NCBI GenBank assembly: GCA_002269645.1
Contig: NIVC01000162.1
Coordinates: 487,545 to 551,544 of the forward strand
DNA length: 64,000 nt
Source: Macrostomum lignano
Taxonomy: Eukaryota
Direction of reading: 5' to 3'
Shown: one piece after another, positions 1 through 64,000 of the stretch
Position numbering within the stretch: position 1 is the stretch's first letter
Layout: every line of letters starts with the position of its first letter
The notes under the pieces: generated by a model
Databases searched by the model: none
Told to the model about the DNA's origin: nothing
The model's input: the letters and a program-made list of their open reading frames with translations, nothing else
Translations under genes and position numbers: made by a program

Positions 1-140
1 GCTTGGGTGGGTTGGGTGGGTTGGGTGGATTGTGGATTGGGTGGGTTGGGTGGATTGGGAGGGATGGGTGGGTTGGGTGGGTTGGGTGGATTGTGGATTG
101 GGTGGGTTGGGTGGATTGTGGATTGGGTGGGTTGGGTGGG
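1..140. repeat. G-rich intronic simple repeat (ggattgggtgggttgggt)n
   Basis: Directly visible tandem units. Confidence 0.9.
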
Positions 141-188
141 TTTTGAGGGTTAATGGGTGACTTTAGATCAGGTCAGTAAAATCCTTAC

Positions 189-3100
189 AAAGTCCTCCGC
201 CATGGACATGCCGTACAGCTCCAGCATCAGCGAGTCCTTCACGTAGGCGTTCAAGCTGAAGCCCTGCTCCACCATCAGCTCGGCGAACTCCGTCTGGTTG
301 TCCCGCAGAGCCTGCAGCATCAGTGGCTCCAGGTCGTTTTGCTGGAGTGGCGGCGGGTTGAAGAATGTTTGCATCCGCCCCCGATCCTAATTCTCATCCG
401 CCCCCGATCCTAATTCTCATCCGCCCCGATCCTAATTCACATCCGCCCCCGATCCTAATTCTCATCCGCTCCTAGTTAGTATCTTTATCCGCCCCTAGTT
501 AGTATCTTTATCCGCCCCTAGTTAGTATCTTTATCCGCCCCTAGTTAGTATCTTTATCCACTCCTAATTAGTATCTTTATCCACTCCTAATTAGTATCTT
601 TATCCACTCCTAATTAGTATCTTTATCCACTCCTAGTTAGTGTCTTTATCCGCCCCTAGTTAGTGTCTTTATCCGCCCCTAGTTAGTGTCTTTATCCGCC
701 CCTAGTTAGTATCTTTATCCGCCCCTAGTTAGTATCTTTATCCGTCAATAGTTAGTATCTTTATCCGTCAATAGTTAGTATCTTTATCCACCCCTAATGA
801 GTATCTTTATCCGCTCCTAGTTAGTATCTTTATCCATCCCTAATGAGTATCTTTATCCGCTCCTAGTTAGTATCTTTATCCACCCCTAATGAGTATCTTT
901 ATCCGCTCCTAGTTAGTGTCTTTATCCACCCCTAATGAGTATCTTTATCCGCTCCTAGTTAGTGTCTTTATCCACCCCTAATGAGTATCTTTATCCGCTC
1001 CTAGTTAGTATCTTTATCCACCCCTAATGAGTATCTTTATCCGCTCCTAGTTAGTATCTTTATCCACCCCTAATGAGTATCTTTATCCGCTCCTAGTTAG
1101 TATCTTTATCCGCCCCTAATGAGTATCCAGATCCGCCCCTAATGAGTATCAGCTCACAGTCCATTTCTTGGCATCCGTGAGGATCTTAGTCCTAGCAATG
1201 TCGCAGCGATCGATGGACATTGCGATGCGCAGCTGGTCCACATTCAAGACCTCCGAGTCTTCGCCCGCGGCTTTTTCGCCGTTGCCGCCGGCGTCGTCTC
1301 CTGCAGACTGCGGCATTCCCAGCAGCGAGGCGAGAATCTTGGCGTCGAAGTCGGATGCCATGTCGTCCTCGACTGAGAACACCTCGATGAGGTGCTGCGC
1401 GGCGGCGATCTCCATCAGCATGGAGACCTCCGGCTTCGGGGCCTCCTGATCGCCGCAGAGCCATTTCTGCAGCGTCACGCTGGCGAGGACCTCCGGGCTG
1501 GCGGTGCGCAGAGCCGGATTGTCGATGCGAATCTCGCCGCTCAGCAGGTCAAGCAGGTAGCAGACCGCGTCGGCCAGGCCGCCGGAGCCGCGAACCAGCA
1601 CAGCGGAGCAGTGGCGGAGCACCAGGCATCTGGATGGCGGCGGGCGGTAATAGACATTATAGTATTTTCGGGGATTCCAAGAGAGAACCCGAATTTTATA
1701 AATAGAAACACGGGAGTTCTATAGTCAGTATCCAGAATATCCAATCAGAGTCAAGAGGAGTGCTATAAATAGAAACACGGAGTTTTCTATTCATTATCCA
1801 GTCTATCCAATCAGATTCAAGTGGGGAGCTATAAATAGAAACAAAGAGTTATTTAGCTCAGTTTAGTCAGCTCAGTTTTTATTTAGTCAGTATCCAGCCT
1901 ATCCAATCGTAGTCAAGTGGAAAAGCTAAAAATAGAAACGCGGGAATCCCTAGCAAATGTTCAATCAGATGAAAAGTCTGCAAGTATGAAAAGGCTTGAG
2001 AATTTAATTCAACGAATATGGAGCTCGATATGTAGCTCAACAAACCTATGCAGGCTGGCCACATCGTCCAGCGTTCCGTTGGCCAGAATGCAGCAGGCCG
2101 GCGCCTGCGGCATCGATTCGTCTAAGCGGCTGAGCAGGGTTTCAATTCGAGTTCGAACTTCAACTACCGTGTCGGTCTCGGCGTTGTCGTCGACCATCAG
2201 GAAGAAGTTGTGGTTGGGATCAAGGCCAGGCAAAGATCCTGGCACGGCTGGCGGTGGCTGGTTTGATAAGCCCTGTTTGTTTGAAGTTTAAAAATATAAT
2301 TTCTTACATTTCTACTTTCAGTAGTTTAATAGGTATTTTTCAGATTTTTAAATTAGCAATTATATAAAAGGAAACATTGTAATAAAAATTCAATGCTGAC
2401 CGCAAAGTCTTTGCTGACTAGTTCGGAACGCGAAGGCACCCATTTCCATGGCAACACTGCCAGCAGGCTGATCCTATCCTGTCCGTAGGCGTCATTGTAG
2501 TCTCTGACCGCCTTGCCAGCCAGTTTAACAATGCCTTTGCTCAGGCCGTCCGTCACCACCAGAGAGTCTAAGTAAGGAAATTGAAAGAGATATTGGGCCT
2601 GGGGAATCTGTGCAAAGGTTTCAGGGAGACTGTGTCCGCTTGGTCCTTCAATCGTGTAAGCTACAGGGAGACTGTGTCCGCTTGGTCCTTCAATCATGTA
2701 AGCTACAGGGAGACTGTGTCCGCTTGGTCCTTCAATTATGTAAGCTAGAGGGAGACTGTGTCCGCTTGGTCCTTCAATTATGTAAGCTACAGGGAGACTG
2801 TGTCCACTTGGTCCTTCAATTATGTAAGCTACAGGGAGACTGTGTCCGCTTGGTCCTTCAATCATGTAAGCTACAGGGAGACTGTGTCCGCTTGGTCCTT
2901 CAATTATGTAAGCTAGAGGGAGACTGTGTCCGCTTGGTCCTTCAATTATGTAAGCTACAGGGAGACTGTGTCCACTTGGTCCTTCAATTATGTAAGCTAC
3001 AGGGAGACTGTGTCCGCTTGGTCCTTCAATTATGTAAGCTACAGGGAGACTGTGTCCACTTGGTCCTTCAATTATGTAAGCTACAGGGAGACTGTGTCCG

Positions 3101-6100
3101 CTTGGTCCTTCAATCATGTAAGCTAGAGGGAGACTGTGTCCACTTGGTCCTTCAATTATGTAAGCTACAGGGAGACTGTGTCCGCTTATTCCTTCAATCA
3201 TGTAAGCTACAGGGAGACTGTGTCCACTTGGTCCTTCAATTATGTAAGCTACAGGGAGACTGTGTCCGCTTGGTCCTTCAATCATGTAAGCTACAGGGAG
3301 ACTGTGACCACTTGGTCCTTCAATTATGTAAGCTACAGGGATTCTGTCCTTCAGGCAACTGAGTCTCACTTGAGCAGCCGGCCGCCTTCCAGAAGCCCTT
3401 CATAAAGACTTTGTTAAAGTCGGTGCGGGTTGACTGCCCGCCCAAGACCGTCACAATCATGGAGGGTTGCTGGATGCCCCAGACTTTGTGCAGCAGCCAC
3501 AACAGCTGGGCATCTTCGGTGAAGCTGGAGATGCGGACGAACTTCGCAAGGAGGAAACGGGGATTTGCGATGGTTCAATTGCAGCTGCAGGCAGAATAAA
3601 CATTGAAAAGTGCACACACTGCACACACTGCACACACTGAACACTGCACACACTGCACACACTGCACACTGCACACACTGCACACACTGCACACACTGCA
3701 CACTGCACACACTGCACACAGTTCACACACTGCACACTGCACACACTGCACACTACACACACTGCACATACTGCACACTGCACACACTGAGCACACTGCA
3801 CACTACACACACTGCACACACTGCACACTGCACACTGCACACACTGCACACTGCACACAATGCACACTGTACACACTGCACACACTGCACACAATGCACA
3901 CAATGCACACTGCACACTGCACACACTGCACACACTGAGCACACTGCACACACTGCACACTACACACACTGCACATACTGCACACACTGCACACACTGCA
4001 CACTGCACACACTGAGCACACTGCACACTGCACACACTGCACACACTGCACACTGCACACTGCACACACTGCACACTGCACACAATGCACACTGCACACA
4101 CTGCACACACTGCACACAATGCACACAATGCACACTGCACACTGCACACACTGCACACACTGAGCACACTGCACACACTGCACACACTGCACACTGCACA
4201 CACTGAGCACACTGCACACTGCACACACTGCACACACTGCACACTGCACACTGCACACACTGCACACTGCACACAATGCACACTGCACACACTGCACACA
4301 CTGCACACAATGCACACAATGCACACTGCACACACTGCACACACTGAGCACACTGCACACTACACACACTGCACATACTGCACACTGCACACACTGAGCA
4401 CACTGCACACACTGCACACTGCACACTGCACACACTGCACACTGCACACACTGCACACTGCACACTGCACACACTGCACACACTGAGCACACTGCACACA
4501 CTGCACACACTGAGCACACTGCACACACTGCACACACTGCACACTGAGCACACTGCACACACTACACACACTACACACACTGCACACACTGAGCACACTG
4601 CAGACAATGCACACTACACATACTGCACACACTGCACACACTGCACACTGCACAAACTGCACACAGTTCACACACTGCACACTGCACACACTGCACACTG
4701 CACACACTGCACACACTGCACACACTGCACACACTGCACACTGCACACACTGCACACTGCACACACTGCACACACTGCACACACTGAGCACAATGCATAC
4801 AATGCACACTGCACACTACACACACTGCACATACTGCACACACTGCACACTGCACACACTGAGCACACTGAGCACACTGCACACACTGCACACACTGAGC
4901 ACACTGCACACACTGCACACACTGAGCACACTGCACACTGCACACACTGTACACTGCACACACTGCACACTGCACACACTGCACACACTGCACACTGCAC
5001 ACTGCACACACTGCACACTGCACACAATGCACACTGCACACACTGCACACACTGCACACAATGCACACTGCACACACTACACACACTGCACACACTGAGC
5101 ACACTGCAGACAATGCACACTGCACACTACACACACTGCACATACTGCACACACTTCACACACTGCACACACTGAGCACACTGCACACACTGAGCACACT
5201 GCACACACGGCACACACTCAGCACACTGCACACACTGCACACACTGAGCACACTGCACACACTGAGCACACTGCACACACGGCACACACTCAGCACACTG
5301 CACACACTGCACACACTCAGCACACTGCACACACTGAGCACACTGCACACACTGCACACACTGAGCACACTGCACACAAGAAGTAAATCGCAGCGCACTT
5401 TGGCAGAAAAGTAGTCGGACATCTTCAAGCTGCCGAAAGCGTTGGTGACAACGGGCATCAGGTGGGTCTCGGCTGACCAGCTGCCGACTTCCAAGGAAAC
5501 GAGCGAGGAGTGCTCAAAGTACAGGTGCTCGTCCTGTGGCAGTCCGCAGTGGCACAGGCCCTCGGCTCTGGGGTGACGAAGTGACAGGGAATGATCTGCC
5601 ACCTGGGCTGCACTGAATGACCTGTCCACTCACTGAATGACCTGTCCAATCACTGAATGACCTGTCCACTCACTGAATGACCTGTCCACTCACTGAATGA
5701 CCTGTCCAATCACTGAATGACCTGTCCACTCACTGAATGACCTGTCCAATCACTGAATGACCTGTCCACTCACTGAATGACCTGTCCAATCACTGAATGA
5801 CCTGTCCACTCACTGAATGACCTGTCCAATCACTGAATGACCTGTCCACTCACTGAATGACCTGTCCAATCACTGAATGACCTGTCCACTCCATGAATGA
5901 CTTTCCCACTCACTGAATGACTTTATCACTCACTGAATGACTTTCCCACTCACTGAATGACCTGTCCACTCACTGAATGACCTGTCCACTCACTGAATGA
6001 CCTGTCCACTCACTGAATGACTTGCCCACTCACTGAATGACTTGCCCACTCACTGAATGACTTTATCACTCCCTGAATGACTTGCCCACTCACTGAATGA

Positions 6101-9100
6101 CCTGTCCACTCACTGAATGACCTGTCCACTCACTGAATGACCTGTCCACTCACTGAATGACCTGTCCAATCACTGAATGACCTGTCCAATCACTGAATGA
6201 CCTGTCCAATCACTGAATGACCTGTCCACTGACCTGTCCACCACTGAATGACCTGTCCACTCCATGAATGACTTGCCCACTCACTGAATGACTTGTCCAC
6301 TCACTGAATGACTTGTCCACTCACTGAATGACCTGTCCAATCACTGAATGACTTGCCCACTCACTGAATGACTTGCCCACTCACTAATTGACTTTATCAC
6401 TCACTGAATGACTTGCCTACTCACTGAATGACCTGTCTACTCACTGAATGACCTGTCCACTCACTGAATGACCTGTCCACTGACCTGTCCACCACTGAAT
6501 GACCTGTCCACTCCATGAATGACTTGCCCACTCACTGAATGACTTGCCCACTCACTGAATGACTTGCCCACTCACTGAATGACTTGCCCACTCACTGAAT
6601 GACTTGCCCACTCACTGAATGACTTGCCCACTCACTGAATGACTTGCCCACTCACTGAATGACTTGCCCACTCACTGAATGACTTGCCCACTCACTGAAT
6701 GACTTGCCCACTCACTGAATGACTTGCCCACTCACTGAATGACTTGCCCACTCACTGAATGACTTGCCCACTCACTGAATGACTTGCCCACTCACTGAAT
6801 GACTTGCCCACTCACTGAATGACTTGCCCACTCACTGAATGACTTGCCCACTCACTGAATGACTTGCCCACTCACTGAATGACTTGCCCACTCACTGAAT
6901 GACTTGCCCACTCACTGAATGACTTGCCCACTCACTGAATGACTTGCCCACTCACTGAATGACTTGCCCACTCACTGAATGACTTGCCCACTCACTGAAT
7001 GACTTGCCCACTCACTGAATGACTTGCCCACTCACTGAATGACCTAATCCTTGATGTACTACTGTTAATAAAAGATCCTGCATTACCTTTCAACAAACGT
7101 GCAGCACTCCCTCACATCCAGGCACCTGTGCTCGAAGAAGGCGCTGCTCATCTGCGAGAAAAAAATGGACAAAATGCCAAGAGGCTGGCTTGATGCACAT
7201 GCCTGGAGCCTACTAGGCTCGTAAAGCGCATGTAGCTGTGAACACCGAACTTACGGTTTGGTACAGGCTGATTAATTTTTTAACCTCGCTGCGCTTGTTT
7301 GCCAGGTCTACCGGTGTCTTGCCGTCCTGAATAGATTGGAAACCGAGTGCTTATCTGTATGGCATTACGGGTACTGTACTGTACACACGCTCGGAGCACA
7401 CTGTACTGTACACACACTCGGAGCACACTTTACTGTACACACGCTCGGAGCACACTGCTGTACACACACTCGGAGCACACTGCTTTACACACACTCGGAG
7501 CACACTATACTGTACACACACACGTGGAGCACACTGCTGTACACACACTCGGAGCACACTGCTTTACACACACTCGGAGCACACTATACTGTACACACAC
7601 ACGTGGAGCACACTGCTGTACACACACTCGGAGCACACTGCCTTACACACACTCGGAGCACACTATACTGTACACACACTCGGAGCACACCATACTGTAC
7701 ACACACACATGGAGTACACTGCTGTACACACATGGAGCACACTGCTGTACACACACTCGGAGCACACCATACTGTACACACACACGGAGCACACCATACT
7801 GTACACACACACGGAGCACACCATACTGTACACACACACGGAGCACACCATACTGTACACACACACGGAGCACACTGCTGTACACACATGGAGCACACTG
7901 CTGTACACACACTCGGAGCACACCATACTGTACACACACACGGAGCACACCATACTGTACACACACACGGAGCACACTGCTGTACACACACATGGAGCAC
8001 ACTGCTGTACACACACATGGAGCACACTGCTGTACACACACTCGGAGCACACCATACTGTACACACACACGGAGCACACTATACTGTACACACACTCGGA
8101 GCACACCATACTGTACACACACACATAGAGCACACTGCTGTACACACACTCGGAGCATACTGCTGTACACACACTCGGAGCACACCATACTGTACACACA
8201 CACGGAGCACACTGCTGTACACACACACGTGGAGCACACTGCTGTACACACACTCGGAGCACACTGCTTTACACACACTCGGAGCACACTATACTGTACA
8301 CACACACGTGGAGCACACTGCTGTACACACGCTCGGAGCACACTGCTGTACACACACTCGGAGCACACTGCTTTACACACACTCGGAGCACACTATACTG
8401 TACACACACACGTGGAGCACACTGCTGTACACACACTCGGAGCACACTGCTTTACACACACTCGGAGCACACTATACTGTACACACACACGTGGAGCACA
8501 CTGCTGTACACACACTCGGAGCACACTGCCTTACACACACTCGGAGCACACTATACTGTACACACACTCGGAGCACACCATACTGTACACACACACATGG
8601 AGTACACTGCTGTACACACATGGAGCACACTGCTGTACACACACTCGGAGCACACCATACTGTACACACACGGAGCACACCATACTGTACACACACACGG
8701 AGCACACCATACTGTACACACACATGGAGCACACTGCTGTACACACACTCGGAGCACACCATACTGTACACACACACGGAGCACACTGCTGTACACACAC
8801 TCGGAGCACACTGCTGTACACACACACGGAGCACACTGCTGTACACACACTCGGAGCACACTGCTGTACACACACTCGGAGCACACCATACTGTACACAC
8901 ACACGGAGCACACTGCTGTACACACACATGGAGCACACTGCTGTACACACACTTGGAGCACACCATACTGTACACACACTCGGAGCACACTGCTGTACAC
9001 ACACTCGGAGCACACCATACTGTACACACGCACGGAGCACACTGCTGTACACACACTCGGAGCACACCATACTGTACACACACACATGGAGCACACTGCT

Positions 9101-12100
9101 GTACACACACTCGGAGCACACTGCTGTACACACACTCGGAGCACACCATACTGTACACACACACGGAGCACACTGCTGTACACACACATGGAGCACACTG
9201 CTGTACACACACTTGGAGCACACCATACTGTACACACACTCGGAGCACACTGCTGTACACACACTCGGAGCACACCATACTGTACACACGCACGGAGCAC
9301 ACTGCTGTACACACACTCGGAGCACACCATACTGTACACACACACATGGAGCACACTGCTGTACACACACTCGGAGCACACTGCTGTACACACACTCGGA
9401 GCACACCATACTGTACACACACACGGAGCACACTGCTGTACACACACATGGAGCACACTGCTGTACACACACTTGGAGCACACCATACTGTACACATACA
9501 CGGAGCACACTGCAGTACACACACTAGGAGCACACTGTACTGTACACACACTAGGAGCACACTGCTGTACACACACTAGGAGCACACTGTACTGTACACA
9601 CACTAGGAGCACACTGCAGTACACACACATGGAGCACACTGCTGTACACACACTAGGAGCACACTGCTGTACACACACTCGGAGCACACTGCTGTACACA
9701 CACTTGGAGCACACTGCTGTACACATACACGGAGCACACTGTACTGCACACACACTAGGAGCACATTGTACTGTACACACACTCGGAGCACACTGTACTG
9801 TACACACATTCGGAGCACACTGTACTGTACACACATTCGGAGCACACTGTACTGTACACACACAACTACTACTTAGCTACTAATTTATCACGAATTTGTA
9901 TTTTAACAGTTGCACTCACCCTGTTTCTGACCGTCCAGTCGAGCCGATCAATCAGGCACAGCTGGGCTACACAGGCCGGGCCGGCCGCTGCGGCCAGGTG
10001 GCACGGCGTGTTGCCATGGCGATCGGCTACCTCGGACTGGCGCGGGATCCGCCTGGCCAGCTGGCGCACCAGGAACGGGTTGCCAACCAGACAGGCCAGG
10101 TGCAGCGGCGTCTCCCCGTCCTGAGGAGTCATTTAGAGTGAACTAGTAAAACACTTTACTGTCTATATGGACAGAGCACCATAGACAACAAAAACCGTTC
10201 TTGCTGAATCCCTTGAAGAGGGGCTGGCGCCTCCTCTGAAGCTGGCGCTCCTCTGTTGCTGGCGCCCTTTTCTGTAGCTGGCGCCCCCTCTGTAGCTCGC
10301 GCCCCTTTCTGTTAGCTGGCGCCCTTTTCTGTAGCTGGCGCCAACCTCTGTATCTGGCGCCCCTCTGAAGCTGGCGCTCCCTCTGTAGCTGGCGCCCCCC
10401 CTGGAGTAGCTGGTGCCCCCCCCCCCCTTGTAGCTGGTGCCCCATTATAGCTGGTATAGCTGGTGCCCCCCCCCTGTAACTGGTGGCCCCCTGTAGCTGG
10501 TGCCCCCCTGTAACTGGTGGCCCCCTGTAGCTGGTGCCCCCCCCCTTGTAGCTGGTGCCCCATTATAGCTGGTGCCCCCCCTGTAACTGGTGGCCCCCTG
10601 TAGCTGGTGGCCCCCTGCAGCTGGTGCCCCCCCCCCTGTAGCTGGTGCCCCCCTGTAACTGGTGGCCCCCTGTAGCTGGTGGCCCCTGTAGCTGGTGCCC
10701 CCCCCTGTAGCTGGTGCCCCCCTGTAGCTGGTGCCCCCCTGTAGCTGGTGCCCCCCCTGTAACTGGTGGCCCCCTGTAGCTGGTGGCCCCCTGTAGCTGG
10801 TGCCCCCCTGTAGCTGGTGCCCCCCTGTAGCTGGTGCCCCCCCCCTGTATCTGGTGCCCCCTGTATCTGGTGCCCCCCCTGTAGCTGGTGCCCTTTTTGA
10901 AATTGCAACTCACAGCGGTGAGCGGCGCGGGCTCCCCGGGTCGGCAGTAATCAAGCAGGAGGCTCATCGTAGTCGGGTTGTCGATAGCAGCGGCCAGGTG
11001 CAGCAGGGTGCAGCAGTTGACGGCTGAGCGATTTGGAAGCTGGAACGGACCAAATAGCTGAGTTCGTAGATAGCTGGGATGTCTGCAGTGTTGCAGTGTC
11101 TTTGAGTGAGGCACAGTGTCTTTGAGTGAGGCACAGTGTCTGTGAGGGGGGCGCAGTCTCTATGGGAATGAGATGCAGTGTCTGTGAGGTGGGCGCAGTG
11201 TCTATGGGAATGAGATGCAGTGTCTGTGAGGGGGGCGCAGTGTCTATGGGAATGAGGTGCAGTGTCTATGGGAATGAGGTGCAGTGTCTATGGGAATGAG
11301 GCGCAGTGTCTATGGGAATGAGGTGCAGTGTCTATGAGAGGGGCGGAGTATCTATGGGAATGAGGCACAGTGTATGTTGAGGGGGAGCGCAGTGTCTATG
11401 GGAATGAGGTGCAGTGTCTGTGAGGAGGCGCAGTATCTATGGGAATGAGGTGCAGTGTCTGAGTGAGTCAGGTGCAGTGTCTATGGGAATGAGGTGCAGT
11501 GTCTGTGAGGAGGCGCAGTATCTATGGGAATGAGGTGCAGTGTCTGAGTGAGTGAGGTGCAGTGTCTATGGGAATGAGGTGCAGTGTCTGTGAGGAGGCG
11601 CAGTATCTATGGGAATGAGGTGCAGTGTCTGAGTGAGTGAGGTGCAGTGTCTATGGGAATGAGGTGCAGTGTCTGTGAGGGGGGCGCAGTGTCTAATGGG
11701 AATGAGGTGCAGTGTCTGTGAGAGGGGCGCAGTGTCTATGGGAATGAGGTGCAGTGTCTGTGAGGAGGCGCAGTATCTATGGGAATGAGGTGCAGTGTCT
11801 GAGTGAGTGAGGTGCAGTGTCTATGGGAATGAGGTGCAGTGTCTGTGAGGGGGGCGCAGTGTCTAATGGGAATGAGGTGCAGTGTCTGTGAGAGGGGCGC
11901 AGTGTCTATGGGAATGAGGTGCAGTGTCTGTGAGGAGGCGCAGTGTCTATGGGAGTAAAGCTAAAGTCTTTCCACCGGTGACAAAGTGGAGCCTGGAGCG
12001 AGGCGCTCACCTGAATCCGGTCGGACTTGTACATGAAGGACATCTCCAGCATGCCGGCAGCCACCGCGGTCTGCAGTCTGCCTGGGGTCAGCTCATCGGC

Positions 12101-12238
12101 TTCAATCTCGCTAACTACGGCCTGCAGATCCCCGGCGGGCAGATTATTCCCGTACTCCTCCAGATCCCGCAGCTTCAGACTGGAGTCGCTGCAGTTGAGC
12201 TCGGACATGACTAAACTCACCGTGTGCTCGTCGGACAT
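189..12238 (-). CDS. TRPM-family cation channel, N-terminal part, with about 3-4 N-terminal ankyrin repeats; continues beyond window start
   Basis: Exons with GT/AG sites and consistent phases: 12238-12011, 11039-10914, 10120-9920, 7326-7255, 7151-7087, 5567-5399, 3541-3370, 2567-2401, 2272-2046, 1629-1158, 341-189. Ankyrin motifs: TLLHLAA, GETPLHLAC, GNTPCHLAA, GKTPVDLA. TRPM MHR/SLOG motifs: RECCTFV..CHCG, TNAFG, AKFVRIS, W...PSMIVTVLGG, F.KGFWKAA, LDPNHNFFLMVDD, GSGGLAD, QLRIAMSIDRCDIAR, LE.LMLQAL. Probable 5'UTR intron 12416-12241. Confidence 0.9.
375..1147. repeat. About 23-bp intronic minisatellite atccgcccctagttagtatcttt
   Basis: Directly visible tandem units. Confidence 0.95.
2620..3345. 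repeat. 42-bp intronic minisatellite
   Basis: gtaagctacagggagactgtgtccgcttggtccttcaattat, about 17 copies. Confidence 0.95.
3611..5377. repeat. CA-rich compound repeat (cacactg / cacacactg)
   Basis: Directly visible tandem units. Confidence 0.95.
5612..7044. repeat. 20-bp minisatellite cactgaatgacttgcccact
   Basis: Directly visible; homogenised block at about 6530-7040. Confidence 0.95.
7372..9862. repeat. CA-rich compound minisatellite (ggagcacactgctgtacacacactc)
   Basis: Directly visible tandem units. Confidence 0.95.
10222..10893. repeat. About 15-18-bp minisatellite gtagctggtgccccc
   Basis: Directly visible tandem units. Confidence 0.92.
11085..11952. repeat. About 22-bp minisatellite gcagtgtctatgggaatgaggt
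   Basis: Directly visible tandem units. Confidence 0.92.
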
Positions 12239-12868
12239 GCCTGCTTGCGGTTGGAGCGGATGACAGTCGTGCACTACTAGCTGCTGTTTCTGGGAGAGCA
12301 GCTCAGTGCAGATGTGGCCGGCAGTCAGCCGTATATGGAAGCCCGTGGGAGACCTGATGGGAGAAAAGGGGGCTGCTCCTAGCGATTCTGAACAATGCTT
12401 GGCCCGGGAGACTCACTTAGAGAATAGAAGCTTCCCCGAGAGGCTGTCACCCCACTGAGCATTTCAGCTCAGCTCAAAAATTAAGTTTACGCTTTGTTGT
12501 CTTACGGTTGCTTGGGACAATTCTCCCACCCCCGTCCCATGGCACTTGAATACTTCTGGTTGAGAATTTCGTTTTGAGTCCGCATTGATCGGCTAATAGT
12601 GACGCCTTCCCAGCAAGCAGCTACTGCTCAAGCATCTCAAATAGCTACTTAAACAGCAGCTATTGCATGAAAGCATGGAGAGCTACGTGTGTTAGACTTC
12701 CGAAACAATGGGCATTGGGCCTCTCCGGAAAGTTTTGTACTTTTTGTAGTACGAAATTTTGTTATACTGCGGCATATGTATTCCACATATAGTGATAAAA
12801 TTATGAAATTTTTTGAGCAATATTTGTTAAATTTTTGCTTTGGTTGCAGCAGGCCACTATACTTCGGT

Positions 12869-13136
12869 TGCACACTCAGCAACTCTGGTTGCACACTCAG
12901 CAACTCTGGTTGCACACTCAGCAACTCTGGTTGCGCACTCAGCAACTCTGGTTGCACACTCAGCAACTCTGGTTGCTCACTCAGCAACTCTGGTTGCACA
13001 CTCAGCAACTCTGGTTGCTCACTCAGCAACTCTGGTTGCTCACTCAGCAACTCTGGTTGCACACTCAGCAACTAGGGTTGCGCACTCAGCAACTCTGGTT
13101 GCACACTCAGCAACTAGGGTTGCTCACTCAGCAACT
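12869..13136. repeat. 21-bp minisatellite cactcagcaactctggttgca
   Basis: Directly visible tandem units. Confidence 0.93.
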
Positions 13137-13649
13137 CATGTTAAGCAACATGAACTACACAATGACTGACTGGTTGGTATCTGATAAGAAAAAAACGACA
13201 CGAACTGAATCCACCGCAGCATTCCCCAAGTCTCAAGTCCAAAGTCCATGTCACAGTCACTGTTGCACGCAAACAGCCGGCAGTTATGTATATTTATGGA
13301 AACAATCTGTAACGGTAATAGCTAAAAATTCCAAACTAAAATGCTCCAAATATTACTCATGATTTAGATACTACTACTGTCGCAGAGAAAGGATAAATCG
13401 AGACGATGAGTGAGCACCAAGTTCAATAGCAATTATGTAAGGCACTGTTAAATTATTATAGTGTAGCGACTGCTCCATTAGTCATAAAGGTATAGAAGAC
13501 TTCGTATGGCATTCGGAAATATCCGATGCAAGGAATTCAATTCAAGTTGAGGACAGAGAAATGACTGCAGCTTGATCAGAAAAGATGACGAAGGAACAAG
13601 TAATTTTTTGTCCAACAACAGGTACTAATATTTGAGACAGTACCGGGGC

Positions 13650-14426
13650 GAGAGGGCGAGAGGGCGAGGAAGGGAAAGGAGAGAGGAGGGGAAGGGGAGG
13701 GGAGAGGGAGAGGGAGAGGGGAGAGGGAGAGACGAGTGGGGGAGAGAGGAGAGAGGAGGGGAAGGGGAGGGGAGAGGGAGAGAGGAGTGGGGGAGAGGGG
13801 AGAGAAGTGAGGCCTGTGAGGGGTGAGGGGGAGAGAAAGTAGGGGAGAGGGGAGAGGAGGGAGGGGGAGAGGAGGGAGGGGAGAGGGGGAGAGGAGGGAG
13901 GGGAGAGGGGAGAGGAGGGAGGGGAGAGGGGAGAGGAGGGAGGGGAGAGGGGGAGAGGAGGGAGGGGAGAGGGGAGAGGAGTGGGGGAGAGGGGGAGAGA
14001 AGTGAGGGGAGAGGGGGAGAGGAGGGAGGGGAGAAGGGCAGAGGGAGGGGAGAAGGGCAGAGGGAGGGGAGAAGGGCAGAGGGAGGGGAGAGGGGGAGAG
14101 AAGGGAGGGGAGAGGGGAAGAGGAAAGAGGGGAGAGGGGGAGAGGAGGGAGGGGAGAGGGGCAGAGGGGAGAGAAGGGAGGGGAGAGGGGGGGAGGAAAG
14201 AGGGGAGAGGGGAGAGGAGGGAGGGGAGAGGGGGAGAGGAGGGAGGGGAGAGGGGGAGAGGAGGGGAGAGGGGAGAGGAGAGAGGGGAGAGGAGGGAGAG
14301 GAGAGGGGAGAGGGGGAGGAGAGGGGAGAGGGGAGAGGAGGGAGGGGAGGAGAGTAGGGGGAGAGGAGGGAGGGGGAGGAAGATGGGGAGGGGAGGGGGA
14401 GGGAGATGGGGAAGGAGGGAGAGGGG
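13650..14426. repeat. Polypurine (GA-rich) low-complexity tract
   Basis: Almost exclusively G and A on the plus strand. Confidence 0.95.
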
Positions 14427-14604
14427 GCTCGACTTACTTGACTTAGCTGCAGGGCTGTCCCAGAGGGGACACAGCGGGAAGGCGCGGACGCCAGCGCGGG
14501 AGAGGGGGAGAGGAGGGCAGAGGGGGCGAATACAAGGCAGGAGGAGGCGGAGAGGTGCCAGCATAATGACGCACAGAGCTGATGGAGGCACAGTTCGCTG
14601 TCCC

Positions 14605-17412
14605 TCAAGCGACGCCTGGCAGCATGGAGGCCAGCAGGGCGCAGAGGCACAGCGCACAGGCCAGGCTCAGCAGCAGCCGCAGGCAGCGAGCGGAGCCGCG
14701 AGCTGGGCGGGCAGCAGTCGGGCGGCCCCAGCCGCGCAGGCGAAACCAGGTGACGCACTCGGTCAAATCGTTGCTAACGGTGGGCTGGTAGCCCAGCGCA
14801 TCGGCGGCGGCGGCCACGCTAAAATAATGCGTCACGCCGGTTTTGCACACCTCGGCTCTGGTTAGCCAGGGCTCGAACTCCAGGCCAAGCCGGTTAGCAA
14901 CGGAGTGGGCCAGCTCGGCTAGCCAGGCCAGGCCATAGACAGCGTGATACGGCGCCGCCAGGCAGGGCGTCGGGTAGCCGAGGCCGCCGGCCAGCTTGGC
15001 GAAGAAGTCGAAATTCGGCGTCGGCGCACCGTCGGAGAGGAAGAAGGCGCGGCCGGCGACGCGGCGGTCACCAAGCAGCAGGCGGTCGGCGGCCTTCACG
15101 TGACCCTTCCAGGGCGGCGGGCAGTGGCGGTTTTTGTTAGCGCGATGCTTGCTAAGCCTAATTCATATTTATATACAATTTTAACCGGCTCTTTCTTAGA
15201 AATTTGCTTTCTTAGAAAATCTCGAAACTCCCCATTTTTTGACGTAGAAAGTAAAACTAAAACCTGACAGCTCTGGCTTCATAGAAAGGCCTTAAATTTT
15301 TCTAAGAAACAACGTTATTCGTTAGTAGAATTTTTTCTAGGCCCCAATTTCTTAGAAACTTTGAACGTCTTCCGAAATCTCTTTTTTTTAATAAAAATTA
15401 TGCATCCGTTTTTGTAGAAAATGTTGTTTTTATTATTCTACTTTCTTAGAAACAATCATAAATCAGAGATATGTGAATATTCCTAGAAAGTTGCCGACTC
15501 ACCTGCACCAAATTGTCGATGTGCAGAAAGTCAACGTCGGCCTGTCGCAGGCCCCAGCGCACGCGGAATGCGCCGACGGCCATGAAGCCGACGGCGCGCG
15601 GCAGGTGACGCTGCTCGCCGGGGCCATAGACTCCGGCTAGGCGGAGAGCGCAGGTGAGCAAGCCCGAGTTTGAGTTGGCGGACAGCACCAGCTGCTCAGC
15701 CTCGCTTTTGGTTCGGCTGTACGCGTCCACGTGCTGAGCGGGGGCGATAGGGAATTATCAATAGGCGATTTTACTAATGGGAGATTTTTCTAATAGGCGA
15801 TTTTTCTAAACGGCGATTTTTAAAAATGCAATTTTTCAAGGCGATTTTTCTGACAGGTGATTTTTCTAAAAGGCGATTTTTCTGATAGGCGACTTTTCTA
15901 ATAGGCGATTTTACTAATGGGAGATTTTTCTAAAAGGCGATTTTTCAAGGCGATTTTTCTACAAGGCGATTTTCTAATAGGTGATTTTTCTAAAAGGCGA
16001 TTTTTCTGATAGGCGATTTTTCTAAAAGGCAATTCTTTCAGCTCGTACATCCAATTTTTATTTTAGGCGATTTCATAGCCAGCGGTGTTTTTATTAGCCG
16101 CTTTTAATTATAGGCAAAGACAAAGGTTATAGGTTCAGCGGTGACGCGGCTGGCTCTCGTCGCAGGTCATTGTAAGAAATTCAGGACCCCGTGTACACCC
16201 CGTGTGAGTGTGTGCGAACTGGCCGTGACTGCTCGCCTCCTCCTTGCTGACTGTCGGTAGGCTGTCCGTGCCTCATGGCCTCTCCGTCCATCGAATTCGA
16301 CTTCGGCAGCCGCTAACTTAACGATTTCAAAGACTTTTCAATCATAAGCCTGCGAGCTCACCCGATCCATCGGCAGATACGGCAGGGTCTCGTCGCCGTT
16401 GCGAATCTCCTGCCCGCCGAACACCACATTGTAGGTGCTCGTGTACACCAGGGCCTTCACGCCGTGCTTCTGGCAGGCTGCCATTTAAATAAAGACTGGC
16501 CATTTGCACTGATCTCTCTGCACCCTCTATGACCTCCTGATCTCTCTGCACCCTCTATGACCTCCTGATCTCTCTGCACCCTCTATGACCTCCTGATCTC
16601 TCTGCACCCTCTATGATCTCCTGATCTCTCTGCACCCTCTATGACCTCCTGATCTCTCTGCACCCTCTATGACCTCCTGATCTCTCTGCACCCTCTATGA
16701 CCTCCTGATCTCTCTGCACCCTCTATGATCTCCTGATCTCTCTGCACCCTCTATGATCTCCTGATCTCTCTGCACCCTCTATGATCTCCTGATCTCTCTG
16801 CACCCTTTATGACCTCCTGATCTCTCTGCACCCTCTATGACCTGTTTGATCTCTCTGCACCCTCTATGACCTGTTTGATCTCTCTGCACCCTCTATGACC
16901 TGTTTGATCTCTCTGCACCCTCTATGACCTGTTTGATCTCTCAGCACCTTGGTCTCTACTCTCTGTACCTCTCGTGCTTTCCACACGTACCCGCAATGAC
17001 ATTCCGAGTGCCAACCACATTTACAGCGTAGATCTTGTCCTTCTTCAGCTGCAAGGTACAACGATATTTAACAGATATTGAATGATAACAAAACAGCAAC
17101 AAAAACTTTGACACAAGCATCTCCCACCATCTCGCCGCCCGACATGCCAAAAGAAGCGACATGGAAAACGCAATCATATCCAGCAGAAACAGCCTGGTCC
17201 ACGTCCTCGAGTTTGGCGACGTCAACCTGCACGCGCTTGAACTTGCTATCGTCTGAGCTGAACTGCAAGTCAGCAAGGCTGACAGAATCTCCGCGAGCCG
17301 CCAGAACCTGGGCGAGACTTCGGCCAACATAGCCGCCTCCGCCAGTGATAAGGAATCGGTGGCTGGACAGACGGTTGCTAAGAGCGCTGCTGCTTCGCAA
17401 TTCGACAGGCAT
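14605..17412 (-). CDS. SDR42E1: SDR42E1-like extended short-chain dehydrogenase (3-beta-HSD family), 396 aa
   Basis: Exons 17412-17128, 17048-16991, 16477-16362, 15733-15503, 15105-14605 are phase-consistent. Motifs: TGGGGYVG, VFHVASFGMSG, LVYTSTYNVVFGGQEIRNGDETLPYLP, catalytic YSRTK, TCALRLAGVYGPGEQRHLPR, C-terminal hydrophobic tail. A 5'UTR donor (AAG|gtaagt) lies at 17842/17841. Confidence 0.92.
15765..16030. repeat. Degenerate aggcgatttttc minisatellite
   Basis: Directly visible tandem units. Confidence 0.85.
16510..16942. repeat. 28-bp minisatellite gatctctctgcaccctctatgacctcct
   Basis: Directly visible tandem units. Confidence 0.95.
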
Positions 17413-17502
17413 TGTCGAATATTGATTACTTTATAATAACTTCTGTACCTTTCGGATTGAAATTTTTCAGCTGAAAATTTGCATTAAGACCATATTATAA
17501 GC

Positions 17503-17829
17503 GTACTAAAGTACAAGCGTACTAAAGTACTAGCGTACTAAAGTACGAGCGTACTAAAGTACTAGCGTACTAAAGTACTAGCGTACTAAAGTACTAGCGC
17601 ACTAAAGTACTAACGTACTAAAGTACTAACGTATTAAAGTACTAACGTACTAAAGTACTAACGTACTAAAGTACTAACGTACTAAAGTACTAACGTACTA
17701 AAGTACTAACGTACTAAAGTACTAACGTACTAAAGTACTAACGTACTAAAGTACTAACGTACTAAAGTACTAATATACTAAAACTAACGTACTAACGTAA
17801 TAAAGTACTAACGTACTAAAGTACTAACA
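17503..17829. repeat. 16-bp minisatellite tactaaagtactaacg in the SDR42E1 5'UTR intron
   Basis: Directly visible tandem units. Confidence 0.93.
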
Positions 17830-18471
17830 GGCGAGACTTACCTTAGTACTTTACAGGATTTTTTACAGTATTCTGTAAATATAAACTTGGACTAAACTAC
17901 ACAAATTTAATGAAGACAAGACACAGAAGGCAAAGCGCTTTTAACTCCAATGGATCGACAAACTGCGGAAAACAGAAAATGCCGTCAGTTCATGCTTAAC
18001 AACTAGAGTTGGCCAGCATAGGAAGAAGCAGATTGACTGTTTAAGTTGTATTTTATTTGTTGTTTCGATTTTTGCTTTTCACAATAACTCACAAAGCAAC
18101 CTGTGGCATACAAGGATGAACAAGCATGTAAACCTTTTTATATATAGGAACTCAAAATCAGAGCTAAAATATCTGCACTAGATATTAGAATCCTGTATCA
18201 GATTCTAGAATCCTGTACCAGACAATACAATCCTGTGCAAGACCCTACAATCCTGTACCAGACCTTAGAACCCAGTGCCAGACCCTAGAATGAGACACCA
18301 AATACAAGCATGCTAGTTATACTACATAATTCTTTAACCAAAGACCCACACGCAGTTCCCAACAAGACTCCCTAATAATTCCTCTTCCGTTAGAACAACG
18401 CAGGTAATGCCACGAATATTTCCATTCGAATCAGTTGAGACAGAGAGAGTCAGTCTCAAAGTCACTGGTCT

Positions 18472-21354
18472 TTATTTGCCTTCCCCATCAGCTGACGCCT
18501 CCAGACCCTTCTTCCTGTAGCGCTTGTGAGGATATTTACGCCGCCAGGCAGTCCGCGACCTCGGCTCCAGCATGCTGCGCCGCTGGTAGCTCTTCACGGC
18601 GTCCACAAACAGGTCGCCCTCGGGCCGCAGCTGCCGCAGGCTGGGCGCCAGTTCGTCGGCCAGCTTAAACTCGGCTTCGGGCTCCTCGAACCTGTGCCGG
18701 CCCAGCCGTTTGGTGCCAGAGGCTCGTTCGCGGCGCTTAGCAAGCCGCGCCTGACGCTGACGGTCGCCGGCGGCCAGAGAGCGGCCAACTTGGCGGCTCA
18801 GCTCGGTCAGGCGGTCCAAATCGACTGATTGGCGCTTGCGGCGCTTCAACTCGGCGGCCTGGGCGCGCTGGCGGCGCACCTCAGCGTTCTGCTTGCGGCT
18901 GGTGCGGCCGGCCGGCTGGAATAAAACAAAATTGTTAAAAGAGCAAATTTAGTAACATTGGACTAGCCAATGCGCCCCCCCCCCTCGGGTGCAAAACTCC
19001 TAATGCTGAACTTTAGACTAATAGCAAGACCAACCTAATTAGAATTAGGGACGTAACACCTAAATTTCTTAGAATTGTTTTGAAGGCCGAGGAAATACCA
19101 TAATAGTATTATTAGTATTATTTTGTCTTTGGAACTAGTCGTGCGCTTCACACCCACTAGTGAGGGCCAATCTTCAAAACACAGAGAGCGAGTGTGACAT
19201 GCCTGAATTTGTCAGGGCCGCTGTACACTCGGGAGTGAGCTTGTATGTTTGCGTGTGCTCAGGAGTCAGTGGAATGGGCAGTATCGCTGCATTACTGGCT
19301 AAAGAATGATGTCTATTATGCTTGTAGGGTGTCCAAGATGTCTAAGGTGTCTAGTTCTAGAACTCTACAATATCCCATGAGGTGGCCGAGCGATTCGATG
19401 GCCGCTTTCTTAGACAGATGGTGTGCAAGTTTAAAAGCTTTAAAGCGAGATTCGCATCGCATTCTTTACTCGCTACTCGTTAGTAGATTAACTTGCACAA
19501 AGTCCTTCAGAAACCTACTGGTTTTGAAAGTTTGCCTTTATTAATAAGTTACCTGGTCCGACTTTGCGACGGGCGGCGGTTCGCTAGGCGTCGAATCGTC
19601 CACTTCTTTGTCAACAATGTCATCGCCCTCGCCCTCGCCCTCGCTATCGCTCTCAAACAGTCCGGCCGCCATCTCCTTGTCATTGGCAGCAGCGAGCGCC
19701 GCCGCGGCGCCAGCTGTACCAGGGAAATGGCGCTCCATCTGGCCGTGAAGCCGCTTGGCCCGGGACTCCTTGACCAACTCGGACTGGGTGGCCGCGGCCA
19801 GCATGGCCTCATGATCGGCCAGGGAAGGATTGTATGAAGCGCCAGGCTGAGGCACCGGACAGGCTGGCGCCGAGCTAGTTCCGGTTCGAAACCGGCGCTT
19901 AACAGGCGCTTGACGAGTGCAGCGCATTTGATGCAGCACCAGATCTTTGATATCGGTGTCAGCTGATGACTCGGGCTTGGGGTCCGAGCCCCACAGGTCC
20001 ATGGTCTGTGGACCGGCTGCCTTGTCCTGATCGGCAGCGGCCGCATGTTTGACCAGGCGATCCAACGGCCGAGAATTGAATTTCTTTTGACGCTTCGACT
20101 CGGCGGCTGGAGCGGAGGCGGCGCCCGATGGCAGCGACTCGTGGCAGCGAAGGCCGGACAGAATCCGCGAGGTGGCCGAGGAGCCGCTGCCCTCAACCTT
20201 GGCTTGCTGCTGTTGCTGCCGGCTCTGGCGCCGCCGCTGGCCCGGCTCGCCGACGTCAATGAAGAATCCACCACTGCGGCGTCTGGAGGCGAAAAATGAA
20301 GCATTGGAGCCTTGCTGCTTTGGTTTTTAATTATTGTTTCACAGATTATAAGCTGGCGCCACATCCAATTTCCTAGATTTCAGCTGGCGCCACATCCAAT
20401 TTCCTAGATTTCAGCTGGCGCCACATCCAATTTCCTAGATTTCAGCTGGCGCCACATCCAATTTCCTAGATTTCGGCTGGCGCCACAGCCAATTCCATAG
20501 ATTTCGGTAGGGCCACAGCCAATTCCATAGATTTCGGTAGGGCCACAGCCAATTCCATAGATTTCGGTAGGGCCACAGCCAATTCCATAGATTTCGGTAG
20601 GGCCACAGCCAATTCCATAGATTTCGGTAGGGCCACAGCCAATTCCATAGATTTCGGTAGGGCCACAGCCAATTCCATAGATTTCGGTAGGGCCACAGCC
20701 AATTCCATAGATTTCGGTAGGGCCACAGCCAATTCCATAGATTTCGGTAGGGCCACAGCCAATTCCATAGATTTCGGTAGGGCCACAGCCAATTCCATAG
20801 ATTTCGGTAGGGCCACAGCCAATTCCATAGATTTCGGTAGGGCCACAGCCAATTCCATAGATTTCGGTAGGGCCACAGCCAATTCCATAGATTTCGGTTG
20901 GCGCCGCAGCCAACTGCCTAGATTTCAGTTGGCGCCGCAGCCAACTGCCTAGATTTCAGTTGGCGCCACATCTATATCCTAGATTTCCGTTGGCGCCACA
21001 TCTATATCCTAAACTTCAGTTGGCGCCACATCTATATCCTAAACTTCAGTTGGCGCCACATCTATATCCTAAACTTCAGTTGGCGCCACATCTATATCCT
21101 AAACTTCAGTTGGCGCCACATCTATATCCTAGATTTCGGTTGGCGCCAAAAACCTCTCCCAACAGATTCCCCGTGAGCTCCATCAACTGAGTTGGAAAAC
21201 ATCAATCAAGAGGTCGCCCCAGAACGCACCTGATTAGCTCTGCCGTGGTCTGTTCTGGCAGCAAATTATCAACATCTCGAGACAATTTGCGCCAGGTCTT
21301 CTTTTTATTTCTTGATAATCTCAGCCGCTTGGCTGCTGGCTTAGCCGGGTCGGC
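18472..21354 (-). CDS. NOP53: NOP53/GLTSCR2-like ribosome biogenesis protein; start codon not located in the genomic sequence
   Basis: Exons 21354-21230, 20282-19553, 18915-18472 are phase-consistent. Motifs: RNKKKTWRK, FFIDVG, MDLW, and C-terminal RLGRHRF...LADELAPSLRQLRPEGDLFVDAVKSYQRRSMLEPR. Confidence 0.88.
20352..21148. repeat. 30-bp minisatellite in a NOP53 intron
   Basis: ggccacagccaattccatagatttcggtag and variants. Confidence 0.95.
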
Positions 21355-22917
21355 CTGAAATAAAAATTTCTGGAGTTTATTTTTGTTGTCGTGTAATGCT
21401 CTGCCTATAAAATGCAATCTGGCAATCCTCATTCTGTATGTGACAGGCCTAGGGGGTTTTGTGTCACAGGGCATGTCGTGACACATCACATTCAATTTTG
21501 GCTACCTGGATTTGGACCCTGGATGCCAAATTAGCACCAGATGGTGATTAGTAATTTTTGGAATTTTTTGGAATTTTCTGGAAAAATAGTTTTTTTTTCA
21601 TCACATAGCTAATGATTGCATTTGATTGGGGAAAGTAAAGATAATAATTCTTTTAATTTAGCATGCACTACATGCTACACTGCAGTGCATTTCTGCTAGG
21701 TAATTTTCACTGCGCAAGATCAAATGCAATCATTGATTTTGTGATGAAAAAAGATAGGGATGTGATAGGGGTGTTTTTTCCTATCTCCGCCGTGAATTTT
21801 TTGCAGGAAATCGGCCTCCAAAAAAACTACACGGTCTTTGAGTTTTTCGTCCTGTTATACTACTTGTAAGACTTATATGTGGGCTCAGCAGTGTAACTGG
21901 TGGGGTAGGGATGTTAGTACTTTATTTGATTTCCAATTTTTTGACTGATGCCTAGGACCGCAAAAAGTAGATTAACTACAGATAGATATGTCACTCCTAG
22001 AAAATGCGCTTATCTACTTATTTAGTAGTAATGTTAGTGTTTTTAAAAAATAGAAAAACTATGAGATTATAACTTGTAGTACCTGTGGTTTTACGCTTAA
22101 AAATCCTATTGTCAGACAGATAAATAAACAAAAGAATTTAAAGTTTAGATTTTCCAGTTTAATTAAAACCAAATAAACACGCGAATATGGTTTAGCATTA
22201 AATTATAAAAAAACGTTCAAAGAGTGTTATCCAACGGTAGAAAAAACCTTCGGAACACCAACATAGCTTAACATAGATAATGTGTATTAAAATCCGGTAA
22301 TGAAGTCATGACGGTGAGTAGATAAGCAGCAAAATCTATTGAAATAAAGCCAACGCATCAATGATCCCAATATACATAAACACTTGGCATTACGAAGGCA
22401 CAGAAACTTCTTTGTGTTTGACGTCGCAAACAAAATAAATAACGGAATGCAGTCCGATAAATAAAATAGAAAATGAGCAGCTTCATAACGCATAATAAGT
22501 TATAACGAGGCACAAAATTAGCAAGGATAAGACAAAGTACAGCTGTGTGGTTAGAACTTGTGACCAGTTGAAACTTTTATTGCTAAACAGTTTGAACTGG
22601 ATTTGAACTTGCTAAACTCTTGGTCAGTTTTAAATAAATTTCTCTTAAGAAATAAAGATAACAGTCTGATGGACCCGGTGAAAACGGTACCTTGGACCAA
22701 GAAGCGTCCCAAGAAGTGTCATTTGCTTCGCCCCAGAGTTGTTTCAGGTAACACAGGTAAAGTAGGAAAGGAAGTGTAAAAAGCGAAAGAAAAGAATATT
22801 GATTTTTTATTAGTGGATAGCTGAACCCCCTGTCCAGGTCTGTTTGAGTAGTCCATGACAGGCGTCTTGTATGCATCAGCATGGTTCAGAAAAGTACTTT
22901 CACCTGGATTCCAGGTC

Positions 22918-23340
22918 TCATTCAATTTCCAGCAGAAGATCGGCCTTCCCGTAGTTCTGCTCCACTTTGCTGCACTCGCCGAAGCCGGCAGACTCGCTGT
23001 CGCACTGGACAGACACAGAGCGCGTGCTGTGCTCCTCATAGCCGAATAGGCAGCTATCGATCAGGCTTGAGCAGCAGTACAATGCCACTACTAGGAGCAG
23101 CAATAGCAGCAACAGCAGCAACAGCATCGCTAAATTTGACAGGCCATGTGACCAGCCGAATTGCATCAGGTAGTGCAGCGGCACGAATCGCCATTCAACA
23201 ATATACACTTCGTCTCGTTGAATCGCTACGTTGCTGTGGAGGCCGGCGGATCTGGATTCCAGAATTAACTGGCGCAACTGGTGGTCCCGCGTAGCGGTGA
23301 AGTTGCGCAGTATAGCCTGCAGAACGCTGCGCGAATCCTG
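22918..23340 (-). CDS. Possible coding exon of unknown function, perhaps a distal 3' exon of the RhoGAP
   Basis: GC-rich island in AT-rich DNA, with acceptor ctgcag|GATTCG (phase 0) and an open frame to 22918. No recognisable motif. Confidence 0.25.
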   Translation of the reverse strand, partial: QDSRSVLQAILRNFTATRDHQLRQLILESRSAGLHSNVAIQRDEVYIVEWRFVPLHYLMQFGWSHGLSNLAMLLLLLLLLLLLVVALYCCSSLIDSCLFGYEEHSTRSVSVQCDSESAGFGECSKVEQNYGKADLLLEIE

Positions 23341-26300
23341 CAGATGTGCGGGGCTATATGCTAGTAACATACTGTAAACATTAATTTATATTCAGATTTT
23401 TATAGATTTCTATAAAACTGAACTTGATGGTTTAGCATACATTTGAATTTTCTTCGAAACAAGTTCACACAAGTTTTAAAACTATATAAACTGCACTATT
23501 GTGTCATAAATTGACGGGTTAACTTAATGATAGTGTTGTTCTGCTGGTATTACTACTATAAGTATGGTATAACGTAAATACTAACTATATTAATATTATT
23601 CTCGTTTTTTACACATACTATCACTTTCAGTAGAGTGGTTAATAAATTATCTGTATAATGTATTATTGATCATGTGACATCTCTGGCTCTAAAATATTAA
23701 TTGTGTAGTTTTTCTAGTGGATGCTTTATAATATAAATAAAGCAACTGAGCGCATCTTGCACTTTAACTTTACAATTACAACTGGAAAGCTCCTATATTT
23801 GGCTATACAACACTTACATCAATAGCTTGACAGAATATAACTTGAAACACTTGAGATGTATCTTTTTCTCAAATGGATAATTGTGAAACTTATATAATGG
23901 ACTGAATAGTTTACTAGCAAAATTTTCAACAGATAAATAAATATTAGACTCTAAATTGGAAATCTCATACTTCTTTGAAAAGAGATCATAATCATATGTG
24001 CACAGACTTCAGAATTTTACCCCAGCCAGTATAACATAGTTTTCCATGAAAATGCAATATACCTACCTACATCTAGAAAGCTTTTATGCAACAGCTTTGC
24101 TCTGCTGAATTTAATTTCTTACTTTTAGCTGTGCTTTTCTCTCTTTTTCTTTTTCTTTTTCATGTTTTTTTCTTGCTTCATTTTATTTTTCATTCTTTTG
24201 CATGCATACTAGGTCAGCTAGGTGTTGCAAATGTATGAAAGTGATTATAAGATATTGGTTTTTTTCATTTTATTTTAGAAAAAGTGAATTCTATTTTAAG
24301 CAAAGCTGTTGATCTTGGCAGTTTAGGTGGCATTCTTAAATAGGTGGTAAAAAATTGGCTTTATTCTGATTCTGCAACATATTAGACAAAGATTCTAAGG
24401 AACTGCTTGCTGAATAGTTGCCATGTCATCATCTAGAATTGCAATTATAGGCTTCAACATCTGATGCAATATAGGCCATGATGATTTGCCAATAATGACA
24501 TTCTGTATTAAAATCACAAAAATCATAGTGGATCACTAAAAGGAAAAAAACCAATACAATTGATTAGATTAACTAATCTTAACTAATTTTGCATATGAAT
24601 GCAGGCACTTGGACACAAGGGTATAAAATTAAGCTATTTTGCTACTTCTATTTTTTTATAAATTGATTATATATATATAGTATTGTTATTCTTTCTCTAG
24701 TGTTAGGTGTTAGAATCTCCAGTGTCTATCTCTTAAACAACCATGCTGCTCAAATGACCACTCCACTACGATTATAACTACCCTCCCCCAGAATTTGAGG
24801 ACCCTGGCAGTCAGAGTAAAACAGGAAAAAGAGTTTTGTTGTGATTTGTCTCTGTGACTCTCTGGATTTATTCGTGTGAATGCAACACTGACAGGAATTC
24901 AAATGTGGAATCCGTCCTACCTCATTAGTGACAACAACTGACTTCAATCATCCAAAAAACCTTTACCCCCACCCCCACCTCCGGCTACCTCAAAAGTATA
25001 CCAATTATAGCTATATACATATATAGCACTAAGCAATTTTTACTTAGAGTGAACTAAATTAAATAGCAATTTCTTGGAAAAATTTATTGATAAAAGAAAA
25101 ACTGACATTTTTTCACGTACAATCTTTGATTTTGTTTAGTTTCATTTTAGGATTCCTATTAAAAATGAATAGAAAGGATTGCCATATAATAATTATATTT
25201 TATTTCATAATTAGGCCTATCTTATCTCAATAGTAAAATTATATTTATATATAGAATATAGGGAGATCATAGTTAGAAAGTAAAAAAATAATAATTTGTT
25301 TTCAAACTAAACTAATAACAGCTAGTCAGTTAATCAAACCAAGTCAAAACCAACTATAAGTATAAAGGCTATATTTTTTAAGATAGAAAACAAATTTAAA
25401 TTTAATATACCATTGTATCATATTTGTTTGTTATGTTTTTGTGCAGATACATACCTTTTCTTACTTTTATCTTATAACCTTATCTCATTATAAAATTTAC
25501 TAAGAGATCATAAGATTAAATTGAAGGGCACACATACATGGGAGTGCTTATCCCCACAGTCCCATGTCAATAATTTCAATTTTATCTACACAGATCTATG
25601 TCAATAATTTTCAGCTTATCCCCGAAGCTAAGAAGATTATGCAGTTGCTTGTATTTATTTTTGTGTACTGATGTTAAATTGATATTGTAATTATTATTAG
25701 TATTATTACTTATTATTATTACATTTTGAATTTGAATTTTGTAAGTCTCATTTGTCTCAATCTTTTAGGGTCTATTTGGTTGTTCTAAGCAAAGCTGGCA
25801 GCAAAGCGAATATTTAAAATTAACCTTTTTAATGACAAAAAAGTTTTAACAAAGTACTTGATACTATTCATTATTCAGTAGTTTACTTGGAAGATTTGTA
25901 AAACAGTGAAAATAAATAGATGGTTTTGAACAGATTGATTTTAAGGTTCTTTATTCCAATAAACTACAATAGAAATAAGCTAGAAATTATTGACGAATCA
26001 GTGTCAATAAAATTGGAATTATCAGCATGGGACAATGAGGATAAGCACTTTCCACATATATATCTATATAAAAATTTATTGAAAAATAAACATGAGCATA
26101 AGCTTATATAAGCCTATTCACTTTATATATTGATATTGCTTTTAACTTACACTATAGAATCACTAGGCCTAGACACTAACAAAAATTTGTTAATTTACGA
26201 ACTATATTTAATTTAATTTACTTTTATGCTACGATCCCCATAATTTTTTATATAAGTAATTGTAAAATGAAATAGATTAAGGCTCATATCTCTATCAGTC

Positions 26301-27688
26301 TATCGCTTGTCTTCTTAGGCCCTAATCATTTTAATACAATCTCCCTATTTAAATATTTGTATAATGGAAGTGAATTTATATAGGCTTTATTTTTAAAGAT
26401 ATAAGTCAAAACTGATATATGCCTTTATCAATGAACTAACTTTATTTTAAGGAATGTTAGTCACTCTTATTGGGGATTGTATAACAAAAACTCCAACTCT
26501 CATTTACATTTAGACAATGGTAGGGGGATTTTAGGATGAAAGAATGCCAAAATATCTAGAATTTTTATTCCATAGATTAACTTAGTTAATTTATTATTGG
26601 TGCAAAAAGTTGATTTTTTAGCTTGCAGGGGCAAAGAAACTTTTGCTAAAAGTCTGTGTTTTGATTTTAGTGCACAGGTGAGGCACTGCACTATAGGCCC
26701 ATGGTACTAGGTAGAAAAGTTATAAACAATCTTTATTTATGCAAGTCGGAACAATCAATGACTTTCATTCAATTTTATACGTATGATGTACACGTATCTG
26801 ATAGGGCCTATTCACCATTCGGTTTTAAAATTCAATAATATTCTATTCAACTTATTTATTGCTCTAAACCTAATTTTATAGGTTTTCTTTCAGATTAGTC
26901 CCGGTATATATACTAGGTCAAAGATAATTAATTACTGTTTTTAAGAGGAGGCTTTATTCGTCAAAAATCCTATATACTAAAAACTTAAAAACCTTTTTCT
27001 AAAAATTTGGCTTTTATTCTGAGAAAGTTAGTGGACGCCAAAAAGTTAAATTAAAAAACAAATGCTAAACATATGCCTACTTCAAACAAATGTGTCCAAA
27101 CAAACAATTTTAAAACTGCAATTACTACAAAACGCAATGGATTTCTTTACCTTATATTCAATTTTCATTGTTAAGGCACCCAAATTAGTAGCATTAAACT
27201 ACTCTTTACAATATTCATCACAGCATAGAGCATATACAGCGTACTTGTTCATGTGTAAAGATTCAACAAGCCGCGTTAACGATCAACAAGTCCTGTAACA
27301 ATTAATGAGCGCATTAAGAATTCAAAAGTATTTTAACAATGTGGGATAATATGAGATTTCAGTAAAATAGCTGAGACATGTGGAACTTACATGAAAGTGC
27401 AGATCGAGTTTTAATTGGGATGAGATGGGTGGCTATTTTTTGGTGAGAGTGGGATGAGATTGAGGTTGAATAAGTTGGATGTAAGATGAGTTTAAACTAA
27501 GTTATATTAAATAAGCAATAAATATTTGCAAGAAGGTTATCGTGAGAACCCTGGTGCAACGCTTTTTTTGGCGATGAACATGATGGCCCCCACGCAACGA
27601 AACCACCGTGGTGAGGCTTTTAGCTTCCTGCTGACTCTTGAGCCCATAAGGCGCGCGGATAGGCACGCACTCGTCAGCTCGTCGCCTC

Positions 27689-27725
<37 letters not shown>

Positions 27726-30700
27726 GAAGAAGAAAAGAAGAATTGAAGAAGAAGAATACTAATAAGAAAAACAAAATTATAATAAAAAACAATTGATTAT
27801 ACCTGCCTTAATGGACAGATGTGCAACCGACAGCTCGCTCGATCAGCCACCGCTATTTTCGCGGCGCATCTGAAGGCTTTAGATGCTATAAATACGGTAC
27901 TCGATCGTCGATGCTGGGTACCTCGCGGACACCCCCGGGTTAATTAGACTGCTCGGTGCTCGATGCTCGGAATGAAATGACTGAACCAATTACGATCGCC
28001 CAACCCGGGCTGTACCTCAACAGTTTATTTTCTGCGTAATACTGCAGGCCTGCTGGAGACCCCACCAATTGATTTAGCCTTTCCCCTGCCTTGCGACATC
28101 AAGTTATTAGAAGAGTACCATATCTTCGCCGTCAACAGTTATTTAGAACTCATAGATCTTATATATATTCCTGATAGGCCACTCCCAATTATGCATTCAA
28201 TTCAGTAGCAGCTGCAGCTCTTCACACTAGCTTCATTATTGCTGAAACTTTCTGATTTTTATCGTTTCTTGTATATTTCGTTTACATTTTCAACTGTTTT
28301 GTTTGAATAACGATTTTTCATTCGTTCATCCTCATGGTTCAAGTGAAAATACACATCATTTGCAAGAATTATACTAAAAAATGAAAATAGCTATAAATAT
28401 GAATTGATACGCGCATAAGCTACTGACCCGATACGCGGTCGCTAAATTTTCCAAGAAATACAAAGGCTCTATGGGCGCGCCATAGGCGTAGGAACGGGAG
28501 GGACAGTAGGGCCATGGCCCCCCCCCCACTTTTTAAAGATGTGGGGCCAGTATGGTATCTGCATGTGGCCCCTCCACATTTTAAATGCAAAATGTAGACT
28601 TTTTGCTTATTTTTTACTCTTCTTTCTGGTTTTGCTGCTTCGCATGAATGCATTTTGCTGCAGGACGACAAAACATGCGCCAAAATGAGTGCCTGCGGCG
28701 CCAAAATGAGTGCTGACAAAACCGATTCTGAAAGTAATCGGTACATGATAATGTGCATTTCCCATGTAAAAAATAAAAAATCTTACTCGACGGGGGGGGG
28801 GCGGGGGGCGTGCGCCTGTGGAAAGCCGATTCTGAGAGAGCTGGTTTGGTGAGCCAGGTCGCGGATTAGCTTAATCTCCGGATTAGCTGATGTCTGCTTT
28901 TGAAATTCTCGCCGTCTTTTCTTAGCTACCGCGGGACCTTCGGCTGCTCGCCATATCTATGCTACCTTGAGGATCACCATCTGACGGAACTGGGAGGCCA
29001 GAGCATTAGTTGATCGATTTCTATGCTCTCAGGCCCGACAAGCTTCCATTCAAGAGCTTAAGAAGGCCGAACCCATCAATTTATTGGTGATTCTGAGGCT
29101 GGAGGTTGAAGAATTAAGCAGAAGAATGGGATGGAGAGTAGCATTCTTATGCTGATGCTGAAGGTTGACTAAAATTACCAGTATTTATGCTATTTATTCT
29201 GCTAAAAAATTTGCTGACCCAGTCTGGGAAAAGTTTACAAATTGCAATAATAATAATTAATAATGGCCTGGGCTTTTGATCATACCGATGCCTAGGCGTG
29301 CAGATATCTAATTATTGATATAAAAAATAGTGAGCATACCCCATGCAGATTGCAGACGCCTCGTGGGACATAGCTGGATTTAAAATTAAATGGAAGTGGC
29401 GATCTTCAAATGCTGCAGCGCATAATAAACCGTTTTAGACCAATGACTAATACTGCCTGGCTGAAAGTGTAATTACCGTATAATTGGCCTGCCTATTTTA
29501 TTGCAGGCTATACATTTTTTATGTCCGATAAGAACACGCATACGAAATTGATTTTTCAGTCTAAGAGCAAGTCCCGTTAAATAGCTTATCTAATTGGCTA
29601 GCCTGCGGCATGCCCTTATGACTTTTATCTTGAAGATAAGATTGCGCTAGACTATATGCAATTGATGAACACTTATATTTTGTCGGCTTCTTCTCGTGAA
29701 ATCCTGATTTTGTCGAAAGCTGCTACTGCAGTCTGCAAATTCACTACTTATAGTAAGTAGGACGTCTCTCCTTTTTATTCTTAATTGAGAAGTCTTGACA
29801 TTCGACATTACATTTGAGATCACTGCTTGAGAGCTATCTATCCGAGCTGCCTCTTAGCGACTGAAAATAGGGGCCCCACTGACAAGTTTTTCCAGGAAGC
29901 GGGAAGCCATGCTAATTATGAGCAGGTGCGCCAATTGAGCGCGGTCAGTTGTCTCCTACGAGTATATTCGCAATCGAGTGGTTTCACTTGTGTATGTATC
30001 AACTAGATTTATTAATCATAGTAGATTTATTTATTAATCATAGCATTTCACAAAAATTATGAAAGAAAATTAATTTAGTTAGTTCAATGTAAGGTGCAAA
30101 ACTGCAAACCTTCAATCAACCCTTTGAAACAATAATATTATTTATGATTAATCATTCGAAAAATTCATTCGAATAAATATAAATTAATAAATAGGTACAA
30201 GCAACAATTGAAACTAATTGATATTAATTCATAACGAGGCTACTTAATTAATCGAAGAATCATCAGTTGCGGCGCAGGCGGGGGGCAGTGGGGGCTGCGC
30301 CCCGGGTGACCACCCTCCCAATCCCAACCCCTGGGGGAACATTTAAAGATTTAGCAACACTAAAAAACAATGTTAAAACATGCTGCATCGCGTCAAATAA
30401 TGCATGCCAAACAAAAAATAAGCCGCAGGTGCGTTAGAAATTTAATTTAAATATTTTAGTTGAGATGTACATTCGAATTCGAACTGTACTGACTTCATGT
30501 TTATAAAAGTACTTTCACTTCTGTTTGAAATATTAGAATTTAAATGTTGAAACTTAAGTTAAGAGGATGGTATCGTAGTACGATCTTAACGAGAATTTTC
30601 TGGATAGCCTCAGGGAAAAATTCAGCTATGAAGTAATGTCGGATACTTCAAAGGGTTGGAATATTGTCACGCCTACAAATAAAAAATAAAGCTGAGGACT

Positions 30701-30825
30701 AACCGAAAAGGACAAAAACAGTCATGACTCATAAAGTACGAGTATATGCTTCGCCGGTACAGTTTAAATTCTTGATTCATTGTCTGTGAATTTTTTTCAG
30801 GAATTCTTGTTCTTCAATGCTTCAA

Positions 30826-32001
30826 TTAATGTTGGCGAAAGGCCACTAACGGAGGTGGCGGCAAGACTTCAAAGTAGCCCACTTGGCGAACGGAGCCAAG
30901 ACGACGCATGAGGAAGCGACGCCGTTTTGCGGCGGGACTCGTGCTGCTTCTGCTGCTGTTGCTTCTGCTGCAGTCGCGCTGGCGCTGCTGAGCAATCACA
31001 GGCGCGCGCCGAGAAGCAGTAGAGCGAGTAGGCGTAGGGCAGGTCGTTGCGTTGAATAGTACCGGTGGCGGCGACCTACTAGCGTGCTGCTGACTCTGCT
31101 GAAGGCGTGGACTGCGGCTGCGCGATCGGCTGGCGATGCGGCTGACCGCCCGGCCGACCAGACGCAGGGCCCGCTGACCAAACGAGGCGCTGCGACTTCG
31201 GTTGCTGCAGGCTTCCTGTTGTTGCTGCTGTTGGATCGGCTCAGTCCACGGCTCAACCCACGGCTCCAGTCGCTCGATCCAATTAGTAGGATAGGAGCCA
31301 ATTTCGTGAGCGAAATCTATTAGCAGGGTCGCTATGCCATTGATGCGACCCAACAGCTCCATCGTAGCGTCCATAGGCTGAATGAGGCTGGGGCCGAGAC
31401 AGGCACCCAGATTCGGCGCTGGCATACGATTGATTTGGCTGTGCGAAGAAACACGCTTCAGAAACAGGCAGAGATAGCGCATGGCTGTAAGTTGGCTACT
31501 CGGCAATAGCAGACAGCCGAGGCGAAGAATCTTGACTTGCTTCTCCAGGGTTCGCCTGTTTGTTGCCTGTAGCAAAATCTTGGACAATTCACGAGGTACA
31601 AGGGGCTCTGGAAGCTCTCTCAGCCAGGCTTTTAGCACCGAACAGACATCGTGAATTGGAGTAGCATCTAGTATAGGCAGTCCCTTGTCCAGCCGCAGTC
31701 TCAAATCTCTCTGACGCACCTTCGAGCCTTCAATTCGAAACAATCCTTCGACTTGTAGATGATCGCTGATAAAGGAACAGCAGGCAACGAGGACAGTCGG
31801 GACTTTACCTATTCCCTCAATCTCGGTGGATGCCTGCTGCAGCAGAGGTCGTCCAAAGCATTGTGTACTTCGTTCTGTGTAAGCTGGTAGTCTGGCCTTG
31901 GGTAGCTGGATGCCTAGCTGAAGCAACTCTTTAACAGCAAGAGCGCAGACCTGCCGCTGCTTAGCCTCGCTGAGTTTTTCGCAGTAAGTTGTGCCAGACA
32001 T
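30826..32001 (-). CDS. RhoGAP-domain protein, ARHGAP11-like
   Basis: First ATG is at 32001; the ORF track start at 32088 is TTG. RhoGAP motifs: FGRPL, VPTVLVACC, EGLFRIEG (arginine finger), HDVCSVLKAWLRELPEPL, NRMPAPNLGACLGPSLI. A possible donor at 30882 could extend the gene. Confidence 0.88.
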   Translation of the reverse strand: MSGTTYCEKLSEAKQRQVCALAVKELLQLGIQLPKARLPAYTERSTQCFGRPLLQQASTEIEGIGKVPTVLVACCSFISDHLQVEGLFRIEGSKVRQRDLRLRLDKGLPILDATPIHDVCSVLKAWLRELPEPLVPRELSKILLQATNRRTLEKQVKILRLGCLLLPSSQLTAMRYLCLFLKRVSSHSQINRMPAPNLGACLGPSLIQPMDATMELLGRINGIATLLIDFAHEIGSYPTNWIERLEPWVEPWTEPIQQQQQQEACSNRSRSASFGQRALRLVGRAVSRIASRSRSRSPRLQQSQQHASRSPPPVLFNATTCPTPTRSTASRRAPVIAQQRQRDCSRSNSSRSSTSPAAKRRRFLMRRLGSVRQVGYFEVLPPPPLVAFRQH

Positions 32002-33919
32002 TTCCCATGCTTTGTCTAAACTAGGATTGAGAGATTTTTTAATCCTTCGGGTGACTTTAAGAAGGGGGGTGACTTTGAGCCAATCCAAGGAGGCGAAACC
32101 GGCTCCACCAATCCGGGCCGGGCTCGATTGTCAGACACCCCTTCCCTCCAGCCAGCCCTAGGGATGGGTTATTATTCAATCGTAAACAAGGCCTGGCCCA
32201 CCCAGCAAACAGCAGCTCTCCCCGCCGCCAGACAGCCGCCTAAACTTATATTGGTCTTCACATGGGTTTTAATGCGAGATTAAGGCCAGGACCCGGCTTT
32301 AAGTTCAGACTATTGTTGCGGCTGGACTGAAGAGTACTATGTATTTTGTAAACAGCTTTACAGCCAGATAGCAACGGCTGGCACTGGGTCTTATGCCAAC
32401 TATCTTCACTTTACTTAAATCAAAGCTTGAATTTAAACTGATATTCCTGTCCAGCCCCTGTCTGTGACTCTCACTCTATAGTAGGGAATAAAAAATACCG
32501 GGCTTTGCTGAAACCCGGAATTTTGCCAATACCAGTATTAAATACCGGTTGGGAAGGCAAAGTACGCTCGTACTTGTAAGGATTGTATTGTTTTCTTGCT
32601 TGCTTTGTTTAACTTGTGCTGTACAGAGTTTTACGTTTTACATAAGACAAATGGGCAGCGGTGGTAAACACTAATTTGGGGGATTTTTGTAAAAAATCGA
32701 TACCCCACTTTGCGAGACCGAGACCGAGCCCGCCCAGCGCTATTAAGCCAACCAAACCGGGGGGGGGGGGCATGTCACCCGCACGTGACTTAGGCAGGCC
32801 GGCCACCTCCCCCCGCAAGCACCACGCCTGATTCGCCTTCCACACAAAAAGTCGTGGCTTTTTAAGCTCTAAGCCAGTGGAGTAGCCAGCATTTTCATCT
32901 GAGTGCGAGGGGTCACAACAATTTACACTATTATTTGTCGTAATACTAGTGCGTTTAGTATGAGCAATTTAGTAGAGAACGCATATCGCTGAATGGGGTT
33001 TCGCCACTAGTAGACGCAAATTCGGTCGAGGAAAATCCGCGCTAGAAAAATCTTATTTACCGCGAGGGGCAAGACCGCGGTTTTTTTATTTTTTAATTAC
33101 ATGCATAGTTTGCGTGAGTACCTTCGTACCTACTTATAGTAGAAAAAAAGTAAATAACTTACATAAACTATGCTGCTTACAACAGAATATATTTGATTTG
33201 TACGAGTTAAAAATGGAATCACGGTCAGATTTTACATGTAGTTATTACATGTACAGTTTTAACTTTTCATCTTCAGCAAACAGCAAGGTACATCAAACAG
33301 ATTTTGGCAGGAATAACAGCTAACTTAATATTCCTGCATGACAATGTGTAGTGCTTCACGCGCAGAATGACGCATATAGCACCTGAGAGTGCTGCTTCCG
33401 TTGCAATTGCAACAAGCCTGATGCAATGCAGTGGTGCATTTTGCCGGGAAATAAATGCTTGCATGTATATAGTAAACAAACCTGCCTTGGTGAATGCGCG
33501 TATTAAGCGTTGCGAGAGGAGAAGCAACCAAGAAGACATAACAAAACAGGTCTGACTGATGCGAACAACAGGATACTGCAGTAGCACACCATTGCTACAT
33601 AAATCTGCGCTGATTACGTATACACATACCGTTGCTGCAGTAACTGGTATGCATTATGCTATCTTTCATCTTGATCTGTATACTACTATATAAACATATA
33701 TTCACTTCGGTGTCGTGTGGCTTGGTTTTCAATTGAAGCAGTTTGTTTGACTGTAAACTTCGGTAATTGTGCAATTATAACGAGCGCAGCAGGGCACAAT
33801 TGCCTTTGTAGTAACAGTGGCAAATTTCTGGCATTTTTAAAAAAATGCAGAAAGCACCCAAATATCGCTTTAGGGACCTCTCAGACCAGTCAACATGGCC
33901 CTTAACTAGGCATCGATGC

Positions 33920-34140
33920 TTCACTCGACACGTTTCCTCCAGGACCAGACCTCAGAGGAGCGATGCCCTTTTTGCCGCTCAGACAGTGAGACAGCACTGA
34001 GCACTTTGTACCTGCCACTATCGAGTTTTCACTCATCTCAGAGCCAAACTCGGTTTTCTCTCACGTTTGCAGGCCTGAGAACATACCGCTGCTCGCCCGG
34101 TACCCCAAGGACAACGGGATGAGCTGAGTCTTCCCCAACG
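33920..34140 (+). mobile_element. Degenerate 3' end of a non-LTR retrotransposon (frameshifted CCHC zinc-knuckle region)
   Basis: Across frameshifts the translation gives RCPFCRSDSET..EHFV and then PENIPLLARYPKDNG, resembling the C-x2-C...H...C tail of LINE ORF2. Confidence 0.35.
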
Positions 34141-36519
34141 CTGGTAAAGGAGGACCGCGCTGCAGGCGGGACAGCGGGCCCCCGAGCGACATACTTCGCT
34201 GAAAGTTATTGGTCGCCAGGGGCTAGCGGAATGAGAGACTCTCTCCTCCGCCTCCCCGCTGCATCACCCGGTCGATGCCCCCCCCCACCTGCAGCCAACT
34301 CAACTCAAGAATCGCTTGCTCCCAATTCCTAATAAAACTTCATCGCCGTTGTACATGAACCACTAGAAAAACCGGATGGCATCATTGAATACAATTCTAT
34401 TTCTGTGATTTGCAAAAGGCCTTCAAAACTAGTTTCCAAGAAAAGATTGGTATCGATCCTTCTATTTATACTGGCGCTTGCCTTTTAATTTACTTTAAAA
34501 AGATTAACTCGTATAAGACTGCATGAGGGTCAGTTAGTCGCAACTATAAGCATTAAGCTAGAATTCTAATCTTAATTTTGAGCCCAGCAAACTGCAGCTC
34601 AAAATAATTGCCCACTGTCACTGATAAGACCGAGCTTGCCACTTTGCCCTGTGTTAAACTAATCGAACTTTACACAAAAGAGCACAATATAATGATTAGC
34701 AATTTAGAGCCCCGCAGTGCCAGTCAGCACCAGTCGAATCTTTGAACTGCGATACCAGCTACACTGCATGGGTCAAAGTTATGCAGCTAAGATTACCTCA
34801 AGCGACCTTCTTTACCGCTATCTCTAATCACTTTAATGTTATAATAACTATAGCTTATTTATTTGAGTTACTTTCGAGTGCCCGGGTCTATCTGACGGTA
34901 CTATTACTGCAGAAGACACTATAGAAGAATTGGATAGACCCTCAACAATTTTCTGCGCACATTCTATATAGACATGAGGCGTCGCGTGCTCAGCACTGAC
35001 CCTGCGACCTGGTGCGGCCAGCGCGCCCCTAGCGGTGCGGTTAGTCAGACAGACCGATATGGACGCATTATCGGGGCCAATGCGGGCCTCAAGTCTCGAT
35101 AAGGCCGGGGCACATGGGCAGCATCATGGCACAAGTCAATGCTAGAAATGCAAAAGTCTGGCCCCAAAAGCCAATAGCAGTGATGCCATGCCAGCCCTGT
35201 TGAAGCAGCAATCTGACAAACGGACAAGCAGCCACCCCAAGGGAGGGGGGTGGTCGGCGCTTCATATCGCCACTCCTACGGGGCGGCGGCTTATTTATGC
35301 CAGCGCCTGCGGCGGACGCCAATAATACAGACCGGTCTGCCTGAAAGAAGACTAGTTGCAGACAATGATAGTCGCGCATTTTACACGGAGCCGAATGAAC
35401 AATAAGCCAGGATTATTAGGTGAGTTTGCCCGACTATAACAAGCAGCTCGGCAGTGGTCAGCTGTGTACATTTCCTCCCGAGACTGGCAATAATTTAGCC
35501 TCAGACTCCGCACCTGCGCCTATACTATACTCAGGAGGATGTGTGCACAGTCTGTCAGACTCTGAGCAATAATCAACTACTGCTAGTAATTAATAAGACT
35601 TTTGTTCTTCTTTCGGCGAAAATAAACGCAACCAAACGTATCTGACCTACTGACCTACGCTATAAAACTATCGCCGCTTGCCTTATTTTAATTTTTAATA
35701 AAGGAGCAACAACCAGAGACCCAAACGGGGTAATTATAAATTTATGGCAGAGCTGTGAGACACGAAGAGGCCAAAATAAAACAGTGGGCTGCTTTTAATT
35801 TTTATTAAACAGCAGAGCTGCAGGGGTAAGCTGCAGCAATACAATGGGCGGCGAATTCAACAGCAATTATGCAGAATAGATCGAATTAAAAGATCGAGCT
35901 TGCACAGAGACTCGCTGACAGACAGATTGCAAGTAGTATGACAGGGACTTTTTGAACATGCTTGATATTGCACAACGTACATGTAGTCAAATACAAGAGA
36001 TTAATCAGTAAAAGCAATGCATACAACACAGAGGCAACACGTAATCATAGCAGAAAAAGCAAAATTAAAAAGAATAAGATACAAGCAATATCTTAGCGGT
36101 TGTCAGCCATGCACTTTAATACATGGCTTTATTTGCAGTTAACCCCAATACATGTTGCAATTACAATATGGATTGAATAATAAAAAAATGCGACGCGCCA
36201 CAATGCATATTGCAACAGTATGAATCGGATAATTAATTAGGCGAGCGAAACTATTTAATCGTTAATAAATAAATAAATTATCGACTCCGATTTAATGAGT
36301 GCTGCAGTTACAAATTATTATTTATAATATTAATAGAATTAATAGAACTGATAATATTATAAAAATACGACAGAATTCAGAAAACAGCCTGGCGAGTGGC
36401 GTTATAAACATTTGACAAAGGTGACAAACGACTGAGAATTTGTGAGTAGCGCATGCACTGAGCACGACTGTCTAAGAACTGCTGCGATACTGTGAAATTT
36501 GGGGCGATTTTCCAGGGGG

Positions 36520-37736
36520 GGGGGTTAGGGGCGATTCCCTATGGGGTTAGGGGCGATTCTCTATGAGGTTAGGGGCGATTCCCTATGGGGTTAGGGGCGA
36601 TTCTCTATGAGGTTAGGGGCGATTCGTTATGGGGTTAGGGGCGATTCCCTATGGGGTTAGGGGCGATTCTCTATGGGGTTAGGGGCGATTCTCTATGGGG
36701 TTAGGGGCGATTCCCTATGGGGTTAGGGGCGATTCTCTATGAGGTTAGGGGCGATTCCCTATGAGGTTAGGGGCGATTCGTTATGGGGTTAGGGGCGATT
36801 CCCTATGGGGTTAGGGGCGATTCTCTATGGGTTAGGGGCGATTCTCTATGGGGTTAGGGGCGATTCCCTATGGGGTTAGGGGCGATTCTCTATGAGGTTA
36901 GGGGCGATTCCCTATGAGGTTAGGGGCGATTCGTTATGGGGTTAGGGGCGATTCTCTATGGGGTTAGGGGCGATTCCCTATGGGGTTAGGGGCGATTCCC
37001 TATGGGGTTAGGGGCGATTCCCTATGGGGTTAGGGGCGATTCTCTATGGGGTTAGGGGCGATTCTCTATGGGGTTAGGGACGATTCTCTATGGGGTTAGG
37101 GGCGATTCTCTATGGGGTTAGGGACGATTCTCTATGAGGTTAGGGGCGATTCTCTATGGGGTTAGGGGCGATTCTCTATGGGGTTAGGGGCGATTCTCTA
37201 TGGGGTTAGGGGCGATTCTCTATGAGGTTAGGGGCGATTCTCTATGGGGTTAGGGGCGATTCTCTATGGAGTGGGGTTAGTGGCGATTTTCTATGGGGTT
37301 AGTGGCGATTTTCTATGGGGTTAGTGGCGATTTTCTATGGGGTTAGGGACGATTCTCTATGGGGTTAGGGGCGATTCTCTATGGGGTTAGGGGCGATTCT
37401 CTATGGGGTTAGGGACGATTCTCTATGGGGTTAGGGGCGATTCTCTATGGGGTTAGGGACGATTCTCTATGAGGTTAGGGGCGATTCTCTATGGGGTTAG
37501 GGGCGATTCTCTATGGGGTTAGGGGCGATTCTCTATGGGGTTAGGGGCGATTCTCTATGAGGTTAGGGGCGATTCTCTATGGGGTTAGGGGCGATTCTCT
37601 ATGGAGTGGGGTTAGTGGCGATTTTCTATGGGGTTAGTGGCGATTTTCTATGGGGTTAGTGGCGATTTTCTATGGGGTTAGGGACGATTCTCTATGGGGT
37701 TAGGGGCGATTCCCTATGGGGTTAGGGGCGATTATC
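36520..37736. repeat. 22-bp TTAGGG-containing minisatellite ggggttaggggcgattctctat
   Basis: Directly visible, about 55 copies. Confidence 0.95.
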
Positions 37737-37817
37737 AAGCAGAAAATCGGTCAAAAAAAGAAAACGCCAACGGACTGCGAAATGCTATAGGCTGTTTTGT
37801 TCATAAAAGTACATCAA

Positions 37818-40800
37818 TCAGTTTTTCCTCATAGGCGGCTTCAGCGCCCAGTTCGGCGCCCCGTCAGGAGGCGGCCGCTGCGACCTGGAGCGCAGCGGAT
37901 CCCGGATGCAGCGGCCCAGCTGCTGCTTCTGCTTGGTGGTGGCGCAGTTGTCCATGTAAACCTGGTCAAGCTGGCGTTTCAATCGTTTCACTTCGTCCGA
38001 TTCCCAGGCGAGCTCGCGGACGCGCAGCTGGTCGGAGCCGCCGGAGCCGCACTCCTCGTCGGAGCTGGTGTAGTCCCGGGTGAGGATGACGCGGAACTTC
38101 TCCAGCTCGTCCGAGCTGAGGCTGGTGGCCACGAGTTCGAAGCTTTTCTGGCGTCGGTTCAGCTTCTGGAAGGTTGACGATGAGGATAAGAGGTTGGCGG
38201 AGAATGTGATTTGGGGACTCTGATGGGAGAATGGGATTTGGGGATGCTGATGGGAGAATGGGATTTGGGATGCAGGTGGGAGCATGGGATTTGGGGTGCT
38301 GTTGGGACAATTTGATTTGAGGATTCAGGTGGGAGAATGGGATTTGGGGATGATTGTGGGAGAATGGGATTTGGGGATTCTAATGCGAGAATGGGATTTG
38401 GGGATGCTTGTGGGAGAGTGGGATTTGAGGATTCTGGTGGGAGAATGGGATTTGGGGATGCTGATAAGAGAATGGGATTTGGGGATGCTGATGCGAGAAT
38501 GGGATTTGGGGATGCTGATGGGAGAATGGGATTTGAGGATTCTAATGCGAGAATGGGATTTGGGGATGCTGATGGGAGAGTGGGATTTGAGGATTCTAAT
38601 GCGAGAATGGGATTTTGGGATGCTTGTGGGAGAGTGGGATTTGAGGATTCTGGTGGGAGAATGGGATTTGGGGGATGCTGATAAGAGAATGGGATTTGGG
38701 GATGCTGATAAGAGAATGGGATTTGGGGATGCTTATGGGAGAGTGGGATTTGAGGATTCTAATGCGAGAATGGGATTTTGGGATGCTTGTGGGAAAGTGG
38801 GATTTGAGGATTCTGGTGGAGAATGGGATTTGGGGATGCTTATGGGAGAGTGGGATTTGAGGATTCTAATGCGAGAATGGGATTTTGGGATGCTTGTGGG
38901 AAAGTGGGATTTGAGGATTCTGGTGGGAGAATGGGATTTGGGGATGCTGATAAGAGAATGGGATTTGGGGATGCTTATGGGAGAGTGGAATTTGAGGATT
39001 CTAATGCGAGAATGGGATTTTGGGATGCTTGTGGGAGAGTGGGATTTGAGGATTCTGGTGGGAGAATGGGATTTGGGGATGCTGATGGGAGAATGGGATT
39101 TGGGGATGCTTGTGGGAGAATGGGATTTGAGGATTCTGGTGGGAGAAAGGGATTTGGGGATGCTGATGGGAGAATGAGTTTCTTCAAGGAATTTAGAATC
39201 TTGATTTGGACCGGAGCATATTTATGGAGGAATGGAATGAGAAATGGTTTCGATACGGCAATTATCGGTACCTTACCATCCGGTTTTGAGTGGTAGTCAC
39301 AAAGCTAATCAAATAATAATGCAAATTCTATACAATATGACACTGCACTAAAGTAGAAGCGCCCCTAAAGAATCCCACGGGCCAAGTCTGCAGACTAGAA
39401 GTAGATTTTTAATCTGAACAGGCAGATAAGCAAGCAGTATTGGACGATTGGCCAAATGGAATAACTCATTACTGTTAGGCGAAGCTTGCTGCGCATCTGC
39501 TTTCTAAAATCCCAGAAAATGTCAGTCAGCCGGCTAGTTTTAGGCAGTCCTGCGCGCAAAGATAACAGTTGCTTATTGTAAATCGGGGCGAATTGAATTT
39601 TTGATTTTAAACTTGCACTGCTGGAGCCAGAGAGGACGATAAGTAGAATAGAATGCTTTTATTCCGACAAAATTTTGCTGGAGGTTAATAGACTAAGCAA
39701 GTGAGCAGTCTGATTACATTATGGCGCAGTTTGATCCGAATCTGCTTCCCAAAGTCCCAGAAAATCTCCGACAGTCGGCCAGCCTTTGGCAGCCCTGCGA
39801 AGTTTAAATAATTCATTATAATAATTTGCATTATTAGCTATGGTCTGCGTTGTTTAATTCGGGCAAGGGTGAAGAGTGAACAAGAGAGTGAACAGAAAGG
39901 TGAATAAAATGAACAAGAGAGTGAACAGAAAGGTGAATAGAATGAACAAGAGAGTGAACAGAAAGAAGAAGAGAGTGAACAAGAGAGTGAACAGAAAGGT
40001 GAATAGAATGAACAAGAGAGTGAACAGAAAGGTGAATAGAGTGAACAAGAGAGTGAACAGAAAGGTGAAGAGAGTGAACAAGAGAGTGAACAGAAAGGTG
40101 AATAGAGTGAACAAGAGAGTGAACAGAAAGGTGAATAGAGTGAACAAGAGAGTGAACAGAAAGGTGAAGAGAGTGAACAAGAGAGTGAACAGAAAGGTGA
40201 AGAGAGTGAATGAGAGAAAGAACAAGAGAGTGAACAGAAAGGTGAAGAGAGTGAATGAGAGAGTGAACAGAAAGGTGAAGAGAGTGAATGAGAGAGTGAA
40301 CAAGAGAGTGAACAGAAAGGTGAATAGAATGAACAAGAGAGTGAACAGAAAGAAGAAGAGAGTGAACAAGAGAGTGAACAGAAAGGTGAAGAGAGTGAAC
40401 GAGAGAGTGAACAGAAAGGTGAATAGAGTGAACAAGAGAGTGAACAGAAAGGTGAATAGAGTGAACAAGAGAGTGAACAGAAAGGTGAAGAGAGTGAATG
40501 AGAGAGTGAACAGAAAGGTGAAGAGAGTGAATGAGAGAGTGAACAGAAAGGTGAAGAGAGTGAATGAGAGAGTGAACAGAAAGGTGAAGAGAGTGAATGA
40601 GAGAGTGAACAGAAAGGTGAAGAGAGTGAATGAGAGAGTGAACAAGAGAGTGAACAGAAAGGTGAATAGAATGAACAAGAGAGTGAACAGAAAGAAGAAG
40701 AGAGTGAACAAGAGAGTGAACAGAAAGGTGAAGGGAGTGAATGAGAGTGAACAGAAAGGTGAAGAGAGTGAATGAGAGTGAACAGAAAGGTGAAGAGAGT

Positions 40801-43800
40801 GAACAGAAAGGTGAAGAGAGTGAACAGAAAGGTGAAGAGAGTGAACAAGAGAGTGAACAGAAAGGTGAAGAGAGTGAACAAGAGAGTGAACAGAAAGGTG
40901 AAGAGAGTGAACAGAAAAGTGAAGAGAGTGAACAAGAGAGTGAAGAGAGTGGTGAAGAGAGTGAACAAGAGAGTGAAGAGAGTGGTGAAGAGAGTGAACA
41001 AGAGAGTGAACAGAAAGGTGAAGAGAGTGAATAAGAGAGTGAACAGAAAAGTGAAGAGAGTGAACAAGAGAGTGAAGAGAGTGAAGATGAAGAAGTCCTC
41101 ATTTTGGCTTTAAGCAGTTACAAAAAATTGCAAATACAAGCACAATGCAGCCCTTCTTGCCAATCCTAGTTGGAAACAGGGATAAAATATACGACTAGAA
41201 TTGGTCCCACGGTTGGCACACAGGAGAAGGAAAAGCATTGAAATCAAAATTACACTTAGGCGAAATTTAGTCCGAATCTGCTTCCCAAAGTCTCTGAAAA
41301 TCTCGCACATTCGACCGGCTTTTGGTAGCCCTGCGAAAAAAACGCATTTAGATGGAAGAGATACAGGCTTTGTTTCAATCGTTTTTTGCGCTTGCATTAT
41401 TGATTCGAGAAGAGCGGTGGATGGTGTAAAAGATAATAAAGATGCGAAAATGTTACGAAATCGATCTATTGATTTAGACTAGGCTATGCTCAAATAAGTT
41501 AGGACAGTTGGATCCTATTCTATGTCTATTCTCAGTGGTAATCAAGGTCTACTCTCTTGATGATGAAGGGTCTATCCTCAGGGGTAATCAAGGTCTACTC
41601 TCTGGGTGATGGTCTATTCTCGGGGGTATTCAAGGTTACTCTCTTGATGATGAAGAGTCTATTCTCAGGTGTAATAAAGGTCTACTCTCTGGGTGATAAA
41701 GGGTCTATGCTCAAGGTGACGGAGGTCTATTCCCAAGGTGATAAAGGGTCTAGGCTCAAGGTGACGGAGGTCTATTCCCAAGGTGATAAAGGGTCTATGC
41801 TCAAGGTGACGGAGGTCTATTCCCAAAGTGATAAAGGGTCTAGGCTCAAGGTGACGGAGGTCTATTCCCAAGGTGATAAAGGGTCTATGCTCAAGGTGAC
41901 GGAGGTCTATTCCCAAAGTGATAAAGGGTCTAGGCTCAAGGTGACGGAGGTCTATTCCCAAGGTGCTGAGGGTCTATTCTCAGGAATAATGAAGGATGGA
42001 TTCTGGATGGTGATAGGGCGATTTTGCATAGACTAGATTCCAGAATTAACTAAAAAATGGCAGATTTGAGCGCAAGGAAATCAGAAAAAGCAGAAAATGC
42101 GATGTAAGTAATATAAATATTAAACTCGTTTCTTTGGCTTCAGCAAGTGTTATTGGTATTTTTGTTCCAAATTTTTTATTGGAATAAAGTTGATAAATGC
42201 CAAAATTTGATACGCAGGCATTAGTAGATTAAAACTATGCTTTTCGAAGAATAATATATCCCTTACTAAGCCGCGATATTTGTCGTGCACTTGTCGCTTA
42301 AAGTCGCTAAAAATGACGGACAGTCTGCCAGACTTGGGCAGGTCTACAATATAGCGCATAGTTTTTATGGGCACAAATGCAAGCAAGCTACTGAAAGTAG
42401 TACAATTTAGCGGCACTATTGCCTGCTGATTTGGAATGGAAACGTCTGAAACAAACAGCTACAGTAGAGCTGGGGCTATCCTATTAACTATAGCGAGAAC
42501 ATAACTCACAAGCTGCTTAAACTTGCATCTGGCCTTCAGGGCAAAATCGGAAAACATGTACAGAATACGACCGCGACAAGGAATCCCTGAAACACAGACG
42601 GAGTCAATAATCTCTGAAAACAGTGCAGAGTATATACTGCTCTTGACCAGCTGTGCTAGAACGACACCATGCTCGTTGGAAACGGCGCTTTTCTTTGGTT
42701 CAAAGAATTATTTCCTGGATTACTAAGCACTAAATAACTTACAGACAGTCTCATTTTCAAACGACTTGCGGAACGAAAATTTTGAAATATATACAGCAGC
42801 CTACACGAGGTGGGGATTCCTTCGGATGGAGGGCGGCGACCGCGATTATTTTTTTATATCGAGATTTATATGTGCAGAGATAAGAAAGTCGCAAGTGCTT
42901 TGTGACCCGGCAGTAGTAGACTATTACTAGCAGTAGGTAGTCTCGGGTTTAACTTAAAAAGACAGACTCACGCTAATCCGATATTTGGCCCGAATTTTGG
43001 TGCCAAAATTGGAGTGCAAATAGTTAATCCGACTGTCCTTAGGGAGGTCTGCAATCGATGCCAGTAAAATCAATAAGCGATACGCTTCGGTAGGAGTAAA
43101 GAGCGAGGGCCAAGGAAGGAAAACATCGCAAGCTGCTGAGGCGCTAAGAAATTTGAAAATGCCTACTTAAACTTAGTAGTAGTATGTATGAAATTGCACG
43201 TATTTATCAATCTTACAAAGCTTCTAAACCGGAAGCGCATTTTCCGGCGCAAATCGATAAATAGGAAGATAGTGCGCGATGCGTAGGGCAGCTCTGAAAT
43301 CAAGTGTTTTATGGTGCTGCTTTGGGGCCGGAATCTGCCGCTAAGGTAGACAGGCCTAATTGCCTACTGAAAACGTCGCTAGAGATCAATTTACGGAGTT
43401 CAGACAGACGAAGCACTGAACAGGTGATTTTCGTTTATAAGTTTATTAACTTCGATCCAAACTACAGATACTAGAATAACTAGATGGACCACTCAGCACA
43501 TTTGCGTGTAAGCTACTTGCAGTTCAGTAGAAAGTTATACAGAAGCATTTTAATGTATTTTTCAAGACAAGGCTTATTTATTTTCTATGAAACACTAAAA
43601 CCTACCCCAAGCTGCCAAGTACATTTCAGTGGGGTGTTGGCCAATGTACAATACGAGTGAACCAATTAGCAAGTTGTTTACGTCTGCAAGCTTTGTTTGT
43701 TTGTTTGGCTTCTAAACTTATCAAAGTCATTTGAGCTTATGTTTTCTTCTTTGCTACTGAACTGGAAGTAGAAAGCTGTTTTACTAAATAAATATTCACA

Positions 43801-46800
43801 AGTGGCCTTATCTAGTTATTTTAGTATTTTGTGCACTAAACAGAGTAATGATCTTGATTAGACCTCAATACAGAGTTCCATTGCATCGAGATTCACCCCT
43901 AGAATCCTAAGCATCCCTTGACAGGAACGGATCCCGAGACTTCTACCCTCACAATCAAGCTAATAGCTTGCTAAAACAAAGAAAAACAAGAGAGCCACAA
44001 CACCAAAAAACCATGACAGCTGCTCATCCTGTCTTACTGTCTCTCTGTACTTGGCCCTAAGCGCGCTGCGTATGTGACAAAACACCCTGTCAGGCCGGGA
44101 TTTGTACGGCAAATCTGTAAGCATTAAATATTTTGTTAAATAATAATTCCTAGCCTCTAATCAGCATTTAGCCGGAACCAAATTAGACGAAATGGATTAG
44201 AAACGTCACAAGAGCACCTATTGATTAAATTGAACAGAAGAGACCAGATTGACTAAATCAAACCAACTTGGGTCTCACATTAAGTTTCAAAGCGTGCCTA
44301 GACTCGAAGCGCATCTTAGAGAATGCTGTTGAGATTCGAAATTCGCTTCGCAGTCCTGAAATTGAACAGGTCTGAACTATGCCGCTCTGCCTTGTTTCAA
44401 ATTCACTTTTTCTCATTGCTCAGCACTTGTTGGAAGGAGAAACCGCCATTTGCCCGGCTAATCCCAACTTACTAGCGCTTTGAAACGCTTTTTAGCGTCG
44501 GTTCTAAACGAAATGAAAATCATTGAGATCCGCGCCTCTTTCGGCAGCCCTGCAAACGCGCGCAATTGTTAAGGCGGGGCATTGAGCTTAAACAAATAGG
44601 GGAGATCTGAACTCGGCTTTCACAGGCCTGGAAACGGCTTTGCTTCATTTCTGTTATCATTTAAACAGAAAATATTTAATACTACTGTAAAAATGCGACA
44701 TCTACTACTTACGCAAAGTTTAAGTCGCGTTCTGGCGTTTAGTTTAAACGACTTGAATATAAAGTTAATTCGGCCATCTTTAGGCAGCCCTGGAAATCGG
44801 CCAATCGGTTGTTGCCTCTTGTATATTAACTAAGAAGAGATATTTGCATCTGGAAACGCTGCATGCAGCTCAGTGGACTCAAGCTCAAGGCGAATAATAG
44901 GGAAGCCAGAACTAGTTAAAGTTTGATTCTTCAGTTAAGCAAGAGTATATATCCCTATCCGTTGCCCCATCAACACTTACACACAGTTTAAGCCGGGCTC
45001 TGGCATTCCGTCTAAAGGACAGAAATATAAAATTTATTCGGCCCTCTTTTGGCAGACCTAAAAAAACAGATTGCATACGAATAAATTGGATTCTCTTGGC
45101 CCAGCAGCTGACATTTTTGTCAGTGTCAATTGACTTGACCGGAGAATCTGGAAACGCTGCAGCTAAAGTTTAAGCATTCGAATCCATAGCAGCCGGAGTC
45201 AGACTGGAGGCGACACGCAATGACACATAACTTGATAAATACTATTAGTCGCAGCACTTACAGAAGTTTTCAATCTAAGCCGCATATCGCGACGGAATTC
45301 AGCGAACATGGCGACAGTACGCCTTAGCAGTTCTACAATTTTTTTTCAATAATTTAAATATAATAACAGTGCACAAATATCCTTTTAATACTACTATCCA
45401 GCGGCCTAGTTAGTAGCAGATGCACATAGTGTACTATAAAATGTCAGATCTATAAAAAACTGCGTATAAACAGCTGACAAGGGCAGAATAGCGGGACGTT
45501 ACCAATTGGTGAAGAAAGACAGCAGTCAGAACCCCATTTTTATTGAAAATAATAGTTAATTAGGTAATTAATTCATACGCGACTTACAATTGATGGCAGC
45601 AATTTTATTGCCATTACTCAACAATTTATTGCTGAATATAATATATAAAAACAAATAATAATATTATTTAAAAGTGAGTGCATTGCTTCGAAAGGTGAAA
45701 GATAGTGCTTTAAAATTACAAATGAAATTATTGCCTCTGAATTATATGTCATATTTAGTAAATTTTAACATAGATAATTTAATTTGCTCAAGCCAAAGAA
45801 CTTGCGACGTTTCCAGACCAAGTAGGCAAGGAGAAAAAGTGACACATTTGGAATTACACAAGCTGCTTATATAATAATTATTAACAGTGCTTGTACTTGC
45901 TATCAGTAGTAGTATGCAGAGAATATTGTTTCAAATGCACAAATTCGCAAGCAAGATATTCAACTAGTTAGTAGGCTTAAGGGAGGCGACCAACAAAGAG
46001 TTAAATTTATTGATTTTTTTGGTGCACCAATATCTCAGCTTTGCATCCCTGTCAACTTAATAAGCACCAATTCTTATTAAATGCATCATATACACAAAAT
46101 TATAATTCCGTTTTGGACACCCATCGTATTTATCCAGCTATAAAAATAATTGATTTTCAATATCAAGCCGCCAATCTCAAGCCTACACTAATATGCTCAA
46201 TACTACGGTAGCTAACAGCTGCATATTAAGTGCCAAAAAATGCCAAACTCACTCTGCCAGACGTCGTCCGGCCAGCCTTTGCCTTCGGCCATCTCTTTAG
46301 CCTTAGCCATGACCATGGCGGCAACTTGTTGGTTGGGCTCCGCGGAGAAGCTAAGCGAGAGGACAAGTGGGAATCGACAGGAGCAGGAATTAGCCAATTT
46401 AATGCAGCCATACATTATTAATAAAGAATGGGGACGGCAACTCACTGAAGGATTTGGGCACGGCAACCCACTGAAGGATTTGGGCACGGCAACCCACTGA
46501 AGGATTTGGGCACGGCAACTCACTGAAGGATTTGGGCACGGCAACCCACTGAAGGATTTGGGCACGGCAACCCACTGAAGGATTTGGGCACGGCAACTCA
46601 CTGAAGGATTTGGGCACGGCAACTCACTGAAGGATTTGGGCACGGCAACTCACTGAAGGATTTGGGCACGGCAACTCACTGAAGGATTTGGGCACGGCAA
46701 CTCACTGAAGGATTTGGGCACGGCAACTCACTGAAGGATTTGGGCACGGCAACTCACTGAAGGATTTGGGGATGGGCACGGCAACCCACTGAAGGATTTG

Positions 46801-49800
46801 GGCACGGCAACCCACTGAAGGATTTGGGGATGGGGACGGCAACCCACTGAAGGATTTGGGCACGGCAACTCACTGAAGGATTTGGGGATGGGGACGGCAA
46901 CTCACTGAAGGATTTGGGGACGGCAACTCACTGAAGGATTTGGGCACGGCAACCCACTGAAGGATTTGGGCACGGCAACTCACTGAAGGATTTGGGCACG
47001 GCAACCCACTGAAGGATTTGGGCACGGCAACCCACTGAAGGATTTGGGCACGGCAACCCACTGAAGGATTTGGGGATGGGGACGGCAACTCACTGAAGGA
47101 TTTGGGGACGGCAACTCACTGAAGGATTTGGGGACGGCAACTCACTGAAGGATTTGGGGATGGGGACGGCAACCCACTGAAGGATTTGGGCACGGCAACT
47201 CACTGAAGGATTTGGGCACGGCAACCCACTGAAGAATTTGGGGATGGGGACGGCAACCCACTGAAGGATTTGGGGGTGGGGACGGCAACCCACTGAAGGA
47301 TTTGGGCACGGCAACCCACTGAAGGATTTGGGCACGGCAACCCACTGAAGAATTTGGGGATGGGGACGGCAACCCACTGAAGGATTTGGGGATGGGGACG
47401 GCAACCCACTGTAGGATTTGGGGGTGGGGACGGCAACCCACTGAAGGATTTGGGGGTGGGGACGGCAACCCACTGAAGGATTTGGGGGTGGGGAGGGCAA
47501 CCCACTGAAGGATTTGGGGGTGAGGACGGCAACCCACTGAAGGATTTGGGGATGGGGACGGCAACCCACTGTAGGATTTGGGGGTGGGCACGGCAACCCA
47601 CTGAAGGATTTGGGCACGGCAACCCACTGAAGGATTTGGGCACGGCAACCCACTGAAGGATTTGGGCACGGCAACTCACTGAAGGATTTGGGGATGGGGA
47701 CGGCAACCCACTGAAGGATTTGGGCACGGCAACCCACTGAAGGATTTGGGGATGGGGACGGCAACTCACTGAAGGATTTGGGGACGGCAACTCACTGAAG
47801 GATTTGGGGACGGCAACTCACTGAAGGATTTGGGGATGGGGACGGCAACTCACTGAAGGATTTGGGGACGGCAACTCACTGAAGGATTTGGGGATGGGGA
47901 CGGCAACTCACTGAAGGATTTGGGGATGGGGACGGCAACTCACTGAAGGATTTGGGCACGGCAACCCACTGAAGGATTTGGGCACGGCAACTCACTGAAG
48001 GATTTGGGCACGGCAACCCACTGAAGGATTTGGGCACGGCAACCCACTGAAGGATTTGGGGATGGGGACGGCAACTCACTGAAGGATTTGGGCACGGCAA
48101 CCCACTGAAGGATTTGGGGACGGCAACTCACTGAAGGATTTGGGCACGGCAACTCACTGAAGGATTTGGGCACGGCAACTCACTGAAGGATTTGGGGACG
48201 GCAACCCACTGAAGGATTTGGGGATGGGGACGGCAACCCACTGTAGGATTTGGGGGTGGGGACGGCAACCCACTGAAGGATTTGGGGGTGGGGACGGCAA
48301 CCCACTGAAGGATTTGGGGGTGGGGAGGGCAACCCACTGAAGGATTTGGGGGTGAGGACGGCAACCCACTGAAGGATTTGGGGATGGGGACGGCAACCCA
48401 CTGTAGGATTTGGGGGTGGGGACGGCAACCCACTGAAGGATTTGGGGATGGGGACGGCAACCCACTGAAGGATTTGGGGATGGGGACGGCAACCCACTGA
48501 AGGATTTGGGGACGGCAACTCACTGAAGGATTTGGGGATGGGGACGGCAACCCACTGAAGGATTTGGGGGTGGGGACGGCAACCCACTGAAGGATTTGGG
48601 CACGGCAACCCACTGAAGGATTTGGGCACGGCAACCCACTGAAGAATTTGGGCACGGCAACCCACTGAAGAATTTGGGGATGGGGACGGCAACCCACTGA
48701 AGGATTTGGGGATGGGGACGGCAACCCACTGTAGGATTTGGGGGTGGGGACGGCAACCCACTGAAGGATTTGGGGATGGGGACGGCAACCCACTGAAGGA
48801 TTTGGGGGTGGGGAGGGCAACCCACTGAAGGATTTGGGGGTGAGGACGGCAACCCACTGAAGGATTTGGGGGTGGGGAGGGCAACCCACTGAAGGATTTG
48901 GGGGTGAGGACGGCAACCCACTGAAGGATTTGGGGGTGGGGACGGCAACCCACTGAAGGATTTGGGGGTGAGGACGGCAACCCACTGAAGGATTTGGGGA
49001 TGGGGACGGCAACCCACTGAAGGATTTGGGGGTGGGGAGGGCAACCCACTGAAGGATTTGGGGGTGAGGACGGCAACCCACTGAAGGATTTGGGGGTGGG
49101 GAGGGCAACCCACTGAAGGATTTGGGGGTGAGGACGGCAACCCACTGAAGGATTTGGGCACGGCAACCCACTGAAGGATTTGGGCACGGCAACCCACTGA
49201 AGAATTTGGGCACGGCAACCCACTGAAGAATTTGGGGATGGGGACGGCAACCCACTGAAGGATTTGGGGATGGGGACGGCAACCCACTGTAGGATTTGGG
49301 GGTGGGGACGGCAACCCACTGAAGGATTTGGGGATGGGGACGGCAACCCACTGAAGGATTTGGGGGTGGGGAGGGCAACCCACTGAAGGATTTGGGGGTG
49401 AGGACGGCAACCCACTGAAGGATTTGGGGGTGGGGAGGGCAACCCACTGAAGGATTTGGGGGTGAGGACGGCAACCCACTGAAGGATTTGGGGGTGGGGA
49501 CGGCAACCCACTGAAGGATTTGGGGGTGAGGACGGCAACCCACTGAAGGATTTGGGGGTGAGGACGGCAACCCACTGAAGGATTTTGGGGATGGGGACGG
49601 CAACCCACTGAAGTATTTGGGGATGGGGAGGGCAACCCACTGAAGGATTTGGGGGTGAGGACGGCAACCCACTGAAGTATTTGGGGATGGGGAGGGCAAC
49701 CCACTGAAGGATTTGGGGATGGGGACGGCAACCCACTGAAGGATTTGGGGGTGAGGACGGCAACCCACTGAAGGATTTGGGGATGGGGAGGGCAACCCAC

Positions 49801-51520
49801 TGAAGGATTTGGGGGTGAGGACGGCAACTCACTGAAGGATTTTGGGGATGGGGACGGCAACCCACTGAAGGACTCCGCATTCAAGCTTTACTTACGGCAT
49901 GCTAAAATCGAATAGGTGAGGTCCGTTTCCTTTAAGCATTTTGTAGGCTCGTCGCATGATAGTCTTGCACTCGGGAGGCACGTCGCCGCCGCTTCCACCG
50001 CCGCCGCCGCCGCCGCCGCTGCCGAAGCCGCTGACGCCGGCTCCGGAATAATCGGCGGACAAGTCGAGTCGAGGAATTTTGGCATAGGGGAATCCGGCGC
50101 TAAGACTGTCGTCGTTCAGCTCCTCCGTGATGATGCAATCGTCTTCCTCCTCTTCGTCGGCTTCGTAATCGTCGCCTTCCACCTGTGATTCGACATTCGT
50201 ACATAACGGCTGCGTTTTAGACACAACATTAATGTGCTCGGGCGATCAAATGACCTTGAGTAATAGCAGAGTCAAATGACCTTGAGTGATAGCAGAGTCA
50301 AATGACCTTGAGTGATAGCAGAGTCAAATGACCTTGAGTGATAGCAGAGTCAAATGACCTTGAGTGATAGCAGAGTCAAATGACCTCGAGTGATAGCAGA
50401 GTCAAATGACCTTGAGTGATAGCAGAGTCAAATGACCTCGAGTGATAGCAGAGTCAAATGACCTCGAGTGATAGCAGAGTCAAATGACCTCGAGTGATAG
50501 CAGAGTCAAATGACCTTGAGTGATAGCAGAGTCAAATGACCTTGAGTGATAGCAGAGTCAAATGACCTCGAGTGATAGCAGAGTCAAATGACCTTGAGTG
50601 ATAGCAGAGTCAAATGACCTCGAGTGATAGCAGAGTCAAATGACCTTGAGTGATAGCAGAGTCAAATGACCTTGAGTGATAGCAGAGTCAAATGACCTTG
50701 AGTGATAGCAGAGTCAAATGACCTTGAGTGATAGCAGAGTCAAATGACCTCGAGTGATAGCAGAGTCAAATGACCTTGAGTGATAGCAGAGTCAAATGAC
50801 CTTGAGTGATAGCAGAGTCAAATGACCTTGAGTGATAGCAGAGTCAAATGACCTTGAGTGATAGCAGAGTCAAATGACCTTGAGTGATAGCAGAGTCAAA
50901 TGACCTTCAGTGATAGCAGAGTCAAATGACCTTGAGTGATAGCAGAGTCAAATGACCTTCAGTGATAGCAGAGTCAAATGACCTTCAGTGATAGCAGAGT
51001 CAAATGACCTTCGGTGATAGCAGATTCAAATGACCTTCAGTGACGGTGGCAACACAGTTATAAAACGACTAACCTTAATGGCGCCAAGCGCCGCGCCCAG
51101 CACGCTACTGGCGCCCATGTCGCCAAGTACAGACGCCTTCTCTTCCTTAGTTGAAGCATTGGCGCCACCAGACAAAGACGAGGCGGCAGTTGATTCGCGA
51201 TGCAGCTGCTGATGCTGCGATGGCGGCGGCTGTTGCTGCTGGTGCTGCTGCTGTCCGGACACGCTGGCGACAAGGCCGGCAGCTTCTAGCTCGGCGAGCC
51301 GGTCGCTTCGATCGAATGCCCGACAATACCTGGGCTCCATGGAGTGAACCACGTGAGTGTGCAGATTGCCGATGATTTTCAGTGCAGAGAACAGTTCGCG
51401 CTCGGCCATGGACTCTACGAGCATTTGCGCGTTAGTGATGGTGGATTCGAACAGGGTGAGAGGCGAGAAACTGTTGCCAGGCGGCAGCAGGCTCGAGTGC
51501 GGGCTGAGTACGTCTGCCAT
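37818..51520 (-). CDS. Gene B: C14orf93/DUF4616-like putative DNA-binding protein (about 418 aa) with a mutually exclusive exon array
   Basis: Constitutive exons 51520-51074, 50182-49896, 46350-46253 and 38165-37818, plus one variant exon from 45332-39473. The frame closes only with a phase 1 to 0 exon. Clear paralogy to gene A (FSPLTLFE.TITNAQML.ESMA.REL, LKGNGPHLF.FSMP, RQKSFEL, RDYTSSDE, LRVR.LAWES, PPP..P.WAL). Family assignment rests on recalled motif similarity (F.S..N..V, KLRSRR, SDEE...W). Confidence 0.85.
38195..39175. repeat. About 27-bp G-rich minisatellite gggagaatgggatttggggatgctgat
   Basis: Directly visible tandem units. Confidence 0.93.
39473..39549 (-). CDS. Gene B variant exon 14 (77 nt): xLPKTSRLTDIFWDFRKQMRSKLRLT
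   Basis: Splice sites gcgcag| and |gtaatg; phase 1 to 0. Confidence 0.85.
39718..39794 (-). CDS. Gene B variant exon 13 (77 nt): xLPKAGRLSEIFWDFGKQIRIKLRHN
   Basis: Splice sites cttcgcag| and |gtaatc; phase 1 to 0. Confidence 0.85.
39868..41088. repeat. Purine-rich compound repeat (gagagtgaacagaaaggtgaa) inside the variant-exon array
   Basis: Directly visible tandem units. Confidence 0.95.
41254..41330 (-). CDS. Gene B variant exon 12 (77 nt): xLPKAGRMCEIFRDFGKQIRTKFRLS
   Basis: Splice sites tttttcgcag| and |gtaatt; phase 1 to 0. Confidence 0.85.
41540..41985. repeat. 45-bp minisatellite (with degenerate flank) inside the variant-exon array
   Basis: ggtgataaagggtctatgctcaaggtgacggaggtctattcccaa. 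Confidence 0.9.
42267..42343 (-). CDS. Gene B variant exon 11 (77 nt): xLPKSGRLSVIFSDFKRQVHDKYRGL
   Basis: Splice sites ttgtag| and |gtaagg; phase 1 to 0. Confidence 0.88.
42510..42586 (-). CDS. Gene B variant exon 10 (77 nt): xIPCRGRILYMFSDFALKARCKFKQL
   Basis: Splice sites gtttcag| and |gtgagt; phase 1 to 0. Confidence 0.87.
42743..42819 (-). CDS. Gene B variant exon 9 (77 nt): xIPTSCRLLYIFQNFRSASRLKMRLS
   Basis: Splice sites ccgaag| and |gtaagt; phase 1 to 0. Confidence 0.83.
42972..43048 (-). CDS. Gene B variant exon 8 (77 nt): xLPKDSRINYLHSNFGTKIRAKYRIS
   Basis: Splice sites attgcag| and |gtgagt; phase 1 to 0. Confidence 0.88.
43217..43293 (-). CDS. Gene B variant exon 7 (77 nt): xLPYASRTIFLFIDLRRKMRFRFRSF
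   Basis: Splice sites atttcag| and |gtaaga; phase 1 to 0. Confidence 0.85.
44038..44114 (-). CDS. Gene B variant exon 6 (77 nt): xLPYKSRPDRVFCHIRSALRAKYRET
   Basis: Splice sites cttacag| and |gtaaga; phase 1 to 0. Confidence 0.85.
44279..44355 (-). CDS. Gene B variant exon 5 (77 nt): xLRSEFRISTAFSKMRFESRHALKLN
   Basis: Splice sites atttcag| and |gtgaga; phase 1 to 0. Confidence 0.8.
44473..44549 (-). CDS. Gene B variant exon 4 (77 nt): xLPKEARISMIFISFRTDAKKRFKAL
   Basis: Splice sites tttgcag| and |gtaagt; phase 1 to 0. Confidence 0.88.
44713..44789 (-). CDS. Gene B variant exon 3 (77 nt): xLPKDGRINFIFKSFKLNARTRLKLC
   Basis: Splice sites tttccag| and |gtaagt; phase 1 to 0. Confidence 0.88.
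44981..45057 (-). CDS. Gene B variant exon 2 (77 nt): xLPKEGRINFIFLSFRRNARARLKLC
   Basis: Splice sites ttttttag| and |gtaagt; phase 1 to 0. Confidence 0.88.
45262..45332 (-). CDS. Gene B variant exon 1 (71 nt): xLLRRTVAMFAEFRRDMRLRLKTS
   Basis: Splice sites ttgtag| and |gtaagt; phase 1 to 0; no stop codon; homologous pattern. Confidence 0.8.
45786..45842 (-). promoter_or_regulatory. Putative RNA docking site for mutually exclusive splicing of gene B
   Basis: Transcript sequence UCACUUUUUCUCCUUGCCUACUUGGUCUGGAAACGUCGCAAGUUCUUUGGCUUGAGC lies between the constitutive exon and variant exon 1. It is reverse-complementary to elements upstream of variant exons 2-12. Confidence 0.75.
46432..49872. 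repeat. 26/32-bp G-rich minisatellite, 3.4 kb
   Basis: ggatttgggcacggcaacccactgaa and ggatttggggatggggacggcaacccactgaa units. Confidence 0.96.
50268..51042. repeat. 26-bp minisatellite gagtgatagcagagtcaaatgacctt
   Basis: Directly visible tandem units. Confidence 0.96.
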
Positions 51521-51579
51521 TCCGGAGCGGCGGGCATGAACGGAACAGTAATGGATGAATTAATTAGTGACGAGTTCAA

Positions 51580-52250
51580 GTGAACCTGTAAATCCCTAAA
51601 TTGAACTTGTAAATCCCTAAATTGAACCTGTAAATCCCTAAATTGAACCTGTAAATCCCTAAATTGAACCTGTAAATCCCATAATTCAACCTGCAACTAC
51701 CATAATCGAAGCTATAAATCCCATAATTGAACCTGCAACTCCCTAAATTGAACCTAAAACTCCCTAAATTGAACCTAAAACTCCCTAAATTGAACCTGTA
51801 AATCCCTAAATTGAACCTGCAACTCCCTAAATTGAACCTAAAACTCCCTAAATTGAACCTGTAAATCCCTAAATTGAACCTGCAACTCCCTAAATTGAAC
51901 CTAAAACTCCCTAAATTGAACCTGTAAATCCCTAAATTGAACCTGCAACTCCCTAAATTGAACCTAAAACTCCCTAAATTGAACCTGTAAATCCCTAAAT
52001 TGAACCTGTAAATCCCTAAATTGAACCTGCAACTCCCTAAATTGAACCTAAAACTCCCTAAATTGAACCTGTAAATCCCTAAATTGAACCTGTAAATCCC
52101 TAAATTGAACTTGTAAATCCCTAAATTGGACTTGTAAATCCCATAATTCAACCTGCAACTACCATAATCCAGGCTGTAAATTCCATAATTGAACCTGTAA
52201 GTCATAATTGAACATGTAACTACCATAATCAGAGCTGTAAATCATAAAAT
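51580..52250. repeat. 21-bp minisatellite ccctaaattgaacctgtaaat
   Basis: Directly visible tandem units. Confidence 0.94.
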
Positions 52251-53183
52251 TGTACCCATAAAATCGCCTTTATACACCCTGTAACTTTACAACTGTGCAA
52301 TTGTCAAATTCGCTAACCCAAAGCCAAAAATCTATCAAAATGAAACAATGGAAGCAATCCAAATGTGATATGCTGTAAACTATTTGTTGAACCCTCTATC
52401 AGCTAATACTACCTAAGCTAAGCACTTCTACGGATTGAATTTAATAAACAATAGTTAAAAACACAGTTCTCAACACATTCATTAAAAACAGCATGTGATA
52501 AGTGGACTTATTGCAAGAATTAGACGAGAATCAATTTTATAAAAAAATGGATAATGATACAAGGTCGGCTAGCAAACAAGACGGAGATGCAACCCAAGTC
52601 GAACAGACATATCGATTAGCAATTAGATGTCTCTGTATTCAACACAAATAATAAGACACAGTAGTAAAATAATGTAGTGATTTGTTGGCAACAAACAGAT
52701 AACTGGGAGCTTGGGACTCGGTCAGCACAGTATCGCACAAAGCTATGTATGCATTGAGTAGATAAGGGATAGCACTGCAAGCTAAATGCCGATGTTTGCT
52801 AAACTGCATAGAATACGAGCTTATATAACAGTAGCTTATATAGTGTATACTAGATATTATATGCTAATTACACAAAGGCGATTTTATTTTAGTTATCATC
52901 AATATACAACAAAGCAGCTGATAAAATGATTAATTACGGAACCGCCTACTCAGAAGATTAGTTTTTATAGTATAGTATGCTACTAAAAGAGAATATTATA
53001 AACAAATCTACAGACAGGAGAATAATTGCCACTAACGATGATGGGATAAGTTTTCGACAGGGAATGTCTGCTGCACATCTAATCTACATTATTTTATAAT
53101 GCTATAGCTGGGGATTATAGGGGTATAGCTGCAAAAATTTACACCTGTTTACTAACAGTAATATTATTATTATTACACATTTA

Positions 53184-56100
53184 TTAAATGTTAGTTTTGA
53201 AATCCTCCGCCAGCGCCCAGTCCGGACAGTCTGTAGGTGGCGGCCGGCCGCTAACGCTGCTCGAATCTCTGATTGTCCGGCGCAGCTGTTGCGACTGCTT
53301 CTGATTGGCGCAGGTTTCTAAGAATGCCTCGTCCAATTGGCGCTTCATGCCGGCCATCTCGGCGGACTCCCAGGCTAGCGAGCGGACTCGGAGAGCTCCG
53401 CTGCCGCCGGCTCCTCCACCGCCGCCGCCGCCTCCGAGTTCGTCGCTGGACAAATCGGCCGCGGTGGCATCCTCATCGGAGGAGGTGTAATCTCTGGACA
53501 GCAGGACGCGGTACTTGTCAAACTGATCGGTTGACAGGCTGCTAGCTAACAGTTCGAAGCTCTTCTGCCGGCGGGCTAGTTTCTATGGGGAAACAGGCGA
53601 GGGCCAGAGGGGACGGGGGTCAAGTGGGATTTTAGTACATTTCATTCTGGTGCATCAAGCTATACAATATATATTACTATTAAACTTTTTTATAGCATCA
53701 TACTTACCTGCCCAAGCTGCCCTAAGGTAAAAGTATTATAAATTCAGTATTATTAACATATACTCGTACAAACTTTCTGTAAGCAGGAGAAACAGAATAT
53801 GAAGGCAGCACTAGAATGAGAGAAGATACTTTGCCAGGTAAGAAATGTCCCCAGTGCATGAAACTGTCTCACGTTCATGAGACATTGGTACTATTATTTA
53901 TGCGCTTATAAGGGCGGTTCTAAATGTGTGTATGGGGCGATTTCTAATGTGCTTATAGGGAGATTCTTAATGCACTTATAGGACGATTCTTAATGCACTT
54001 ATAGGGCGATTCTTAATGCACTTATAGGGGCGATTCTTAATGCACTTATAGGGAGATTCTTGATGCACTTATAGGGCGATTCTTAATGCACTTATAGGGA
54101 GATTCTTAACGCACTTATAGGGCGATTCTTAATGCACTTATAGGACGATTCTTAATGCACTTATAGGGAGATTCTTGATGCACTTATAGGGCGATTCTTA
54201 ATGCACTTATAGGGGCGATTCTTAATGCGCTTATGGGACGATTTTCACGGGCTTATAGGACGATTCTGAACGGGCTTATAGGACGATTCATAATGCGCTT
54301 ATAGGACGATTCTCAACGGGCTTATAGGGTGATTCTTAATGCGCTTATAGGACGATTCTCAACGGGCTTATAGGACGATTCATAATGCGCTTATAGGGCG
54401 ATTCTTAATGCGCTTATAGGACGATTCTCAATGGGCTTATAGGGCGATTCTTAATGAGCTTCTAGGGCACATCTTAGGGCGGTGTTCGCGCGGAGTTAGA
54501 GCAGAACCAACCCAACGGCCAAGACCTAACAACCTACTCTTTGGCGATTTCTTTGTCTGCGCTTTTCGGCCGCGAATTTCTCTCGCATTTTCAGCGCACT
54601 AGAGCTGAGATCCTGGGCAAACAGGTACAGTTCGTCTGAAAACAGCGGTTTAAAAACAACAAGAAGTCAAAGATTGAGTTTAACTGAAAATTCTAAAAAA
54701 GCTTTAAGCCAGTGCCAGAAACACGTTTGAATGGCGCTAATCTGGGCGAGCATTTCGGTGACAAAACATGGAAATTTAAAACACCACAAAAACAATCTGT
54801 CAGTCTATCAATTAATCAATGAAATCATTATAAATAAACATTCTCGGACCTTTCTTCGACTGCGCAGTTTGCTCATAGCGAGCTTGTTGCTGCTGCGCCT
54901 GTTCTGCACAGCCCGCTGCATGTTGCAATAAACGTCAACAAATAAGCCTACAAATAGTCATAAATTAGTATGCAAGTTGTTTTATTTATGCCCAAACTAC
55001 TGACAAGTAGTGCACTTGGGGATCGCAATATTTATCGAATGGTGTCGTGTCGCATTCATAGCTGAGGCCAGTGTGAAAAAAGCGGAAATGAAAACAATGG
55101 CATTAAAATTAATACTTGCTGACACCATTGAAACTCTCGGTACTATTAATATACCTTCTGTTTGTAGCGAATCCTCCTTATCCGCATTTTATTCTTATGC
55201 AGATCGTCTTTAACTAAGCCGTACTGCTCCCGGGCGGCGGCTAAAAAGATCGCATTTATTAGCAAAAACCTTAAGCGAGTACTACTATAAGTAGTTAATC
55301 AGCATGTAAGAGCACTTGCGATCTTGTGACCTTGAACCAGCGACATAGTGATAATGATGGAGAATACAATGAATAAAACTTTAATAATTTTCCAACAAAG
55401 AAACGTGTGGTGTTAACAACTAGAATCAATTAATTAATGATTAACTGTTAAATAACGGAGTTAATTAGATGATTAATTGCATAGAAAGGCTAGCAAAAGT
55501 GCCGGATCTAACATTAACGACCCATGGCATTTGCTAACATATTTAACATTAACGGCACCATTTTGTGATAATGTAGACATAGATAATGGAAACTCCTATA
55601 AAATGGCTTGACGGTCACCAAATGCAAGGAATAGGCCCATCGTGTACAACGGCAGCTTATCTGGCAGCTTGACATTTTCATAACTATTTAGTAAGCGAGA
55701 ATTATATGATTTTATAAAGAAGAATTTGCTAACTTACTCCACCACACGTCCTGCGGTATGCCAGGCAGTGGCAGCTGTCTCTGCGCGTGAGACATCACCT
55801 GTTCTGCTACGCGCTGATTCACCGAGTCTGTAAAACTAAAATGGGCAGAAGGGTGGCCGAAACTAATAAGGTGTATGCAGATAGGCAATTAGCTTTGTAT
55901 GGCACTTGGTAGCTAGGCACATAGGCAGTAAAAAAACTTTCTTATTGGGCTTGACCTAAGAGGCCTGGACCTTAAGGTTATTGCTAATGAGGTTAGAGGG
56001 TTATTGCTAATGAGATTAGAGGGTTATTGCTATTGAGGTTAGAGGGTTATTGCTAATGAGATTAGAGGGTTATTGCTAATGAGATTAGAGGGTTATTGCT

Positions 56101-57804
56101 AATGAGGTTAGAGGGTTATTGCTAATGAGATTAGAGGGTTATTGCTAATGAGATTAGAGGGTTATTGCTATTGAGGTTAGAGGGTTATTGCTAATGAGAT
56201 TAGAGGGTTATTGCTAATGAGGTTAGAGGGTTATTGCTAATGAGATTAGAGGGTTATTGCTATTGAGATTAGAGGGTTATTGCTAATGAGATTAGAGGGT
56301 TATTGCTAATGAGATTAGAGGGTTATTGCTAATGAGGTTAGAGGGTTATTGCTAATGAGATTAGAGGGTTATTGCTAATGAGATTAGAGGGTTATTGCTA
56401 TTGAGGTTAGAGGGTTATTGCTAATGAGATTAGAGGGTTATTGCTAATGAGGTTAGAGGGTTATTGCTAATGAGATTAGAGGGTTATTGCTATTGAGGTT
56501 AGAGGGTTATTGCTAATGAGATTAGAGGGTTATTGCTAATGAGGTTAGAGGGTTATTGCTAATGAGATTAGAGGGTTATTGCTAATGAGGTTAGAGGGTT
56601 ATTGCTATTGAGTTTAGAGGGTTATTGCTATTGAGTTTAGAGGGTTATTGCTAATGAGGTTAGAGGGTTATTGCTAATGAGATTAGAGGGTTATTGCTAA
56701 TGAGGTTAGAGGGTTATTGCTAATGAGATTAGAGGGTTATTGCTAATGAGGTTAGAGGGTTATTGCTAATGAGATTAGAGGGTTATTGCTAATGAGGTTA
56801 GAGGGCCATTGTTAATGATCTTAGAGGGCCATTGTTAATGAGCTTAGAGGGCCATTGTTAATGAGCTTAGAGGGCCATTGTTAATGATCTTAGAGGGCCA
56901 TTGTTAATGAGCTTAGAGGGTCATTGTTAATGAGCTTAGAGGGCCATTGTTAATGAGCTTAGAGGGCAGTGCGACACAAATAACTTAAAACGGGCGTTTC
57001 GTAATGAGTTTAAACAATAAGATTAGTGTGCGATTATCGAACTCACGGCATAGAAAAGTTGAACAGATGCGGCCCGTTTCCTTTCAACTCTCTATACGAG
57101 TTGCGCAGCGCCGATCTGCACTCGCTGTTGACGCCGGTCACAGGCAAAGCTGCTGCCCCAGCTACTGACAGCTCCTGGCTGGTGCCAGCCGCTGCAGTTT
57201 CTTGACGAGTTCGCTTCCTACTAGGAGACGCTGCAACAGCGGCCGAGGCGGCGGCAACGCCGGGCGGCGGAGCAAAAGCGGCAGCTGAGCCAGCAAGAGA
57301 ACCGTCCTCCTCCATGATCAGGCAATCGTCAATAGAGTCCTCATCCTCAATCAATAGCTGCTCCTCTTTGACACTGCCGCTGCCAAATAGTGAGATGCTG
57401 CGGCCGCCAGCTGATTGGGCGGCGTCGAACTCAGTTTTTGGCCGAGTCGAGGCGCCATTGGCTGTGGCCTGGCTGACAGTGCCAGCGGCGGCTACTGACG
57501 ATGGCAGCGGAGATGACGCAGCCGAAGATGTTGTGGCGGCGGCGGCGGCGCCAGACAGGAGGCAGGCTCCGTGAGCTTCGCTCCGAGCAAATGCTCGCTC
57601 GCATCTGGGCTCAATAACGCCAACAATGTGCGTGTGAAGGCCGCTGGCAATGCGGAGAGCGTGCAGCAGCTCTCTATCAGCCATGGATTCAATCAGCATC
57701 TGAGCGTTAGTAATTGTGCACTCGAATAGTGTTAATGGAGAAAAATTGTTTGAATTGTTTGGGGCACCAGCGTTGCCGCTCAATTGCGCTACTTCGCAAG
57801 CCAT
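53184..57804 (-). CDS. Gene A: tandem paralog of gene B (C14orf93/DUF4616-like, about 450 aa) with alternative exons
   Basis: Exons 57804-57047, 55835-55738, one of (55240-55155, 54947-54850, 54635-54538), then 53582-53184. Phases are consistent, and intron positions after FSMP and DVWW/DVWQ are shared with gene B. Confidence 0.85.
53935..54465. repeat. 23-bp minisatellite ttatagggcgattcttaatgcac
   Basis: Directly visible tandem units. Confidence 0.92.
54538..54635 (-). CDS. Gene A variant exon 3 (98 nt): xELYLFAQDLSSSALKMREKFAAEKRRQRNRQR
   Basis: Splice sites gttttcag| and |gtaggt; phase 1 to 0. Confidence 0.75.
54850..54947 (-). CDS. Gene A variant exon 2 (98 nt): xLFVDVYCNMQRAVQNRRSSNKLAMSKLRSRRK
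   Basis: Splice sites tttgtag| and |gtccga; phase 1 to 0; KLRSRR motif. Confidence 0.75.
55155..55240 (-). CDS. Gene A variant exon 1 (86 nt): xAAREQYGLVKDDLHKNKMRIRRIRYKQK
   Basis: Splice sites ctttttag| and |gtatat; phase 1 to 0; basic C-terminal end. Confidence 0.7.
55975..56965. repeat. 23-bp minisatellite ttagagggttattgctaatgaga
   Basis: Directly visible tandem units. Confidence 0.95.
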
Positions 57805-59333
57805 TGCTGAGTTTGTTGCAGAAGCCTGGTAGAGAGCAGCTGTCAAGTGTTATGATTGGCTTTAGCGGGTTTCTATAGACAGAGGAGCTGGAATTGGCAG
57901 CAATGGTTAACCAAAAACTCAATCAGTTATGCCATTGTCATATACATGCATACATGCACAACCCCCAAAATTCGGTTGGCCGTGACGCCGTGTGACTTAG
58001 TTTTAACAAAATGCGACGTAGTTTTTGGCCAAAAATGCGACTTTGGGTAAACTGCGTTAAACTCTTGCTTGGCCAAATTGCCGTCTTGTGCTTTTGTGGG
58101 GGCTGGTCACTAATTGCAGATTGTAATGCTCTTGGAAATAGCAATTTTACTAATCTATAAGTATTCTATGTAATGTATAAATACACTATATTGTATGCAA
58201 TGTTATATTACTAAAAAACTCAACTAATTACAAAACTTGGAAATTGAGTATCCTAGAAAATGGTTGAGTTACTCAACAAAAAATTGTCAAGTCAGATACT
58301 CAACAGGCACAATAATAAAGTACTATAGTTAATAAGCTAAATATCTGCTAGATATTAACTTAAAAGAAACTAACATTAACAATAACCTATAATGTTATAA
58401 ATATATAGCAGAATTCAAAACTTAATATAGATAATAATATATAAACCTTTACCTTAGCACCATAGTTTAGGTGACATATATGCCAAGATTTCTTGGCGTA
58501 CAACAAGGGTCTTAGGTCTTCCTGGCATATACTAATATATGATTTGAACTATGGCCTCAGTAGCTATACTCTGGATCATATAGTATATGACCAAAAATTT
58601 GGACATGCATTAGCCTTGCATGCCAAAAGTAGGCATACACAATTGGCATATATCATTCTTACAAAAATCATGTATGCACACCTAGCATATACTTTATAAA
58701 ATCAACACAGAATAGTTATTGTGAAATGGAAAAAAAGATGAAAAAAGTTCATTTTAAGTATAATTTTCAAGCTTTACAGGTTTTTAAGCTTGTAATAAAG
58801 CATTGATTTTCCACTATGAATAATATTGCTGAAAATATTGCTGAAATTGCTGAAAAAGCAGAAAAATAAAATAAATTATTTGCCATAAAGGTTCCATGGT
58901 ATTATGCAATTCAAAAATGGAGTACTTATAGGCATGGCGGCCATGTCTATAATATTTGAGCTTATAGGCATGGCTATTATCATCAATATAAAATGCATGT
59001 TCTATAGGGCTCTCTTATAAGCAAATGGTGGCTTAGTAGATATGTCAATTGCCTTGTGATTGGGTGTAGGAAGGTTTAAATCCCAAGAGGTTGGTGTTTT
59101 TTAATTAAAATTTTTTTAGCAAACAGATTTTTTTCCATCTATAACTTTTTAAGTTTTTTATAAAAAAAAAAAATTAAATTAAATTTTTTAATAAGAATAA
59201 TTTGCTAAATCCTAGTGCAGCCGCAAATATATACATAGCCCATAGTCAGGAAGGTGGCCTTTGCCATGGAAAATTCTAGCACAATACAAGGGGTCCTTGG
59301 CACATAATCATGGTGCACACTAAGGTCCCTGCA

Positions 59334-60049
59334 CCCTATTGGAATAAGTTGACAAAACGCGGACAACCGTCCGTCACATTTTGGATTCTACTGGTGTCAC
59401 GTTGCGCGACAGTGGTTTCAAGTAGTGTGTCGCGTTGCGTGACACTGTGGAAACCTGGTGTCGTCATGCGTCGCAAATGCGACACAACAATGTGACAACT
59501 TGGCGGCTAGCATTGTCATGTATCGCGTTGCGGCCTGGATCTGTAGCCAAAACCTCACAAACTGTGTTTCATTATAATAATATGTTCATGGTTGTTTCTT
59601 GGTATTTAAATGTTTCAAACATGTTTGATAATAACTAGTTCTTGATTTGTTCTTTTTCATTTTGACTGTAAAGTAACTAATACTTCAAATATATTTTTTA
59701 GAAATGTTACTTTGTTAGTTACAATGTGTGCGCTGTTTTTCTAAGTGTTGTACCTTTGTTGTTTCACTGTTTTTTTTATTTCATTTTTTTCCACAAAATT
59801 GAAAGGAATACTCGTCCACACCCCATTGTCTTGGTGTCGGGGTATTGGGAGTGAACGGCAGAATGGGAATTGTCAATTGCAATGTGGCTGCTATGGCGTC
59901 CTCTACCCCCGGTCATTTGGTCAACAGACACCAATGTTGCGTCGCCCGCCCCTAGTCAACAAAATTTGGTGTCGCATTGCGCTTTTAAGGGCACAATTTT
60001 GGCACCTGTGTTGCGCGTCTATGGGTTTTTGAAACTTATTCCAATAGGG
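59334..60049. mobile_element. MITE-like non-autonomous element with a 17-bp perfect terminal inverted repeat
   Basis: ccctattggaataagtt at 59334-59350 and its reverse complement at 60033-60049. Internal tgtcgc(g/a)ttgcg-like motifs, no ORF, no clear target-site duplication. Confidence 0.5.
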
Positions 60050-62231
60050 CCCTAGTGCATGCGGCGCATAATCATGGCGCACACTAGGTCCCTGACAAAT
60101 ACAGTGCTATGCACAACTTCAAATCAGAATAGAATCTTTATTAGCATAAAACTGGCATAGCATATTGAGTCTGCATGAATTCTAAGAATTTTGTAAATTT
60201 GTCATAAAATATGTAATTTACATAAAATACATAAAATAAAGGCATAGACTTCTTGCACAAATGGCGCAAAGATGGCACAAAAATGGTGCATAAACAGCAC
60301 ACAGATTGTCCTAAAAATTTATTCTGGCACACATTGTATCACCTTCTTGACTATGGTGTATAGCTATATCTATAAGTTTTTAAACTTACAGATTATTATA
60401 AATTTTATATTATAAGAAGTTTGCCACATTTTTGTTTATGCTGTTTAGTTATTGCTAGATTTTCATTTATTCTCAAGTTGCTTAATTACACATTTAGTAG
60501 GCTATATATTGTTTAACTTATGACAAAGTGCAAGCAATATGAATCAAAATTTTTTTTAGTAGCTACATATATAATTGTAGCCACCCTTTAAGATTTAGTG
60601 TTACTCTTCCCACTGTGTCTTTAAGTGTGAACCTATTCACTTCACTATTAACAATATAGCCTGGCTGCTATGCAAGTTTCATTGACACAATAGTTGTGTC
60701 TAATAATAACTAAGTCTATAGGTCTATTTATAGACATGGCAACCATGTCTATAATGCAGAAACTTATATACACAGCAGCCATGTCTATAAATATGGACCT
60801 AGTCACTATTAGAGACACAGCTGCCATGTTTATAAGTTTCTGCATTCTAGACACAGCCACTTGGTCTATAGTCTTAGTGTGGCAATTCAAAAGGTCATTC
60901 ATTGTCATAATATAAAAAGGTCATTAATTGTTGCAACATTAGCATAGTTTTGAGAATGGATAGCCTATGCATTCGATTTTGGCATGCATTTATATTTATT
61001 AAATTTTTGTTTGGGTGTGCACCTAGTGTGATCTGGACTATGGTCTAATTTGGTATATAGGGCCTATTAGATGTAAAATTATAATCTTAAATAGAAAACT
61101 AAGGCACTAGCTAGTATTGGTTACAAAAATCAAAATTGAATAAAAACTATAAATATTTTAACGTCACTGGTACAGGAATAAAAAGTCTCTCTCTCATCAA
61201 TTCTCTTCATCCCAATCTCTATATCTCTTTATCTCAATCTCTGATAATACTATATCTTCTTTACCAAACTATCGAGTTTTGCTTTCTAGGATAGCTTTAG
61301 AATGGTAGGGCCTAACCAATAACATTGGGCCTAGTTTTGGTAATGATAGTTAATTATAGTCAAGGTAATCAATTTACATGAGGCCTATTACTTTAGGCCC
61401 CTACCCTAGCCTATGTATGAAAGTGTATTGAAGTTGATAAATCTTTGATTGAATCTTATTTACAAAACGAAAAGGCGTTATTGTACTAAATTATTTCTTA
61501 ATTTTAATACTCCTTTCAATAAAGAACAGTCGTATTATACTTTTACACGTTTCTGTAGATAACATCAAGCACACTTAATAAACCATACAATCATACACAC
61601 CTTTACCATAAAGTTTTCTTTATTCGTAGAATATAATTTTTGTGCATTTGAAACCTACTCGTCTAATTGGACAATGCACCTTGCAGAAATCAGACGTATA
61701 ACAAAATAAGAGTAGTAAATATTTTTTTTCAGGATTAGGAATGATATAGATTTCGTTTAAGGTTGAAAAAATAATAAAGTGTAGAGAATAATAACTAAAA
61801 TATTTTAATATCTTTTTGCACATTTATAGTTAAAATGATATACAAGTGTCTGATACACTACTGTAAATGTAAATGGACCGACCGTACAGTTTATTATTTT
61901 TTTTTATAGCTATCAAATGAATTTAAGTGATTTATTAACTGTTTAATGCGTTTTTCCTTTACTGGGGAGTTTTAAATAGTACTTACTCAGTGTCTACTTT
62001 TTACGCAAGATAAGCGCAAGAGTAATACTAATACTTTATTACTGCGTTTACGCGACCGATATCACGATATGTTGTGTAGTATGTTTAATGTAGCATAAAT
62101 TTGTATGTTAAATTTTTAATTTTTAAGGATGGCAAGTAACTCCACAAATAATATATTAATGTTTAATGATATGAATAGCGATTGGAATACTTTTGATATT
62201 TATGAAACAAAAAGAATTTAAAAATTTCAGT

Positions 62232-62312
62232 CGACGAGGATGGGATTCGAACCCACGCGGGGAAACCCCAATGGATTAGCAGTCCATCGCCATAACACTC
62301 GGCCACCTCGTC
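62232..62312 (-). tRNA. tRNA-Ser(GCT), 81 nt, with an atypical D-loop
   Basis: GACGAGG acceptor stem, ATGGA-CTGCTAA-TCCAT anticodon arm, GGGG/CCCC variable arm, GGTTCGAATCC B-box, discriminator G, and a TTTTT terminator 8 nt downstream. Confidence 0.88.
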
Positions 62313-62655
62313 TAACTCCGTGGGCTTAATTTTTTAAAATATAACTTAAACGTAAAATATTTTTTTCTGCTGCGCAAGCCGGGACGAAGGATGCATAAAA
62401 TACGATTTGATAGCTTTTTGCTATTTTGACAAATGGCACGTGGGAGCTCCAGCAAAAAGGCAAGGCTGAAGCAAAATCATTTAGAGCTGAAAAATTCTGT
62501 CACATCACACTCAGTCTCTTCTCTATATCTGGCCTGGCGTCACATTCCCGATCTGAACTGACCCTGCCCCTGCCCTGCTCGTCAAGCCTGCTCTTCGTTG
62601 CTGGATTCCCCAACCTTCTCCTTATCAGTCCGACTATTTGGTAAATCTTCTAGTG

Positions 62656-62992
62656 TTAATTCTTCAGCTGTATTGGTAGGCTGCTCAGATGCCGATGCCG
62701 GCTTATTGGATCACAGAAGGCGCAGACACCGCTGGTGCCCGCGTCGCCGATCGACTCAATGTCGCCGTTGCCAGCTTCGCCTTCCCGCCGAGTGTCTGGA
62801 ACTGACGAGTCGGGTCTAGGCGACTGATTAGTCAGCTTAGCAACCAACTGATTGTCGCCGTTGGATTGCGCAATTTGGGTGCCCTTCTCCATGCCCACCT
62901 GTACGGCATTGATTAGCCCGGAGACGAACACCATACCCAGGAATATCACACGGCCAAGCTGAACCTGTACACGTCTGATGAGTACGTCTGAC
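62656..62992 (-). CDS. Probable terminal exon of an unidentified gene that starts beyond the window (hydrophobic segment, then a polar tail)
   Basis: Acceptor ctcactcacag| (phase 2); open frame SDVLIRRVQVQLGRVIFLGMVFVSGLINAVQVGMEKG...LKN*; a minisatellite-filled intron lies upstream. Confidence 0.5.
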
Positions 62993-63109
62993 CTGTGAGT
63001 GAGCAATAGCGAGTATTAACACCAGTTTTGAGTTTAGATGTTTGGACTAAAAATGTGAGACTGGACTGTTGGTGAACAAAAATACAAGCTTTACCTGGAT
63101 CTGTTTTTA

Positions 63110-63972
63110 CGGCTGCTATCTATGATTGGCTGCTATCTTTGATTGGCTGCTATCTTGATTGGCTGCTATCTATGATTGGCTGCTATCTATGATTGGCTGC
63201 TATCTTTGATTGGCTGCTATCTATGATTGGCTGCTATCTTTGATTGGCTGCTATCTTTGATTGGCTGCTATCTATGATTGGCTGCTATCTTTGATTGGCT
63301 GCTATCTATGATTGGCTGCTATCTTAATAAGCTGCTATCTGCGATTGGCTGCTACCTTTGATTGGCTGCTATCTTTTATTGGCTGCTATCTATGATTGGC
63401 TGCTATCTTTGATTGGCTGCTATCTATATTCTGCTATCTTTGATTGGCTGCTATCTATGATTGGCTGCTATCTTTGATTGGCTGCTATCTTTAATAGGCT
63501 GCTATCTGCGATTGGCTGCTATCTTTGATTGGCTGCTATCTTTGATTGGCTGCTATCTTGATTGGCTGCTATCTTTGATTGGCTGCTATCTATGATTGGC
63601 TGCTATCTTTGATAGGCTGCTATCTGCGATTGGCTGCTATCTTTGATTGGCTGCTATCTATGATTGGCTGCTATCTTTGATTGGCTGCTATCTTTAATAG
63701 GCTGCTATCTGCGATTGGCTGCTATCTTTGATTGGCTGCTATCTTTGATTGGCTGCTATCTATGATTGGCTGCTATCTTTGATTGGCTGCTATCTATGAT
63801 TGGCTGCTATCTTTGATAGGCTGCTATCTGCGATTGGCTGCTATCTTTGATTGGCTGCTATCTATGATTGGCTGCTATCTTTGATTGGCTGGCTATCTAT
63901 GATTGGCTGCTATCTGTTATTGGCTGCTATCTTTGATTAGCTGCTATCTGTGATTAGCAGCTATCTGTGACT
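63110..63972. repeat. 17-bp minisatellite gattggctgctatct(a/t)t
   Basis: Directly visible tandem units. Confidence 0.95.
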
Positions 63973-64000
63973 GCCTGCCATCATAGAATAGAAATGGGTC

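What the first reader, a model, noticed from the sequence alone, without database searches (positions are those of the whole stretch)
39473..45332. Hidden array of 14 frame-equivalent, mutually exclusive exons in gene B
Seen in sequence: between a constitutive exon ending in phase 1 (46253) and the last exon starting in phase 0 (38165) lie 14 short exons, 13 of exactly 77 nt and one of 71 nt. Each has an AG acceptor and a GT donor (mostly gtaagt, gtgagt or gtaaga), phase 1 to 0, and no stop codon. They share the peptide pattern x-LP-x2-[GSA]-R-x3-[IML]F-x2-F-x4-R-x-[KR]-[FLY]-[KR]. Uninterrupted units recur every ~195-275 bp. Inference: including zero or two exons shifts the frame, so exactly one is needed for the full-length protein, giving at least 14 isoforms. 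The introns between variants are long enough to splice, so steric exclusion cannot explain exclusivity. Large mutually exclusive arrays are established for insect Dscam1; I know of none described for this family in a flatworm-like genome. The ORF track misses the array almost entirely.
Basis: partly seen in the sequence, partly recalled or inferred. Interest (0 to 1): 0.95.

Follow-up and report, generated by a model that had tools for sequence, protein, structure and literature searches.

The report
Flatworm 14-exon array with docking site
An uncharacterised gene of the flatworm Macrostomum lignano carries 14 tandem alternative 77-nt exons, exactly one of which keeps the reading frame, plus conserved complementary intron sequences that look like the RNA "docking site / selector" device insects use in Dscam1.

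Summary
On the minus strand, between exon 3 (46350-46253, ends in phase 1) and the last exon (38165-37818, starts in phase 0), there are exactly 14 homologous exon units. Thirteen are 77 nt and one is 71 nt. All have AG/GT splice sites, open frames and phase 1 to 0.

The window is Macrostomum lignano. The gene (Mlig011614g1 / Mlig003628g1) belongs to an uncharacterised family with no Pfam or PDB match. Skipping all units, or including any two, destroys the frame. Two independent annotations each include a single unit, a different one in each (v10, v8).

A new finding is a likely mechanism. A 17-nt element, CTGGAAACGTCGCAAGT (45817-45801), lies in the intron after exon 3. It is invariant in two diverged paralogous genes that carry their own arrays of 5 and 7 exons of 77 nt. 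Complementary "selector" sequences (core GACGTTTCC) lie 42-107 nt upstream of most variable exons in all three genes. A paralogue with a single constitutive 77-nt exon has neither element.

Synonymous-only differences between gene copies, and pN well below pS between units, indicate coding constraint. No read-level RNA evidence was available, so use of all 14 units and strict exclusivity remain inferred. I found no prior description.

The parts
51074..51520 (-). Gene B exon 1 (ATG at 51520; ends in phase 0)
   Evidence: ORF and donor attaag|gttagt. Matches the N-terminus of PAA90078.1 / PAA64749.1.
49896..50182 (-). Gene B exon 2. The acceptor supported by the NCBI models is at 50183/50182; an alternative in-frame AG lies at 50210/50209. 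The exon ends in phase 2.
   Evidence: Sequence. The NCBI models read ...GAIK|VEGDDY....
46253..46350 (-). Constitutive exon 3 (98 nt, ...GKGWPDDVWQ, ends in phase 1)
   Evidence: Conserved in the paralogues.
45794..45824 (-). Docking site. The core CTGGAAACGTCGCAAGT is at 45817-45801, 436 nt downstream of the exon-3 donor.
   Evidence: It is the top-ranked window of intron 3 for pairing with the downstream introns. The core is 17/17 invariant in paralogous genes L001 and L002, inside an otherwise unalignable intron.
45554..45572 (-). Second conserved intron element, ATTAATTACCTAATTAACT. Function unknown.
   Evidence: It is invariant or nearly so in the same intron of L001, L002 and L003, and in the homologous intron of gene A (55459-55477). 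It is absent from the single-exon paralogue L004. Chance expectation is 0.1 per window.
45262..45332 (-). Variable exon v1 (71 nt, K-LLRRTVAMFAEFRRDMRLRLKTS). Divergent, with no selector found.
45147..45161 (-). Selector for v2 (TGCAGCGTTTCCAGA)
   Evidence: (dG -26.2, z -3.7).
44981..45057 (-). Variable exon v2
44841..44863 (-). Selector for v3
   Evidence: dG -28.7, z -3.7.
44713..44789 (-). Variable exon v3
44620..44647 (-). Selector for v4 (core CCGTTTCCAGGCC)
   Evidence: dG -24.3, z -3.1.
44473..44549 (-). Variable exon v4
44279..44355 (-). Variable exon v5. Only weak selector candidates: GGCGGTTTCTCC at 44447-44436, or 44395-44368.
   Evidence: (z -1.8).
44192..44216 (-). Selector for v6 (CTTGTGACGTTTCTAATCCA)
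   Evidence: (dG -27.0, z -5.0).
44038..44114 (-). Variable exon v6
43354..43382 (-). Selector for v7 (CTAGCGACGTTTTCAG...)
   Evidence: (1 mismatch to the 13-mer).
43217..43293 (-). Variable exon v7
43110..43142 (-). Selector for v8 (CAGCTTGCGATGTTTTCC)
   Evidence: (dG -26.6, z -4.3).
42972..43048 (-). Variable exon v8. Used in UniRef model A0A1I8JJF2.
42878..42903 (-). Selector for v9 (CAAAGCACTTGCGACTTTC)
   Evidence: (dG -24.6, z -4.2).
42743..42819 (-). Variable exon v9
42677..42698 (-). Selector for v10 (CCAAAGAAAAGCGCCGTTTCCA)
   Evidence: dG -26.5, z -3.8.
42510..42586 (-). Variable exon v10. Used in NCBI model PAA90078.1.
42424..42446 (-). Selector for v11 (GACGTTTCCATTCCAAATCAGCA)
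   Evidence: dG -22.7, z -2.6.
42267..42343 (-). Variable exon v11
41254..41330 (-). Variable exon v12. No convincing selector; the only candidate is a 9-nt match, GCCAAAGAA, at 42138-42130, upstream of an inserted minisatellite.
41156..41177 (-). Candidate selector for v13 (GTTTCCAACTAGGATTGGCAAG). A 1.2-kb minisatellite separates it from the v13 acceptor.
39718..39794 (-). Variable exon v13
39473..39549 (-). Variable exon v14. No selector found.
37818..38165 (-). Last exon. It starts in phase 0 (KLNRRQKSFE...) and encodes the conserved C-terminal module; the stop codon is at 37820-37818.

Best explanation
**What it is.** Gene B is a Macrostomum lignano gene of an uncharacterised protein family. 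It contains a cluster of 14 tandemly duplicated alternative exons that are spliced so that one is kept.

**What the units encode.** Each unit encodes the first two thirds of a long basic helix. This helix sits just before the invariant KLxRRQK motif and the conserved C-terminal module. The isoforms therefore differ in one helical surface.

**First layer of choice: reading frame (shown from the sequence).** The units are 77 or 71 nt, that is 2 mod 3. Zero units, or any two units, give a frameshift and an early stop before the conserved C-terminus.

**Second layer: competing RNA pairing (inferred).** The mechanism proposed is the Dscam1 exon-6 type. [quoted passage not shown] The pairing loops out the units in between and brings the chosen acceptor next to the exon-3 donor. 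The remaining downstream units are skipped, presumably through repression.

**Origin.** The array arose by duplication of an exon together with its selector, from a one-exon ancestor like paralogue Mlig008807g1. It predates the split of three paralogous genes, which still share the same docking sequence.
For: **The array and its frame.**
- The array and its frame logic are verified.

**The docking site.**
- It is the best-pairing window of intron 3.
- It is one of only two long conserved blocks, with a 17-nt invariant core, in a three-way alignment of otherwise unalignable paralogous introns.

**The selectors.**
- Their complementary core is found upstream of W v2-4 and v6-11, L001 v2-5 and L002 v1-7, at a constant 42-107 nt from the acceptor.
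- RNAduplex energies are -19 to -30 kcal/mol. For most selectors z is -2.2 to -5.9 against dinucleotide shuffles.
- Summed alignment score is 296, against a shuffle mean of 198 and a maximum of 248.
- Dock-linker-selector hairpins form 13-16 bp helices, with z down to -6.4.
- Eight of the 18 non-dock matches to GCGACGTTTCCAG with up to 3 mismatches, and all four with up to 2 mismatches, lie on the gene strand inside 2.7 kb of the array.

**Negative control.**
- Single-exon paralogue L004 has no dock and no selector.

**Use of different units.**
- Single inclusion of different units appears in two annotations, v10 and v8. A paralogue model also includes one unit.

**Coding constraint.**
- Between two gene copies there are 3 differences in 1072 nt of variable exon, all synonymous, against 55 in 4426 nt of intron (p = 0.004). 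The exons have no indels.
- Between units, pN is 0.11-0.17 and pS is 0.46-0.58.
- Orthologous units are collinear between W and L001/L002.

**Structure.**
- AlphaFold2 places the unit in helix 286-322.
Against: - No read-level transcript evidence (junction reads, long reads) could be consulted. Only two units of this gene appear in any gene model.
- Some NCBI models retain the intron after exon 3. One paralogue model skips the whole array and is frameshifted, so selection is not perfectly efficient.
- Units v1, v12 and v14 have no convincing selector. The v5 selector is weak, and the v13 candidate is 1.4 kb from its acceptor.
- The docking core does not vary, so there is no compensatory covariation. 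Most L002 selectors share one mismatch that the dock has not followed.
- Only 17 of 91 double inclusions place the stop at least 50 nt before the last junction, so classical NMD would not clear most of them.
- No other Macrostomum species could be examined.
Confidence: 0.7

Rival explanations
1. The exons are real alternatives, but the recurring intron motif is a protein-binding splicing element or a leftover of the duplicated unit. Choice would then be made by trans-acting factors, by promoter-proximal kinetics or by tissue-specific regulators. The frame would be the only source of exclusivity, and the complementarity to the upstream element would play no role.
For: - There is no covariation, because the docking core is invariant.
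- Several units lack a selector.
- Selectors inside a tandem duplicate are expected to resemble each other by descent.
Against: - Descent explains why the selectors resemble each other. It does not explain a single upstream element that is their reverse complement.
- That element is 17/17 conserved in three paralogues whose surrounding intron is unalignable.
- Only the motif survives in inter-unit introns that are otherwise unalignable.
- Both elements are missing from the single-exon paralogue.
Confidence: 0.15
2. Most units are decaying duplicates (pseudo-exons). One or two, for example v8 and v10, are used more or less constitutively, and the apparent 14-fold diversity is not expressed.
For: - Only v8 and v10 appear in gene models.
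- Units v12-v14 have weaker GTAAT donors and poor selectors.
- Unit v1 is divergent.
Against: - All 14 units keep their frame, both splice sites and an exact length with no indels, while the introns between them have diverged beyond alignment.
- Differences between gene copies are 4-fold rarer in units than in introns, and all are synonymous, including in v5 and v9.
- pN is well below pS for v2/v3, v12/v13 and v13/v14.
- Unit types are retained collinearly in paralogues of 77% and 46% identity.
Confidence: 0.08
3. The cluster works mainly as a regulatory device for unproductive splicing. Skipping, multiple inclusion and intron retention would set the level of the one productive protein, rather than producing protein diversity.
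For: NCBI models of this gene and its paralogues include forms that retain the intron and one form that skips the array and is frameshifted (P0002, P0008, P0022, P0017).
Against: - Amino-acid-level constraint differs from unit to unit.
- Distinct unit types are preserved across paralogues.
- Neither would be needed if only frame disruption mattered.
Confidence: 0.07

Closest known systems
Drosophila / pancrustacean Dscam1 exon 6 cluster (docking site plus selector sequences; Graveley model, as summarised in PMC6071210 and PMC3535345)
   Same: - A large tandem array of homologous alternative exons.
- One conserved docking site in the intron directly downstream of the preceding constitutive exon.
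- A selector upstream of each variant, complementary to overlapping parts of the same dock, so that only one pairing can form at a time.
- Conserved extra intron sequence between the dock and the first variant, loosely reminiscent of the exon-6 locus control region.
   Different: - Different phylum (Platyhelminthes) and an unrelated, uncharacterised protein with no Ig or FN3 domains.
- 14 variants, not 48.
- Three paralogous genes share the identical docking core.
- No experimental evidence here.
Insect 14-3-3zeta, Mhc, MRP and Dscam exon 4/9/17 clusters (PMC6071210; PMC4691838)
   Same: Mutually exclusive exon clusters governed by competing intronic RNA pairings.
   Different: In those genes the docking site lies downstream of the cluster, or the pairing is bidirectional. 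Here the only conserved elements are upstream, and no conserved block exists in the last intron.
Mutually exclusive exons enforced by frame or NMD (the mechanism reviewed in PMC6071210)
   Same: Unit length is not a multiple of three. Double inclusion gives premature stops in 91 of 91 pairs.
   Different: As that review notes, frame alone cannot police clusters of more than three exons. Here four units in series would restore the phase. Most stops lie too close to the last junction for classical NMD.
Ivanov and Pervouchine model: duplication of an exon plus one arm of an intronic stem creates competing selectors (PMC6071210)
   Same: The units include exon plus selector. A single-exon paralogue exists as a plausible ancestral state.
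   Different: The single-exon paralogue shows no dock/selector stem, so the ancestral stem-loop is not demonstrated.

Membership tests
Tandem mutually exclusive exon (MXE) cluster | Tandem homologous exons of equal length, with the same splice phases and each open in frame | tested here: met
   14 units, 13 of 77 nt and one of 71 nt, all phase 1 to 0 and all open.
Tandem mutually exclusive exon (MXE) cluster | One and only one unit present in mature mRNA | tested here: inconclusive
   Gene models with a single unit exist for v10 (PAA90078.1) and v8 (A0A1I8JJF2), and for a paralogue. Skipped and intron-retaining models also exist. No read-level data were available.
Docking-site / selector competing RNA structure (Dscam1 exon-6 type) | A single conserved docking site in the intron next to the flanking constitutive exon | tested here: met
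   45817-45801. The core is 17/17 invariant in three paralogous genes within an unalignable intron.
Docking-site / selector competing RNA structure (Dscam1 exon-6 type) | A selector complementary to the dock upstream of every variant | tested here: inconclusive
   Clear for 9 of 14 units here (v2-4, v6-11), 4 of 5 in L001 and 7 of 7 in L002. Weak or displaced for v5 and v13. Absent for v1, v12 and v14.
Docking-site / selector competing RNA structure (Dscam1 exon-6 type) | Selectors overlap on the same docking nucleotides, so pairings exclude each other | tested here: met
   Every selector pairing includes part of the GGAAACGTCGC core of the dock. Most contain CGTTTC; v8 and v9 pair mainly through TTGCGA.
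Docking-site / selector competing RNA structure (Dscam1 exon-6 type) | Compensatory covariation, or mutational proof of pairing | not testable with these tools
   The docking core is invariant, so there is nothing to covary. This needs minigenes or transgenics, or more species.
Dscam / Ig-superfamily receptor genes | Ig and FN3 domains, transmembrane receptor | tested here: not met
   No Pfam domain at all and no PDB relative. The protein is predicted helical with a long disordered acidic linker.
MXE by steric hindrance (intron too short) | Inter-exon intron below the minimal spliceable length | tested here: not met
   Introns are 117-1459 nt. The family splices introns of about 85-93 nt in paralogue L004.
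MXE by U2/U12 spliceosome incompatibility | Mixed U12-type (AT-AC or GTATCC) and U2-type splice sites | tested here: not met
   All units have AG acceptors and GTAAG/GTGAG/GTAAT donors.
Frame/NMD-enforced exclusivity | Unit length not divisible by 3, and double inclusion gives a premature stop | tested here: met
   77 and 71 are both 2 mod 3. All 91 pairs give a stop; 17 of 91 put it at least 50 nt before the last junction. NMD itself was not testable.

The most novel reading that the evidence does not exclude
Flatworms independently evolved a Dscam1-exon-6-like docking/selector machine. It operates family-wide: three paralogous Macrostomum genes, with arrays of 14, 7 and 5 exons, use the same 17-nt docking sequence. 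It diversifies one helix of a so far uncharacterised, probably intracellular protein. This would be the first large RNA-pairing-controlled mutually exclusive cluster outside arthropods. If choice is stochastic per cell, it would be a non-receptor isoform code.
Probability: 0.5. Interest if true: 0.9.

Novelty: new member of a known kind. Interest (0 to 1): 0.8.

Why it matters
**Where such clusters are known.** In the literature I could search, large mutually exclusive exon clusters controlled by docking/selector RNA pairing are documented almost only in arthropod genes: Dscam1, Mhc, 14-3-3zeta and MRP.

**What this case adds.** It is a clean 14-exon case in a spiralian, with three paralogous arrays that share one docking sequence and a single-exon paralogue as a natural control. 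It would show that this RNA architecture arises repeatedly when an exon is duplicated together with its selector. That gives an independent test of the duplication model.

**Experimental reach.** The species accepts transgenes, so dock/selector swaps can be made.

**The protein family.** The array also flags an unstudied metazoan protein family. One of its helices is under diversifying isoform usage, which gives a handle on its function.

Tried and rejected
- **Family name.** I looked for a named protein family. Pfam gave nothing on gene A, gene B or the remote homologues. A PDB profile search gave only noise. I did not search the AlphaFold2 model against fold libraries because its confidence is low (pTM 0.37).
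- **Extra isoforms in protein databases.** I looked in the protein collections and in 90%-identity clusters. Only v8 and v10 models exist. No Logan-assembly protein appears among the gene-B hits or their clusters. The ab initio UniRef models that chain several units (P0005, P0006, P0037) are not evidence.
- **Other species.** All proteins with the LP-type unit come from M. lignano. Remote homologues in sea stars, an acorn worm and a mussel share only the constant parts.
- **Downstream or bidirectional docking site.** The last introns of the three genes share no block.
- **Further degenerate units.** None was found.
- **Formal pair-count covariation test.** I considered running it on dock-plus-selector chimeras and dropped it. 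The selectors are chosen by complementarity and contain bulges, so the test would be biased.
- **Rfam.** It finds only one tRNA in the window.
- **Gene identifiers.** A literature search for them returned nothing.

Full report
**1. The observation**

- Thirteen units are 77 nt. The first, 45332-45262, is 71 nt.
- All have AG acceptors and GTAAG/GTGAG/GTAAT donors.
- All fit x-LP-x2-[GSA]-R-x3-[IML]F-x2-F-x4-R-x-[KR]-x-[KR]. Unit v1 is divergent.

The frame logic holds.
- Exon 3 (46350-46253) ends in phase 1 and the last exon (38165-37818) starts in phase 0.
- Any single unit gives one uninterrupted reading frame of 427 aa (425 aa with the 71-nt v1) on the 50209 exon-2 acceptor used in that script.
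- Skipping all units shifts the frame.
- Every one of the 91 ordered two-unit combinations gives a stop, either in the second unit or within the first two codons of the last exon.

A profile HMM of the variable peptides finds exactly these 14 places in the whole 64-kb window, on either strand, and no decayed extra copies. The feature is real and far beyond chance.

**2. Organism and gene**

All protein hits are from Macrostomum lignano. The gene runs from 51520 to 37818 on the minus strand. Its parts are exon 1 (51520-51074), exon 2 (50182-49896), exon 3, the array and the last exon. It corresponds to NCBI models PAA90078.1 (Mlig011614g1) and PAA64749.1 (Mlig003628g1, partial).

The family has no name.
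- There is no Pfam family and no PDB relative.
- A profile search of 1.84 billion representatives gives 337 hits.
- These include many M. lignano paralogues, plus uncharacterised proteins of sea stars, an acorn worm and a freshwater mussel. The remote hits share the constant N-terminal, central and C-terminal modules.
- The "family" is therefore an unnamed metazoan one that has expanded in Macrostomum.

AlphaFold2 (mean pLDDT 60) predicts helices separated by a disordered acidic linker. The variable unit forms the N-terminal part of a long helix (residues 286-322), which continues into the invariant KLxRRQK motif.

**3. Evidence that several units are functional coding exons**

(a) Two annotation sets each include one unit, a different one in each: v10 in PAA90078.1 and v8 in UniRef A0A1I8JJF2.

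(b) A second, nearly identical copy of the gene is L003 (NIVC01001722.1). It differs from the window at 3 of 1072 positions in the variable exons (in v5, v9 and v10). All three differences are synonymous and the exons have no indels. Non-satellite intron differs at 55 of 4426 positions and has 75 gap columns (Fisher p = 0.004).

(c) The most similar unit pairs inside the array have pN 0.11-0.17 against pS 0.46-0.58 (v2/v3, v12/v13, v13/v14).

(d) Two diverged paralogous genes carry their own arrays. Every unit in them is 77 nt and phase 1 to 0.
- L001 (Mlig018137g1, 77% identical in the constant parts) has 5 units.
- L002 (Mlig032950g2, 46% identical) has 7 units.

(e) Unit identities are collinear across these genes.
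- L001 v1-v5 pair best with W v2, v5, v6, v7/v8 and v8. Each is closer to a W unit than to any unit of its own array.
- L002 v1, v2 and v3 pair with W v7, v8 and v13.
- The array and several distinct unit types therefore predate these gene duplications and have been kept. Omega for the five W-L001 pairs is roughly 0.15, with dS saturated.

**4.

*The docking site.* The intron after exon 3 contains the sequence GGTCTGGAAACGTCGCAAGT.
- Sliding 24-nt windows of that intron against the 13 downstream introns ranks this site first.
- In a three-way alignment of the homologous introns of W, L001 and L002, almost nothing aligns. The exceptions are two blocks: CTGGAAACGTCGCAAGT (17/17 invariant) and ATTAATTAYCTAATTAAYT.

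*The selectors.* The reverse complement of the first block recurs 42-107 nt upstream of the acceptors of W v2, v3, v4, v6, v7, v8, v9, v10 and v11, of L001 v2-v5, and of all seven L002 units. Its core is GACGTTTCC, extended in different directions in different units.
- RNAduplex energies are -19 to -30 kcal/mol. For most selectors z is -2.2 to -5.9 against dinucleotide shuffles of the same intron.
- The summed alignment score is 296, against a shuffle mean of 198 and a maximum of 248.
- Dock-GAAA-selector hairpins fold into 13-16 bp helices.
- In the whole window, 8 of the 18 non-dock matches to GCGACGTTTCCAG with up to 3 mismatches lie on the gene strand within 42436-45160. So do all matches with up to 2 mismatches.

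*Which exon each selector serves.* L002 has a selector before its first unit and none after its last one. The selectors therefore belong to the downstream exon, as in Dscam1 exon 6.

*Negative control.* A fourth paralogue, L004 (Mlig008807g1), has a single constitutive 77-nt exon flanked by introns of about 85-93 nt. It has no dock, no selector and no TAATTA element.

*Fit to the known model.* This is the architecture described for the Dscam1 exon 6 cluster: an upstream dock, a selector before each variant, and overlapping pairings that exclude each other (summarised in PMC6071210). It also fits the proposal in that paper that duplicating an exon with its adjacent intronic arm creates competing selectors.

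**5. What is weak or missing**

- Units v1, v12 and v14 have no convincing selector. The v5 selector is weak.
- The best v13 candidate (41177-41156) is separated from its acceptor by a 1.2-kb minisatellite, and v12 by another.
- The docking core never varies, so no compensatory change can be scored.
- I dropped a formal pair-count test because the selectors are picked by complementarity.
- No conserved downstream element exists.
- Some NCBI models retain the intron after exon 3 (P0002, P0008, P0022). One paralogue model joins exon 3 directly to the last exon and is frameshifted (P0017). Selection is therefore leaky, or those transcripts are immature.
- Only 17 of 91 double inclusions place the stop at least 50 nt before the last junction. 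Frame would inactivate the protein, but classical NMD would not remove most such mRNAs.
- No RNA-seq reads and no other Macrostomum genome could be consulted. All LP-type units in the databases come from M. lignano.

**6. Comparison and novelty**

In how it works, the locus resembles Dscam1 exon 6. It is not a Dscam family member, because it has no Ig or FN3 domain. It differs from 14-3-3zeta, Mhc and MRP, where the dock lies downstream (PMC6071210). Steric hindrance and U2/U12 incompatibility are excluded.

Full-text searches for Macrostomum or Platyhelminthes together with mutually exclusive exons, docking site or selector sequence, and for the gene identifiers, found no description of this array. 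I class it as a new member of a known kind: an RNA-pairing-controlled mutually exclusive exon cluster in a new phylum and a new gene family.

**7. Verdict**

It is strengthened by the docking/selector evidence, by conservation across paralogues and by coding constraint. My confidence in the full mechanism is about 0.7. Usage of the units in transcripts and a functional test of the dock are the decisive missing pieces.

Noticed in passing
window 53184-57806 (minus strand), gene A: The paralogue immediately upstream is gene A (= PAA90079.1, Mlig001175g1). At the homologous position it has two alternative phase 1 to 0 exons: 86 nt at 55241-55156 and 98 nt at 54627-54530. A possible 66-nt phase 0 to 0 exon lies at 54918-54853. 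The NCBI model of this gene uses the 98-nt exon. Models of its paralogues use either type (P0013 versus P0025). A-type genes therefore seem to have a two-member mutually exclusive pair.
   Followed up: partly
window 45554-45572 and 55459-55477; L001:12506-12524; L002:12016-12034; L003:5973-5991 and 12635-12653: A near-palindromic AT-rich element, ATTAATYAYCTAATTAAYT, is conserved in the intron after the '...VWQ/VWW' exon of both A-type and B-type genes in all paralogous loci. It is absent from the single-exon paralogue L004. Whether it acts as RNA (a protein-binding or architectural element near the dock) or as DNA (a homeodomain-type site) is unknown.
   Followed up: partly
window 38199-39176, 39873-41085, 41524-41982, 46429-49872, 50246-51043; also gene A introns 53893-54468 and 55976-56966: Almost every long intron of genes A and B holds an unrelated minisatellite with a 21-33 nt unit. 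Two of them sit between a candidate selector and its acceptor (v12, v13). Their lengths differ between the window and the second gene copy L003. The last introns of all three array-bearing paralogues each carry a different minisatellite.
   Followed up: partly
L001:1206-18047, L002:1538-15700, L003:3646-19900: The head-to-tail pair "A-type gene then B-type gene" is kept at all paralogous loci examined. The pair was therefore duplicated as a block.
   Followed up: no
L004:6001-8270 (Mlig008807g1): This is a compact paralogue with one constitutive 77-nt exon (IPNQYKINAMFFDFRCKIKRKNLLS) and introns of about 85-93 nt. It is a plausible picture of the state before the array formed.
   Followed up: partly
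L001:11496-11960: The intron before exon 3 of paralogue L001 holds a minisatellite with unit ...GTTTCCTGGAAACCGCTAGTC... This unit contains both a selector-like half (GTTTCC) and a dock-like half (TGGAAAC). Whether it interferes with docking, or is related to it, is unknown.
   Followed up: no
NCBI models P0002, P0008, P0022, P0017: Several NCBI annotation models of B-type genes retain the intron after exon 3. One skips the whole array and is frameshifted. This suggests slow or leaky processing of this intron.
   Followed up: no
window 30826-32088 (minus strand); 62232-62312 (minus strand): A RhoGAP-domain ORF (Pfam E = 1e-33) lies downstream of gene B. A tRNA gene lies near the right end of the window.
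   Followed up: no

Follow-up and report, generated by a model that had tools for sequence, protein, structure and literature searches.

The window analysed here, a 64 kb stretch of Macrostomum lignano DNA, contains an uncharacterised gene on the minus strand with 14 tandem homologous variant exons. The upstream constitutive exon, exon C (46350-46253, 98 nt), encodes ...SFSAEPNQQVAAMVMAKAKEMAEGKGWPDDVWQ and ends in phase 1 at a GTGAGT donor, while the downstream constitutive terminal exon, exon B (38165-37818), encodes KLNRRQKSFELVATSL...PMRKN followed by a stop. Both are identical to two M. lignano gene models in UniProt (P0001 and P0006). The gene encodes a roughly 240-aa uncharacterised protein with no Pfam domain.

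Variant exons and the docking element

The variant exons lie between exons C and B, at 45332-39473. Thirteen are 77 nt and E1 is 71 nt. We observed that all of them have AG/GT borders, are open in one phase, and encode homologous basic peptides of the form LPKxGRxxxIFxxFxxxxRxKxR. On the minus strand, they are E1 (45332-45262, LLRRTVAMFAEFRRDMRLRLKTS), E2 (45057-44981), E3 (44789-44713), E4 (44549-44473), E5 (44355-44279), E6 (44114-44038), E7 (43293-43217), E8 (43048-42972), E9 (42819-42743, with the acceptor context ccgaag), E10 (42586-42510), E11 (42343-42267), E12 (41330-41254), E13 (39794-39718) and E14 (39549-39473). E1, E5 and part of E8 are found in the UniProt models. These are, however, only gene models that string several variants together through cryptic acceptors.

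About 400 nt downstream of the exon C donor lies a docking element of 57-70 nt (45853-45784). Its central core, CTGGAAACGTCGCAAGTTCT, is at 45816-45797, with a 5' flank sub-site at 45853-45819 and a 3' flank sub-site at 45800-45784. A sequence-only reading had described a 57-mer at 45842-45786, pieces of which recur in antisense upstream of most variant exons, and we confirmed both the string and the positions of the pieces. The element extends further 5', to about 45853, where the E5 selector pairs.

Selector sites and their pairing with the docking element

Eleven to twelve of the 13 introns that separate variant exons carry a site (selector) complementary to the docking element. The selectors for E2 (45138-45177; the site at 45147-45161 is 90 nt from the acceptor), E3 (44841-44885, about 52 nt), E8 (43108-43149, about 60-73 nt), E9 (42872-42913; 42884-42902, 65 nt) and E10 (42665-42710; 42677-42710, 91 nt) pair with the core and the 3' flank. 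Those for E7 (43353-43388, about 60-66 nt) and E11 (42414-42461; 42414-42446, 71 nt) pair with the 5' flank and the core. The E6 selector (44192-44217; 44193-44212, 79 nt) pairs with the core, with two G.U wobbles. The E4 selector (44611-44643; 44625-44636, 76 nt) is short, having only the 12-nt core GGCCTGGAAACG. The E5 selector (44395-44436, about 40 nt) pairs with the 5' flank (16/17 match to TCACTTTTTCTCCTTGC, and beyond), and the E12 selector (42121-42146; 42130-42146) with the 3' flank only (16/17). The latter is 800 nt from its acceptor because a minisatellite (41524-41982) lies in between. Similarly, the probable selector for E13 (41150-41179; 41153-41177), which pairs with the 5' flank and the start of the core, is 1359 nt from its acceptor because of a satellite at 39873-41085. 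The sequence-only reading had called the matches for E13 and E14 weak. The E13 match is better than this, whereas E14 has no convincing selector. No selector was detected for E1, the variant nearest the docking element.

We next estimated whether this complementarity could arise by chance. The 11-mer core GGAAACGTCGC, at up to 2 mismatches, had 7 plus-strand hits within 42438-45160, each upstream of a variant exon. The remaining 9 hits in the 64 kb include the docking element itself, and 7.7 hits are expected for the whole window on both strands. Local-alignment scores of the docking element against each intron were compared with 500 dinucleotide shuffles. None of the shuffles reached the observed score for E5, E7, E9, E11 and E13, while 3-7/500 did for E3, E6, E8 and E10, and 24-27/500 for E2 and E12. 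The scores for E4, E1 and E14 were not significant. The summed score was 348 against 231 +/- 9 (z = 12.6), and the same-sense control summed to 248. Duplex energies for E2-E11 gave z = -1.3 to -5.4 against shuffles, the E8 selector giving -5.4. The E2 and E3 duplexes were estimated at -34.4 and -42.0 kcal/mol (0/100 shuffles for E3).

The docking element ranked first of about 1,700 24-nt windows for composition-corrected pairing with the 14 upstream regions (z = -4.8). Only 12-mers from its core had complements upstream of 4 or more exons, the maximum being 7. In a MAFFT alignment of ten upstream introns, the selector core CGTTTCCAG was the only conserved block (mean column identity, 41 %). 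The motif was not dispersed in the roughly 84 kb of M. lignano sequence that could be examined.

Thermodynamic folding predicted that the docking element pairs with selectors rather than with nearby sequence. The MFE of a 1.8-kb stretch paired nearly every base of the element with the E5 and E2 selectors, and the unconstrained folds paired it with selectors over 600-1400 nt. In the ensemble of a 2.1-kb fold, 46.4 of 57 bases paired more than 400 nt away, while the next non-overlapping window reached 13.8 and the mean was 5.6. Duplexes on the transcribed strand were on average 2.5 kcal/mol more stable than those of the opposite strand (11 of 17, one-sided Wilcoxon p = 0.036); however, this signal is weak, and E2 and E3 are not independent data points.

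Conservation in a diverged paralogous locus

We also examined a diverged paralogous M. lignano locus (L001), which has the same gene pair and colinear orthologous 77-nt exons that are only 51-68 % identical at the nucleotide level. Its homologue of exon C is at 15712-15809. We observed that the core of its docking element (15885-15904) is 20/20 identical, in an intron that otherwise cannot be aligned, and that selectors lie 55-87 nt upstream of its exons x2-x5. The E6 selector is 17/18 identical to that of the orthologous exon x3, and GCGACGTTTTCA in the E7 selector is 12/12 identical to that of x4. The orthologous selectors keep the same G.U wobble changes. This pattern indicates purifying selection on both partners. 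Since the core is identical in both loci, classical two-sided covariation cannot be shown. When own-dock and cross-dock pairing were compared, the selectors of the window favoured their own dock (-453 vs -341 kcal/mol) but those of L001 did not (-148 vs -159), although this test is confounded by flank GC content. A minisatellite in L001 (15076-15373) also resembles the docking element.

Competing RNA pairing as the proposed mechanism

Together, these analyses support the proposal of the sequence-only reading, and its refutation tests that can be run in silico were all passed. In the absence of transcript evidence for mutually exclusive use, we consider it probable (about 0.68) that this is a system of competing long-range RNA pairings of the Dscam1 exon 6 type, acting in the pre-mRNA to choose among the 14 exons. 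We infer that pairing with one selector loops out the proximal variants and brings the 3' splice site of that exon close to the exon C donor, favouring the join C -> Ek -> B. Most selectors use the central core CTGGAAACGTCGCAAG, so only one of them would be able to pair at a time. The sequence-only reading had taken the selectors to cover overlapping windows and hence to compete. However, the E5 and E12 selectors do not overlap each other, so not all selectors compete for the same bases. Selectors for the flanks and for the core can bind together, as E5 and E2 do in the MFE, so pairing alone does not enforce strict exclusivity. E1, which has no selector, would be the unpaired default. Exon length (77 nt, or 71 nt for E1, both 2 mod 3) together with the phase-1 end of exon C means that skipping, or including two variants, shifts the reading frame of exon B, and only single inclusion would give the full protein.

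Other explanations appear less likely. The complementarity could be a non-functional relic, in which tandem duplication copied the exon with its flanking intron and the docking element is an old inverted copy of the same intron piece. The exons are clearly tandem duplicates, duplication automatically produces competing complementary sites (PMC6071210), and the weak or missing sites of E1, E4 and E14 are what decay would predict. There are also no expression data. However, decay should have erased the sites, yet they are conserved between two loci with diverged exons and unalignable introns, and within the window the selector is the only conserved intron block. Gene conversion would have homogenised the exons as well. 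It is also possible, though doubtful, that the pairing is real but drives skipping of exon blocks, back-splicing, or formation of a dsRNA substrate for editing or small-RNA production. Long inverted complementary sites flanking exons are known to promote looping-out and circular RNAs (PMC8330042), the predicted duplexes are long (20-40 bp with mismatches), and a related transcript (L002) from the sister gene skips its homologous exon. On the other hand, the conserved position of the selectors 40-91 nt upstream of acceptors in both loci is the geometry expected for activating an acceptor, not only for looping out, and looping out E1..Ek-1 is in any case part of the docking model.

Least likely, the conserved GGAAACGTCGC element could be a protein-binding motif, either a DNA site for a transcription or architectural factor, resembling protocadherin CSE/enhancer looping, or an intronic splicing enhancer read by an RNA-binding protein. 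The most conserved part is indeed a short core of 11-20 nt, present once per exon at a fairly fixed distance from the acceptor, and the convergent orientation of the sites recalls CTCF-mediated promoter choice in protocadherin clusters. However, the variant exons are internal, each with a pyrimidine tract, an AG acceptor and phase continuity with exon C, so they are not alternative first exons. A motif read in RNA would not be conserved as its reverse complement. The E5 and E12 selectors lack the core and share no sequence with each other, but each matches 16/17 an adjacent flank of one contiguous element, which a motif model cannot explain. Substitutions also lean toward G.U-preserving changes on the transcribed strand.

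The array and its selectors most likely arose by tandem duplication of an exon together with one arm of an intronic stem, as in the model of Ivanov and Pervouchine (PMC6071210). The colinear orthology of exons and selectors between the two loci fits an array built this way before the loci separated. The sister gene in the window (57744-53196) seems to have a single copy of the homologous exon and shows no detectable stem of this sequence, and the ancestral stem-loop is therefore not observed.

The layout matches the Dscam1 exon 6 cluster of Drosophila and other arthropods (Graveley 2005; PMC11802352; PMC8791459), where a single conserved docking site lies in the intron just downstream of the upstream constitutive exon, one selector complementary to an overlapping part of it sits upstream of each tandem variant, both are conserved islands in otherwise diverged introns, and folding predicts pairing over hundreds to thousands of nucleotides. 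The gene and the phylum (Platyhelminthes) are unrelated to Dscam, so independent origin is the reasonable reading, and we found no report of such a system in flatworms. In contrast to Dscam1 exon 6, there are 14 variants rather than 48, frame adds a second filter, the first and last variants lack selectors, the docking element is composite, and no repressor equivalent to hrp36 is known. In Drosophila 14-3-3xi, Mhc, srp and MRP, and in mammalian ATE1 and DNM1 (PMC4691838, PMC7797038, PMC11802352), mutually exclusive choice is likewise attributed to intronic elements that compete for one partner, and these systems arose independently in unrelated genes. Those clusters have 2-7 exons, and the docking site is often downstream or bidirectional. 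Here, there are 14 exons with a single upstream docking element, a scale that has so far been described only for arthropod Dscam1.

Organization of the gene and its variant exons

We observed that the gene lies on the minus strand and includes exon C (46350-46253), which ends in phase 1 at a GTGAGT donor. This is followed by fourteen homologous variant exons between 45332 and 39473, and by the terminal exon B (38165-37818). Thirteen of the variant exons are exactly 77 nt long and E1 is 71 nt. All of them have AG acceptors and GT donors, are open in the one phase that continues exon C, and encode related basic peptides of the form LPKxGRxxxIFxxFxxxxRxKxR. Upstream exons at about 51.5 kb and 50 kb belong to the same gene. 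The UniProt entry A0A1I8J016 of Macrostomum lignano and its cluster-mate A0A1I8HCJ5 are residue-for-residue identical to exons C, E1, E5, part of E8, and B. However, these public gene models concatenate E1, a 5'-extended E5 and a 3' part of E8 through cryptic acceptors to keep the frame. This is probably a misannotation of a mutually exclusive exon array, and shows that the array has not been recognised as alternative exons.

To look for relatives of the protein, we searched Pfam and PDB. No Pfam domain was found in any exon product, there was no significant PDB match, and the only relatives found were uncharacterised M. lignano proteins. Exact look-ups of three protein entries (P0001, P0004 and P0005) and of an ORF of the window found nothing, and two further protein searches for additional comparator loci or isoforms returned no hits. 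Rfam found no known RNA family in 37000-52000.

A tandem sister gene lies upstream (57744-53196, minus strand). Its exons are A' (57744-57046), C' (55827-55739, which also ends in phase 1) and B' (53582-53196). It seems to have only one candidate homologous exon (54635-54538, 98 nt), and no array and no dock motif. The array therefore expanded in only one of the two tandem genes.

Complementarity between the docking element and the variant introns

We next examined the docking element (dock) at 45853-45784. The 57-mer at 45842-45786 reads as quoted in the sequence-only reading, and the plus-strand pieces of it (the selectors) are where that reading put them. On the pre-mRNA these pieces are antisense to the 57-mer and lie 40-91 nt upstream of the acceptors of E2-E11. 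For E12 (42130-42146) and E13 (41153-41177) the site sits at the 5' end of the intron, and is separated from the acceptor by a minisatellite (41524-41982) and a satellite (39873-41085), respectively. In total, 11-12 of the 13 introns that separate variants carry a selector. E1 and E14 have none and E4 is weak, so the set is incomplete in comparison to Dscam1 exon 6.

We further estimated whether this complementarity could have arisen by chance. The 11-mer core at up to 2 mismatches had 7 hits on the plus strand within 42438-45160, each upstream of a variant. The remaining 9 hits in the 64 kb include the dock itself, while the whole window, both strands, is expected to give 7.7. When the dock was compared with each intron by local alignment, the scores exceeded all 500 dinucleotide shuffles for E5, E7, E9, E11 and E13, and only 3-7 of 500 shuffles reached the observed score for E3, E6, E8 and E10. 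E2 and E12 were marginal, while E4 (a 12-nt match), E1 and E14 were not significant. The summed score was 12.6 SD above shuffles, and the same-sense control behaved like the shuffles. RNAduplex energies gave the same picture, with z = -1.3 to -5.4 for E2-E11. Raw RNAduplex energies of the whole 57-mer against whole introns allow huge loops and are noisy, and GC-rich windows (GGC repeats near 50000) outscored the dock until composition was corrected.

To assess whether the dock is special, 24-nt windows along the pre-mRNA from about 46400 to 39473 were run against the 100 nt upstream of all 14 acceptors, with reversed and antisense targets used to correct for composition. The four best of about 1,700 windows were all inside 45828-45793 (z = -4.8). 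An exhaustive 12-mer scan showed that only dock-core 12-mers have complements (up to 2 mismatches) upstream of 4 or more exons, with a maximum of 7. These scans found no second hub, and no separate docking system acting on sequences downstream of the donors, as the apparent hits there were the same selectors seen from the neighbouring exon. A MAFFT alignment of the ten short upstream introns had 41 % mean column identity, and its only consensus block besides the acceptor was CGTTTCCAG, the selector core.

An unconstrained MFE fold of 1.8 kb (45900-44100) paired nearly every dock base with selectors, the 5' half with the E5 selector, 1.4 kb away, and the 3' half with the E2 selector, 0.65 kb away. 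In the partition function of a 2.1-kb fold, the 57-nt window starting exactly at 45842 ranked first of 839 windows in the first intron for long-range pairing, with 46.4 of 57 bases paired more than 400 nt away (the next non-overlapping window had 13.8, and the mean was 5.6). The same result showed that the dock is composite, a nuance missed in the sequence-only reading, which had the selectors covering overlapping windows of one element and competing for it. E5 uses only the 5' flank (45853-45819), E12 uses only the 3' flank (45800-45784), and E13 uses the 5' flank plus only the start of the core, while E2-E4 and E6-E11 share the central core. A flank selector and a core selector can therefore be bound together, so competition may not be strictly one-of-fourteen.

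Conservation in a paralogous locus and alternative interpretations

A paralogous M. lignano locus, L001 (NIVC01000521.1), carries the same pair of genes. At least five of its 77-nt variant exons are colinearly orthologous to those of the window (x1 to E2-E4, x2 to E5, x3 to E6, x4 to E7 and x5 to E8), although their nucleotide identity is only 51-68 %. The introns after exon C cannot be aligned, apart from two colinear blocks. The better one is CTGGAAACGTCGCAAGTTCT, identical 20/20 to the dock core of the window. Exons x2-x5 of L001 each have a selector 55-87 nt upstream of the acceptor. In the orthologous intron pairs E6/x3 and E7/x4, the only conserved block is the selector, which is 17/18 and 12/12 identical and keeps the same C-to-U change that leaves a G.U pair. 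Both partners are therefore better conserved than the coding exons they serve, although only this one comparator locus and about 84 kb of this genome were available.

The second block, GTATGA(TC)ATTAATTAYCTAATTAACT (45578-45553 in the window; 16100-16127 in L001), lies colinear with the dock and about 200-220 nt downstream of it in both loci. It is AT-rich with TAATTA palindromes, and could be a homeodomain-type DNA site or an RNA element. It is complementary to sites upstream of L001 exons only because it is palindromic, and it is not a common partner in the window. L001 also has a 27-nt minisatellite of about 11 copies (15076-15373, unit TGTGTTTCCTGGAAACCGCTAGTCTCC) in the intron upstream of its exon C, which resembles the dock core in the same orientation. 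It may derive from the dock or act as extra weak docking sites, and the window has no equivalent. In addition, the 5' flank of the L001 dock (TGTTTTAACAATTG, 15869-15882) is 13/14 complementary to the last 14 nt of the intron before the first variant exon (16929-16942). Pairing would mask that acceptor, but this may be chance in AT-rich sequence.

We also evaluated other interpretations of these elements. Neutral decay of duplication relics would not produce the conservation pattern seen between the two loci, and neither would gene conversion. A shared protein-binding motif cannot explain the observation that the E5 and E12 selectors share no sequence with each other, yet each matches 16/17 an adjacent flank of one contiguous element. 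Pairing was also favoured by strand, since duplexes computed for the transcribed strand were on average 2.5 kcal/mol more stable than for the opposite strand (11 of 17, one-sided p = 0.036). This fits G.U-tolerant selection at the RNA level, although the signal is modest. The core does not vary between the loci. We also compared the selectors on their own dock and on the other dock. This test was positive for the window (-453 vs -341 kcal/mol) but not for L001 (-148 vs -159), and it is confounded by flank GC content. A protocadherin-type choice among variable first exons does not fit, since every variant has a pyrimidine tract and an AG acceptor and continues the phase of exon C. The gene is also not a Dscam homolog by the Pfam and PDB searches, which gave no domain or relative for the protein.

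Inferred mechanism of exon choice and surrounding features

The layout is that of Dscam1 exon 6, in which the dock follows the upstream constitutive exon and one selector precedes each variant (PMC11802352). We infer that pairing with selector k loops out E1..Ek-1 and brings the Ek acceptor next to the exon C donor, that core-using selectors exclude one another, and that E1, which has no selector, is the default when the dock is unpaired. Since exon length is 2 mod 3 and exon C ends in phase 1, skipping or double inclusion shifts the frame, which would remove such products at the protein level. In the absence of isoform-level transcripts, this frame rule gives only indirect support for the use of one variant per mRNA. 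L002 (Logan SRR30276804, 1211 nt), a transcript of a sister-gene homologue from another sample of unknown source species, joins the C-type exon directly to the B-type exon, giving a +1 frameshift and an early stop. It is either an exon-skipped isoform or splicing noise, but it shows what skipping does. We are highly confident that the complementarity is real and under selection, while its control of exon choice in the Dscam-like way is probable (about 0.68). The origin is best explained by tandem duplication of the exon plus one arm of a stem (PMC6071210).

Docking/selector systems were found by full-text searches in arthropod Dscam1, 14-3-3xi, Mhc, srp, MRP and PGRP-LC, and in mammalian ATE1 and DNM1, but none was found in flatworms or in Macrostomum. 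Exon choice on a large scale by one docking site and many selectors has been a hallmark of arthropod Dscam1, and the other known cases have few exons. The present system is notable for its size (14 variants), its phylum and its compactness. A 14-variant system in a platyhelminth gene would show that this RNA-structure solution arises repeatedly wherever exons duplicate in tandem, which would support the duplication-origin model. It would also offer a second, much smaller and genetically tractable model, since M. lignano has transgenesis and RNAi, and the core cluster from E1 to E11 spans 3.6 kb, small enough for minigenes. More tentatively, this would be the first large (14-exon) docking-site/selector system outside arthropods, evolved convergently in a flatworm gene of unknown function and predating an old locus duplication. 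The three sub-sites of its composite dock would let two selectors bind at once, allowing nested or combinatorial control of exon choice rather than simple one-of-N competition.

Large satellite and minisatellite arrays (46429-49872, 39873-41085, 41524-41982 and 38199-39176; also about 3400-5400 and 7300-9900; units of 32, 33, 23-45 and 27 nt) fill several introns of the gene, and push the E12 and E13 selectors 0.8-1.4 kb away from their acceptors. Neighbouring genes unrelated to the array were also seen on the minus strand. An exon at 171-386 has a TRPM2-like domain (E = 1.7e-9), open reading frames at about 1152-2300 are unassigned (1152-1718 gave no Pfam hit), and an exon at 15449-15754 is 3-beta-hydroxysteroid dehydrogenase/epimerase-like (E = 1.7e-15).
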